Part shown: positions 1 to 64,000 of the stretch, in pieces
How the letters are laid out: each line of letters opens with the position of its first letter
Position numbering within the stretch: the stretch's first letter is position 1
Assembly: GCA_051942245.1 (NCBI GenBank)
Contig: JAVECL010000026.1
Location: 1 to 64,000, forward strand
Reading direction: 5' to 3'
Source: Trypethelium eluteriae
Taxonomy: Eukaryota
Length of the DNA: 64,000 nucleotides
The notes under the pieces: generated by a model
Database searches by the model: none
The model's input: the letters and a program-made list of their open reading frames with translations, nothing else
What the model was told of the DNA's origin: nothing
Position numbers and translations under genes: made by a program

Positions 1-83
1 ATCTGGGGTTGTTGATGGAGAGTGCGATGAAGTGGGTGCCGCAGACGCAAGGGCAGAAGAGGGGCGCGAGGAGTTATAGGCAT
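1..83 (-). CDS. Possible 5' end of a gene running off the left edge (Arg/Leu/Pro-rich, presequence-like N-terminus)
   Basis: Minus-strand ATG at 83 reads MPITPRAPLLPLRLRHPLHRTLHQQPQ with no acidic residues and is open to the window edge. Too short to verify. Confidence 0.3.
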   Translation of the reverse strand, partial: MPITPRAPLLPLRLRHPLHRTLHQQPQ

Positions 84-780
84 TTCGAGTTTTGAACTCT
101 GAATGAGAGTGAGGATTTAGGAGATGCTCTAAGATTGCAGCAGCTGATATACCCTTGGAGACAAGATTGCATTTGGCGGCGTGAGGTTCTTCAAGCAGAT
201 TGATGATCTGATAGTGTTTAACATTCAGTAATCTGGCCCTTGATATCTGGAATATTCAAATCTAGCAAGTACGGCTATCTGATTTCTTCGAATTGTAGCG
301 ATCACTTGTGCTTGGCAATGCATACATCTAGTCAAGATTGACTGACGGCGGAGCTGGCCGATACTTGGGTTTGGCAGTCTCCTATGTCAAATTTTGGTGA
401 GGGTCTCAGGTCACAGAAGCGGCAGGACGTTAAATCCCCATGGAAGGTTATGTCGTCGGTTCATTGAGAAGACACATCAAATTGTTACATAAAATACCCA
501 ATTTTGTTAAACCCTGTGCATGAAGCCTTTCCAAGTATGCAGAGGTCACATTATCGGGCACCTCCAGCGCCACCAACTCTTGAACGCGGCTTGATAGTGT
601 GTAGCGGCTTTTTAATGTTATCTCTATTATACAGTGATTATTTTCATGAGATTGGCCTTGATATGAAGCGAGCCATTCAAATTGCTCTTATATTGCCTTG
701 TGGCTCTCACATATTAAGGAGTGACATTAACATTACACTTTTGTTTAGGGAACTTTGTCTCCAACCATGGGCTCATTACT

Positions 781-1406
781 TCAGCCAGAGACACCTGTTC
801 CACCAGCGAGGGTGATGGTGGTACCATTTGGCTCACAACACAGAGCCTCAGCACTACTATCTCCCACAGTTCCTATACAAAACAGCTGAGACGGCGTGAC
901 AGCGCCATTGGCAATATTAGAGCTGAAGTCTTTAGTTAGACGGGACAAATGTAATGTGGCTGTTGCTAACGTACTGTTGTGCCGCGTAATAATGGTCAAG
1001 GTCTAGTGAAAAGGATGATATATTCGTGATGGCCGTGATCGAGGCACTGAAGCTGATGTTGGTGCATTCAGTCTTGAAACATCTGCATTAGCTTTGTGTT
1101 GAACCTTAGCTTCAAGGGGTGCTGGAGACATACGTATTTCTCAGCGTCCAGAGGGGCAGTCGCGGGCCATGTGATACTGCAATCGGTCTCGGCAGCTGAG
1201 TCTGCAATGTGGAATGTGACGGTGTAGTTGGCGCTAGTATTCTCACTGCTTGGCTGGAAAGCCTCGAGATGTGTAAGATTGAAGCCTGCGGGTGTCGGAG
1301 GAGCGGGGGCAGCTGCGCTGTCGATGAAGCCTTCATCTACCGGAGCAGCGGAGGTGACGACAGCAAAGAGCGCAATGGATGATGAGATTATGGCGCTGAT
1401 ATACAT
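781..1406 (-). CDS. Small secreted Cys-containing protein, Alt a 1/AA1-like, 3 exons
   Basis: Signal peptide MYISAIISSSIALFAVVTSAAP. Two introns (GTATGT..GCTAAT..AAG and GTACGT..CTAAC..AAG) join ...ETDCSITWP...EKY / TECTNISFSASITAITNISSFSLDLDHYY / DFSSNIANG...LFCIG...LCCEPNGTTITLAGGTGVSG*. Confidence 0.7.
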
Positions 1407-2879
1407 GACGGAAGAAGCTATTAGGTGTACTAGAATTACGAAGAGGATAGAGTATGATAAGGAAAGGAGGCCAGATACAGAAGAAGTACTCTTCTTGCTG
1501 AGAGCAGCGGCTAGGAAAATGGAGATCTTCAGGCGATTAAAAGGAAGTTCCGTGCTGGAACAGCTACCATCGCGTTTAGGCGTAATGTGACTACTAGGCG
1601 CAGGAAAGGTTAGAGTGATCGAGGCGCCATTACATTCAGGTAAAGGATCGCCAGGCACACATGTCGAACGGGCGGCCTGGTTGTTGTGAGGTTCAGCAGG
1701 AGTAACCGGACAGGAGAAGGAGACATCGGGAGAGGCGCTTGGCAGACGTCGCATGATTGGTAGCATGTCTCTAGCATCACGAAAACGATAGCTGTAGAAT
1801 GCACTAGTTGCAGAGCCGCGACCCAGAATGGTAATGGTGGTCCAAGTCTCTGGGGACCCTGCAGTCTTGGTTGCGCCATTCGTGAATGCCACATCTGCCA
1901 AGACATTCCTAGCGCTGCAGTTGAAACACATGGCCTGGGGAACCGTCGTCCAAATGTTTCTGTGCCCCTCTGTGCCTCTCTGGGGCAAACATGGTGGTTT
2001 CAGCCGTTTCCTTTGGATGGTTCCTTGCATTGGGTGAAAGTCTGTTTTTAGTCCTCAGCTAGCGCGCCTTATTGTTGTAGCGGCACTGAGGCACAGGAGG
2101 GAACCGATCAGAAAAATCCTTTGTGGCACGAACGTCTTCCTTTCCTACAAAGTACAAACGAGGATTTCCATGGAAGACGAGACGACGCTATGTCAATGTT
2201 GAAATGTACTGATAATTTTCGTACGAGTATCGTGTGATCTGCTCAGCTGTCCCTGAAATTACTTCCACAACTCCCACTCCGTTGGGCTAAAGACAAAGTA
2301 GTTTAGCAAAGGATACTCTGCTCGCCGCCAAATTTGGCAGCCTGTCTTCAAGTCAGGAAAGCAATTTCAGGTTGAGATATTGAAGAATTAATCAAGGTAC
2401 TACTATACCTGTTCGAGCCGTCTTCATAGCATAAGAGAGGTGCATAAAGGAGAAGTAACTACTAGTCCCTATAAGGAAGGAGCACGCTCGGATTTTTTTG
2501 CACGGCCGAAGAATGACGACAAAAGATACGCTTCCGCAGTTAGTATATCAACGCTTTCAACATGTCCAATCAACATGAGATCTCGTATATCCTTCGGAGC
2601 GAATTTTTGACAAACGGAAGGTCGCTTCCAACTCTTCATCCCAGTGAGGGGAGCAGGCATATGGCTTCCCCACACTAGGTAGATGCCGCTATCAGATGCT
2701 TCAGGAACATGATGTGACGACAAGGACTGCCCGGCCTGGTGCCGACTTTTCTAGGTAGGTGGATACCGAAGATGTGGGATGGACCTGCATTCCAGCAATA
2801 AAACTGGACCTCCTCCCAGGTGGCTCCAGAGCTTTTCTCTTGCTTGGCGTCGCGTCCAAGATATCATAGACTTTTCAAG

Positions 2880-4604
2880 ATGCGTGCCTTCACATTCCTC
2901 TCTCTCTGCGCACTTGCAACTTCTGTTGCAGCCAGAAGTGCTCAGCATGTGAAGAAGACGTTGCCCAAGAATGCGAAGTCTATCAGAAGTGTGCCTTCAG
3001 TCAAACATGGCATTGAAAAGAGACAGTCCTCCAAAGCCACCATAATTCCTCAAAACGCGAACACAACCAGTACGTGAAGTGCGCGTAGATTTCCCGTTGT
3101 CGAGCTAATGGGAGATCTCTAGAGTTCGCTGTGGACGGCACGGCCATTCCAGATGTCGATTTTGACATTGGAGAGAGCTACGCTGGTTTGTTGCCAATCT
3201 CCTCTGGCGCGAACTCGAGCGAGCTGTACTTCTGGTTCTTTCCCTCCGACAATGTCAATGCGACGGACGAAATCACCATTTGGCTGAACGGAGGTCCTGG
3301 CTGTAGCTCTTTGGAAGGTCTCTTGCAAGAAAATGGACCCTTTCTCTGGCAATATGGTACCTATAAGCCAGTGCCGAACAATTGGAAATGGAACAACCTG
3401 ACCAATATGGTTTGGGTGGAACAGCCCGTCGGTACAGGGTTTTCCCAAGGTACACCCACAGCGACGAGTGAAGAGCAAGTTGCCGCGCAGTTTCTGGGCT
3501 TCTGGAAGAACTTTGTCGATACATTTGGTCTGCAGAACAGAAAGGTCTACGTCACTGGCGAAAGCTACGCCGGCTATTACGTTCCTTATATAGCAGACGC
3601 GATGCTCAACACCAACGACACGGTTTATAACAACGTAAAGGGAATTCAGATCAATGACCCAAGTACTTCGTACGATATCATTCAAGAAGAAAGTGAGCAT
3701 TGCCTTTTCTCTCACAGGAGCTCAAACAGTGCTGATCTCTACAGTTCCCGCTGTACCATTCGTTGACTATTGGGGCCCTCTAATTAATCTCAATGCCTCG
3801 TTCCTCGACGACGTTCGCAGCCGCGCCGATTCCTGTGGCTACACCGACTATCTTTCCAAATACCTCGTCTTCCCGCCTGCTGGTCCTCAGCCACAGCAGC
3901 AGGATCTTCCTGGCAGCGAGAGGGGCTCGTGCGACCTCTGGGACGATATCTTCACTGCCGCTAGCATAGTAAATCCATGCTTCGACATCTACCAAGTTGC
4001 CACCACCTGCCCTCTCCTCTGGGACGTGCTGGGCTTCCCCGGCTCCTTCGACTACGTTCCTGACGGCGCCAGCATCTACTTCAACCGCACCGACGTCCAA
4101 CAAGCTATCAACGCACCTGTGCAAGAGTGGGAAGAATGCGCCAATGGTGTCCTCAATACCGACACCTCTCCTCCTTCCGGTGTCTCTGTCCTCCCGGGCG
4201 TCATCGAGCGAACCAACAACGTCGTCATCGCCCACGGCCTCCTCGACTACATCCTCATCGCCAACGGCACCCTGCTCATGATCCAGAACATGACCTGGAA
4301 TGGCGCGCTGGGCTTCCAGTCCGCGCCGCAGGACGAGTTCTTCGTGCCCTATCATAGCGAGCTGAACTTGGGCACGCTTGCTGCATCGGGCGTCATGGGC
4401 ACCACGCACACAGAGCGAGGATTGACGTGGGTCGAGACGGCGTTGTCGGGCCATATGATTCCCCAGTACCAGCCGAGCGCGGCGTACCGACAGCTGGAGT
4501 TCTTGCTGGGCCGGGTTTCGAGTCTGACCGAGCGGAGCGACTTTACGACGCAGACGGGCGATTTTGGGAACTCGTTGACCGGGAACGCGACGATGAGGTT
4601 CTAG
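2880..4604 (+). CDS. Secreted serine carboxypeptidase, family S10 (CpdS/PepF-like), 2 introns
   Basis: Signal peptide [38 protein letters not shown], catalytic GESYAG and GHMIPQYQP motifs; introns about 3070-3122 and 3693-3744. Confidence 0.95.
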
Positions 4605-4911
4605 GCTGAGGGTCTGGCTTGATTGTGATGGGCTGATTCTGCTGTACATTTTGTATATCTGCTACTTTAAGACTCAAATAGCCATTGGATAATATGATGA
4701 ATCATTCATAATTTGGTTACATAAAGTATATCAGAGCTCTACTAGAGCCTTCCCAGCGGGACCGAAGTCTATGGATGATATCTGACGCAGTTCCGAATGT
4801 GACAAGTGCCGCACCATGAGGTAAGGGCTAGGAGAGAACCAACTGATTAGACACGCCAACAATGACTCCTTGGTGACACTCGAACTCCTTGATTCAGTAT
4901 AGAATAATCGC

Positions 4912-7900
4912 TCATCGCTTCTTGCCAGCCTTGCCCTTCTTGCCCACACCATTGGACGTGACGCTCGTAGCACGGGACGAGTTCGTCGATCCCGTTTTAC
5001 CATTGCCCTTGACACCATTGAGGTTCTTGTTCTGAATGAAGTAATTCTATTAGCACCATTAGAAAACGCTCATCTCAGCATGGAAGCTCAACATACCTTG
5101 ATACTCCCCTTCGCCTTCTTCTTTGCTGGGGCCTCGTCCTCATCATCCTCGTCCTCCTCCACGACTCTCTTCCCCTTTCCTACTCCATTCGCTAATTTTC
5201 CACCACTAGCACCGCCGCCACTCTCACTGAACTCCCTCGCCACTGTCGTGAGTAGCGTCGTACAACGTCGTGAGATCTCTGTTGGCGTCCGACTAAGCAT
5301 GAACCAGTCGAACCGAAACAGTGGGCTCTCCCGAATTTCCTCGCGGATTCGCTCGAACGTATCCTCTGCATCAACGCCATGCCTATCCAGCATGACAAGC
5401 AAGAAGCGGTCCTCCTCCTCCGTATAGACCTTCTTGTTCGTCGTCGCAACGGTGTAATTGAGCTTGAGCTGCTGTAAGGGAACTCGGTAGCTGCGAATCT
5501 TCTTCTTCAGCATTGCCTTCTGATGCTCCGACTTGTCCCGCCGCGCCTCCCCTTCCTGAATGTGATCGATGTGCTTCTGGTAGTTCTCGATCTCACGGTA
5601 TTTCTTCCAGAAGACGTGGGCGTACTTCTCGATCTCGTCCGGCTGCTTCGAATCGACTTCCTCCGCGATCTCGTCGTAGTTGTCGCGTCCGTACTTGGCC
5701 GAGCCGTTGATGAACTGTTGGAAGTCGCGCTTGTTCCAGTCGCCGAAGCCTTGCTGGATGAGTCGGTCCTTTTCTTCTTTTTCGGCTTCCGTGAGCGGCT
5801 GCGCTTCGTCAATCTCTTTCTGAGCGAGCTCTTGGTCGGCTTTGCGGTCTTCGAGATCGGACTCAGTTCCGTCGGCCAGAGGAGCCGTAATGCTGTTCTC
5901 GCGCCGGTACCACGCCGTCTCCTTTTCTTGAAGCTCGCCGAGACGTGGAGGGAAGAATTGGTAATCGTGCATAGGAACTTGTTTAGGTGCTCTGGGTACT
6001 TTGGGTTTGGGATCAGCGGTCCGACCACCTGTCATCAAAGCTTGTCGATAGTATTTGTCCATCGAGTAAGACTGCTCTTTCCGCTCGCGCTTGGACGGAT
6101 TGATCCAGTTGAGGCCAATCTCCTTCTTTCGGTTTACAAAGTTCTCGCCATTCCACTCGTATGCCGAATCGGAGGTGAATTTTTGCAAATCATCAATGCC
6201 TAGTTTCTCGTATTTTGCGTTCAGCTCTTTCGTTCGCTCTTCACCCTGCCTAAGAATCTCATCAAAGTCATCATCTGTCAGATCTTTCTTGCCGGGTCCA
6301 AAAGTAGACGAAGGGTTATCAAACACTTTCTCAGCACCATGCTGGATCATGTTGAGCAACTCATCTTTTGAGGCGGCATTCTTGGTTTGTTGTTGAGCAC
6401 GACCTTGTTGAATGACGACTTGATCTAGACGGAGTTTCTGCGCAGCCCGTTCCAAAACTTTCTCTTCGATGGCATTTTCTGTGATGAGCCGAAAGACACG
6501 AACCTGTTTGGTCTGACCAATACGGTGAGCACGATCCATGGCCTGGAGATCTGCCTGTGGATTCCAGTCGCTGTCGTACAATACGACGACGTCTGCACTG
6601 GTCAGGTTAATTCCGAGACCACCGGCACGGGTAGTAAGCAAAAAGACAAATTTCTCAGAACCAGGCTTATTGTACTCGTCAATGGCTGCAATTCGATCCT
6701 CATGGGCGGTTGAGCCGTCAATGCGGCAATATTTGTACTCGCGGAATACGCAGTAATCCTCAAGAATATCAAGCAACCTGCTCATTTGAGAAAAGATGAG
6801 TACACGACTTCCTACTCTCTGCATGCGAGCGAGCAGTTTGTCCAGCATAACCATTTTTGCGGAGTTCTCTACAAGATGTACGTCGTTGGTATATGGGGGT
6901 CCTGGTTCGGCTCCCTCGAAAAGGTATGGATGGTTACAGCACTTCCGCAATTGCATGACGATGTTCAACAGTCGAGTCTTCGACTCCTTCTTGCCAGCAG
7001 CTCCATTGACGGCGTCAATATCCTTCTCCAATATTTTTTGGTACCACTTGACTTGCATATCAGACATGCCAATGTATAAGTTGAGCTCTTTCTTGGGAAG
7101 AAGGCTTTTCTCGACGTCGCTCTTGACACGCCGCAAGAGGAAGGGCCGGAGAACCTTATGGAGCTGTTGCACTACTGTGTCTTCATCTTGACCCTGTCCT
7201 GAGAACCATTGGTCGAAAGCTTCTGCATCTCCAAATACATCAGGCAACAGAAAGTTCAGCAATGCCCAGAGTTCGTGTAGATTGTTCTGCAACGGCGTGC
7301 CTGTGATCAATAACCGGTTTCTGGAATTGAACAGCCGAACAATCTGAGCCAATGATGATGACTCGTTCTTGATGCGATGCGCTTCGTCTATAATAATGTA
7401 TTCCCATGCAAACTTCTTGAGATGTGTCTTTTCGCGAAGGACCATCTCGTAACTCGTGATGCAGACATCGAACTTCTCGTCCACCAGTCGCTCATCAATA
7501 AGCTCATGCCGTGCTTCTTTCTGTCCTTGTAAGATTAGCACGTCGACTTCGGGTATCCACTTTTCGAACTCTCGTTGCCAGTTGTTGAGGGTCGACTTTG
7601 GAACAACGATGAGATGTGGCCCCGAGATATCACATAAGAACCGTAGATAGCCTAGAAATGATATCGTTTGTAGAGTCTTGCCTAGGCCCATCTCGTCGGC
7701 CAGTATGCCAGAGATACCGTTTTCGTGGAGGGAGATAAGCCAGTTGAGACCTGCCACCTGGTAGTCTCGCATCTCCCCACCTTGGATGAATGATGGAGAC
7801 TCGCGAAAGGCGGTCTCAGCACTTCCGCCATGCTTGCCATCCCGCAGGAGCTCTGCGTCTTCTTCTTGTTCGGTCTTCTTCCTTCTGTTTTCGCCGGCCC

Positions 7901-8470
7901 CACCTTTTCTTGACTGGCCTTTCTTAGCTTTTGCGTTCGTCTCCGAATCTTGGCGGTCAATCTCCTGCATAATTTCCTTGATCCGTGGGTTCGGATTGGC
8001 GTCGATGAAGTGGCGAAAAAGATCGGTTAAGCCGAGTAGATAGCGAAAGCGTCGGATCGAGTCATCTTCCTTGGATTCGTGAAGTTGGCTGTGTTTCTTT
8101 CCGAAGACACTTTTGCGAAGCTGCGTAGCTTCGGAACGCCGCTTTCTTCCATCCGTGTGAGCTGCATCTCCGGCAACACTACTCGCCGTGGTGTTGGGAT
8201 TGGTATCAGAGTCCGTGTAGTCAGGAGTATCCTGCAAAGTCATTGTACATTAGCTTATACACATTCGAGAGTTATCCTTGCCTAAAGCACGTGGCCGCGT
8301 CTCTAGATCTCATTCGTTTCCATGGCCGAAAAGAAACAGGGCTGACATACTACCATGATTTCATCTTCATTCTTCGTCGCGTGGTTGAACTTGGGATGCG
8401 CGTCGGGCATTGGTGTATTGGCCGCAGACGTGCTCCCGGACGTCACGGGCTCGGCCTTTGACGGGGCCAT
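4912..8470 (-). CDS. ISW2: ISWI-family chromatin-remodelling ATPase (SNF2 helicase plus HAND-SANT-SLIDE)
   Basis: [35 protein letters not shown] and SLIDE-like EEEDRFLL...FRFDWF. Short first exon MAPSKAEP from 8470 and last exon NKNLNG...KKR* ending at 4912, both joined by canonical introns. Confidence 0.95.
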
Positions 8471-9093
8471 CAAGACCTATGACCAGATGTGTTCGGGCTG
8501 TCTCCTTCCAGAATTTTTAATGGTGTTGTTGAACGGACCTAAATGTAGGCCGGCGCTGCTGGGGGGTGCCCCAAACGGGGATTCCTCCTGCTAGTGCTAT
8601 ATCTCCGGTAGATAGAACAGCTCGAGGTAGATAGCAGAGAGGCTGGAGATCGAATACAGAAGGGTTTGGGGATGGAGCCAAGGTTCGATGGTGCAAGCGT
8701 GCCTTTCCTGCGCGTAACACGAGCACGAGCAATAGGAACGCGACGATTATCTTATCTGCGGATCAACATCGGCAGATTTTGAGCCGATCAATATCATTGT
8801 TGGCAATGCTTCCAGTGCCTTGGCTTGTCATGCCAGCGTCACCTTTAACTTTGTCTCACTCACACCCGACAGTCTCAACTGCAATCACTACGCGTCTCAT
8901 AGCTGAGCCGCATCTGTCATTCTTCGTTCTTTCTTCTCTTCCGTCTGCATTTGCGTTGTCTTACTTGTTTGCGGCTTGTTAGGCCCCACTTCCATCTCGC
9001 CGATCTACGTCAGATGAAAACGAACTTGCTCTGTCTGGAGATCATATCTAATATCAACTAGAACCCGAGACTCATATTCCCTTGCTTCTCAAC

Positions 9094-9912
9094 ATGGACT
9101 CCATGCGAGCTCTGAATACATCTCTTCCAGCCACGTCATCATCGCAACGGCAAGCCTCACAGCCACCTGAGCAACTACTACAAGACTTCAAATCCGCCGC
9201 CCTATCCGTGACCAACCTTTACAAGACTGCTGCGTCTGAGCAGTCTCAGATTCGTGCGGCTGGTTATCAAGATGCTCTCGATGACCTTTTGGCGTTTCTC
9301 GATAGGGAGAATCTTGGGCTGGGAGATGGTGAAGGCTGGAGGGTTCGACAATGGGCGACCGAACGGCTAGACAGCGGGGTTCCGGGACAAAGTAGTGCTG
9401 ATACAGATGAAGAAAGTGAGGAACAAAAGCGAGCACGAAGCAGCTCTCCGGCAGTGATCCGAAGGAATAGCCAGGACGAGTTACGGCAAAGTCAAGCTCA
9501 AAGACTAGACTCATCAACACGTACTGGATCTGCTCCACCATGTACAGAAACAATACGAGCGAACTCGCCTTCACTGCAAGCAAGGAGTAGCTCTCCACGA
9601 ACAGAAACATTTACCTTTCGATCTCCACTAGCTTATCCCCAAACTTCTGACGTTGATATGGATGCTACGAACAACAACGGGAGCTCGACTCCTGCGCTAC
9701 GTCTCGAAGTCTTGCCAAGAAATGCTCGTAATTCTCCACGTCATCGACAACATGGCAGACCTAGCCACCGGGCTCCCACCTCTATTACTTCCTTGGGTTC
9801 TGGGGCTGGCCAGAAGCGGAAAGCGCCTTTTCAAGATTTCTTTGACATAAGCGGCTTCTTCAACGACAAAGAAGCAACAAATGGTGGCGGTAAGCGAGGA
9901 AGACATGCATGA
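9094..9912 (+). CDS. Conserved fungal uncharacterised protein, probably nuclear
   Basis: Intronless ORF MDSMRALNTSLP...LLQDFKSAALSVTNLYK...GYQDALDDLLAFLD...GEGWRVRQWATER resembles a conserved Pezizomycotina family; basic C-terminus (KRK, GGKRGRHA). Confidence 0.8.
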   Translation: MDSMRALNTSLPATSSSQRQASQPPEQLLQDFKSAALSVTNLYKTAASEQSQIRAAGYQDALDDLLAFLDRENLGLGDGEGWRVRQWATERLDSGVPGQSSADTDEESEEQKRARSSSPAVIRRNSQDELRQSQAQRLDSSTRTGSAPPCTETIRANSPSLQARSSSPRTETFTFRSPLAYPQTSDVDMDATNNNGSSTPALRLEVLPRNARNSPRHRQHGRPSHRAPTSITSLGSGAGQKRKAPFQDFFDISGFFNDKEATNGGGKRGRHA

Positions 9913-10419
9913 AAGAGGAAAGAGGAAAGAGGAGGACTTGGTCATTCCACCTTCAGGCCGTGGAGAGACGTGGTTAAGAAGCATAGCCGGTTGCATTGCT
10001 CGGGATTCGGGATACTCTTCGCATGGGCCATTGCGAAGAGTCGTGATGATAAAGGATTTAAGAGCCTGTTTGCATTTCTTTTATATAATGTATTCGCCTG
10101 CCTTTTTAAAGGGCTGAGTGATAATATACAGAAGCTCCTACAAATTCTCGATCCAAATGCGTGAAATCTTCTACTATGTACACCTGCGTCCTCAAATTGA
10201 TACACAATCGACATCGAATAGACCACCAACAACCAGCAACAATGCCGCTCGACGTTCATAGCATTCTGAATCAGAATACTGTAGTGGCTTTGTCTCTTCT
10301 CCCTAGCAACATCGATCCCAAGGTACTGTTGTAAATCGTGCTATTCCTTTGTCCTCTCGAGTCTTAGGTCATGTCTTGCTTGTTCTTGGTTTCAATGTTT
10401 TTCCATGGCCGCGCCAATT

Positions 10420-10776
10420 TCACCTGACTAATCGGTAGGCGCCCACGGCCACAAGAGTCATTGCCAGACCGCTGATACCCAGTTGCCTTGACCGCATCCC
10501 AAACATTGAATTGCTCTTGAGTATTTCAGCTTGTCGTTGCCGCAGCTGGTATCTGCCTGAGAAAAAACTGTAGACTCCTAGGCCGATGAACGCGCCACCA
10601 CCTGACGGTGTAAGCAAAGCTGGGTATCGAAATGCTTTGAAAATCATTAGACTAAAGAGCATACCCATGAGTCTGCATCCAATGCAATCATCGATCATCC
10701 GGTCCCTTGCCAGAGCATCGCGTAGCCGATCAGTCTCATCCTCACGAATAGCTGGGGGCAACGTTTCTTTTGCCAT
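10420..10776 (-). CDS. Small mitochondrial membrane protein, DMAC1/DUF4536-like
   Basis: DDCIGCRLMG CxxC motif followed by two Gly-rich hydrophobic helices; 63-nt intron at 10602-10664. Confidence 0.75.
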   Translation of the reverse strand: MAKETLPPAIREDETDRLRDALARDRMIDDCIGCRLMGMLFSLMIFKAFRYPALLTPSGGGAFIGLGVYSFFSGRYQLRQRQAEILKSNSMFGMRSRQLGISGLAMTLVAVGAYRLVR

Positions 10777-11066
10777 TTCTGGATATCATATCAGGCTTCA
10801 GCAAAGGTTTGCGATCGAGATTTCGTGAACCACCGGTTTTTCGAATGTCAAAGAGTGCCTGTACGGAGTCCTCCGTAGTAGAGCAAGATAGTAATGCTTA
10901 AAAAGGCTTCCGAGCATTAAACTTCCAATTGTCTCCAACGAGGCAAGTTAGCCGAGGCGCTTTCAACGGCATCGAACCCACCCACCAACACCCATAGTGC
11001 ATTTCGTGCCAGAAAATCAATCCTCGCCCCACCAAGGGGGCCCGGAAACATCAATGTCTTCTGATC

Positions 11067-12816
11067 ATGAGCGCAATTGAAGCGCTTTACATCTTCGATG
11101 AACACAAGTTAGCTGCACTACAAGTCCAGCTCCACGAAAGCTTGCTAACAGCTCCCGAGCAATGTCATCCTAGAACATGTGTATACTGCTCGGCCTCCCC
11201 TGGCCAAGGTTCTGCTGCCACTCTGGCTTGCTCAACCGGATCCTCGACCCTCTGTGATTTATGTCTCAAATACCAATCCACCAACGATACTACATTCTCT
11301 CATTCAAAATCGTCTACTATTTCTCTCGCCGTGCTCCGAAGATACCGAACCGCTACTGATACTCGAATTTCTACATCGTGTGGCTGATGCGCTGGAAGAG
11401 TTCTTAGGCTCGCCACTATTGGCATCTAAGATTGAAAACTCATACGATGTTGTGGCCCAACTTCTTGGAGAGATGTGTGACGCTGGCACAGTGTGCAATA
11501 CAGAGCCCGATGCGTTGCGAGATGCAGTCGAAGCACCAAGTTGGATGAAGAGCCTGGTGGGAGGGCTGGGACTGCCAGCGTCATCACCTGCATTTACTCC
11601 GTCATCCTCGAGCTTCTCCCTGCAGAAACCGCAGCTCAGGCAAACACTTTCCAACACAGGGTCGACAATACCGTGGCGACGTGCCAACGTTCGGCATACT
11701 TCCAACGAGATGTACGTTGATATGGTGGAGACGCTGTCCGTCGTGATGGCACCTTCTGGGCGCTGTCTTTCAGCCATCGCAAACGGTACTATAGCGTTCA
11801 CGTGCAAAGTATCTGGTGTACCTGATTTACTTCTCACCCTCACATCTCCTGGGGGCAGAATGGGGATTGAAAAGGTCTTCGAGCTCCCTGTATTCCATCC
11901 TTGCGTCCGCCTCCCAAGATGGCGGGAGCGACCTGGCGAACTTAGTTTTGTTCCACCAGACGGACGCTTTGTGCTTGCTGGTTACGAAGTCGATCTTCTT
12001 CCCTCGCCGCCAATCTCTTCTGGTATAAGCAATTCTTCGAATCTTCAGCTACCAGCTGCTATTGATGTGCAGACATCACTCGGACCTACCGGTTCGGACT
12101 TTGAAGTCCGTCTCACGCTCTCGAACCGATTCGTGTCGGGTGCGACCTCCGGCTCGGCCACTTCATCCTTGTCTTCAATTCAGCCTCCACGGCCTGGATC
12201 AACGGGCGGGTTCCGCACCAATTCTGCAAACACGAGCGCAAATCCCACAGTCCAAGATCTAATTGTGCGAGTCCCCTTGCCGAAGACCGTGCGGAATCTG
12301 AATGATCTGAGGCCTTCACGCGGGGAGGCACACTATGCTCCGGGTGATGGAACGGTAGAATGGACACTGCTCAACAAAGACATCACAAGCTTGAGCACAG
12401 CAGTATTACGGTGCACCGTTGTTGGGCAAGCTGGTGAAGAGGAGAATGGAGCTACTAATGGGTACGAGATACGCACGGACACTTATGATTATGACGAGAA
12501 CGAGGATGGTACTGGGACAAGCTCGTATCAATCTGGAACCAGCTCTGGGAGCAGCAAGCGCAGAGAACCGTCGTCGACCAACACTGTCGAGGATCAGGAC
12601 CATCGGGATATGAGGAAGGTCAGGCAGAACGCAACGCTAATGCCTTCTGGCGCAAATGTGAGTTTCAAAGTCAAGGGATGGTTAGCAAGCGGAATCAAGG
12701 TTGACAGCCTTGTTATCAACACAAAGGCGAGTCGGGGACTAGGCGTAGGCGTGACACCATATAAGGGTGTGAAATATGTGACTGCCAGCAAAAACGGGTT
12801 TGAAGTTAGATGTTAG
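11067..12816 (+). CDS. APM3: Adaptor complex medium (mu) subunit, AP-3 mu type
   Basis: MSAIEALYIFDEH exon plus a short intron; longin region (LEFLHRVADALEEF, EMCDAG); mu-homology motifs IPWRRANVRHTSNEMYVD, FHPCVRL, SFVPPDGRFVL and PYKGVKY. Confidence 0.88.
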
Positions 12817-14310
12817 GAATAAAATACCCAATTATGATGAGTCTTCCATTACACCAACCATGCATGACTGCTCTTTCAGATGTAGCCTATCGCAGCCGTT
12901 GGGTTGTTCGGTCTGCCGTTCGAAGGTAACATTGAACCTGTAATTTTTGCTTTTCTGTTTAGCCTACAGATACAAATTGTCATGTGGTTGGCTGGAATGC
13001 ATTCTCCCCATCTCTCTTTATGGTACATTGCTAAAGCCCGTGGTGTATCGATCGACGCTGGACTTCAGGATCTTCCTTCCGCACCTATCTCATCAAGCCT
13101 CTCACGCATATTCAAACTTGCCCCAAGGCTTTTGACCTCTCGTTTTCTAGCTTCGCATAGTAATTATCGCGTTTGCGGACGGCTGGAACGTGGTAACCTA
13201 GGAAAGCAATGAGATATTTTTCTTGAAATAGGGCGGATGTGTCTCTCAAAATGGCGATAGCATTTAATCGGCCCTTTCGTTGGGAAGTGACCAAGAGGTT
13301 CATTCTACGTACCGTACCAGAAGAAGTAGGCAGAGGAGACACCGAGGCCTATGGCAGTCATTAGCTTCGACTGAATAGAATGCACTTTCTCGGAACATGC
13401 TATGATTTATGAGGATTGAACCTACCAAGGGCGACACTGAGGTCAAGGACAAGACCGCGTCGTAGCATCTGACGAAAATCGATTAGCGATGCCATTGACA
13501 CTTCCAAAGAAGCATATTCTGATCCTTACACCTGTGATAGGTTTCACAGCCATTTTTGCTGGGATGCGGAGGGCGAATTGAGTTTCGATTGTGTACGCTG
13601 TTACGAGCAAGTAGAAGAATTAACGTTGCTGTTGTAACGCTACTAATGGAGGTGACGGTGCTACGGGATGTTTCGCTCGCTTACTTAATCTGCAAGCACC
13701 AGCTCTATACTTGAACCTATCGGGTTACCGAATCACATACCCCATCGCGTGGTCTTCCCTACTTATTAACCGCTACATTTGGGCTGACAGCACCGCTCAC
13801 GAAGCCATAACCTTGGAGATGGCGCCGAGACTCTCATCGTTGGATTCGACCAAGACCAACCATGCGGCCAGACCTTCAGCAGAGTAGCTCACTTCAGTAC
13901 TTCGATCCCAATAACGTATCCGCGCTGTCGACAATAAAGAAATGGTTTCAATCCTTCATTGCCAGCTATCATTAGCTACCGCCAAAGGGCTGGAGACCAT
14001 AAGGGAACAAAGGATCCGATGACGTTTGGACATCTGTGGAACAATGTAACAAAGACCGGACAGAGAGACTAAGGATAATGGTATTCGGAATAATCTGTCA
14101 TTCTTTAAATATATGGTCCCTCGTAGTTCCGCAGCTCCATAGAAAATACAGACAAAAAAAATATCATCGTCCCTGTCCCTCGTGGTTTGCAGGCAAATCA
14201 CCTCTTTACACAAGAGTCGCCATCATCTCTCTAATTTATCTGCAAATCATTTTCAGGGTTAATTCATATTTTCGTCAAATATATCCAATTTCCTCATTAC
14301 ATCTAACAGC

Positions 14311-15696
14311 ATGGCACGTGTCAGGAATAATCGCAATCAAAACCATCGAAACAACCAAAACCACCCGAACAATCAGCATGGCCAGAATCGTCAAAGTAAC
14401 AATAATAACCGCAATGAGAACAACAATTTCAGCAACAACCGCAGAAATAGCAACTACAGCAACAACAATTCTGGCAACAACAACCAAAATGACTCTCGAA
14501 ACGGGCGTAATGGCCGACACGACAACGGATTCCAGGGAACATGCAATAATTGTGGAAGACTAGGCCACAGAGCAGTCGATTGCAATAGCCGGGGTAAGAG
14601 TAACAATAGGCATGATGTTGCCGGCCACAGGATCATCAGTAACGGGGGCGTATTCAAAACTAACCTCCGAGATTTACGGGATAGGGCCCCAAGGTCATCG
14701 AAGTATTGTTTTTACTGCAAAAAGGACGGCCATGTTACTGAACGCTGCAAGTATCCCCCTAAAATATGCTTGAACTGCCTCAAGAAAGGTCACTTGCAAG
14801 AGCAATGCAATGACAAGAATCCGAATTTACCCATCGAAACTGACGCAAGGGACTTTTGTGTCTGGTGCAACTCAGCCTGGCACAGCGGAAATGCCTGCCT
14901 CGAGAAGCAAATCGCAGCGCAACAGTCCGGCCGACGATCTTCCGAATCCTCAATGTCCGACGCTCACAGCGGCCACACGCACGAGGTCATCCAATCCCAA
15001 CCCAGCAGCTCCTTCTCCGCCGCCGCTGCAGCCCCCTCCCACCCAAGCAACCCTCTCTCCAGCATCACGGCGCAAGCCTGGGCGCCGCCCGTCTTCGGCG
15101 CCAACAAAGCGCAGCACGAGCTCCAGCGCCACACCTGCGAGTCCTGCGCCTCCAGCACGCACCGCACGACGGAATGCGCCGCCATCCAGCCCTGCACCTC
15201 CTGCTACTCGCCCTTCCACTCCCGTGCCGCCTGCCTCGACGTTCAGGCCGCCCAGCCCGTCCTCAAACCCGCCGTCACCCTCTGGCAGCAGCGGCCCGAG
15301 CATGCCGCCGACCCCCGCTACTGCGTCTACTGCAACGCCACCGGCCACACCACCGAGGCCTGCGGCAACGAGCTGGCGCAGGCGGCGCATTTGGGCTCGG
15401 CGCTGCGCTGTGGCCAGTGTGGGAAGCGAGGGCATACGGATGAGAGCTGCTTGAATCCGACGGCGCAGTGGGGTGGGCCGCCGACGTTGCAGAATCTGAG
15501 GGAGCAGGATTGGAGTGTGGCGTGGATTAACGGGTGGAGACCGGCGTGTAGTAAGTGTGAGTTTGCGATGGATGTGTATGATGTGTGGAATGGAGATGCG
15601 GATGTCGCGATGGGGGGATGTGTGTCTGGGAGGCTGTTTATCCCGGCGCATGTCTGCAAGGAGAGCGTGGTTTGGTGGGTTAAGATGGAATACTAG
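14311..15696 (+). CDS. Intronless multi-CCHC zinc-knuckle nucleic-acid-binding protein with an Asn/Gln/Arg-rich N-terminus
   Basis: 461-aa ORF with eight CX2CX4HX4C motifs (e.g. CNNCGRLGHRAVDC, CFYCKKDGHVTERC, CLNCLKKGHLQEQC, CGQCGKRGHTDESC). The first ~75 aa are dominated by N, Q and R. Confidence 0.85.
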   Translation: MARVRNNRNQNHRNNQNHPNNQHGQNRQSNNNNRNENNNFSNNRRNSNYSNNNSGNNNQNDSRNGRNGRHDNGFQGTCNNCGRLGHRAVDCNSRGKSNNRHDVAGHRIISNGGVFKTNLRDLRDRAPRSSKYCFYCKKDGHVTERCKYPPKICLNCLKKGHLQEQCNDKNPNLPIETDARDFCVWCNSAWHSGNACLEKQIAAQQSGRRSSESSMSDAHSGHTHEVIQSQPSSSFSAAAAAPSHPSNPLSSITAQAWAPPVFGANKAQHELQRHTCESCASSTHRTTECAAIQPCTSCYSPFHSRAACLDVQAAQPVLKPAVTLWQQRPEHAADPRYCVYCNATGHTTEACGNELAQAAHLGSALRCGQCGKRGHTDESCLNPTAQWGGPPTLQNLREQDWSVAWINGWRPACSKCEFAMDVYDVWNGDADVAMGGCVSGRLFIPAHVCKESVVWWVKMEY

Positions 15697-16094
15697 GTAA
15701 GTCTTAAGCAGAGACGCATGCCGGACGTGGGTCTGTTTCTTTTCTTTTGCCCTCTTTGTTTGGTATTTGTTTGACCGCATTTATTTAAATACTATTTGAA
15801 TGGGGTTATTGACCGAAAAAAGGATTGAAAATCATCTTCCCTAAAAATTCAATATTATCGATGGCTTTTTCATTTCAACTTGCGTTTCGTGAAATAACCT
15901 ACAGGTACATAATTTTTATTGAATCGCTAATCCAGTAGAATCTCCAAACCAACGCACGCGTACATTGTCAACAGCTTCGGGCAGGAGAGCCCCTCCATGA
16001 AGTATCATAATCAGAGCTCGCTCGCCTTCACGGACGACTAATAAACTTAATACACAACAACCGACGACATGATGTCTGCAAGTGCTTGGATTCT

Positions 16095-17933
16095 TCACAG
16101 CTTGGACTGGCGCTGCAGATATTGCCTAAGCCCCATTGCCACTGCGAATTAGATAAGTTAGCCTCTCATCTTAAATTAGCGCCCCCATAGACTAGTAGTC
16201 TCAACTCACAGATGGCAACAAGGATATACCTCTTGACCGCACCACTTGTGCTTCCAGTTCCCAACGTCAGTAACCAGCTCAGTAGTGAATACCTCACGCG
16301 ACCTTCGCGATCAAAGTTCGGCTTGAGATCGTTCATGCGTTTGAACTGTTTGATCTTACCGGCGTACGGCGGATAACGGATTTTCAGCAGACCCTCCATC
16401 CAGCCTGGAGTAGTGGTGTAAGAGCGACGGTGGGTGAAGGAGTCGAAAGACGCTTTGCCGCGATAGGCGCCGGAGCCGGAGGAACCAACACCACCAAAGG
16501 CCAGGGTTGGAATCGAGGCATGGAAGAAACCGCTATAATGAAGTCAACCATTTGCATTTTCTAGCTCGGTAGGAATGCGATTCACGGGCATACTCATTAA
16601 TGGAAGCACCACCAGAGCGGGTCTCGTTCAACACCTTCATCGCCTCTTGCTTTGTTCCGAAAGGATAGATACCCAAGGGTGTATCATGCACCTCGTTCGC
16701 CATCTTGATAGCTTCGTCCAGATCATTTACAGGGTAGATTGGAATTAAGGGTCCGAAGCTCTCATCTACCATGAGCGAGTCTGTTGGGTCATCGACTTGC
16801 ACTACGGTAGGCTCTAGGAATTTTTCCTTCTCGTCCATCGTCCCTCCAAGCAAAATCTTGCCACTGCTCTGATCTAGCATCTTCTTCAGACGTTGCCACT
16901 GACGTTCGTTTACAATGCGTCCGTAATCGGGGGAATTTTTCACACCCTGGGGAAAGAACTCTTGCTGTGCCTTTTTCAGTTCCTCAAGAAAAGCCGGGAG
17001 AATCTCTCGATCCACTAGGATATAGTTCTGCGAGACGCAGACCTGTCCAGCGTTGAGTAGCTTCGCCCATAACAACCGCCTTGCCGCAAGTCTTGGATCT
17101 GCGTGCTTGGTGATAATGGCTGGATTCCTACCACCGAGCTCCAGGGTGACAGGCGTCAATGTCTCTGCAGCTTTCTTCGCAATGATAGTGCCTACGCCAG
17201 CGCTACCAGTGTAAAAGATTTTATCCCATTTCTGGTCTAGTAGAGCAGTTGATTCGGGAATACCGCCCTGGACGACCGTGTACGCAGACGGGTCGAGATA
17301 GTCCTTAATTATCATCTCCATGACCGCGGCAGCTGCAGGAGCATTTTCACTAGGCTTGAGCACAGCTGTGCAGCCTGCAGCGATGGCACCAATGAACGGA
17401 CCAAGAGATAGTTGGATGGGGAAATTGTAGGCGCTTATCATTCAATGAGTGTCATTGTCAAAAGAATCACCGAGAGTCGCAACAGGGCAAGTTCTTACTT
17501 ACCCAATGATCAGAACAGTACCCATAGGATCTTTCTTGATCTTGGGGGCAACAGGTCGATTCGTCAGCGAAATGTCCGGTGCGCTTTCGTCTTTGACCCA
17601 TTTCGGAAGGTTTTTGCACATGAAAATGATGTCGTTTTCGCACCAGCCGATCTCGGTCAGATAGGTTTCGAAGTGCGACTTGCCAAGGTCACGCTTGCAA
17701 GCTTCGACGACGGCGGCTTCATTGTCTTTAAGACTGTGCAAATGTCTTTAGAGGTGTGACTACTTTTATCAGGAATGGGGAAAACTAGCTTACCCCCAGT
17801 AGAGTTTGCGAAGCTGCGTAAGTCGGTACTCTACTGATCGTGTTTTGTGAGAATGAAATGTTGAACGGATACGGTTCACTACTTCTGGAATGTCCTCGGC
17901 TGGGGTGAACTGGAGGTCTGGGACCTTTTCCAT
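16095..17933 (-). CDS. ALDH3-type fatty/apocarotenoid aldehyde dehydrogenase (Hfd1/YLO-1/CarD-like) with C-terminal membrane anchor
   Basis: AYNFP, KPSE, FYTGS, TLELGG, NAGQVCV (catalytic Cys) and ESFGP motifs; four introns; ends AMGLRQYLQRQSKL*. Confidence 0.92.
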
Positions 17934-18621
17934 GATGCGTAACTGAACGGTTACTAATTCACCTCATACAGAGCAGATAAAGTGGATAAAGCATCGGCTG
18001 TTGTTGAAGTATTCTCCGCAGTTTGGGCGAAGTTTGATATTATCTCATCGAACCACTAGCCGCGGTTTCACGAGATGGTACAAAAAGCAAGTAGCCACAC
18101 TGGCTGCACGCAAGATGCAACGGGTGAACGGGCCGAGGCCTATTGAATAAGGATGTGGCCGAAATTGATATTATTTCCAAGGGGTCGAGCTAAGACAGAC
18201 CTTCGCATTGATTGATCCCTGAATGACGTGTGACGTACTACATAGGTATTCTATCGGCCACGCTCGCGATACTTCGTCTTACATCGCTTTACAGCGCCGC
18301 ATCAAAGTCCACGACATACTGCACCAAGCGTTCAACAGGTCTGACGAAGGATCGAGCATTTTCTAAGACTGGGCTATTTTGTCTGCTATCCTACAGATGC
18401 CTCATCCATCCTAATTTGGTCACGTCCAAGTGAACAGATCGAATCCGTAACGGCTGCAGTACTCTCTCTGGTTTTCCAGGACCCTTGTTCGAAGCTTGTG
18501 AGATTGTCCAAGAAATTGAGTATTGGTAGAACCCGACCAACCCGTTCCCTTGTCAAATCTCCCGCCTTGAATCTCCGCCGAAGAAGTTAAACAACATAGG
18601 TCCAAATGCAGGATATTATCT

Positions 18622-20412
18622 TTAAGCAGGCCCGGTCGTGTCTGCGCCTGGCTTGAGATTCTTCCACGGCGCGAAGGCCGAGACTATGACACAGATGCCA
18701 GCCAGCGCAATAACAAGTGCGTACGTCACCTTCAGACCATGCATATACGCAATCAGCACCGGACCTATCTGATCGGCGGAAAAGACCTGGCGAAGCTGCG
18801 TTGCTCCGGTGGAGACGACAAGAGATGGGTTGATGTCAGGTGCTATATCTCTAATCTTGACAATGATTTGGTTGGTGAATGCAGATTCTGCGCATGTAAG
18901 GAATATCGCTCCACCGAGTGTCTGGAAGAACAAAGCCATGGATGAGGCCACAGAGACATCAGCCATCTCGACCGAACCTTGTGCAACCGCAATCGGTGTA
19001 TTGGTGCCAAGTCCAATGCCAATTCCGGATAACACCTGGTATCCGATCCATTTATTCGATCCAGAGCCAATGTCGAGGGTATAGAGAAGGCCAGCGCCGA
19101 CAATGCTGAACACGGCTCCAAGAATAAGGAATGGCACGTAGTGGCCTGTTGCTGTAATGAGACCGCCTGAGACAACCGCAAAGATACTGGTCCCAAGAAC
19201 AAGCGGAAGATTGCGAACCCCCGATTGAGATGCAGAGACGTTGTCCACAGATTGGAAATATATCGGAAGATAATACAAGAGAGTGAAGAAGCCGCCACAA
19301 AAGAAAAAAGTGTACGTGAAGGCAATCGCAAGCTGCCGTCTTTTGAGAAGTCGTGGGAGAAGCAGAGCGTATTCGCCAGAGACGTATTCGTTCACTGCAA
19401 AAGCAATCGCGATAAGAACGAAGCCAATAATAGTGCCAATCACATCTGCGGAGCTCCATGCCTTTGTGACGCCGCCCCACTGGAGGGCAAGGGCCAAGCA
19501 AACCACAGCCGCCATTATGAGGAATGTTCCACTCGGATCCATATGGAGGAACTTCTCCCTACCAGTCGCCGGAGCTGGTTTCGCAGAAGGAGGTGGTTTG
19601 AAGAGGAGAAGAACGATAGCACCTGCAAGGCCTCCAATTGGAAGATTAATATAGAAACACCAACGCCAGGAAACGTTCTGCGTGAAGGCTCCACCAATGA
19701 GTGGCCCAATGACTGCCGCAATTCCGTAAGTTCCTCCCAGAATGCCTATGAAAGCTGGTCGCCTCGAAGGAGGAGCCACGAAAGCCATCAGAGTGTAAGT
19801 TCCAGATGCAATTCCTGCACCACCTACGCCAGCAACCGCACGACCACCAATCAGTGTCTTTGACGATTTTGCAACGGCGCAAATCAGGGAACCAAGCTCG
19901 AAGATAAATATCATAACTAGGAAGACCCATTTGACTGGAAAATACTTATACGCTTTGCCAGCAGTGCTCTGAAAGCTAAAACGAATCTGTGAGCAGGAGA
20001 TCGAGTTCGATGGGTATCTTTGGATTTACCTTGCTAAAGTAAGGAAAAATGCGGTGCCATACCATCCAACATCGTCGAGCGAGTGGAATTCGTCGGTGAT
20101 CTGAGGAATTGCAGTCCCAATGATGGTCATGTCAAGGGAGACTAGAAAGATTGACAAAGCCAGAGCAACAAGGATTATGGTAAGTCTGCCAGCTTTAGGG
20201 TATTCTTCTTCTTCAGGAGCATTTGATGTATCTGGGAATTTCTCGTTCTCGCCAATGGCATGGCCATCGGCAGCAAGAGCATCGACATCTTCATCAGCCT
20301 GCTTTGTCGAAGGGTAATCGCTTAGACCTTTTTCTCGAGAGGTCTCGGTCGTGCCTGGGATCCCATTGAACTGCTGATTCACAGTAGAATCTTCAGAGCT
20401 GTCTGATGCCAT
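18622..20412 (-). CDS. 14-TM MFS drug/toxin efflux pump (DHA2, GliA/AflT-like)
   Basis: [58 protein letters not shown] and YYLPIYFQ motifs; one intron at about 19975-20029. Confidence 0.95.
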
Positions 20413-20622
20413 GTTCCGAAGTACTGTGAGAAGTCTCGGGGCGAAGAGCGGGCAACACTCAACGAATCTTTGAATCGAACCTCCTGCGTCTGGACCAACC
20501 AAATGGGGCAAGAGCTAAGTTTTGGCTGTGAATTCGGTGTGGGATCCAGCCAAGAAAGATCAAGCCAAAGGATGTGAGGACGGGAACTATATTGGCCAGG
20601 GAGAGATCGCTCGCCATGGACG

Positions 20623-20698
20623 TCCGGATGAAGTTCGCACGAATCCGGACGGAGCTGGACGAACCCGGATGAAATCGGAGAGAGTAGCCCGGACAGAG
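20623..20698. promoter_or_regulatory. Array of four CCGGA(C/T)RRAR motifs upstream of the MFS gene (candidate Zn2Cys6 sites)
   Basis: ccggatgaag, ccggacggag, ccggatgaaa and ccggacagag start at about 20624, 20645, 20665 and 20689, roughly 210-290 bp upstream of the ATG. Confidence 0.5.
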
Positions 20699-21596
20699 TT
20701 CCCATTGCCATGAGGCTTACAGCTAAATCATTCAGCGAGTTCCCCACATTTATTTAATAGGCGACCACTGTTGCTAGGGTTCCTTCCGTTAAGGCGTACA
20801 ACTAATTCAGGACCTTAGTCCCCGTTCACCACACTTGAAGCATGACCGTCACAGTATCGTCCCAAATTCCGGTCTCATAAGATTCTCCGCAGGCTCATGC
20901 AGAGTTTGTGGCGTGACTTCATGCTACTTTCCTTCGGACATTGCTGTCGGACAGTTCTCTTCCCCCATTCTCTCACCATTCTCCGAAAACGGCGGACGAA
21001 AACTCTACTCAAGATATCATTGGCCTCCGACGAGTTAGTAATTCAGCCAAATCGAAGGTCGATAAAGTGCTGCACACTGCCGAACATCACCTCGAAGGGT
21101 AGGTATCGGTGTATGTAGGCATTGCTTTGACGAGCCCAAATTTTTTATTGAATTTCCAAGATCCTAGCCAGTGGAGAGCATGTGAAAGACAAAATAGCCG
21201 GCATAGAACTCACAACAATGTACACAGAGTCTTGTTACGTCCCTTTGCTACTTCGCTTGGGTGATTTCCACGGACGGTTTCTCTGACCGTTTCCCCTGAA
21301 GGGATTTATAGATGAAACTTATTTCAGGAACTGGCCTGAAAGACAATGACGGACACTAAAGATCGCTTCTGACACGCAGTCCGACCTCCAGGCAATAAGG
21401 AATGAGTGCAAAAATTCTAGCTTTGCATAGACGTAACCAGAAATTTATGCTTAAGAAGAAGGTTGAAGGACTGAGGTTTCTCGACAAGTGAAGAGTCTGC
21501 TGGTCCCAATATAGTATCTCTAAAAGTGTTTATGGACACAACCATAGAAGGATATTGAATCTACAAGCAGCATGTACCGCCCTTGTCTATGGCTAA

Positions 21597-23170
21597 TCAC
21601 GACGCAATCGCTGCTGCTGCCCTTTGAGCCGGTAGGGTGATAGTACGAGACTTCCTCACTTGGTTATTACATCCATTCCAGTATCTCTCTGCTCGGTAAC
21701 TGTAGTCATTCACTTTTGGTTAGCCCTGATGTGAACACCAATTGCAGGCACTAAGGTAGGAAATGTTGTTCCACATATCTATGGGACGGAGAAACCTACC
21801 TCCAATTTAGGTTCGCAAGTGCCACATTCTGTACAGAAGTGATATACGTCTGCACCTGACTATCAATCTCCTCTCCCCATGTTGGGAGCTCTGTAAGTGT
21901 CTGATACCAGTCCCGGTAACGGCCCTTCAACAGTTCTCCAGCACAGTCAAAGGAAGATTGAAGGCTATATCCTTGGAGATGGTACAATGAGACGATATTG
22001 TGGCTTTCTCCGAGGGCCTGAGCAGATGGAGCCATTAATAAGGCTATTGTTTAGTGAGAAAGACAGTATCATACCTTTTCTTTGGCATAAGACACGATGT
22101 CATTTTGTCTAAGCTGTCAGTAGAGATTTGCAAGCATACTTTTAGAGGGGCCTTACATTAAGACCATATCTGTAGCAATTGTTTCAATTTTCTGGATGCT
22201 TGGATGCTTGATTACTTCGTCTGGTAGTTCGAGGCCGTACGCATATCTGGTTGTGGTCAGAAACATTGGCAGCTAAGTCAGGGAGATATAGCTACTCAAT
22301 CAATGCATATATAGGGGTTGTTGCGATGGAGTCTCGTCGCAAAGCCACAAGCCCTTCGATGGTTGACGTCAAGACAGCTGTTGACTGCAGATTCACTTGT
22401 TGCATGACTGCCTCGACATATGAGGTCATTGAGGCAGCAAATCGATTTTGTACGCCTGTGCTCGTCGTCAATTTGGAAAAATTTGCCAGGGATGAAGGTT
22501 TCACCTTTGGACGAGGTCTAAAGTTTCAATTAGCATTAAACAGAGATACAAATGAGCTATTACGGACCTGAGATAATCGTAACCAGATTGATTTGTACGC
22601 AATCAAAAGAGGATGCTCTGGCTCAAAATTTTCATTCCTCATAATGGAGACTAGCCCATCTATGAGCTTCCGTGCCTCTTCTGGGTTCTTTTGTAAATGG
22701 CCATTGTCAAAGGCTATCCTAGAAAGTCAGTTCAATGCCCATATGTTTGATCTCGCGGAGCCCGAGAGACTCGCCATCATCAAAAGGAAAAACCTAAATA
22801 TTGATGTCAGAGTAAGCTAGATCAAAGTCGATGACCGCCGTTGTCTCACCCAATTTCCCCAATCACATAGCGTACGAAAGGTCTCAGCACTTGCATCTGG
22901 CATTACCACGGCGCAGAAATAGGAAAAGTCTGTTCTGTGTATGATGCGAGAGACTCGACTATCGAAATCCCCATGCCTACTCAAATCAGGTCATCTTTCA
23001 GCAGGAAAGAGTGTAGACACGTACTTCAATAGCCATGCTTCAGACTCCTGCCGAACTTTTTCATAATGAGGATTCACGCGGGGAGGCTGAGCCAGAAAGA
23101 AAAGAAACATTTCAGGGAGAGTAACTTGCACCATCCCATTCTCTTTCAAAGTATGCTCTAGAGAGCCCAT
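21597..23170 (-). CDS. Class I terpene cyclase, probably a sesquiterpene synthase, 10 exons
   Basis: Spliced reading gives PRVNPHY, TDFSYFC, CDWGNW-VFPFDDAFDNG (DDxxD), RRDS, QNDIVSYAKE (NSE/DTE) and NLNWSYRAERY (WxxxxxRY). Includes 19-nt and 13-nt micro-exons. The ORF track captures only fragments. Confidence 0.92.
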
Positions 23171-25644
23171 GGTGATATGATGTGCTTCTGTAACTATGAT
23201 TCTCTTAATCTGTATACAGTGCGAGGAAAAGCTTGGGTTGCTATCCTTGGGCAACGAAGGCAATTTTGTGCAAGTCTTATCAGTGCAGGACTGTGCTACA
23301 AAGTGTGAAACATTCTTTATTCCTTCAGCCACATGTAGATAAGAATTTAGCAAAGGTGGGAGTTGGACGTCTGACTCGGTTCGGAGCGCATACCATCGCA
23401 CCGGGATTTTCCAAAAGCGTTTCAATACGCGATTAAAGAGGGATCGTCAGATTTGTCTTGCTTACTTTTCAGTGACTCAGAAAAAAATTACACGAGTCAG
23501 CGATTCGATTTTCATGGAGTTTGGTTGGTGCAATACTAGGTCGACTGCATACGATGTACGGTGGCGCAAACTCTGCAAGAATTCTGCCTTGTATGCATAG
23601 CTTGATACTCTAGAGACGGCATGATAGCAATGAGCGCTAAAGCCTTAGCCCAAATGCAACGAAAGACACACGTTCAAGTGAGCCGAACTGAACATCGGAA
23701 AAGCAATTTGATGGTCATGCAATCCGCCGGAATCCGTCATTGCCAGATTGGATTCCAGATGGAGGGAAGAACTGAGCACCGAAAGCTATCGTCAATCCCG
23801 TCACTGGGTTGCCGACTGATGGTTGCAAAACACTTTTGCAGATCTTTCTCCATTTTCCGGTCTGGTGCAGAGGATTGATAATGCTCCCAAGCGGCGAAGG
23901 AAGGAAGTAATTGCACCATTCATGGATCAACGTGCATCCGGTCTTGGTCTCGGCCCTGCTAGAAGACGCTGAAGGAAAAGAAAGAAAAGAGACCCCCACG
24001 ATGAACATCTGTGTCAGACGGTGAGATTTTACACGCATTACCCGGAGTAGAATATGACAATTCTGAGAATTTCCGCACTGAAAACGTGGAGAGCTGAAGT
24101 CTTGCTGTTGCCTACCTGTAAGCTCAAGGACCTCAAAAGTATAGAGAAAGGTATTTTGACAAAGAGGTAGATGATAGGGAACTTTACGGTAGTGGATACC
24201 TTTAGGCATCCAAGTCAGCATTGCCCAGGTGTTAGGCTTCACACGGTTCCTTCGGGATTCAATGAGGGGATTTCACGTGGAAACGGTGAGCGCGAATGAA
24301 ACAAATGATGTACGCCGGTGGTGGCTGCCTGTGTTGATCGCGACTTCTACACGGGCTTCGTGAGCTCTCGGAATCGGCGACCGATATAGTGGAAAAGTAC
24401 ATGTAGCAACATGTCCCAAGTAGGAGTTCTGGTGAAGTGTGGGATACTTGTTTTGATGTCAATTAGGGGCGCCGTGGCGCCTCCACCGGCATACGCCTCT
24501 ACGGGTCGGGTAGAGTACCCGATTTTGTCTTGACTATAAGCTCCACAAATATCGTCAAGTCGCGTTCTATTCCGCAAACGAAACATGAAGTTTGAACGAG
24601 GTAAGACCTTTGTGGAGATCGACGTTATGGATGCTGGGGTGAAGGTGTTAAGGTAAAGTCGGATATTTATCTCCGATCCGTACCGTAAAGCCAGCTAGTG
24701 CACGGAGTGCTTCCTCCAACGACACCATAATCTTGGTCATAAGATAGGGTCCACCTCCCAGCGACGCCAAGAGAGCGGTAATATTTCATTACTGTTACAA
24801 TACGATACTCGAACAGAGCGTGCGGAAGCCTCGTCACCCCCGCATAGAATCCTGCCAACGGTGCCACGCGGCGAGTTGCGCATGTGGAGTCCACGCGATG
24901 GCAAAGACCCCCAAGTCCCTGCATCCACGGATGAGACAGTCCCACTTCGAGGCTTAACTAGCGATCTAGCCTATGTCAGCTTGACTATCTGCAATAAGTC
25001 ACCGTTCAGCACTTGACTATGCCGGAAAGCATGCAACGTTGCGGACGTTGCCGTTATCTACCATTCCATTGCGAAGGCTCCGTGAACTAAAGCCGCGCTT
25101 GAAAGTTACCCAATCATCACGAATTGCTAACTGATCTGCTCTCACCTATACAGTCATGCGGTGAGATCGTCGCATTTCTACAAGTATTTCTTTTTTGTCA
25201 ACCCTGTCTCTCCGGTGGCTACCCAAGCCACTCATAGCAGAAACTGTAAATTGCTCAAGATCAAGATTGTCAATCTTCGCACGGGGTGAGATTTAATGTT
25301 GGAGGTTTGAACACTCTATATGCTACTCTTCGAGTTCTTTTACTATTTTTCTCCCCTGGGAATTGTTACATGAAGCCCTACTCTGTAAGTATGTAAGGAT
25401 CAATCTCTTGGTGGTCTATGCAGATTACAGTGCTAAGAGATGTTCTTGCAAGGGCCCTTGCCGCTAATTAGTAGAGAAGATAGGTTCAACATATAAGTTA
25501 ATGGCGGAACATACTTTCGCCTACAGAAAGGCCGCCATTTCAGAGGGACTAAAAAGGGCCATAGGCGTTGTTTACCTTGCCTATTCGTCCTTGTTATTGT
25601 ACAAGAACATAATTGCCGATCAATTCCTCCGACAGAGTTTCAGA

Positions 25645-27387
25645 ATGTGGCTCCTCTTTCTTGGAATCTGTGCAACTTTGTTTCTCGCGAGAAGTTTTTA
25701 CCGGCTTTATCTCCATCCCCTCCGCCGCATCCCTGGGCCCAAGTTGGCCGCCATTACACACGGCTATGAGTTTTACCACGATGCAATTCGCCATGGGATG
25801 TATATCTGGGAAATCGAGAAGATGCACCAGAAATACGGTAAGCAGCTCAATGAAAATGAACGGAATATCTTTGACAAGTATCTACGGGTCCGGTCGTGCG
25901 CATCAATCCTCGCGAAGTCCATATCAAGGATCCCTATTACTATGATGAAATCTATGCCTCGGCTTCCAGAAAACGAGAAAAAGACTCCAAGTTTGTCGGT
26001 GTTTTCGGCTTTCCATATTCAATGATTGCAACTGTTGGACACGACCTGCATCGATTTCGTCGGGCACTGCTCAATAACTTTTTTTCTAAAAAGTCGGTGC
26101 TGGAACTGTCTGGCCTCATGCACGAGAAAGAGTCGATACTCATGCGACGCTTCGAAAAGGCGCATCGAGACAACGCTGTGCTTCACTTGGACGATGCTTT
26201 TGCTGCACTGACTGCAGATCTGATCGCGCAGTATTCTTGGGGTGTAAGCTCCGGGTTCTTGGACGATGAGAATTTCAAGAACGACATTAGACAAGCTCTC
26301 AATGAGATTTCTGCCTTCGTTCACGTTAATCGATTCTTCCCCATACTCTCGACAATTTTAAGGGCAGTGCCACGGTGGCTTTTAGCTAGACTTCGACCAG
26401 GGGCTACAGCTGTGCTTGATATGCAGGATGTAGTGGCTCAGCAATCTACTACTGAGAAGAAAGCTTCGTCGAGGAAGACGATCTTTGACGCCTTAAATGA
26501 TCCCAGCGTGCCACTAAAGGAGCGGTCACCTCGTCGACTTGAAGATGAAGGGTTGATCGTGGTCGTTGCAGGTACCGAAACTACAGCAAGGACACTGACT
26601 TTGGCGGCCTTTTATCTTTATCAGAACAAGCCTCTCTTACAGAAACTTCGTGAAGAGCTTCGGCCTACTATGCCCACTCCTACTACCGAGGCATCCTGGC
26701 CACAGCTGGAGCAGCTTCCTTATCTTGTAAGTTTCCAACTCCTAAGATACACAGACTGCCAATTCTGACCAATTTTGTTTGGCTAGAATGGTGTTGTAAA
26801 CGAGGCCATTCGACTTTCTTATGGGCCCATATTTCGATCCACACGGGTTGCACCCACAGAAGCTCTGAAATATAAGAACATTGTAATCCCACCAGGAGTA
26901 CGCTGCCTACCCAATTTCATCAACTCAAGATCATAAGTTTGCTGACATATCCACTTCGCGCAGACACCTGTGAGCATGTCCAGCTATTTCGTCCTTTCAG
27001 ATCCAGAAGTATTTCCTGATCCAGGAAGCTTCAAGCCTGAGCGCTGGATTCGAGCTGCTGAACAGGGTCAAAACCTTCAGAAGTTCCTCGTCTCCTTCAG
27101 CAGGGGAAGTCGGATCTGTCTTGGTATGAAGTAAGTCCATTTCCCTCCTATGTTCTGATTGAATTCTACGGCACTATCTCCAATGCGCTATGGGCTGATT
27201 ACCCTTATACAGTTTGGCCTACGCGGAATTGTACATGACGATAGCCTCCTTTGTCCGCCGTTTTGACATGGAACTTTATGAAACTACATTTGACAACATC
27301 CGCGTTGATCGTGAATTGGGGATCGGACAGCCGAAAGAAGGGGATTTCGCAGTACGAGCCAAAGTCACCAAAGTCATTGAGGATTGA
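25645..27387 (+). CDS. Cytochrome P450 no. 1 (CYP58/Tri4-like clan), 5 exons; intron-1 acceptor is non-canonical
   Basis: TM anchor, HPLRRIPGPKLAA, VRINPREVHIKDP, AGTETT (I-helix), EAIR (ExxR), KPERW and FSRGSRICLG (heme Cys). Confidence 0.92.
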
Positions 27388-28109
27388 GTTCACCATCCCT
27401 TGATGCAAGGCGAAAGTATACTGGGTGTTCAAGGCGGAGAAAGCAATGAAGGACTTGTCCATCGACAACCACAGAGCATTTACCCAGAATATTATCAGGA
27501 TCGCGAGATAGATCAGGGCATATTTTAAAAAGTCACTCTGGGAGATTATTCATTTTCCCTGTCTGCAATGTGAATTGTTCAATCATTGGTGTGGCCTCGA
27601 GGTTACGATCAATTATTCGAGCCGGGATCACTGTGATCGAAACCACGAGCTTGTTAAATACCAATAGTTCTTCATCATGAGCATAAAATTTCTTTAACAG
27701 TCCCGCAGATCTAAACCCCAATGCAGCACACGTGAGCGCAAGGCCGGGCTACGTAATGATAGCTGATGCAGATTTGCTTGCTCCGAGATGTTCAGTCATT
27801 CCCATGATGTGTTATGAGCGATGTAAGGGATTTCTACAAGATTGGCTCCAAGCCGAAGCTCAATGCTGTCGGAAATCGGCGAATGCGATGCGATTACTCA
27901 GTACCTTCATTTCACTCAAGCTCACCGAAAATTTCAAGGAACCTGGAAGGCCAACTTTGAGTCATCTTTTGTCAGGACTCTGGGCGAGAATATGGATTTC
28001 TAAGAGCGAACGAAGATGAAAGATGGAAGCTAGATATCAAACCTGAGGCTAAAATCTTAGCCATGCATTTGAGGAATATGCACGGTCCTTTCGCAATCTC
28101 TCTCCCAAA

Positions 28110-28620
28110 CCGGACGTCATCAGCGGCACAGGACAGAGACTTGCCTCCGTCATTCGCCCGAGCCGGCACGCCTAGATCCCACCATCCTCCGTCTCCTCAG
28201 GGTCCGGACGACTTCTTCCCGGACAGACTCCTTCTCTCAGGCCTTCGCTCTATCAATCTACCCCAATTGGCATGCGCACGCGCCCTTCACCGACTCTTGG
28301 GTTGACTTGGTGGCATAGTCTGACCCCGGACTACACTTGTTCGTCAGATCATGACTAAATCAGTTTTTCATGCATCTTGCAGCAACCTGGAGACGGCCTT
28401 CAAGCCGGTAGGGTGAAGAATGAAGATAAGCTGCGCGGCTCTCAAGGCCTAATTGCCGTCCTGCATGCACATCAGCATCCAGCTCTACGTTAATGATTGA
28501 CCAGTCAAGATATTACGAGATACGAGATACGAGAAATCGTAGCCGGTGAGTGAACTTTCATGTATTGTAAGTTTCGAATCAATACGCTGGCTGCCAGTAA
28601 TAATTCTGAAGCCGGACTGT
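28110..28620. promoter_or_regulatory. Five CCGGAC motifs upstream of P450 no. 2
   Basis: CCGGAC at about 28110, 28204, 28219, 28326 and 28612. The 10-mer CCCGGACAGA is identical to one in the MFS promoter. Confidence 0.45.
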
Positions 28621-28759
28621 CGATCATGGCTTTGCACGGCCTGGCGAGCAATATAGTTAGACAATTCCACCTCCTGATTTCTACACTTTACTGTGAATAC
28701 TGTTGTGCTGCGCTCTCCTAGTACTCAATCTCGGTTTCAGCACCTACTGGCCTCGAATC

Positions 28760-30506
28760 ATGGTTCTATACTACGTGTTGGCATTCCTCCTGTATCGCCT
28801 TGGAAAGATAGTGTACAATCTCTATTTCCATCCACTGCACAAGTTCCCAGGACCTAAACTTACAGCTGCTACGCATGCATATGAGTTCTACTATTCCATT
28901 GTGAAGGATGGACAATTTATATGGGAGATCGAAAAAATGCACAAACAATATGGTATAGCAGAAGGACCCAGAAACCCAAACTCTATTCTGTGTGGCTGTG
29001 CTAATATCGTTAAGGTCCTATCGTGCGCATCAATCCCCGTGAACTCCACATCAGCGATCCTTCTTTCTACAATGAGATATATGCCGGTAATCCTAAGAAG
29101 GTTGATGGTGACTTGCCTTTCACCCGATCCACAGGTGTATCCAAATCCATGTTTGCTGCCAATGAACATAATTTGCATCAGTTCCGTCGAAACATTCTCG
29201 CAAATTTCTTCTCTAAACGGTCGATCACAAATATCCAGCCTCTCATTCAGGACAAAATCGAACGGCTTATAAAGAAGCTAGAGGAAGCTCGTAATGATGG
29301 CAGCGTGGTCAACCTGACCACACTATCGGCTGCTTTCACCGCAGATACAATTTCCCATTATACATATGGCGTTTCCTTGGGATGTCTGGACGGCCAATCA
29401 GAGAACATCCTGACAGATGCAACACAAGCTGTGCTTTCATTTGGACATTGGCTCCGCTTCATACCTCTAAGGTTCTCAAATATGAAGAAACTGCATCCTC
29501 GGTTTGTTGAGAGCACCTTCCCGAAAGCGGCGACAGTTCTCAAGACGCACAGAAGAATCAGTGCTCTTGCATTAGAAGTGCTCAATGCGAAAGAACCCAA
29601 ATCTTCCAAGGAGACCATGTTCACGGCACTCGCAGACCCTGAGCTACCTGCCGAAGAGAGGACGCTTGCTCGTCTAGAGGATGAAGGATTTGTTGTCCTT
29701 GCAGCTGGGACGGAGACCACGGCATATTCTCTGAGTGTGACATTGTACCACTTATTGGCCAATCCGGACATACAGTCACAACTATACGATGAAGTCAAGA
29801 ATGTGATGCCTGAGCCATCAAGTCAACCTCCATTGGCAGTACTGGAGAACCTACCTCTACTCGTAAGTGTCTCCTTAACTGTGCTCGAGCTTACACGGTC
29901 AACCACTTGCTGATTACATACAGAGGGGAGTCGTCAACGAAGGTCTTCGGCTATCCATGGGTACCTTCACTCGCCATCCTCGCGTTGCGCCTGATCGTGT
30001 TCTACAATACAAGGATTGGACCATTCCAGTCGGCGTAAGTGGAACAGAGCTTTATCCCAAGAGTTGTTCTAATGCCGGAACAGACTCCGTGCAGTACCGC
30101 CACTTACTTCGTCCATACAAATCCGGAAATATTCCCCAATCCCACGACCTTTGATCCTTGGCGTTGGATTCGTGCAGCTGAGCAAGGGCAACACCTCGAG
30201 AGCCAGCTGGCGCTGTTCTCCAAGGGGTCCAGGGCATGCCTTGGGATTAAGTAAGTCTTAGTAACTTCTGTTCCTTATACACATGTTACTATTCCTTTGA
30301 ACCACCCCGACTAATTGTCCTCACACTGGTACAGCATGGCCTATGCGGAGTTATATATGACAATCGCAGGGTTGATTCGGCGAGTCAAGATGGATCTATA
30401 CGAGACCACTGTCGATTGTGTCACACCGTTTCGAGACCATCTCATCGTCGTTCCAAAGGATACAACAGGTGTAAGGGCAATCGTTACAGCAATCAATACT
30501 TCGTAA
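28760..30506 (+). CDS. Cytochrome P450 no. 2 (CYP58/Tri4-like clan), 5 exons
   Basis: [40 protein letters not shown] and [10 protein letters not shown]. Four introns at the same protein positions as in P450 no. 1. Confidence 0.94.
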
Positions 30507-31899
30507 GCTCCGAAGGATCACTTCAAGATGCCATATGCCTCATCTTGACCCCACTGTTGAAGGGTACGGAATGGACAATTTGGGATTGAAACTTAAAAGG
30601 GATCGTCGCTCGCCGTCATGTGGCCAATCAAGCTTCACATTGGTTCAGCCCCACCCGATGAGCCACGAGGTGAGTCTTGGTAGGAACTGACTTGGGGTGC
30701 CTGCTTGCTATCTGATGATTTGACGTTGATCAATTTTAAATCTGTTTTTGATTCGATAGCTTCGTTCATCTAACACTGTTTGCACCATGTGCAATGGCTC
30801 TGACGCAAAACACCCGTGCTTCAGGATTCACAATCTCTAATGCAACACTACCTAGAGCACGTCATACATCCTACACCGTGTTTTCGGTGGTGCGCAATGC
30901 GGTCGGATACTGCTTTTCAGTGAAAGAGCTCGAATTTGTCTGGACACGCCATACATTCGCTTTGTCCCAATGTGACGTCGCAGCAGAGTAGTCCAGAGCT
31001 GTAGTATTTTGCGTCTCGCCCCTTCATACCTGACTATCCAGCGGATGCTGATCATCGGCACACTCGAACACATGTCTACTAGAGTGTAGGTGACAAGATG
31101 TTACTGCAATTCGCGTTCAAGGGTTCTGGTATTCGCTGCGGAAGTCGTGGCTGGGCTTGGACCTGAAGGTCGAAGCGGGGTAGCATAATGAGCGTCTCGG
31201 AGTCTCATAATTTGGACCTTGCCATGTTCTAGTGCATTGGCGGCTGTTTAGAGTTGCAAGAGTATGGCCATGAGTACTGGTATTTCTTGTGACCTAAATT
31301 TCCATGCATCGCGGCGACTTAGTGATACGGGTATCCTATTTCAACATCGAGGTATTTCCATCGAGGAGACCGATCTTTCGGTGATTCTTTCTTTGCCACT
31401 TAAGCCGGTGGAAGATAATTGCTGTTGGGAAGCACTGTAGTAAATCGGTCAGCAGGCCGCTCGTGAACAGCTACTCTACCCACGTTGAAGAGGAGATCCC
31501 AGTATTCGGGCTAGGTGGTGCGTTTATGCTATCGATTTCTTCATTATGCGGCCCACTTTACCAAGTGTTCGGCGGAAATTATGTTGCAAAGACAATGGTT
31601 GTTCTCGGGTATGGTGGCCCACCCTCTGCTTTTTTCGAGAAAGTCTTCAGATTTTATCCAAAATGGGATGAAGACGATCATGCGACGCTAAATGATGCAT
31701 TTTGTAAGATAGACCAGGGCGACTGTCATGGAGTAGCTTGAGAAAAAGGAAACCCCAAGAAATATCCCTGGTTAATGTCCGTCAGTCTTGCCGACCGAGG
31801 TAAGAATCCAATGAAGTGATATGTTCAGGCACCTGCGGCAAGCACTTGATGCTGCCCGCCATGGAGATGCTAATTGGATGTTGCTGGACACGAAAAGCT

Positions 31900-33117
31900 T
31901 TAAGATTTGGCATGTATCGTAATTGACAGCGGTGATCTTGCCCTCTCTGTCGGCTTCTTACCCGGGCTTAGCCCATCAGAGCCTATTTCTTCCACAACAG
32001 CTTCCTCAAAGTCCCCGTCTGCGCGCCGCAGATACCTAAAGCCACGTCTATGTGCTTGAGTGACAAACTTGCGTATTGCGACCACAGTCAAGAGAACACA
32101 GAGAATAAACAGAAAAGGATGGTGATCCGCAGTCCACCAGAAAGAGTTCCAGCCATGGCTGAACGAACCGATTTTACCAAGGTAGTCCCACTCCCAATCC
32201 CGAAATGAGACATGATGAAGGCCGTTAGAAGAATGTAACAAAGATTCCCTAATATTGCGGCAAGAATTTTCCATATCTCTCGGACGAGCATCGCAGCGCT
32301 GTATTGATTGAATGTCTTTGATCTGCAGTCGAGGTCGGAATTGTTCTTGTTCGAGGACAAGTCGAACAATACGTTGGTCGCGAGCATCAAGTAGGAAATC
32401 GTGGCGGGTATTCTCGTGCCAGTAAGTTATACCAACGATGTCAAAGGTTAGATGCGTGCGCCGCGACCCTCGGGCGGATTGCAGCGTTTCGTCAAACGAC
32501 AGTACATAAGTACCGAACCTCGTGCCCATCTTCCACGAGTCGTCCAGCATCTGGTAATCGGCAATCTTTTCCAGAAGCTCCCTGGATGCGTTGGCTTCGA
32601 CCTGGTAGGCTCGGAGCCCTGATGCCTGGGATTGTAGCGGAAAGACCCGTTTGCCATTAAGCAATAGTGAAAGTTGATCAGAGGTTAAAGTAAAGTTCAA
32701 AAGCTACAATAAACTCGTCAATATGCAGAGAAAAACAAAAACGCCTAGGCGGGATAGCTTCCGAATCATCGGAGTGGCTTGAATGAAAGCTATGTCTTGG
32801 GGTTGGAGCCTTACAAGAGAATTGGGTCGACCTGGCTCCTCGTACTGATCCCAAGTACCTACGGTGGAGCCGCGGATGTCAAAGGGACAGCCAAGGCAAT
32901 CAAGTTTTACGATGTAACTCATACTACGCCTTAGCTCAGTGACTGAATTGGCGATCTCCGGGATCTCGAAGCCATGCGCCAGGAGTTCACTTTGTGTTAG
33001 GTCATATTGAAAAGCCCATGATATGTCTCCCGGGTCATCGTGAACGCTGTGATGACCCGAAACGGTGACAGCCAAACTGATGGTCAAGAAAAGAAGCCAT
33101 CTACACGAAAGCAGCAT
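31900..33117 (-). CDS. Uncharacterised fungal type I membrane protein (signal peptide, lumenal CxxC, C-terminal TM)
   Basis: Signal MLLSCRWLLFLTISLAVTVSG; KLDCLGCPF; intron at about 32704-32814 joins to LLNFTL...LLLNG; TM FLFILCVLLTVVAI followed by basic residues. Confidence 0.75.
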
Positions 33118-35706
33118 GAAGATCTAAGAGATATGTGTACGATAGTGAGAAGCAAGCATTGTCAAATGTGTAGTTTGAAGGTTGAGTTGGAGACGGAAAA
33201 GCGGTTTCACCCATGTTTCTTGTTGCTGAGTCGATCATCCAATCAGACTCCGACTTTAGTGTGCTCTACTCCGTATTTGAGACGCGTCCACAACGCGTCC
33301 AGCAACTCCATTATTCACAATAGTCTGACAATTGAGTCGCAGCGATCTCGATAGAAGGCTAGGCAGTTTTGAATAGGTCCCGTCTGAGTATTGGGCACGA
33401 TCATTCGGGTTCGGTAATATTTCTGCAGTGCCGCGAATGATTTTCACGGGATCGATCATTTTAGTATGTCTAACTACTCTATCCTCTGCAGCAATGTAAT
33501 GGAGCAATCCTTATTTGACTTGGCTTACGCAAGCCGATATGATAAGTTTCTGTTCGATCAGGGCCTTATGACACGTCAGTGCCTCATAGCGAGTCACCAC
33601 ATCAACAGGCATATTCCTGTCCAGCCAAGATAGCTGGATAAGTTCGCCAACAAAGGGAGACACCGTGCACAAGCCATCTACCTTCGCATACGAAAAGGTG
33701 CCGGCAGATCTGGGTGTGCTATCATATGAAGCGGGACTAGTCGTCAATGAGACGACATCGGACTCGGTGGAGATAGACATGCCACAGCGACCCTTCACGA
33801 TATTGGTCTACTAAACTTATCTCGCAATTTGCTGTGGAGTACTCCTTATGAATGGACAACAGGACCTATCTTACAGGACAGCATTGAGCATGAGGGCTGA
33901 CATCTCAAGCACTCGGAGCGCGTGGGAAAAGATTTACCATAACAAAGGGCGTTTCAGAAAATCAGACGAATTCGCTAGGGCCTTGCAATCTAATTACCAG
34001 GACGCTGAGTGAACAGCTGTCAGGACATAGCTTCCTACATTAGGAATCGATTGGTAACCTGCTGGGAATAGATGCATTCATAAACTATTGCCTGTCAACT
34101 ACCGAAGACTGGTAAAGTCCCCGCGTCCGTGAAGGAAGATCTGCATTTTGAAACCTTGCAGACACGCGAGACGAGAGATCGGGGTTGCAAGGGGAAAGGC
34201 ACCGCGCGGCGGCACCTTCGGTATCTCTTAGAATATAGTTTGATGACGATTCAAAGATTGTATATGCTTGATCAATATGCGCGGAATAGTGGACGATGCT
34301 GCAGCAATGATCGGCAGGGTGCAGAATGGTATTTCAACCTGGTGGATGGTCTTGGGGCGAGATGGTGTCATCTCGTGCCGCCAGGGATATGAAGAGGCTT
34401 TCGACCACGGCGAGGTGGCGACATGGGGTGATGGGGTTCGGGTTTGATCTTGTATTATAGCAACTCATGAAGGACTGTGTGAAATGAACGTTCAGATTCA
34501 CGGTGCGCTCTCACAAGGACTCCAGCATGCAAGCGCGGCAAAGTCGAGTTTTATCCAGAAGGATTGAGAGATAATGGATAATAGCTGGGGCTTCCCGACC
34601 TGTCCCAGTAGATACGAGATCAGCCGTACTTCAGCCTTAGCTCCCACTGCCCGGAAGGGACACGTGGGAAGGGAGTTTCCGGACCGCGTCACACCAGGTC
34701 GACCTTGCACAGTTGCTCGTTGAGGAGCACTGGGGGTGGGGGCCTGGATGATGCCTTTATGTGCGTCTGCTAGGTCTGTAGATCTTGCATTATTGCTGCT
34801 GCGTGCCGAGCCAGTACGCGCCCGGCCAATGCGTGTGGGTCTAGACGTTGTCCAACAGGAGTCAACTCTTGGAGCGGGTGATGACCTGCGTCGTCCTTCG
34901 TACGGCAAGAGGCTTCGGCTCGCATCCTTCACAAGGCGGTGGGGTAGCATCATGGATGCACATATGGGCTGAATTGGGGTGGACGGGGTGATGGGGAGCG
35001 CTGTTGTTCGTCTGCCCGCTGCTAATGTTATCACCCTTCCTGCCCATCTCCCTGGTCCCCTGCGCCGTCCCAAAAGTACTTGTTGTACTCCGTAACGCTC
35101 GTAGTGGCTGAGAGGCGGCCTTTGCTTTTTACAGCTACCAACTTACCTCTCTCAAATTACGGTCGCCTCTCCTCGTCACCCCCCTTTGGCCCCAGGTCTT
35201 CCACCTCTCCCTCTAGTGCTTCGACCAGTCGCCCACAGGCAACAGCGCACCAGTGCGACAATTCAGGCGCTGCCGTTCAACGGCCCGCGATCCTTTTCGG
35301 AACCCCTCCGACGTGATTGAAGCACCCAGCCTTTGACATCATCCAACACCGGTGCCTCCTCCACCATGCAAGGCATTTGAGCAGGAGCTTCAACATCCAA
35401 TAATATTGTTAACCCTTTTTATTGTCGTCAAAAAGCCCTATTGTGCTCCCCAAAGCTCAACTCTGGGTTATTGTCCGCCGTTTAGTGGACACAGCTGAAG
35501 GAAACACAGCCGCAGCACACCCTGGCAATCCCCCATCAGCCGGGACTTCGGTCAGCCTCTAAGTTCTTGTAAGTCGCCCGCAAAGACATGGGACCAGTGA
35601 TTTGATAATTTGCCCTATGCGACCGCTGATTCCTGCCATCCATAGCATTTGAAGCTTATCGTCCTTCTTCTGAAACACTACCATCTCAAAGTATCGCATT
35701 CCGTTG

Positions 35707-37011
35707 ATGGCCCCAGGTGTCATGATGTGTTTCGGCAGGAAGGCTGAAGATCCTGATGTGAAGAAGAACGAAGAAATTGAACGCCAACTTCGGTTGGACA
35801 AGAAAAAAGCACAGCGGGAGGTCAAGCTGTTGCTGTTGGGTCTGTGATACATCCTGTTACGCAAAGAAGTCACTGTCGTTGTCGCTAACATGGTGCAGGA
35901 GCTGGCGAGAGTGGAAAGTCAACAGTACTCAAGCAGATGCGCTTGATAAATCATGGCGCCTTCCAGAAGCCCGAAAGGAAACAGTGGAGGGCAATCATCT
36001 TCACTAACCTCGTGAATGCATTCCAAGTTCTACTCAGCGCCATGTCAGAGCATGAAATCGAATTTGAGAATCCGGAAAACATTGTAAGCTCGATCTTCTT
36101 CGACCTGGCTTGGCATTCGATTACTAAGTCTTCACAAGAAATTCTCAGAAGTTATTCCCACAGAGCCAGAGATAAGCATTGATGACCCCATGCCCATGCA
36201 GTGTCTCAACGCATTTACGGCTCTCTGGAGAGATCAAGGAATACAACTGGCAATCAAGAAGGGCAATGAATACGCCTTACATGATAACTTGAGCTAGTGA
36301 GTCTGCCGTTGCTCTAACATTAGTTACCTATGTCGCTGAATCATTCGCCACAGTTACTTCACGGACATCAACCGGCTATTCGCAAAAGATTACCTGCCTA
36401 CCGACCAGGACATACTGAGGGCACGCTTGAAAACAACTGGTATCAGTGAGACGATTTTCGAAACTGGCAATCTAACGTATAAAATGTTCGATGTCGGAGG
36501 TCAACGATCAGAGCGAAAGAAATGGATACATGTGTTCGACAACGTTCAGGTTGTCTTATTTCTGGTTGCTATCAGTGGCTTTGACCATGTACTAGTGGAA
36601 GACAGGAATGGGGTACGTATGACATTTGGCAAAGTCGTGATTCATCGCTGATTATTGGGTCAGAATCAAATGCAGGAAGCCCTAATGCTCTTCGAATCTA
36701 TCGCCAACTCCAAATACTTCGAACGATCCGCGCTGATATTGTTCTTGAACAAAATCGACCTTTTCCGAGAAAAGCTTGTCTCCGGTCAAAGCAGTGTCAA
36801 GACGCATTTCCCAGACTACACCGGCAGCGATACGGATACTAAGGCAGCTCAGGAGTTCTTTGCCGAGAAATTCCGAAACCTCCTTCGACAGCCAAATAAG
36901 GACGTGTACGTGCATTATACGAATGCTACGGATACGGACCTTCTGAAGAAGACAATGGCGTCGGTCCAGGACATGATCGTACAGCGTAATCTTAATGCCC
37001 TCATATTATGA
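35707..37011 (+). CDS. Heterotrimeric G-protein alpha subunit, fungal class II (GNA-2/MagC-like)
   Basis: MCFGRK N-terminus without the MG myristoylation site (true start may be 35722 or 35725); KLLLLGAGESGKST, RLKTTG, DVGGQRSERKKW, NKID and TNATDT motifs; four introns. Confidence 0.93.
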
Positions 37012-37565
37012 TGATTGGATGAGTTGGAGAAGAGACTCTGGTATCTTTGGGAGGATTGGGTTATGTCATAAGCCCATCCAAACGTTATTGACGGAATGCT
37101 GGATTTTGTGATTGGGGACTTGGGACCACAGTGGCGCATTGGATCTCTTTTTGGAATTTGCGTGAGGAGATCGAGTGGGATGGGCGGACAGAACATGATC
37201 GCAGATGCGGAGTAGCGATAGTGCATTTGCGATGTTAATACAGCGAGATTAGTGCTTATGGATCAACTTGGCATTACGAACCGTAAAGTCCGAGAAATCG
37301 AGCTCGCCAATGCATTAGGTACTTTCAAAAGGTGTTGTACGGGCTCAGGTACGCGCCTCATTCTGGTGGAGTGCAGACCTCAGGCATCTAAGGTATTACT
37401 ACATGCGTTGCTTCGGTCCCGTCCCGAACGTCAGGTGGGATACGATAGGTGGTACCTTATCCACATCCCACGTGATCTTCCGCCAACGGTCATATCCAAC
37501 CTCAACCTCTCACTTGAGTAAGGCAAGGTATCTTGCAGTGAGACAGTTGCTCTCCAGCGGTGGTC

Positions 37566-38751
37566 ATGTCCCTGCAAGTATCTCGAGTCCACCGTATAGT
37601 GCGCACACTTTGCTCTGGATCGCCCACGTCGACTGCTTGCACTGCTTCACGAAATACAGTCGCAGGCTTTTCTGCACCCCTACAGCGTCAACCACACCAA
37701 CGCCGACAATCTTCCTCTAAAACCTCGATCTCTCCTGATGTAACGCCTACTGCAAGTCCTCAGCATGGTTCAACAGACGAGACTCCGGCGAAGGCTTCGT
37801 CAAGCCGCATCACTCGCCGTAGATCAAAAAATTCTTCGGCGTTAGCCTCAAAGGATAAAGAGAGCACTCCAGTAGGGTTACCCATCGTGCCTCCTACAAA
37901 TCATTTAAATCAGCATGGTACTAAAACCTCATCCTCTTGGTGCGTGTATCGGGCTCTGACTTAATCGCTTAGATGTTGGGCTTTCGTCCTTTTACTCTCA
38001 ACACCGGCCAATCTCATTAAGCGCGTCGACTCCACCTCAAACCTCCCCCAACGCATTTGACAAACTCTTCGAGAAGAAGTCCAGGAACTCAACGATAGAT
38101 GTTGTTGACACTCTTACCCATGCTGTGCAAATTTATGAGGATCGTGCAAAAGTTTTAGAGGCGAATGGAGTTCGCTTTGAGATCAGAGAGACCGCTGCCG
38201 ACCAAAATCGACAACCAGACCGTAATCCTTTCCAACAAGAGTTCCGATCGATGTCTCTCGAAGAATATGTTGCCCGTTTCAGACCTTATGTTGCACCACC
38301 TCCACCTGAGCCAATGCAGGCCGCTGAGAGACCGGCGAAGCGCAATGCAGCATCAAAGAGGCAGAAGAGCGTGGCAGATACTGCTGAAAATATACCTCGT
38401 CAGACATCATACAAGACGACGATCTTAGTCACTGAGTCTGTTCATGCCAACGGCCAGAAAACTTACACGGCCTCTACATCACCACTGGAAGAGGTGCATA
38501 GCTCACCAAATGCAAAGGTCATTCCACCGGAAGAGGCGAAGCGTGATCCGAGTCGTCAACCATTTCTTGAGAGAATGAGAATACGACAGCGGAAACTGGA
38601 TGAATTTCGTCAAGGGCGGCATCGGGGATTGTACGGGAAAATGCTCTTGATCAGCGTGAAGCGACAGCGGAAGTTGAAGATGAAGAAACATAAGTACAAG
38701 AAGCTAATGAAGAGAACGCGGAACTTGCGGAGGAAGTTGGATCGGAACTGA
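37566..38751 (+). CDS. COX24: Mitochondrial mS38/Cox24 family protein (DUF1713 C-terminus)
   Basis: Presequence-like N-terminus with HQRRQSSSK; C-terminus ISVKRQRKLKMKKHKYKKLMKRTRNLRRK; one intron at about 37918-37972. Confidence 0.85.
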
Positions 38752-39512
38752 AGGTCGAGGCCTTTCTTCGGGACAAATGCTTTCCATATACGTAGGCGGA
38801 CCATTGCATCTACTGGTCGATGTCTCTTCTTACTTATCTAATGTAGACAGCAGAAGGCATCTCGAGGCATATCACCTCGAATTGCTCGCTTATTCATCCT
38901 TGTTCGTGTTGGGAAGTTGTGGTGGCCCACACAAACGTCCCCAAAGTGAAGAGAGGTTGTTGTGAACGAACGAACCCTTGGGGTCGACGCGTGCTGTCTC
39001 GGGGAGTGTGCTACGGAAGCTGCTACGCAGTTGAGTCAGGTCTTCCCTTCTTCACTTGCAGCAACAATAGAAGAATTTATAAGTGCATTGACCCATTCTT
39101 TCATGCCCATAACCTTCTATTGCCTTCATCCACGACCTTTCCTTGCACTCCTTTACAGTTGACCCACGCACTTGCCCACAACTCTTTCTCGCACTCATCA
39201 ACGGAAATCTTTATCATCCTCTACAACCAGCCCACGAATTCAATCATAGACTACTCTTCAAAGTGGTCCACGGACATCTCTCGCATCCCTCCACCACAAT
39301 TCACCTCACCCACCCATAGCCGCCTTCTCCACCTAACCCTAAGAATCTCTCCCCAAGACCGAAGGAGTTTTCTGCGAGGAGAAGGAACCACTCCTGCCAT
39401 ACAGCCACTACAGAACCAACCCAAGTAGTGATCATAAGCAAGTACCTCTGCTCTTACTCGTTCGCTTTTCACTGTGCTGACAGAGCACTAACTCATAGCC
39501 TCCGACCTTCAA

Positions 39513-40427
39513 ATGGCCACACAAAGTGGAAGAGCTGAAGAGATGCAGGGCCAGCAAGAGAGTGATCTCTCAGCCATAGGCTCTCCTCTGACCGAAGCTC
39601 CTAGCACCATCGAGAGCGGTGGTGGTCAAAACGATGCGGCCGATACTGGAAGCAATGCTCCTGACACGCAGTCAGGAGGAAAATCGGGGCGCGGATTTTG
39701 GTCGAGGTTGCGCCGACTGGGGAAAAAGCAACCCATCCAAGCTTGGGTGGAGATAGAGGTCACCTCAGAGTCCAAGCACGTATCCGAGATGCAAGGGGAG
39801 GACAAGGGACCATTTGTGTCCTGTGCCTGCTACGCCGCAGGTGCTTCAAATCCAAACCCGAATCAGACATCAACGGAGGGCTCTGGGGGCCTCCCCACTA
39901 CGAAGTCGGCTTTCCTCACGAAGCAGCCGGAAGAGGCGAGCGTGTCTGCCCTAAAGCTCAATGAAGCTTTCCTGGATCAGGTATCGAAAACAATGCATGA
40001 TTTCTCCTTGATTATGAGAACATACTAACTGCTGTTGTAGTTGAACAAGACGAGGGCGGTGCTCCAAAAGATCGCCGAGATCCAGGACCAGCTCGGGCTC
40101 TCCGACTCACCACATCGCCTCAGCTTGACCGAGTTCGCCAACAGGGTCGCCAACAGGGGCCAGGCGTGCCTTGATAGGGTGCGTCGCGACGCCCGAGGCA
40201 CTCGGTTCGAGCCGGGCACGGGGGCCAAAATAGCCACTGTGGAGATGATGGATGAGATCGACAGCGCCCTCACGTGGATTAACAATCCACAGAGGGAGAT
40301 CCACCAGAAGCTGGGGGAGCTCGAGCTGGAGAGCGGGTGGAGGGGGAGGCCAACCCGGGGATATATTAATGAGGTCTTCCAGGATGTGGAAGGCCTCAGG
40401 CAGCAGGTCCGGGGTACGTACGAGTGA
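39513..40427 (+). CDS. Hypothetical (orphan-like) protein, 2 exons
   Basis: Two ORFs joined in frame by an intron (GTATCG..CTAAC..TAG, about 39981-40040); good start context (tcaaATGG); a probable 5'UTR intron ends at about 39497. Confidence 0.6.
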
Positions 40428-41589
40428 ACAGCAGCTAGTCTATATAATTTTTTATTTTTTTTTAAAAATAAATGCGAGAGAGAATCCTGACCATGTGGTA
40501 TTTTGCCATGACCTCATGGGGATAGCTCCAATGCGCGACATTGCCTGTGAGACCTTGGCTCACCTTCCACGCGAGATTTTCACTTTCCGGTTTTCCTCAA
40601 GTGAACTAACCAAAACATAGTGATCCGACACATGGCTAGATCCGATTGAGGGTTGCCCCGACGGGCCGATAAGAGAATAGGTGTGGTGGGCGGAAGGACC
40701 TGGTTCCCTAGCTGTAGCTAGAAAATTTAGGAAACCAGAGTCCATGTCATTTGCATTACTCGGTGTGGCAGGCTCAATTATGAAATTCCCCATGATGCTA
40801 CTGCGCGATTTTATGGTTGCATTCCTATTGTGCTGCGTAATCCAAAATTGACCGAAGCTGCCTCCAAGTGGTTCTCCCAAAATTGAGAGATCTCGATTGA
40901 GGGCCTCCCCAACACAGTGAAGCGAGAATAATCGAGGGAAGATTTTTTTTGATGCGAAATGATGCCAATACTTGAAAAGGTGGATCTGCTGCCGGTTCTC
41001 TAAACTGTTTACAATAGCAGTGGCAGGGAATTTACGTTAGGAAACCCCCCATTAGAGAACGGGTCCGTCCTAATAGGCCGTCTTATTCTCTAGCAAATCT
41101 CTCAAAAAGGCCTATGTGGCGCCATACATAATCAGAAGAGGCACGAATGGGTGTCTGCCCTCGGCCTTGCGGGGAAGAGGCTCTCCCGACGGGCCGTAAA
41201 CCCGTGTCTAGGCCATTGCCCATTGCCTTTGCTACCTGACCTGACACTGATGCGCTGTCAGGCGATTTCGCATCTCTCGTCTCTCATCTCCCATCTCTGA
41301 TCTCTGATCTCTCACTTGCCCTGCGAGAATTCCATTGCCATTATCTCGGTGGTGTTATGGACCAGCATGGATGGGTAAGCGTCCCCTCTTATCCATTCTG
41401 GCTGTCGGCAGCGACTCCTCGGCATTTGCGCCCTAAGTCTCTTTAAATATCCCAAGTCAATTCACCAATGCTGCGAACGACATCATAATCAGCCCACCGG
41501 AATTATCCTCCTCCTTCAACCGCCCAGACTTCTGCTTCCCCACCCGTTCCTTCACCCACCCCCAATTGACAAACCGCGCGCATCTCGCA

Positions 41590-42915
41590 ATGTCTGCGCC
41601 CGACCCCACAGTCTCGGATCCGGCTTCAGTGTCTGTGCCGCAACAAGTCAGCGACTCTCCTCCAGTCTCGGAACCACCACCTGTGTCCTCAGAACCAGCT
41701 CCAATCTCAGAAAATCTTCCATCGTCAGACCACCCTCCACCCTCAATACCTCCTCCAACCTCAGAACCTCTGCTATTCCCAGGACTCCCTCCGTCCTCGG
41801 AACCTCTTCCACCATCGCGCCCATCTCTCCCAACCTCCTCACCCCCACGACCCTCCTCCCCCCACAATGACCCGGAAGTCTCACACAACGACCCACACCA
41901 AATCTCCGACGCGTCCGCCCAAGCTCAAACCACCATCGAGCCCGGCAGCGAAGACAGCGCGTCGAGCAGCGGCGACGACGCGGGCTACGCCTCGGACGAC
42001 TACAGCTCGACGTCGACCTCGCTGTCCTCCTCCGTCCGAGACTACGCGTTCGAGAACGGGCGACGCTACCACAAGTTCCGGCAGGGGCACTACGCGCTGC
42101 CGAACGACGACCAAGAGCAGCACCGCGAGGACATGAAGCACGCAATGACGCTGGCGGCGTCGGGCGACCGGCTGCACTTCGCGCCGCTGAACGCGCACCC
42201 GCAGCAGATCGTCGACCTGGGCACCGGCACGGGCATCTGGGCGGTGGAGATGGGCGACGCGTATCCCTCCGCGCAGGTGCTGGGCATCGACCTCTCCCCT
42301 ATCCAGCCGACGTGGGTGCCGCCGAATGTGCGGTTCATGGTGGACGACGCGGAGAGCGAGTGGCTGCATCCGCGCGACCACTTCGACCTCGTGCATGCGC
42401 GCCACTGTCTGCCGGCGTTCAAGGACTGGGCGGGTGTGTTTGCGAGCGCGTTTGCGCATGTCAAGCCGGGCGGCTGGATGGAGGTGCAGGATTTGCAGTT
42501 TGTGTCGCAGTGTGATGATGGGACGATGCCGGAGACGTATGCACTGGAGAAGCTGTTTCGTTTGATTGGCGCGGGGTTTCAGACGATGGGCGTCACGTTG
42601 CAGGGGGCGCCGAGCCTGCCGGAGAAGATGCGCGCGGCGGGGTTTGAGGGGGTGGAGGTGGATGTCAGGAAGGTGCCGGTGGGGAAGTGGCCGAAGAATC
42701 CGCTGCTGAAGAAGGTCGGCTTGTATCTGCAGGCTGTGATTATGGATGGGTTGGAGGCCGTTAGCTTGGGGCCCATCTGTCGCGGATTGAAGTGGACGAG
42801 GGAGGAGGTCGAGGTCTTGCTGGCGGAGGTGAGGAAGGACTTGAGGAACTCGGCGATCCATAGTTATGTCACCATGTACACGATTTACGGCCAGAAGCGC
42901 ACGACAGCGATATGA
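41590..42915 (+). CDS. LaeA-like (Llm) class I SAM-dependent methyltransferase, intronless
   Basis: SLSSSVRDYAFENGRRYH, YALPNDDQEQHRED, VDLGTGTGIWA (SAM motif I), GIDLSPIQP, FMVDDAE and KPGGWME; Pro/Ser-rich N-terminal extension. Confidence 0.92.
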   Translation: MSAPDPTVSDPASVSVPQQVSDSPPVSEPPPVSSEPAPISENLPSSDHPPPSIPPPTSEPLLFPGLPPSSEPLPPSRPSLPTSSPPRPSSPHNDPEVSHNDPHQISDASAQAQTTIEPGSEDSASSSGDDAGYASDDYSSTSTSLSSSVRDYAFENGRRYHKFRQGHYALPNDDQEQHREDMKHAMTLAASGDRLHFAPLNAHPQQIVDLGTGTGIWAVEMGDAYPSAQVLGIDLSPIQPTWVPPNVRFMVDDAESEWLHPRDHFDLVHARHCLPAFKDWAGVFASAFAHVKPGGWMEVQDLQFVSQCDDGTMPETYALEKLFRLIGAGFQTMGVTLQGAPSLPEKMRAAGFEGVEVDVRKVPVGKWPKNPLLKKVGLYLQAVIMDGLEAVSLGPICRGLKWTREEVEVLLAEVRKDLRNSAIHSYVTMYTIYGQKRTTAI

Positions 42916-43392
42916 CGAGTGATCGTCGAACATAAAAAGCAAAGGTTTGGATAGGGATGGCTATTGTCTTTTTCGGGATTTTTTTCCTTTCGATGGCATA
43001 GCGATGGATACCCTCTGGCTAAGTAAGGCATACGTTTCTAGTAATGGCGAATAGGTTTTTAGTGCACATAGTCTGGAATACTCAATTCAGATCTTTCCAC
43101 TTTCACCGAGACTAATCACTATTGGCTGTGTTAAGATTCACCATCGGAATGAGTAAGCCGAGTGTTCAAACTGACTTTTCAAATATTGAGCCATCGCAGA
43201 ATTCTAGCTCGGAGAACCTATGAAAGACAACATGGACATACCCTTGAAAAGAAATCGTTTGGGCTTTGCAGCAAAGGGAAATAAGGATTTTGCAGAATCT
43301 TAGCGCCATGGAACCACTCTTCCCATTATGCCAGCTCATTCGACCAAAAACACCAACCCATCCCCGTCCTCCACAATTACCACTCCTCCCTA

Positions 43393-45218
43393 TCACTCCC
43401 TTCGATCAAAGAACCCTTTCGACATCGCTTCCTCCGCACTCTGAAACCCCGGCCACGCCCCCGTCACCGACGTCCCCGTCGCCGTCGTCTCCATCGTGGG
43501 CTGTGCCGATGGATGATACGCCGTATATGATCTCTCACCTCCATTCCCGCTGCCACTCCCACTCCCACTCCCATTCCCGTTTCCGCCTTCGCTGCCCCGA
43601 CCAAGCCCACTCATCACAGCAGACACGCTGCTCGTCCGCTGCCGACCGCGCCCTTCCTGCTCAGCCGTCGAGCTGATAGGCGAGGGCGGGAAGGTCGGCG
43701 ACTGATTGACGCTTCCGGGAGCGCTGCCAGAGGAGATATGGGGCGAGGACCAGGAAGTGCTGAGGCTGGAGTGAGTGACGGATAGTGAGGAGGCGTTGTG
43801 CGGATTGGGGACACCGAGCAGTGGGCCTTGTGGGGCGGGGCCGGGGGCGTAGGAGGCCGTCCCTGGGTATGCGGCCATGCGGAGGGAGGCAGGGATGGAA
43901 GAGTGAGTGCCTGGAAGTGGCCAATGAGAGATAGAGTGTCTGGCAGTGCTATTGGGGGGTGTGCCGGGGAGTTCTTGGCTCTCGCATTGGTCTTCTAATT
44001 CATGGATCGTCATCGGTGCGTCGAGTTCGGGGCCTTCGGGATGATTGATTTCGTTTTTAACGTCCCATTTTTGCGGAGGATTGCTGGGTAAAGAGGATGA
44101 GACGTCTGCAACGGCAATGGCGTCTCCAGGACGTGCTTGTGATTCACTTCCAGCTCCCATTTTTTCGGTGGGGGACGAAGAGCTGTATTCTGTCGTTGCA
44201 CCTGTATCATCTGACTGCGTGTTAAAATCTGTTACTGGTTTGCACCCGACCCAAGCGTCTCTATCTGCGTGTTCTGTTGTGTTGTTTGTTCCGGTTGTTT
44301 GGTCTGGTGAAGATTTGTTTGAGCGGCCGCGTCGACGGAACATGTACCAACTTACGATGAAAACCAAGAGACCAATGACAAAACAGCTTGCGATCGCAAT
44401 TGCGATGGTAGCTCCTTTCGTCAGAGCAGTGGAGTGTGCTGACTGGCCATTCGGTGAAGTGCTGGATGTAGGTGTGCTTAGGCCACTGGAGGATGTACTG
44501 AGCTCTGTTTGGGAAGAGCTATCTGAAGTCGTGGACGATGAGCTACTCGAAGTACTACTGGTCATGTCCGAACTCGTTACAGTCGGAGGTGCCGCTTGCG
44601 ATCCGGTCGTTATTGGATTGACATATGCTGTGTTTGACGACAGACCCGTCGCGTCACAGTAGAAGATGTGTTGGCTCGCTACCGTGTTGCTCAAAGTGAC
44701 ACAGGAAGGCGAAGCTGAGTCCGTGCTATTTTTGTGTGTCAGTGTTTATTATATTAAATTTTTCATGAGGTGCAGATGGACAAGCCATACGTCCGAATCG
44801 GATTACTTACCAAAGCCAGCATCCGCCACCGTTGATGTCACACGTCGCCGTCTGGGCTTTAGTGTAATCCAGGCAGGTAGTCCTCGCCGCACAACTCGAC
44901 ACGGAACAGCATCCGATATAACCATCGCCACCGGTGTAGCAAGTACCACTCGAGGTAGGAGTAGTTGGGCAAAAGACTGATTCTCTGTGAGCGTCACAAT
45001 CGCCACGAAATTAGGGACTCCTAACATTTGCTGCTGCCATCGCAATTATACAAAGGCTCGTCTTGCCTCCGCCCTAACCAGTTATTCGGCTGGCCTCCGT
45101 ACAGTCTTCCAATCTCAAGCCCGTTCACAAATGCTGTGTTGCGAGGTGGAGGAGTTGTGATTGTGTGGCCGACAGCCCCAACTGCGAAGCCAAGTGATAG
45201 GAACAGCATATTGAGCAT
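43393..45218 (-). CDS. Cell-surface type I membrane protein (Cys-rich ectodomain, Ser/Thr stalk, TM, disordered tail), Mid2/Wsc-sensor-like architecture
   Basis: Signal MLFLSLGFAVGAVG; spliced exon ...FCPTT...TCYTGGDGYIGCCSVSSCAARTTCLDY...TCDINGGGCWLC; S/T run; TM ATIAIAIASCFVIGLLVFIVSWYMF-RRRGR; ELDA/ELED/ELPG tail motifs. Confidence 0.75.
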
Positions 45219-45691
45219 CTTGAATGTGAGGGAAGGAGACGCAAAGTCTGAGATCAGAAGCTGAACGAGTTGTCGAAATAAGGAAATGGAACCCTGGCAT
45301 TAGCTGTGGGTCGATCGAAAGGTCGGGTTTGCTGATTGTAGATGTCGCGGAAGGCTGCAGGACGCCAGCAGATTTATGGAATAAGAATGAGAGATTTCAC
45401 TGGCCAGGCCCCTCATCCTCGACCAATGTGGAGAAAGGTGTGCAAAAAGGAATGAGAAGCAGAGTGCGAGCCCAGACAAAAAATTGGGTCGTGTGTGCAA
45501 GGTGAATACGTCACGGGCGTGATCCCCCAAGAAAAGGTGCCGAGGTGAGAGATACGTGAGATGATAGCACATATTCCATCACTCACTCATGTAGTGGATC
45601 TATAGCCAGAAGATTGTCTCGGCAATCGTGTTTGCTATCTGACCCCAGCCACATAGTCTCGGACTTGCTCGCAGAGCGATTACCAATGCCT

Positions 45692-47592
45692 CTAGACTTC
45701 GGCTTCCTTAGCGACCGGGCCAAACTTCTTCACAATCCACACACAAAACTCGTCCCATCTCTGCCTCCAATACCCAAGCGCTTCCTCCTTCTGATCTTCA
45801 TTCAAGCAGCTGTGGACGATTGACCACTCCGCAAGTTGACGCCAGCCATGAAGGCTCATCGTCGTCGAGCCAACCATGACCTGATAGAATTCATACGAAA
45901 GGGTGGAACTGTTCGCAGACGACGATCTGTGATTAGTAACGTAAGTCTAAAAGTTCGCAAGGACAAAAGAAATGAAAGCCGTACCTAAAAAGTGCCGGAT
46001 TGTCGCTGTTTACGGTACACTCGAGGCCTTGCTGTAGCATTGCTGGATACGGATGCTGCTTGATGTTCCGGCAAAGGTTCAGAAGCTCGTTCGACACAGG
46101 GCAGAGCTCGATACAGATGCGTTTCTTCTTGAACTCTTCAACCAATTTGGGATGTTTCAAGATCGAATAGCCATGCCCAACGCGCTTTGAATTCAAAAGG
46201 ACAACATCGAAAAGATTGGAGTTCTCTGGGTCTTTGGAACCACCGGTATCGAGCAATGTCTCACCGGCATGAAACAGGAACGGGATCTTAATGCCCAGAG
46301 ATTCGCAGGTTTTTACAAAAGCCAACAACTCATCACGATAGTAGCTGATGGAGTTTGGACGGTCTTCGGCTCCAACAAGATCAAAGCCTGTTGGTCATTA
46401 AATGAGTACTGGACGCTAATCCTTTTCCACGAGACATCGCACTTACCGCAAATCAAATCCGGGTATGCGAGTTTCAGTCTGATGCAGTCAAGCATTTCCG
46501 TAGTCATTCGTGGCTTAGGAATAGAACGCGGTGTACAGTAGATGATCTTGAGCCCGAATGGGAATAATTCAAGCTGTCCCTTGGCCTCAAGGTCCTTTTT
46601 CTTTTTAGAAACTTCTTCCACGATGATATTCATTTGGTCTGAATGGCATAGTTGCTGAAGACCGTCATCGCTCGGAATTGTCTTATCCAGTAGCATCGGA
46701 CGTAATTCGGCATACATGATCTTGTCCTCAATCATGCTATCGATGGCGGCGCTGATATACCACCTGAAGACCGATTCATAGTTTAAGAGACCCTTGAAGC
46801 AGCGTGTGCCCTGGTTGAATCGTGCCCAAACACTAGCGCGGAGTTTAGCGACTGTCTTCTGTAGTACAATTGTCGTAATTACCCGTTTAGTGTTTGACTC
46901 TGTCTGTAGACGTCGTCTTCACTGAGAGCAGCTTTACTTCGCACCCAGTCTAAGGGATCACTTTTGAACTTCTGACGAAACTCAACACAGAAGTCTTTGA
47001 ATTTCATCCATGGATTGCTGTTCGTGTCCCCGTGGTCTGAGTTGTAATTCAGTGCAAAGACATTGGAGCTTTTCGTTCCCACTGGCAGGACGTTGAAGAC
47101 GACTTCTGTTTCATCCAAGTCATCTTTTCCCAGTAGAGGTCTGATGCTGCGAATGAACATGGTGTCCATGTCTTTGGCCTGTTGAAGCAGGATGTTTGGG
47201 TGCAGCTCCGAGTTGAAGTGGATATGCAAGTGGCCGCCTTTTGGCATCTCACGAGCAATTGAGTATATCTTGCTTTCTTGGATCCTGCTTCTATTTGTGA
47301 GAAATTGCCCCCCCATATCTCGGGTTTCGCTGTCTGGTATAGACTCTCCCGCTTGGTTGCCGAAGAGCGTTGGGTCGTCCCTTTCCATCTCTCTGATGGT
47401 TCGTACGATAGCAGCTGCCTCTCTCTCCACGTCCGAGGCCTCCAGTCTAGCTTTCGAGTCCCATGAAGAAGCTTGTTCGGCTTCGAGCAGTCTCAGTCTC
47501 TCCTCTGAATACTGATTCTGGCAGTCACTGTCCTTAAGAAACTGAGTGAATTTAGCTGCGAGATCAACATCAGAAGGTGTGAATGAAGCCAT
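45692..47592 (-). CDS. Adenosine deaminase of the ADGF/CECR1 (ADA2) subfamily, no signal peptide, 4 exons
   Basis: MPKGGHLHIH, YAELR, GFDLVGAED, FLFHAGET, RVGHG, IELCPVSN and VNSDNPALF motifs. Confidence 0.92.
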
Positions 47593-49122
47593 GTTAGCCA
47601 ATTCGGGTTCACTCGCTCCGGAGAAGTGTTGTGAATGTTTATGGTCGTGAGAGCTTTGTTGATAGGTCGTTTGCAGAAAATGACCACCAATTTCAGGGTC
47701 TAATGCTTTGGTTTGTCTCGAACTGCTTCGTGCGACTTGCAGACTATTGTTGAGAAGACCGCATTAGCTCCACTGAGGCTCGACTTTTAACTGTTGAGTT
47801 GATTCGAAGGATTTGCTAACCATGAATTGACAAACTTGAGGAATGTAAAAATAGTCCGCCACCGGACTAGGGTAGAGGTTTTTATAGCAGATGGATCGCA
47901 GAGCATCATCCTCAGGTGCGCAGTTCAAGGTGTTGCCGAAGAATGTGAACAGAAGACCCGTGGAGCTGTTCAGAAAGATGAGTGAGTATTGTAAGACGGT
48001 GCTGCAATTTGATCGAGAAACCAAATCGAGTCGATGTTTCAGAGGATTTTGGAGTCGATGATAGGGTTGCGTTGAAATTACCATAATCCAGATAAGGAAG
48101 TGCGGGTATAAAAGGCAGGCAAGGCTTATATGCTATGTACCTAGCCAGTACCACTTGTGCCCAATAAAAGCACATGAAGTGATCATCCAGTCTCTGAGAC
48201 CCCAAAACAGGGTGTTTAGCGGTGCGTGATGATGGATACGATATGCTCGACCAGGGACAAAATCAATTGACTTCGTTTACCTCCCGAAATGGAAGTCAGC
48301 TAATCGAGACGAGACCTCCGCTGTCACCGCAAGGCTGAGACGCAGCCTCGCCACAAGAACCTAAGGTAAGATTTTGAACAGAGTTGACTTATGTCATGCC
48401 CTTGGACCAGATGACTCTAATCCTTTGACCATGGCAATGAGTGTGGCCTGGGCGATGGGGCAAGCGGGGCAATTCCTCGCGCTCCTTCGAGGCAATGGAT
48501 CTTGATGGCATGGGACCTGAGTCAGGAATAGAAGAAGACTGCGCAAAATGACGCCGTCCCCGAGTATTTGATGGTGGTTACCTCAGGCCTTTAATCGCGC
48601 ATTCCGAAGGCCACAGGTGATTTTCAGCCTTGCGCTGGTCATACATGGAGTCCACAATTTCTTAGGCCAAAACGCCGTTGAGCGTGGCGGAGCGCTAGAT
48701 CCAACTCTTACGACCTATCCCTCTTGGCTTCCAACCGCCATCTTCGTCCATCCCCACTCTATGTGGGAGTCTGCTGCCTCAGATGTCTCTTCGGAGTGAG
48801 CCTCTTCGTTTTCACCTTGTACATATAACAGTTGCATAAGCCTTCTTCCATTTGTGGGGCCTCAAAAGTCTTTGGCCACATTGGAGTTTCAAGGATACCT
48901 AGCTGTTCAATGTTGTCTAGTTCACTCCGTACACAGCCGCCCTCTACGGAAAATCATCCGATCTCGTCGCACGAACCGTGCAACGCGAGGCAGATCCAGC
49001 ATCTCGTCTGAAAGTGGCCTTGAGCTCAAGATATACCGACTTTCCAGGATGCAACCTGTCTCTGCCCTTCTCTTAAAAAGGACCGATCCCGAGTTGTAGA
49101 CCCTTGACAGAGACAACTCACC

Positions 49123-50326
49123 ATGTGGCATTGGGTTAGCGAAGGTTTCGACAACTTCCAACTTGACATCGTCGGTTTTCTTGCCATCCTCGGTGAGGGT
49201 TCGGTGTTAGCCAATGCTCAGGTTGCAACCTTGTCCAGGTTGATCTACATTCCACGGTTGCTGCCCGCACCACATGCATTTCTCAGGCCCACTAGGCCCT
49301 CGAAGTTGGCTCCGTCAGATGCTGATGTGGCCGGGGTCTATTCAGGAAACCACAAGCGTCATGTGAATCATCTAGCCCACGTTCTACTGTAAGTCTCTTT
49401 ACCGCGCAAGCTTCTCTCCTTGGGCTAAGTTTGACAGGGACGGGGATTCGATGGCTGCGTATGAAGTGCAATGCGTGGAGATCAAAAAGATCTCGAATGC
49501 ACCCCCAGTAAAAGCAAAGACGCGAGGTCCTCTCACGGTTGTTCTGCTTTTAGGTTGCGCTTTTTCGATCGGCTTGCTTGCACTCTCGATTGTAAAGAAA
49601 GATGGAATGTCCCTCTTAGCCACAGGTCTACTGTCCATCCTCTCGAGCATCATTGGGATTGGTAATAAATGGACACTTCAGCTTGTGTCGCGGAAAGTTT
49701 CTGGAGGCGCTCCTCAAGGAGACGTCGTCATCAGATATCCCAAAGGAGGCTTTCACGTAGTCAAATGCAGTGAGGAAGTCGCTCGGGAACTCTATTTCGC
49801 TCCCGAAGAAATACAGTACCGTGTAGATCAGCCAGCTGTCTATCGCCTGATCTCCCTTGTCGGCACAGTGCTGCTCATGTTCGGCGTCATTGCTCTCAGC
49901 AATGCCACTGTAGCCTTGCAGATCGCTTGGGCAGCAGCATATATTCTACTAAATGCTGCATACTGGACTGTTGCCGCGCTGCCTCAGCGAGTTCACTGGG
50001 AACTTGGATCCTTCAAGGTGGAGAAGCAACGCCTTGAAGGTGGCGAAGCAGTAGAGAAAAACGCTACTTTCACGGAAGCGTTATGGAAAGTCATTGTCTT
50101 TACGAAAAGTACAAAATGGGTAGCTTTGGGTAATACAGCACCGCAGACACAGGCGTGGAAACATTGGTTGGAGGAAGCAGAAGCGATGGCTGTCGATGCT
50201 GGCGTTTATTGCGAAGATATGGATGCGTTTGGTGATAGCAAAGTGTGGATCTGGAAGGTGCCGGATTGGGATCCGCGGAGCGCGTTGACAAAATATATGA
50301 GACTATATCATGAAATAGGCGCCTAA
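49123..50326 (+). CDS. Uncharacterised fungal multi-pass membrane protein (about 4 TM)
   Basis: FQLDIVGFLAILGEGSV...PRLLPAP exon, intron at about 49389-49437, hydrophobic helices, GDVVIRYPKG and VARELYFAPE segments. Confidence 0.8.
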
Positions 50327-50655
50327 CATGATCTTACAAACGAGCGGATGGATTGGACAAGTAAGGGAATGACCACGAGTCATGAATTTCATTACACTTC
50401 CGGGGATCAGCGTTCGAGCGTATTTGTTTGCCCTTTTTAGTGGCGTCGGGAAGAAAGTCTTGCTCTATTCATACATGATGCATAGTTGAACTGGTCTTTA
50501 AAACAAATAATGGACTCTTGGAAAAGCGCCTTCAAATCTAAAGAGGTCTGGGAGCTCTCTGAACTGGCCTAGCAACTGGCCGAAACGCCCAACCTGCCAT
50601 GTGGCTAGAACTCTTTCGATATAGATGTATTGCCTTGTACGTACCGTAGATCCTT

Positions 50656-53600
50656 CTAAGCAGGGCGCGACCCCGATGGCTCTTTGTGCCAAGTAGGGTC
50701 TCCAACGGGCCCGACTTTCTTCAATCCCGGACTGGGTTGAGCGGAAGAGTCCTTATCGTTTACAAGCATCCCTGAAGGTCGCTGTTGCACACTACTGCTT
50801 CTATGTTTGTTGACCACTCCGGGAAAAATTTTTGGCTCCGTTCCATCGAGCTGCGACAGCCTTGCTGAGCCCGGCATGGGTGATTGTGCTTGCACTGCTG
50901 ATGACAAAGGCTGAGTACTCGCCGCACTGGATTGAGATATCGCAATCGAGCCTGACCTGCCTGGTCTTTTTTCGAGGTCGAGAGGAGGGATGCCACTCGG
51001 CTGCTCATAGCTATTTAGACGGTCATTTGCGTTGGTTGTGGAAGGCTGGGTCCGCATCGACGCGCTTGGAGAAGGAGGCGCTGCTGAAATAGCGGCACCC
51101 GGTTGCTTGTTCTCTCGGTGCACTAAGGTGGAAGAACCTGGAGGTAAGCTGGATGTCGATAAGGTTGACGAAGGGTTCGGGGCGGTGTAACGCTCGATCC
51201 TTGACGAGTAAGTAAATACGTTATCCTGGGAGGAAGCTAATGAACACTTACATGGCATGTTCTTGCATTAGTGTCTCATGGCGAAAGGCCTCGCGAATAT
51301 TTGGAACATTGCCTTTGGACACGTCATTGCCACTCACCCCGGGAAGGTGATATTTTGTCCCGAGCCATCTCTGCTTCACGGTGTGCTCAAAACCACTCTG
51401 CTCGACAGAGTGCTTGGCTAGCTCGCACATGTCGACAGCGCTCAATTTGTAGATTTGAGCCGCCACAGAATACTCTTCAATCAGAGGTTCTTTGGTGAAG
51501 GCGAATTGGAGTGGATCATCTGTCGACAACGACACATTGAGTCCACGACGGAAGTACTGCAGGAACGGATTCCTCTCATACGCTAGAAAAAGAGCATTGT
51601 TGCTAAGCGGGGACATCGCAATGCCTATTTGCTCCAGGTAGAATATGTACTGCAGCAAGGGTACTTTGCGAAGTAGAAGGCCATGGCTGATACCTTGACA
51701 ACAAAGCACCGCAGCTGCTAGGTGATCAGTGTCTCCTGCTTCCCCAGCATGAGGTCTGAGGACAAAGGTATTGAAACCACGCTGTTTCCGCCACACGTTG
51801 AGGGACGTCATGTTGGCAAAGATGTAGTATATCCAGTAACTGTAGGGTGGGTTTTGCATTGTATTCCAGTTACGAGGAAGTGGGTATTTTCGGTGGATTC
51901 GACGCTCAGTTTTGCTCTCGTCATCCACGCTGTCAAAGCCAATCACCCGTTGCAAGAAGACATGTAGCTTCGGATGCTGCGCTGGGTCTTTGGTAGCCTC
52001 AAATAGAGGTTGGAAAAGGTTAAGTACGATTTGTTCAAAATTCTCCATGGAGCCATTGGATTTGTACACGTCGTACAGACGTGGTATTTGGATGAGCCAG
52101 CGGACGTTTGGCGAGAAGAGCTTATTGTCAATGACCCAGGCGGCGAGCTTATCCCATTCGTCCATACCTCGCCCGTAAATGGATATGCGCCACTCGACCA
52201 TCTGATATTTGCTTGCCTCGAGGTCTGAAATGACCTCTCTTGTAACTTCAGCAAGGTAACGACCGTGGATGAAATTGTCGGTTTTTAGAAATATTGTTCG
52301 TAGGCGAGATTCTCCAATTGGATTGTACTTGAGATTGAATTTGTCGAAGCGGTGGAAAGAATCAGTGTGAGCATGCATGTCCAACGTGTCAATACTGAGG
52401 TCGTATGCCGTTAGACTAATACTCTCAAACACCTCTTTTAACGTCAGATGCTTCCCATCCCTGAACAAGACTATCTCGTCTGGACACTTTTTCATCTTGC
52501 TCTTAATGAAGCGTAATAGGTGCTTCTGATTCATGCAAGCGGAGTGATGGACATGCGTATCTACCTTTCTGACGTTGTAAAAATCTCGGTGTGGGACTGC
52601 TTTGGTGTCTGCTACCTCTTGATATTCGTTGAGGAGGGCGTACAAGTTGAACTTCCCTTCCAGATACTGAAGGCGACGAAATGCGAAGCTTTTGCTTGGA
52701 CCATCCGACGAGATGTTGAGGATCGCGTCGAGGTCCATGTAGAACTCCCTAATCGTTGGTACATGAACGATTGGTTCCTCCAATTCCTCAGACTTCTTAT
52801 GTTCGTACACTTGGAATACACCACTATCGTCTAGCCGAAATAGCATCTCGCTTGGCCCTGGTAAAGGCTCTAGATCAGAAAGGACAAAATCTTCACCAAT
52901 ATCTTGCCCCATCTTTCTTGCCCGTTTGCCTCTCCCTCCATGTTGTGTCCCAGAGCTCACTTGTCCCTGATCGCGATCACTGCCATTTGTCACTGTTTCT
53001 GTGTGCGTTTCGCTTGCCGCATTCGCCGCAGGCTCCGCGGTCTTTCGTTCTCCTGTATGATCCCAGACGGGCTGAGGATGGGGTGGATAGATGCGCCAAC
53101 CAGGATCATTTTTCGGATTGTCCGATGATGCTTGCAACGAGAGCCGAATATACTTGTGTCGCATGTCCAGTATTTTTTGAACCTTTGTGTAAATGGCCCT
53201 AAGCTCGCTCGTGACATGGGCATCGCTTCTTGCGAACCCCCCTGTCGCGGCCAGTCCCACTCCAGCTCCTGCGCCATGAATACCCTCAGTTGCCAGAAGA
53301 GGTGGTTTGTACTCATGAGGCAAACCTGGGTGTATACCGTGATCTCGAGCTGCCTGATCTGCTTGTAGAAGACCAGACGGATCACTGAGTGGCTGAGGTA
53401 GGTGATTTTGTGAAGGCCTTACGTCGTTCCCTTGGTGTGAACGAGTTCTCTCTTCAACGGGCAATACGGAGTTGTATTCGTTCCGACCATATTCCATGGT
53501 GCCGTCCGTTCCTGAGAATTTCTGATCTATGCCATTACCGAAGGCTTTTGAAGTAGGACCTTCCACTGGAGAATTCACTGCTGTTGATTCAACGACAGGA

Positions 53601-53959
53601 GAGCTGGCTATTGATTGGTCCAATTCGTTGGATGTTTGCTGAGCCAGTTGGTGACGTTGATAAATTTGTTTAGCTTCAGAATGGCTCATCTGCCTCTCAG
53701 CTGCATGGTCAAAATAAGCAGTCTTTCGCTGTTTGTCCCTACGAAGCAGCCCATCTTCTGTTTCTGGTGTTGCATCCTCTGATGTATTTGGTGTCATTGT
53801 TCCTATAACTGTGTCCTTTGCGCGACCATCTACCGTCCCTCGATTGTCTAACTCGTCTTTCTTTTGCGTAAATGTATTTCTCTCCTCACCTGCAAGTGGA
53901 GTATCCCAGCTACCTAACTCTTCCTCATAGTCGGAGTCAATATGTTGTACCCGAGACAT
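50656..53959 (-). CDS. AMD1: AMP deaminase
   Basis: [56 protein letters not shown] and [10 protein letters not shown] final intron near 51200-51250 joins to IERY...RPA*. Confidence 0.96.
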
Positions 53960-54644
53960 GTTGAGTGGACGACAGGAAGGACCGATTGTCCCGTGGCAAC
54001 TCTTGCTATGAGGGATTGGGGAAAGCTACTCCCGGTCAGTATTTGCTGTGTCCCTCTGTCAGAAAGCAGCGGGTGCAAACCCCGTACCTTCCATGTTCGC
54101 CGCCGATGACTGACAATGGGCCTAAGCTAGGCACGTGTTGCTGTACCCAATAATTGTCCGATCGAAGCAAGCCTGAATGTTTCACAAGTTAAAGGCAAGT
54201 ATTGAACATGAGGGCACAACAAAGGACAGCGTGAAGCATGTGACTGGGTCAATTTGGTTGTCGGTGCTGAAATGGAGTCTAGGTGGATACCTATAGGTAC
54301 CTACTAAGAGATGCCTGACGGAGACCCCCGACGGTATCCGCGTGTATGTTTGCGTTACACAACAAAACCTCAGCGCGTTCTGCAGTGATGACATGTACTT
54401 AAGTATGGCAAAATACAATAATAATTGTGCAAAGTTCAGAGGTATTAGGAATGCCGTTGAAAACCCATAGATCTACTTCTTGGTTTGATATTCGCTATAA
54501 TAATACAGAAATCCCAACGGCCTTGCGCTGTTCAAATTCAGAATGAGAATTTTGAGATACCCTGTCCGTAGCCCGGTACTAATCCTGGCATTAGTCGAAA
54601 CGCTTGTCAAATCATGCTGCCACTCCACTCTGATCTCGAATATT

Positions 54645-57136
54645 TTATTTGGCGAAATGTAGGTCATAATTCAACCACTTGCGCGAAACGACTTGCTCGA
54701 CGGTCAAGCCCGGTTGACCGTACGTAAGGGGTGCGAAGAAGAGGAAGCTCCACAAGACCACGATCAGAATCGCCCCAGTAGCTGCCCACGTCATTAGAAG
54801 ACTTTGTGAACCAATTCTCTCTCGAATGGGGCGTATTTGGCTGTGGACGAGATTTTCGCCTTTCTTCTTCCGACTGCTTGAAGACACAGACTGCTCGACT
54901 TCCTCTTCTACCGGAGGCTCATTATTAAAAATGAACTCGACAAGAGCGCCGGTCACCAGAGCTGAACACAGATGTGCCGGTAAATAGTGGTGCAAGAACA
55001 ATTGACGACCCATGATGAAGAAGGGTAAGTAGTGGGCTGCCCAAGTAAGAAAGAAGAAGCCTGTTGAGTTGTACAGTCGTGATCGGGTACCTAGTGATCA
55101 GAGTCAGTGAGGAATTTGAACAAGCCAGAGGGAAAATAATGCAACGGGACAACACTTACGTCGATCCAGTGCATCAACCCCCCGACGCTGCGAAACTTGG
55201 TCTGCGCCAATGATGCCGGCAAACACAGCCAGAATACTGCTTGCTAGCCACCAACCAATAGGATTGCCAAGGAAGTATATCTGCCTCTTTGTATCATTCT
55301 CTGTCCAAAAACTGACACCACGGAGTAAGAATGGCCACTGGACTGGAAAGCTAGCGTATGGATGACTACTAGTCAAGGCATTGTTGTGGTAGAACATGGC
55401 CCGCTGCAACTCAAAATACTTTCTCAGGAATGGCAATTGTTTGGTTTTCTTGACATCCTTTTTCAACCGATCGCTGTCCGCAGCAATTGAGGGGATATCC
55501 TCAACAAACCAAACATTGCTTGACTGTTGGATGTTCTTGTTACCGTTAATTTCAGCTTGTTTAAATGCCCAGTCCGGCAATGGCTTTGTATGAGTCCACA
55601 TGGCAACCTTGGTGGGGAAGTGTACCAATTTAAAGTGGGACGATACTGTCTTGAATTCCTGTCCCGGTTTTCCATTTTCGATCCTGATCTCGAAGAGCGT
55701 GTCGTTGAAGCGATCGCCGTTGCCGACGTCAGCCGGAACAGCAGTGAACTCTTGGTTTGTTGGATAGTATGGTGAAGCCACATCATGTGTAAGTAGAATC
55801 TGGTCTGTTATGAGATGGCGAAATCTCACAATATCGCCATTCTTCACGCGGTGTCCGGGTCCTTGAGCATTCTCCCGAGTCGGGATAATCTGCCAATGAT
55901 TATTGGTGTCGTTATGAGGGTAGCCAGTGACCTGCTGACCCTGACTCGAGATTCGACCATCCTCATAGCGCAAGGGATATTTATCGGTATGACTATGAAG
56001 GTACACCTTTGTCTCTTTGTGCCGCATGGTTATCGCGTCGAAGTAATCGATGCTGACAGCTTTTTGGGCCATCAAGTTGTCGCTCAGAGTCTCTTGGAAT
56101 TCCGGACTCATGAATTCATCTCCTGGGCCGGATCGTGTCAAGATGCTGAAGTGGACCTGGAACCAGAAGAGGTAGAAGAAGAACGGTATCATTATAAGGC
56201 CAAAGACACGTGCTCCGAAATGCCTTCCAAAATCAGGGAGTGAGAGAGCTCCTTGTCTACGATTGATATTGAGAAGATCCCACAGGTCGATCAAGACAGG
56301 AACGCCAATCGAGAAGAAGGTGAATGATCCAACGTATTTGGTCGAGATGACACAGCTCAAACTCACTCCAGTGAGGAGAAGCCATTTCCACCACTTCCGA
56401 CTGAAAGGTACGTGTCGTAGCTTGTAGAAGCGCACGTAGCAGAGAAGGCTAAGAGCCATAGCAAAAACCAGACTCGCATCCAAGAGTATCAGACGAGTTT
56501 GACCGATGTGGGCGTTGTCAAATAGCAACAAGCCGGCCGCTAGAATGCTTGCTGGCAACGAATAGCCCGATTCCCACATAATCAAGAACACAGTAGAGAC
56601 GGTGAAGGAGCCCATTAGAGCCGGCATGCTTCTGTATGCGACGTATGGTACCCGGTTGGTAATGTAGGAGTCGCCAATGTTTTCGAACAAAAATTCCCCA
56701 TTGTATCCAACGAGCCAACCGGCGAAGGCGAAGAGGAGTTTGCCAAAGGGTGGATGCACATCGAAAAAGTAGCTTCGTTGCAGGTACAAGGATGCGAACT
56801 GGAGGATTGAAGAGATCAGAAGGCTGTACGGGCAGAATGGAGGGAGATCATGTTATGAATTACCTTTCCAAAATGAACCTCGTCGAACACGACTTGATCC
56901 GGGTGCGTGATGCCCCAGAATCTGGTAGCCAATGCAGCAATGGTAATGATAGCCAAAGCGAGCTTGTAATCCCAATCCGAAGTCACTGCATTATCTTTCG
57001 AGGCCTTGGCGTGGCTCGAGGGAGCCGTAGAATGATCAGCATTGCCGTTAACATCGCCATCGACATCAGCCTTTTCACCACGCTTCTTGTTTTGGCCACC
57101 GCGATGTCGCACCGACTGCGACGATGGCGACGACAT
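54645..57136 (-). CDS. PMT4: Dolichyl-phosphate-mannose:protein O-mannosyltransferase, PMT4 subfamily
   Basis: VVFDEVHFGK, FFDVHPP, MIR-domain LHSH/QQVTGY, GRQLFLHHYLPA and the PMT4-type C-terminus YDLHFAK; two introns. Confidence 0.93.
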
Positions 57137-58393
57137 CTTGAGCGGAAGAAGTTGTAGGACGTAGCTTTCACTACGCTGAAGTACCGTGGTGAGCTTAGGG
57201 GAAAAAGCCAAGTTGTTCTCGGAGCCCCCAGAAGCTGAGGCCTGCGGCGCGGCTAAGGATAAACCCAGGTAACTCCTTGCGCGAAGTCCAGTGCTTCTAT
57301 ACTTTAAAGGGGAACCACTCAAAGAAGTTCTGAAAGTTCAAGATGACCAAAGCATCGTACCTTAGTACACGTCATTAAATTCAATTCCTAAGATAAGCTA
57401 CCTAGTACTCCGTACTTAGAACCCAAACTCAACCGTTGTCTTTCACAGGAGGCGCGACCAAGTAACTTCTATCTTAGGGAGTCGATAGTTTCCGGTAACC
57501 CTTAATTCGAATATTTCCAGAGTACTCATTGATCACGAGTATTTATGTCAATGTTCACCCGCATCACAAGCAATTTGACGGATTATTCATATCTTACTTC
57601 CGGCGACGGCAATGATCAAAGTCGAGTAATCCGTGATAATTTTGAGATCATGCGATTGGCTGCACTGGTTTTCGAACAGGGAACTAGGACTTGCCATTCC
57701 TTGCAGTCTATTGATTCAAGACTCGAGCAATCCTTCCAGTTTTTCCAATCGTGGCTAACTTGCTTCTTTGAGGGTTGGAGAAGGGTAGAGCTGATTGGCC
57801 AGCCGAGGAGTTAGGCCAGTTGAGGGGGGGTTTTGGCCCATAGATTGACAACCAGATACTTGTTAGCATTCCCATCCGAAGCACAATCTCAAATGGCCAG
57901 TCTGTGATGTGAGGCGTTTATGTAGTTGGAGGTTGCAGGTGAGGCTCAGTTTGTGGTAGAGAAGGCTGGGAAGGCAAAGAGGGTCGTCGGCCCCGCCTCG
58001 CAATTGTCCTGTGCCTGGCGGTACCGCAGCTGGCAACAGTGACCTTCCAAGCCCTTGCATGATCATCTGGAATTACCTGTCTTCACCCCCCTCCGACCCC
58101 ATACTGTCTTGCGAGTAAGCCTCTGTCTCTGGATGTCGAAACCCGTTCCTGCTTATCTAACAGCAGAGCCCCCCGAAAGCTGCAGCTTCAAGCCACTTCC
58201 GCTGCGCCAGAATAGCGTCATCCTCCACCGCTTGCTACCCTGAATATCAACCAAAGGCATACCGACGAATATTTACACCATCATTCAAGCAATTTTATCC
58301 TTGCGACAGAAAGAGCCGAACTTCGATAGCTCTGTAACAGAACAAATCAAAAGTTAGCACATTTGGCGGTGGTCTCTTGCGGCAGAGCATACG

Positions 58394-60166
58394 ATGGTAG
58401 AAGGGGAACAGCCTCCAACATGGAAGTTTACGCAGTGAGTGATGACATTGAAGAGGCAGAATAAGAAAGGCTCTATCGTCTGGATTCTGATAAACGGTTG
58501 ACTAGGTGCTTCGGCGATAAAGGTGATGTGGAGGACATAACGGAAGGCAAGTCGACCGAACCGAATATTGTCACTCAATTATGGAATAGCTTCTTGCCTC
58601 GAAGTTGATAAAGTCCTCGAAGATCTATGGCTGATGGTACTGTAGCTGATATCATCTCCACCGTCGAATTTGACCAAACAGGGAATTATCTCGCGACAGG
58701 AGACAAAGGCGGACGAGTCGTCTTATTCGAAAGGAATGAAACGGTACGAAATCAATCCCACCTCGCCTCCAACGGTACTGACTACATCAGAAAAAAACAT
58801 GCGAGTACAAGTTTCATACTGAGTTTCAATCCCACGAACCGGAATTCGACTATCTCAAATCTCTCGAGATAGAGGAGAAGATCAATAAGATCAAATGGTG
58901 CCGTCGACAAAATGCGTCACATTACCTACTTTCGACAAACGATAAGACGATAAAACTGTGGAAAGTCTTTGAGAAATCATTGAAGGTTGTGGCAGAAAAC
59001 AACTTGACTCATGATCCAACACCAGGCGGAGCCGTAGGCGGAGGAGCACCCATTCGAAACCCTAATGTCCACTTTCGCAGCGCCTTAGACTTAAAGCTCC
59101 CTCGTCTCACGCACCATGATACAGTCGTTGCAGCGGTACCTCGAAAAACCTACGCCAATGCCCATGCTTATCACATCAACAGCATATCCGTAAACAGCGA
59201 CGGAGAGACTTTCATTAGCAGTGACGACTTGCGGATCAATCTCTGGAATCTTAACATACAAAATGAGAGCTTTAATATTGTAGACATCAAGCCCGCGAAT
59301 ATGGAGGAGTTGACCGAGGTCATAACCGCTGCTGAATTTCACCCACAGAGTTGTAACTGGTTTATGTACGCCAGCTCGAAAGGAACAATCAAGTTGGCTG
59401 ACATGCGGGAGAGCGCACTATGCGATCAGCACGCGAAGCGTAAGTACACAGCTTGAGGCAGATAAGCATATCCTGCAGAGGCTAACCCATTGCCTAGAAT
59501 TTGAGCAGGAAGAAGACCCGGCCTCTCGATCCTTTTTCTCCGAAATCATCTCATCCATATCCGACGTTCGTTTTTCATATGATGGCCGCTACATATTATC
59601 GCGTGACTACCTCACGGTGAAGATATGGGACGTTAACATGGAACGACAACCGGTGAAGACAATACCGATTCACGAACACCTCCGGCCCCGCCTGTGCGAT
59701 ACGTACGAGAACGATAGCATCTTCGACAAATTCGAGGTCGTCTTCTCCGGTGATGCCAAGAATGTGATGACAGGCAGCTACAACAACAACTTCATGATCT
59801 ATCCCTCGGAGACGGAGAAGGACACGGAGATTGTGCTGCAGGCAGACAAGTCGGCATTCAAGGCCAAGAAGGTTGGGGTGCCGACGCCGATGAATTCGGC
59901 GACAAGTCCAACGGGTTCGACCAACAGTAAGAAGGGAAATTCGCGCGCTAACAGTCCCGCAGCTGGTGCTGGTGGTCAGGGCGGCCGGATGAGAAAAGAG
60001 ACCGACGCGGATCAGATTGACTTCAACAAGAAGATTCTTCACATGAGCTGGCATCCTTCAGAAGACAGCATTGCAATTGCGGCTACTAATAATGTGAGTT
60101 CAACATCTGTACTGCTTCGAGCACGTGCTAATACTCGGGCAGCTCTTCGTTTTCTCGGCCTTGTAG
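58394..60166 (+). CDS. CDC55: PP2A B55 regulatory subunit (WD40)
   Basis: [69 protein letters not shown] and AATNN-LFVFSAL*. Five introns, the second with a GC donor. Confidence 0.96.
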
Positions 60167-61021
60167 AGATGCGCCATTCGTTTCCATTCGTCGGATTGTA
60201 CTGGGACAGTTTGCATGCATCGACTTTCTGCATCTTGGGGGAAGGTCCGACACGGGGAAATTCATAAAGAACGCCGGTCAAGGTAGAAAGTCGAGCGGAC
60301 GATCTCAATCGGTGGGAGACTGGAACAGACTCGTGGGCTGAAAAAGGGATCCCATTGGGACAGCTTTTTTCTTCATGGTTATGTGGCAGGGAACGCTCAA
60401 ACGCGTGCCGCAGCAGCCTTTAGAAAGTTGGAGTGTGTGTGATGCCAGACGAGATGATACATTGTGGTCAATCCGACAGCTGTAGTGCAATAATAAGAAT
60501 GAACTTCTCCAATGATTTCTAGATGTGATACCTGCCTACATCAACGACCACAACACTCTATCAGCTCAAAAGAGTAACCCTGCCAGGTAACTTCGTACCT
60601 TCGCAGCCACCAGTGCCATCAAAACGCTACTTCAGCGTTTTCAGCCCTACCCGTCAGCCGCTTCATGATCCAGGGGATTGTCCGATTTAGCGCGCGGCTC
60701 TAAAACGACAGTCCCCTTTGTCCCTTTGTTGGTATCTCAGTAAGCAAGACTTGGCCCAGAAATCCACTTCGGCTCATCATGCATCGAATTGTTTCCAGAG
60801 CATTGTTCTGCCATACCCGATTGTAATGGAGATCTCGGTCTTTGGAGGTCTTCAATACCGTTGCATAGGGTCATAATACTTCCGGCGTTCCTTACAAATC
60901 GGGATCTTTTGGGCTAAAGTGGGCTTTTCTTCGCTCGTCTTCAAATCTTTAGCCTACAAGACATAGGGGCGTTCGCTTTTCTGCCAGATTTTGAGGCGTA
61001 GAGTAGGTTGCAAGGTATTCT

Positions 61022-62405
61022 ATGATGTTACAGTCATTAGGCCCTGTCAGCACGGCGGCGCTGATATTTGGCGGTTGCTGCTCCAATGTGAGTTCACCGA
61101 TATCTCTGCCTTAAGGCAACTACTCACAGATCCCTTAGGTCTTTGCCCTTGAAGCCATAGTGAAGTACGCCATTGCGAATGCTTAGTCTCAAATGTATGA
61201 CGCTAATCTTACTGCAGGACAGAGCCTGACAGTGGTGGGTACCTCGCTCCATTTAAATAATTCCCTTCGTTTTTTATGGGTGAAGTCTGAGAACAGCAAA
61301 TACTACAGGTCTATTAATCACATTCATGCAATTTGTTTTTGCCAGTTTAGCCGCCTATCCATTTCAAAATCGTCCTCAGACTTCCAACACTCCCTCGGAA
61401 AAGCCACCCGTGCCCGTCTACAAATGGGGCGTTGTAGCAGCCATGTTCTTCAGTGTCAACATGCTCAACAATTGGGCGTTCGCCTTTAACATCTCTGTTC
61501 CTGTGCATATCATCCTTCGTAGCTTCGGAAGCGTGACGACTATGGGCGCAGGCTACTTACGAGGTCGTCGATACTCCCGGATTCAACTTCTAAGCGTGGT
61601 CATGCTCACTCTCGGCGTGATCCAGAGTGCATGGGCAGACTCCGAGTCGAAAGTAGGTCTCCTCCTTCAAACCCCGACTACCTTAGTTCCTTTCCCACCA
61701 CTGGAGAACCTCCCAGCTACGACGCTAAGCGTGTCTCAGGGCAAATCCATGAAGGCAGCGGCCGCCGTCTCCGACGGCACCACCATCTTCGGCATGGGCC
61801 TCCTCGTCCTGCTCATCGCCCAGCTCCTCTCCGCCTTCATGGGCACCTACGTCCAAGACGTCTACGCCTACCACACCGCGCACTGGACTGAGAACCTCTT
61901 CTACTCCCACTTCCTGGGCCTCCCCCTCTTCCTCCCCCTCGCCTGGACCCTCACCACCCAGTACCTGCGCCTCGCCCGGACCCCGCCTCTCGCCGAGATG
62001 CCCTCCACCTCGCGCTACATGTCCAGCTTTAGCCCCGCGTACGACGCGACGGCTGCGAGCTCGCACGGTGGCGGCGGCTTACTGAACGCGGTTCCGGGTG
62101 GGCTCGCCATGCTGCTCGTGAATGCGGTGACGCAGCTGGCGTGTATCAGCGGGGTGAACCTGCTGAGCGCGAAGTCGAGTGCGGTGACGGTGACGATTGT
62201 GCTGAATATCCGGAAGCTGGTCAGCTTCATGCTGAGCATCTGGTTGTTTGGGAACCCGTTGAGTCTGAAGATGCTGGCCGGAGCGGTGTTGGTGTTTGGA
62301 TCTGGCGCGTTGTATGGGTGGGAGACGACGGTGGGGATCCGGCTGAGAGAGGAGAGGGCAAGGAAACGGGGGGAGGAGGAGACGGTGGAGCCGAAGCGGT
62401 TTTGA
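61022..62405 (+). CDS. YEA4: UDP-GlcNAc/UDP-xylose transporter (SLC35B4/Yea4 family)
   Basis: LIFGGCCSN-VFALE, NNWAFAFNISVPVHIILRS, ENLFYSHFL and TIVLNIRKLVSFMLSI motifs; several short 5' exons. Confidence 0.9.
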
Positions 62406-62411
62406 AAAAGA

Positions 62412-62440
62412 GGGATAGGGATGGGATGGGATGGGATGGG
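62412..62440 (+). repeat. (GGGAT)n pentanucleotide microsatellite with six GGG tracts
   Basis: gggatagggatgggatgggatgggatggg begins a few bases after the YEA4 stop codon. Confidence 0.85.
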
Positions 62441-62661
62441 ATAGAGGTGGCATAGACGAGGGCATGGGTGAAGGGATTCGGCGTGCGGGATCTTGTACCG
62501 TTTGCACGAGCGGCGTTCGAATTGGATCGTTTCGTTTAGTCAATGTTTTACAAAGGGTATTGACTCCATTGCAGGTGCAAAATACCTCGAATGCTATTTT
62601 ACTGTACAGCAGAAAACAAACATACAGAGCGCTCTAGACACCACTTCCTCTTCGAGATTTT

Positions 62662-64000
62662 CTAATACGTTCGCTTGAAGGGGGGAACAGCCTTGCACTC
62701 GTTCTCATCTAGGGTATGGCCCACGACTCCACGGTACCCAATATCCACGTTCGAATGTGGCTCCTTTTGCCATGTGAGAGTATGTTTCATCCAGTGGTCA
62801 TCGTCACGCTCGGGGAAGTCTTCACGGGCGTGTGCGCCGCGAGACTCCTTTCGGTTTGCAGCTGCTTCAGCGGTTTGTACCCTTTGATGCAAATTAGCCT
62901 CCGTGCTCTCAGGAAATAGATTCGGATTGTAACACTTACGCGCATGTGAGAAGATTCCGTAGCTCCAAGGTCTCAACGAGATCGGAGTTCCAAATCATAC
63001 TTCGGTCCTTGGTTCCAACCTGACTGAATGTCTGATCAACATCCCTCATCTTCTTCACTCCCTCATCCAAACTCTCTTGCGTACGGAACACGCTGACATC
63101 GGTCTGCATGACCTTTTGCATGGCAGCGCGGATTTCGCTCGTCGACTTCGGTCCATCCGCTGTTCGCAATTCGTCAATGACCGAGATGGCGTCGGCGCCT
63201 GCGTCCGCTCCGATCTCCTTATGCGTCTCTCCTGGCGAGAAGTTGTCGCGAATCGTGTGCGAGACGGCGCGACCAAAGACGACCAGGTCAAGAAGCGAGT
63301 TCGCTCCCAACCGATTTGCGCCATGAACTGACACACATGCCGCTTCACCACAAGCGAAGAGACCGGGAACGACTTTGTCCTGACCCTTCTCATCGACGGT
63401 GAGCACCTCTCCGGTGTACTTGGTTGGAATACCACCCATGTTGTAGTGCACAGTCGGTAGGACTGGAATGGGTTGCTTGCGGACGTCCACACCGGCGAAG
63501 ATTGAGGCTGTCTCAGAAATACCTGGAAGACGGTCGTGCAGAACTTCAGGCGGGAGATGGCTGAGTTGTAGGTAGATATGGTCTTTGTCTGGACCAACAC
63601 CGCGGCCCTCTCGGATCTCCATCGTCATTGATCGGGATACGACATCCCGACTAGCAAGATCTTTTGCGGTAGGTGCGTATCTCTCCATGAATCGCTCGCC
63701 TTCGGAGTTGAGGAGGTATCCGCCCTCGCCTCTGGATCCCTCAGTTATCAGGCAGCCAGCGCCATAGATACCCGTGGGGTGAAATTGAACAAATTCAAGG
63801 TCCTGGTTTGGCAAGCCGGCGCGAGCAACCATAGCCATCCCGTCTCCGGTACAGGTGTGAGCAGAAGTACAGCTGAAATAGGCGCGGCCATATCCTCCCG
63901 TTGCAAGTACAGTGTTGTGTGCGCGGAATCGGTGTAATGTTCCATCTTCTTGATTGTATGCAATGACACCCTTGCACTGGCCGTCCTCCATAATCAGATC
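62662..64000 (-). CDS. SDH1: Succinate dehydrogenase flavoprotein subunit (3' part; 5' end is outside the window)
   Basis: [63 protein letters not shown] and VPPFKRTY*. Confidence 0.97.

Follow-up and report, generated by a model that had tools for sequence, protein, structure and literature searches.

Which compound, if any, is produced by a four-gene locus of a Trypetheliaceae bark-lichen fungus, and does the locus belong to a pathway already characterised? The gene set consists of an MFS pump, a class I terpene cyclase and two tandem cytochromes P450 (P450a and P450b). In the available text of a 2024 survey, 0 of 724 lichen terpene clusters grouped with a MIBiG cluster (PMC11457338). The accessible part of a 2025 review describes lichen terpene clusters as mostly rare and taxon-specific and names PKSs as the only one of the main lichen biosynthetic classes to have been expressed heterologously (PMC11923402). 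We consider it probable that the locus is a compact terpenoid biosynthetic gene cluster, combining a cyclase with P450 oxidation and including the MFS protein as probable exporter. The cluster adds a new member, so far uncharacterised, to a common type; its architecture is ordinary and holds no surprise for a specialist.

Gene set and surroundings

The four neighbouring genes span positions 18622..30506 of the window (the whole stretch of DNA analysed, 64,000 nucleotides), coordinates that had been proposed in an initial annotation and are borne out by gene models and Pfam matches. The models place the cyclase on the minus strand and the P450 pair on the plus strand, in agreement with the divergent transcription noted there. 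No internal stop or frameshift interrupts the four coding sequences, and a terminal AG is present in 17 of the 18 cluster introns, the exception being intron 1 of P450a. The gaps between the genes measure 1184, 2474 and 1372 nt. These spacers had been called wide, and the smallest of them is indeed larger than 7 of 10 flanking spacers, the flanking gene ends being set roughly, from ORFs. The flanking genes are of housekeeping type. GC3 is 0.45-0.49 in the cluster genes vs 0.49-0.74 in six flanking coding stretches; an argument for foreign origin from this difference was rejected, as the difference is too slight.

The cluster had been described as regulator-less. Consistent with this description, no Zn2Cys6 pattern occurs in the six frames of the window or of the 29 kb of contig that follow it, as judged by a regular expression on unspliced frames, which an intron-split motif can escape. 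An ALDH gene lies 0.7 kb from the MFS gene. The 31.9-kb gene was rejected as a cluster member because its protein looks like one of a broad family of DUF7728/GINM1-like membrane proteins of Ascomycota (score 0.91, with 11% of the family carrying DUF7728). An additional gene in the spacer that separates the cyclase from P450a was rejected as probably spurious: accession numbering in Viridothelium virens skips one at this point, but Trypethelium eluteriae locus tags are consecutive, and the four ORFs of the spacer are without a Pfam match.

That spacer, the divergent promoter region of cyclase and P450a (23171..25644, 2474 nt), contains six CCGGA/TCCGG sites. Five more lie in each of the regions upstream of the MFS gene (20413..21596) and of P450b (27388..28759), both of them weak cases picked after inspection. 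Altogether the cluster spacers have 16 sites in 5030 nt vs 19 in 20924 nt (1 of 500 shuffles). The enrichment (p 3.6e-4) was first noticed by eye and is lost after correction for 512 pentamers; the pentamer gives only a hint of a possible common promoter motif.

The MFS gene (18622..20412, minus strand) has two exons (20412-20030 and 19975-18622) and encodes, with no internal stop, a 578 aa transporter of the drug:H+ antiporter type, a candidate exporter. It matches the Pfam families MFS_1 (E 1.9e-34) and TRI12 (E 5e-10); the DHA2 label of the initial annotation, which implies 14 membrane helices, is a putative one.

The cyclase and the P450 pair

The cyclase gene (21597..23170, minus strand) encodes 351 aa. 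The gene model confirms the exact count of 10 exons given initially: exons 1-5 at 23170-23025, 22976-22850, 22793-22775, 22713-22568 and 22517-22505, and exons 6-10 at 22455-22296, 22246-22157, 22108-22075, 22017-21800 and 21699-21597. All the catalytic motifs said to be kept are found in the spliced protein (DDAFD, RRDS, NDIVSYAKE and WSYRAERY), and the enzyme is of the PF19086 type (Pfam matches on C26). The protein is colinear with a full-length orthologue, P0005 (267 of 351 residues identical, 76%); lichen orthologues show 76-80% identity. The DDAFD motif hangs on a predicted GC-AG splice of the 61 nt intron 22774-22714 (intron 3; positions 22714..22774, minus strand, donor GCGAGT). A GT-AG alternative would place three extra residues inside the motif, which is what the Usnea florida cyclase model shows (DDGEAAFD). 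The aspartate motif is uninterrupted in P0005, P0228 and P0009. It is missing from both NCBI models of the cyclase gene, which the model presented here corrects.

A predicted model of P0005 (mean pLDDT 72.6) superimposes on presilphiperfolan-8-beta-ol synthase BcBOT2 (PDB 8H6Q) with TM 0.77 and E 7e-16; the all-helical terpenoid synthase fold is therefore present as read on this 76%-identical orthologue rather than on the window protein itself. Through P0005, the four best solved-structure matches of the cyclase are all sesquiterpene synthases. Within the family, the window cyclase belongs to a subclade reading WVFPFDD(A/M)FD, separate from the sequences that read WVFLFDDQFD. Since the nearest solved cyclase is only 31% identical to the close orthologue, the structure of the product cannot be predicted from these alignments.

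Both P450s carry the hallmarks of the superfamily (heme cysteine motif, ExxR, I-helix threonine; Pfam PF00067) and share the heme motif FSxGSRxCLG and AGTET. P450a (25645..27387, plus strand) comprises five exons (25645-25837, 25888-26726, 26787-26897, 26964-27130, 27213-27387) encoding 494 aa, provided that splicing of intron 1 uses the homologous site. P450b (28760..30506, plus strand) likewise has five exons (28760-28952, 29015-29862, 29924-30034, 30084-30250, 30335-30506) and 496 aa; its introns are all GT-AG, and PWRW replaces PERW. The two proteins share 223 identical residues (of the 494 of P450a) and identical intron phases. The initial assignment of the pair to the CYP58 (Tri4) clan is putative: relatives at 38-52% identity bear automatic names including "trichodiene oxygenase" and "benzoate 4-monooxygenase", with no CYP-named reference among those returned, and the PDB matches are to distant P450s only.

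Intron 1 of P450a (25838..25887, plus strand) has a non-canonical 3' end, CTACGG, with GG in place of AG. Neither this acceptor nor the GC-AG intron of the cyclase had been remarked on in the initial annotation. Retention of the intron leads to a stop at codon 127. The nearest AGs would add three residues, from an AG just 4 nt from a branch-like site, or remove ten; the latter (downstream) choice deletes GPVVRINPRE, and with it the RINP core that nearly every relative shown retains. The T. eluteriae P450a model has the same letters as the window and makes no splice at intron 1, whereas the V. virens model (P0010) removes the intron at the homologous site and is identical to the window protein but for 1 of 494 residues, which points to a recent change of the acceptor or to an error in the assembly. 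P450a may thus be mis-spliced in the present genome; probably either a splice-acceptor variant impairs it or base 25886 has been assembled incorrectly. If P450a is impaired, the pathway may halt at a partly oxidised intermediate.

Conservation of the cyclase-P450 core

The closest named relatives of the cluster genes are from Lecanoromycete lichens (76-84% identity). Orthologues of P450a (67-83%) and P450b (69-84%) occur in Xylariales/Sordariales and in the lichens Heterodermia, Dirinaria, Peltigera and Usnea. In all 6 genomes for which the two were both available, they have consecutive accessions or locus tags. These genomes are V. virens and T. eluteriae, both the window's own lineage, and four Sordariomycetes in which the pair is likewise adjacent (Hypoxylon trugodes, Xylaria acuta, Diplogelasinospora grovesii and Poronia punctata). 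Six further pairs lie on contigs of equal size within the pair; many named genomes appear in just one of the two P450 match lists, among the matches listed. In Heterodermia, a cyclase half (Q9195_009138) and P450b (Q9195_009135) share one 29147-base contig, for which the matches listed include no named P450a. Together, the adjacency of the P450s and the Heterodermia contig support, at the level of gene order, a conserved biosynthetic module of a cyclase and two P450s.

Other comparisons set bounds to this conclusion. The length of the Usnea florida cyclase contig (257824) does not occur among the 120+120 P450 matches listed, and the 9 matches from 16 candidates in an exon search, a weak test, include no Xylariales cyclase. 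Outside its own lineage the three-gene core is consequently seen only once, in Heterodermia, without a named P450a. A metagenome scan with the P450a alignment yielded 269 pattern matches, reduced to nine loci (best segments 28-61% identity); beside these, no cyclase or MFS gene appears in the printed tblastn output at E 1e-4.

The lichen-shared module might have moved horizontally between Trypetheliales (Dothideomycetes) and Lecanoromycetes, which were lichenised independently. Such a history would entail a lichen-restricted cyclase subclade sharing a GC-AG intron in its catalytic motif and joined to a P450 pair that serves a different core enzyme in Xylariales, an undescribed sesquiterpenoid skeleton and a role in the lichen lifestyle. 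We regard this scenario as unlikely. Trees of P450a allow monophyly of the four Lecanoromycete rows (p-AU 0.36) and also a placement of the window beside Sordariomycetes (p-AU 0.12), rejecting only Lecanoromycetes plus Sordariomycetes without the window (p-AU 0.007). Horizontal transfer as a shown fact was rejected, the trees being compatible with vertical descent as well. If true, transfer would mean a non-squalene terpene pathway common to lichen classes, contrary to the taxon-specific view.

Proposed pathway and comparison with characterised systems

The likeliest product, to judge from the gene set, is an oxidised sesquiterpenoid. The cyclase would bind Mg2+ through DDAFD and NDIVSYAKE and ionise farnesyl diphosphate, with 1,10 or 1,11 closure as in the nearest solved relatives, to release a sesquiterpene hydrocarbon or alcohol. 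Next, the P450s, old paralogues presumably anchored in the ER, would oxidise this compound one after the other, and the MFS pump would probably export the result. A regulator encoded elsewhere may act via CGG-containing sites. By analogy, the compound likely has a role in chemical defence or competition on bark.

How many of the genes work together can be questioned in two ways. The MFS gene could be an unrelated neighbour, with the unit reduced to cyclase and P450s and the ALDH and 31.9-kb genes counted as housekeeping. The genome is rich in related pumps (85 matching stretches, nearest paralogues about 40-43% over long matches), and the likeness of the 31.9-kb protein to a broad membrane family fits this arrangement; but the MFS gene directly adjoins the cyclase, has a TRI12-like Pfam match and is preceded by five CCGGA sites, as at the other cluster promoters, and we find the separation rather doubtful. 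The cluster could also be decaying or silent in this isolate, with P450a knocked out and synthesis, if there is any, ending at the cyclase product or after a single oxidation. The CTACGG acceptor, the stop upon retention, the ten-residue deletion (RINP core included) from the downstream AG, the crowding of the upstream AG against the branch-like site and the unspliced T. eluteriae model all point this way. Against decay, the four coding sequences are free of stops and frameshifts, AG ends 17 of 18 introns, the V. virens model, one residue different, does splice out intron 1 at the matching site, and the upstream AG yields an in-frame product. Decay appears to be the lesser possibility, and the reading as a probable cluster, with P450a in question, is retained. 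Of the initial reading as a sesquiterpenoid cluster, the part resting on conserved adjacency of the cyclase and two P450s and on the absence of a characterised match stands; the P450a acceptor speaks against a fully working pathway.

As to the product, a monoterpene or diterpene seems very unlikely. Sequence leaves the substrate unfixed, mono- and sesquiterpene cyclases being generally indistinguishable (available text of PMC8403587), and several helix positions before the aspartate motif differ between P0005 and BcBOT2 (V for W, GN for NH). Nevertheless, sesquiterpene synthases take the first four places among the solved matches, and the window ORFs scanned contain no second prenyltransferase-type Pfam match, GGPP synthase included, which favours FPP over GGPP. 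It is also improbable that the locus is a lichen version of a known Xylariales/Sordariales pathway, such as that of the caryophyllene-derived punctaporonins, or one to mycobiont guaianes. Poronia punctata, a source of punctaporonins according to the accessible text of PMC13721174, has the tandem P450 pair; guaianes are reported from cultured mycobionts of Diorygma (PMC12113121, accessible part), and BcBOT2 and a guaia-6,10(14)-diene synthase stand nearest among solved cyclases. However, the link to Poronia is mere co-occurrence, with P450 identities of 67% and 69%; the window cyclase belongs to the WVFPFDD(A/M)FD rather than the WVFLFDDQFD subclade, and about 31% identity to BcBOT2 is too distant for transfer of a product. 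The sesquiterpenoid reading without a named skeleton is therefore preferred.

The initial annotation had matched the gene set to no characterised cluster, and a search of the openly available literature likewise returned none. No paper mentions were found for 12 accessions of P450-pair and lichen orthologue genes, six queried terms are absent from the PMC10210940 supplement (1 file, 18,319 characters), and "sesquiterpene" occurs 0 times in the accessible text of a GC-MS paper on T. virens (PMC10073361), which is uninformative. As lichen terpene synthases were uncharacterised at the time of the 2025 review (PMC11923402, accessible part), the corrected cyclase model, for which Usnea, Heterodermia and Dirinaria have close orthologues, offers a useful test case in which to connect a lichen terpene cyclase with the compound it makes.

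In sequence and fold, the best solved match is BcBOT2 of the botrydial pathway of Botrytis cinerea (PDB 8H6Q/8H6U; E 1.8e-59 with P0005, E 6e-40 with the NCBI model of the cyclase gene). Its 31% identity to P0005 and its motif of the other subclade set it apart from a high-identity orthologue. The botrydial cluster combines a cyclase and several P450s with an acetyltransferase and a Zn2Cys6 regulator. The lichen cluster differs in having no zinc-cluster regulator among the scanned ORFs (Pfam, regular expression) and, as had been noted, no acetyltransferase among 51 window ORF translations (14 + 37; Pfam scan, which short intron-split genes could escape). The same scan bears out the lack of the DHAD of aspterric acid and the GAPDH of heptelidic acid, neither giving a Pfam match. 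Second among solved matches is guaia-6,10(14)-diene synthase (Fusarium STC5 type, PDB 9WF7; E 5e-55 with P0005), a distant enzyme whose FLFDDQFD motif belongs to the other subclade. The aspterric acid cluster (astA-D) is compact, with one cyclase, two P450s and a DHAD self-resistance gene; it resembles the lichen cluster in its cyclase and P450 numbers, but AstA is a trichodiene-synthase-type enzyme whereas the lichen cyclase is of the PF19086 type, a distinction drawn from description. The heptelidic acid cluster (hep/vir), also compared by description, has a cyclase, P450s and an MFS gene as here, together with an aldehyde dehydrogenase, an ALDH gene being near the MFS gene in the lichen as well, and a GAPDH for self-resistance. 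The brasilane (bra) cluster of Hypoxylaceae and Trichoderma (TaTC6) is a compact cyclase and P450 cluster, found in Xylariales, with a BraA/TaTC6-type cyclase and a GlcNAc transferase (PMC8403587, accessible part). TaTC6 shares 20-21% identity with the orthologue model, and the scanned ORFs of the lichen cluster give no glycosyltransferase match. Orthologous to P450a and P450b are the uncharacterised tandem pairs of H. trugodes, X. acuta, P. punctata and D. grovesii, alongside the lichen orthologues; solving the lichen cluster would give a function to this orphan P450 pair of Xylariales, Diaporthales and Sordariales.

Gene models, splicing and surroundings

The cluster is real, conserved, ordinarily built and of the terpenoid type, and all four genes described in the initial annotation were recovered. 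The MFS transporter gene (20412-18622, minus strand) comprises two exons and encodes a stop-free protein of 578 aa matching Pfam MFS_1 and TRI12. The class I terpene cyclase (23170-21597, minus) is spliced from exactly the ten exons previously proposed, two of them as short as 19 and 13 nt, and its 351 aa product carries all the catalytic motifs (DDAFD, RRDS, NDIVSYAKE, WSYRAERY). P450a (25645-27387, plus; 494 aa) and P450b (28760-30506, plus; 496 aa) have five exons each with identical intron phases, share 223 residues and retain the AGTET, ExxR and heme motifs. Spacers between the four genes measure 1184, 2474 and 1372 nt, and even the shortest is longer than seven of ten flanking spacers (flanking gene ends being set roughly), in line with the wider spacing noted initially.

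No Zn2Cys6 pattern turned up in unspliced six-frame translations of the window or of the following 29 kb, where an intron-split motif may escape notice. The sequence CCGGA/TCCGG occurs 16 times in the 5030 nt of the three spacers (20413-21596, 23171-25644 and 27388-28759) against 19 times in 20924 nt of non-coding DNA elsewhere in the window, an approximately 3.5-fold higher density (p 3.6e-4; 1 in 500 dinucleotide shuffles), and CCCGGACAGA is present upstream of both the MFS gene and P450b. As the pattern was first spotted by eye, and its enrichment is lost on correction for 512 pentamers, it offers at most a hint of a zinc-cluster regulator that might act on the cluster in trans.

Formation of the cyclase aspartate motif depends on removal of a GC-AG intron (22774-22714, minus; donor GCGAGT). 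A GT-AG alternative inserts three residues into the motif, which has no insertion in P0005, a full-length and uninterrupted orthologue in the Logan data (267/351 identical), or in two Eurotiales relatives. The Usnea florida model has the GT-AG misreading, DDGEAAFD, suggesting that the same GC donor is used there. Both NCBI models of the window cyclase (303 and 157 aa) miss the motif. Intron 1 of P450a (25838-25887, plus) ends in CTACGG, not YAG, the sole case without a final AG among the 18 cluster introns; its retention leads to a translation stop at codon 127. There are six AGs near the acceptor: the closest upstream would lengthen the protein by three residues, though only 4 nt separate it from the branch-like site, and the closest downstream would remove ten. 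The Viridothelium virens model is spliced at the position homologous to CTACGG. The acceptor points to a loss-of-function allele of recent date or to a mistake in the assembly; the possible splice defect lowers the value of the cluster.

The flanking genes are of housekeeping types (serine carboxypeptidase, ISWI, adaptor mu chain, zinc-knuckle protein, ALDH, G-alpha, COX24, AMP deaminase and PMT). The gene at 31.9 kb (31900-33123, minus) encodes a secreted or membrane protein resembling the broad DUF7728/GINM1-like (GINM1-N) family. The ALDH gene (about 16000-17933, minus), apparently of the fatty-aldehyde type, lies 0.7 kb from the MFS gene. A single-ORF protein (14263-15696, plus) is rich in Asn and Arg at its N-terminus and contains eight zinc-knuckle patterns of the CCHC type. 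Two deaminase-family genes fall within 9 kb, an adenosine-deaminase-like stretch (45936-46394, minus) and the AMP deaminase (51251-54025, minus). Upstream from the G-alpha gene, a GC-rich open frame of 214 codons (34498-35142, minus) has no Pfam match and is probably non-coding.

Relatives and linkage in other genomes

Trypethelium eluteriae, source of the window (G000:C26:1-64000), and V. virens are both members of the Trypetheliaceae, a family of lichens in the Dothideomycetes. An NCBI protein of V. virens matches cyclase exon 9 at 100% identity, and P450a and P450b are each one residue away from models of that species. T. virens is placed in the Trypetheliaceae (PMC10073361). The NCBI T. 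eluteriae models carry the window's own letters (439/439 for P450b; read-through of the intron in P450a) and do not count as independent evidence.

The exon-9 search yielded nine proteins from 16 candidates: besides V. virens, Usnea florida (83%), Heterodermia aff. obscurata (80%), five others (77-83%) and Penicillium lividum (59%). With a profile, 4144 of 1.84 billion representatives matched at E 0.001. Of the best 150 listed, leaving aside P0254 (a database model of the window's own gene), those most similar to the spliced window protein come from Aspergillus steynii (52%), A. tubingensis (49%), A. heterothallicus (47%) and Arachnomyces (46%); representatives at 50% may conceal closer relatives. 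A quick tree of 54 rows, all of them uncharacterised enzymes, places the window cyclase with Usnea, Heterodermia and P0005 (SH-aLRT 95), inside a WVFPFDD(A/M)FD group and apart from FDDQFD sequences resembling BcBOT2, the Botrytis cinerea botrydial cyclase.

At E 1e-40, P450a and P450b have 333 and 346 relatives, respectively. Among organism-labelled rows in the best 120 of each, counted by hand, Dothideomycetes account for 2 of 31 and 1 of 52, all of the window's lineage. Full-length identities of P450a are 82.5% with Dirinaria (417 aa), 72-73% with Peltigera, 67-74% with Xylariales and Diplogelasinospora and 57% with A. terreus; those of P450b are 83.6% with Heterodermia (384 aa), 69-76% with Sordariomycetes and 55% with P. 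olsonii.

Adjacency of core genes is conserved, as deduced from accessions and contig sizes rather than from DNA. Accessions or tags of the two P450s run consecutively in all six genomes with both (V. virens, T. eluteriae, H. trugodes, X. acuta, D. grovesii and P. punctata), six further pairs have both members on equal-sized contigs, and in Heterodermia a cyclase half (Q9195_009138) and P450b (Q9195_009135) share a 29147-base contig. Against linkage, among the P450 matches listed, P450a occurs alone in Dirinaria, Peltigera, Pseudomassariella, Rosellinia, Apiospora and four Hypoxylon, and P450b alone in Heterodermia, X. curta, X. grammica, Diaporthe and Amphichorda. The Usnea cyclase contig had no counterpart by size among the best 120 matches of each P450, and no Sordariomycete orthologue was seen among the cyclase relatives found. 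In V. virens an additional accession, KAF2237959, is numbered between those of cyclase and P450a (window 23171-25644); four ORFs of this spacer gave no Pfam match, and a fifth gene there is probably a spurious model. The T. eluteriae genome holds 85 matching stretches from related pumps. PF19086 matches fall on seven contigs, and a second, nearly intron-free cyclase, L001 (G000:C78:12985-16590), neighbours a P450 encoded on the opposite strand, so that cyclase-P450 neighbourhoods are not unique.

Transfer or vertical descent of the P450 genes

Trees of either P450 place the window with lichen rows, not with Sordariomycetes (quick tree of 74 rows, support 98 for P450a and 86 for P450b; careful P450a tree of 23 named rows, 93/95), a topology that fits the species tree too. 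AU tests on the P450a tree rejected neither Lecanoromycete monophyly (p 0.36) nor a window-plus-Sordariomycetes group (p 0.12). The case for transfer comes from short distances (path 0.27 to Dirinaria), taken without a housekeeping control, from the patchy distribution and from absence in other Dothideomycetes among the matches listed. Transfer between lichen classes is, on this evidence, about as likely as not; that such a transfer and a new skeleton should both hold seems rather unlikely. The P450s of Poronia punctata (Xylariales, P0388) and Diplogelasinospora grovesii (Sordariales, P0159) are 89% (P450b) and 81% (P450a) identical, high values for two orders; transfer is possible there, and the P450b figure hints that the module may be mobile.

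Predicted product and comparison with known clusters

The cyclase has the class I motifs and, as modelled for orthologue P0005 (pLDDT 72.6), the corresponding fold (TM 0.77 to BcBOT2). By established class I chemistry, it would ionise FPP with the help of Mg2+ and cyclise it; the two P450s would then oxidise the product in sequence and the candidate MFS exporter pump it out. The skeleton is not predictable, as the nearest solved enzymes (BcBOT2, E 1.8e-59; guaia-6,10(14)-diene synthase, E 5e-55; Copu9, E 2.5e-45) are only about 30% identical; product prediction by clade is described as less accurate for ascomycete terpene enzymes (PMC10210940). Punctaporonins, reported from Poronia (PMC13721174), and guaianes, reported from Diorygma mycobionts (PMC12113121), serve as leads only.

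No account of the cluster was found in the literature searched; since MIBiG and subscription journals, which hold most fungal cluster characterisations, lay outside its reach, the cluster is probably, rather than demonstrably, uncharacterised. Lichen terpene clusters are described in two recent papers as mostly taxon-specific and without link to products (PMC11923402, PMC11457338). The value of the present one lies in its lichen context: its close relatives span two classes of lichen fungi, and its expression would be easy to test.

A Pfam scan of 51 window ORF translations gave no match to DHAD, GAPDH, acetyltransferase or glycosyltransferase. On this basis the cluster lacks the DHAD that marks the aspterric acid cluster, the GAPDH of the heptelidic acid cluster, and the acetyltransferase and regulator of the botrydial cluster, the cyclase orthologue being 31% identical to BcBOT2. 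It also lacks the glycosyltransferase of the brasilane cluster (as presented in PMC8403587), and the Trichoderma cyclase TaTC6 is 20-21% identical. In its predicted working, the cluster resembles compact fungal clusters of cyclase, P450 and pump.
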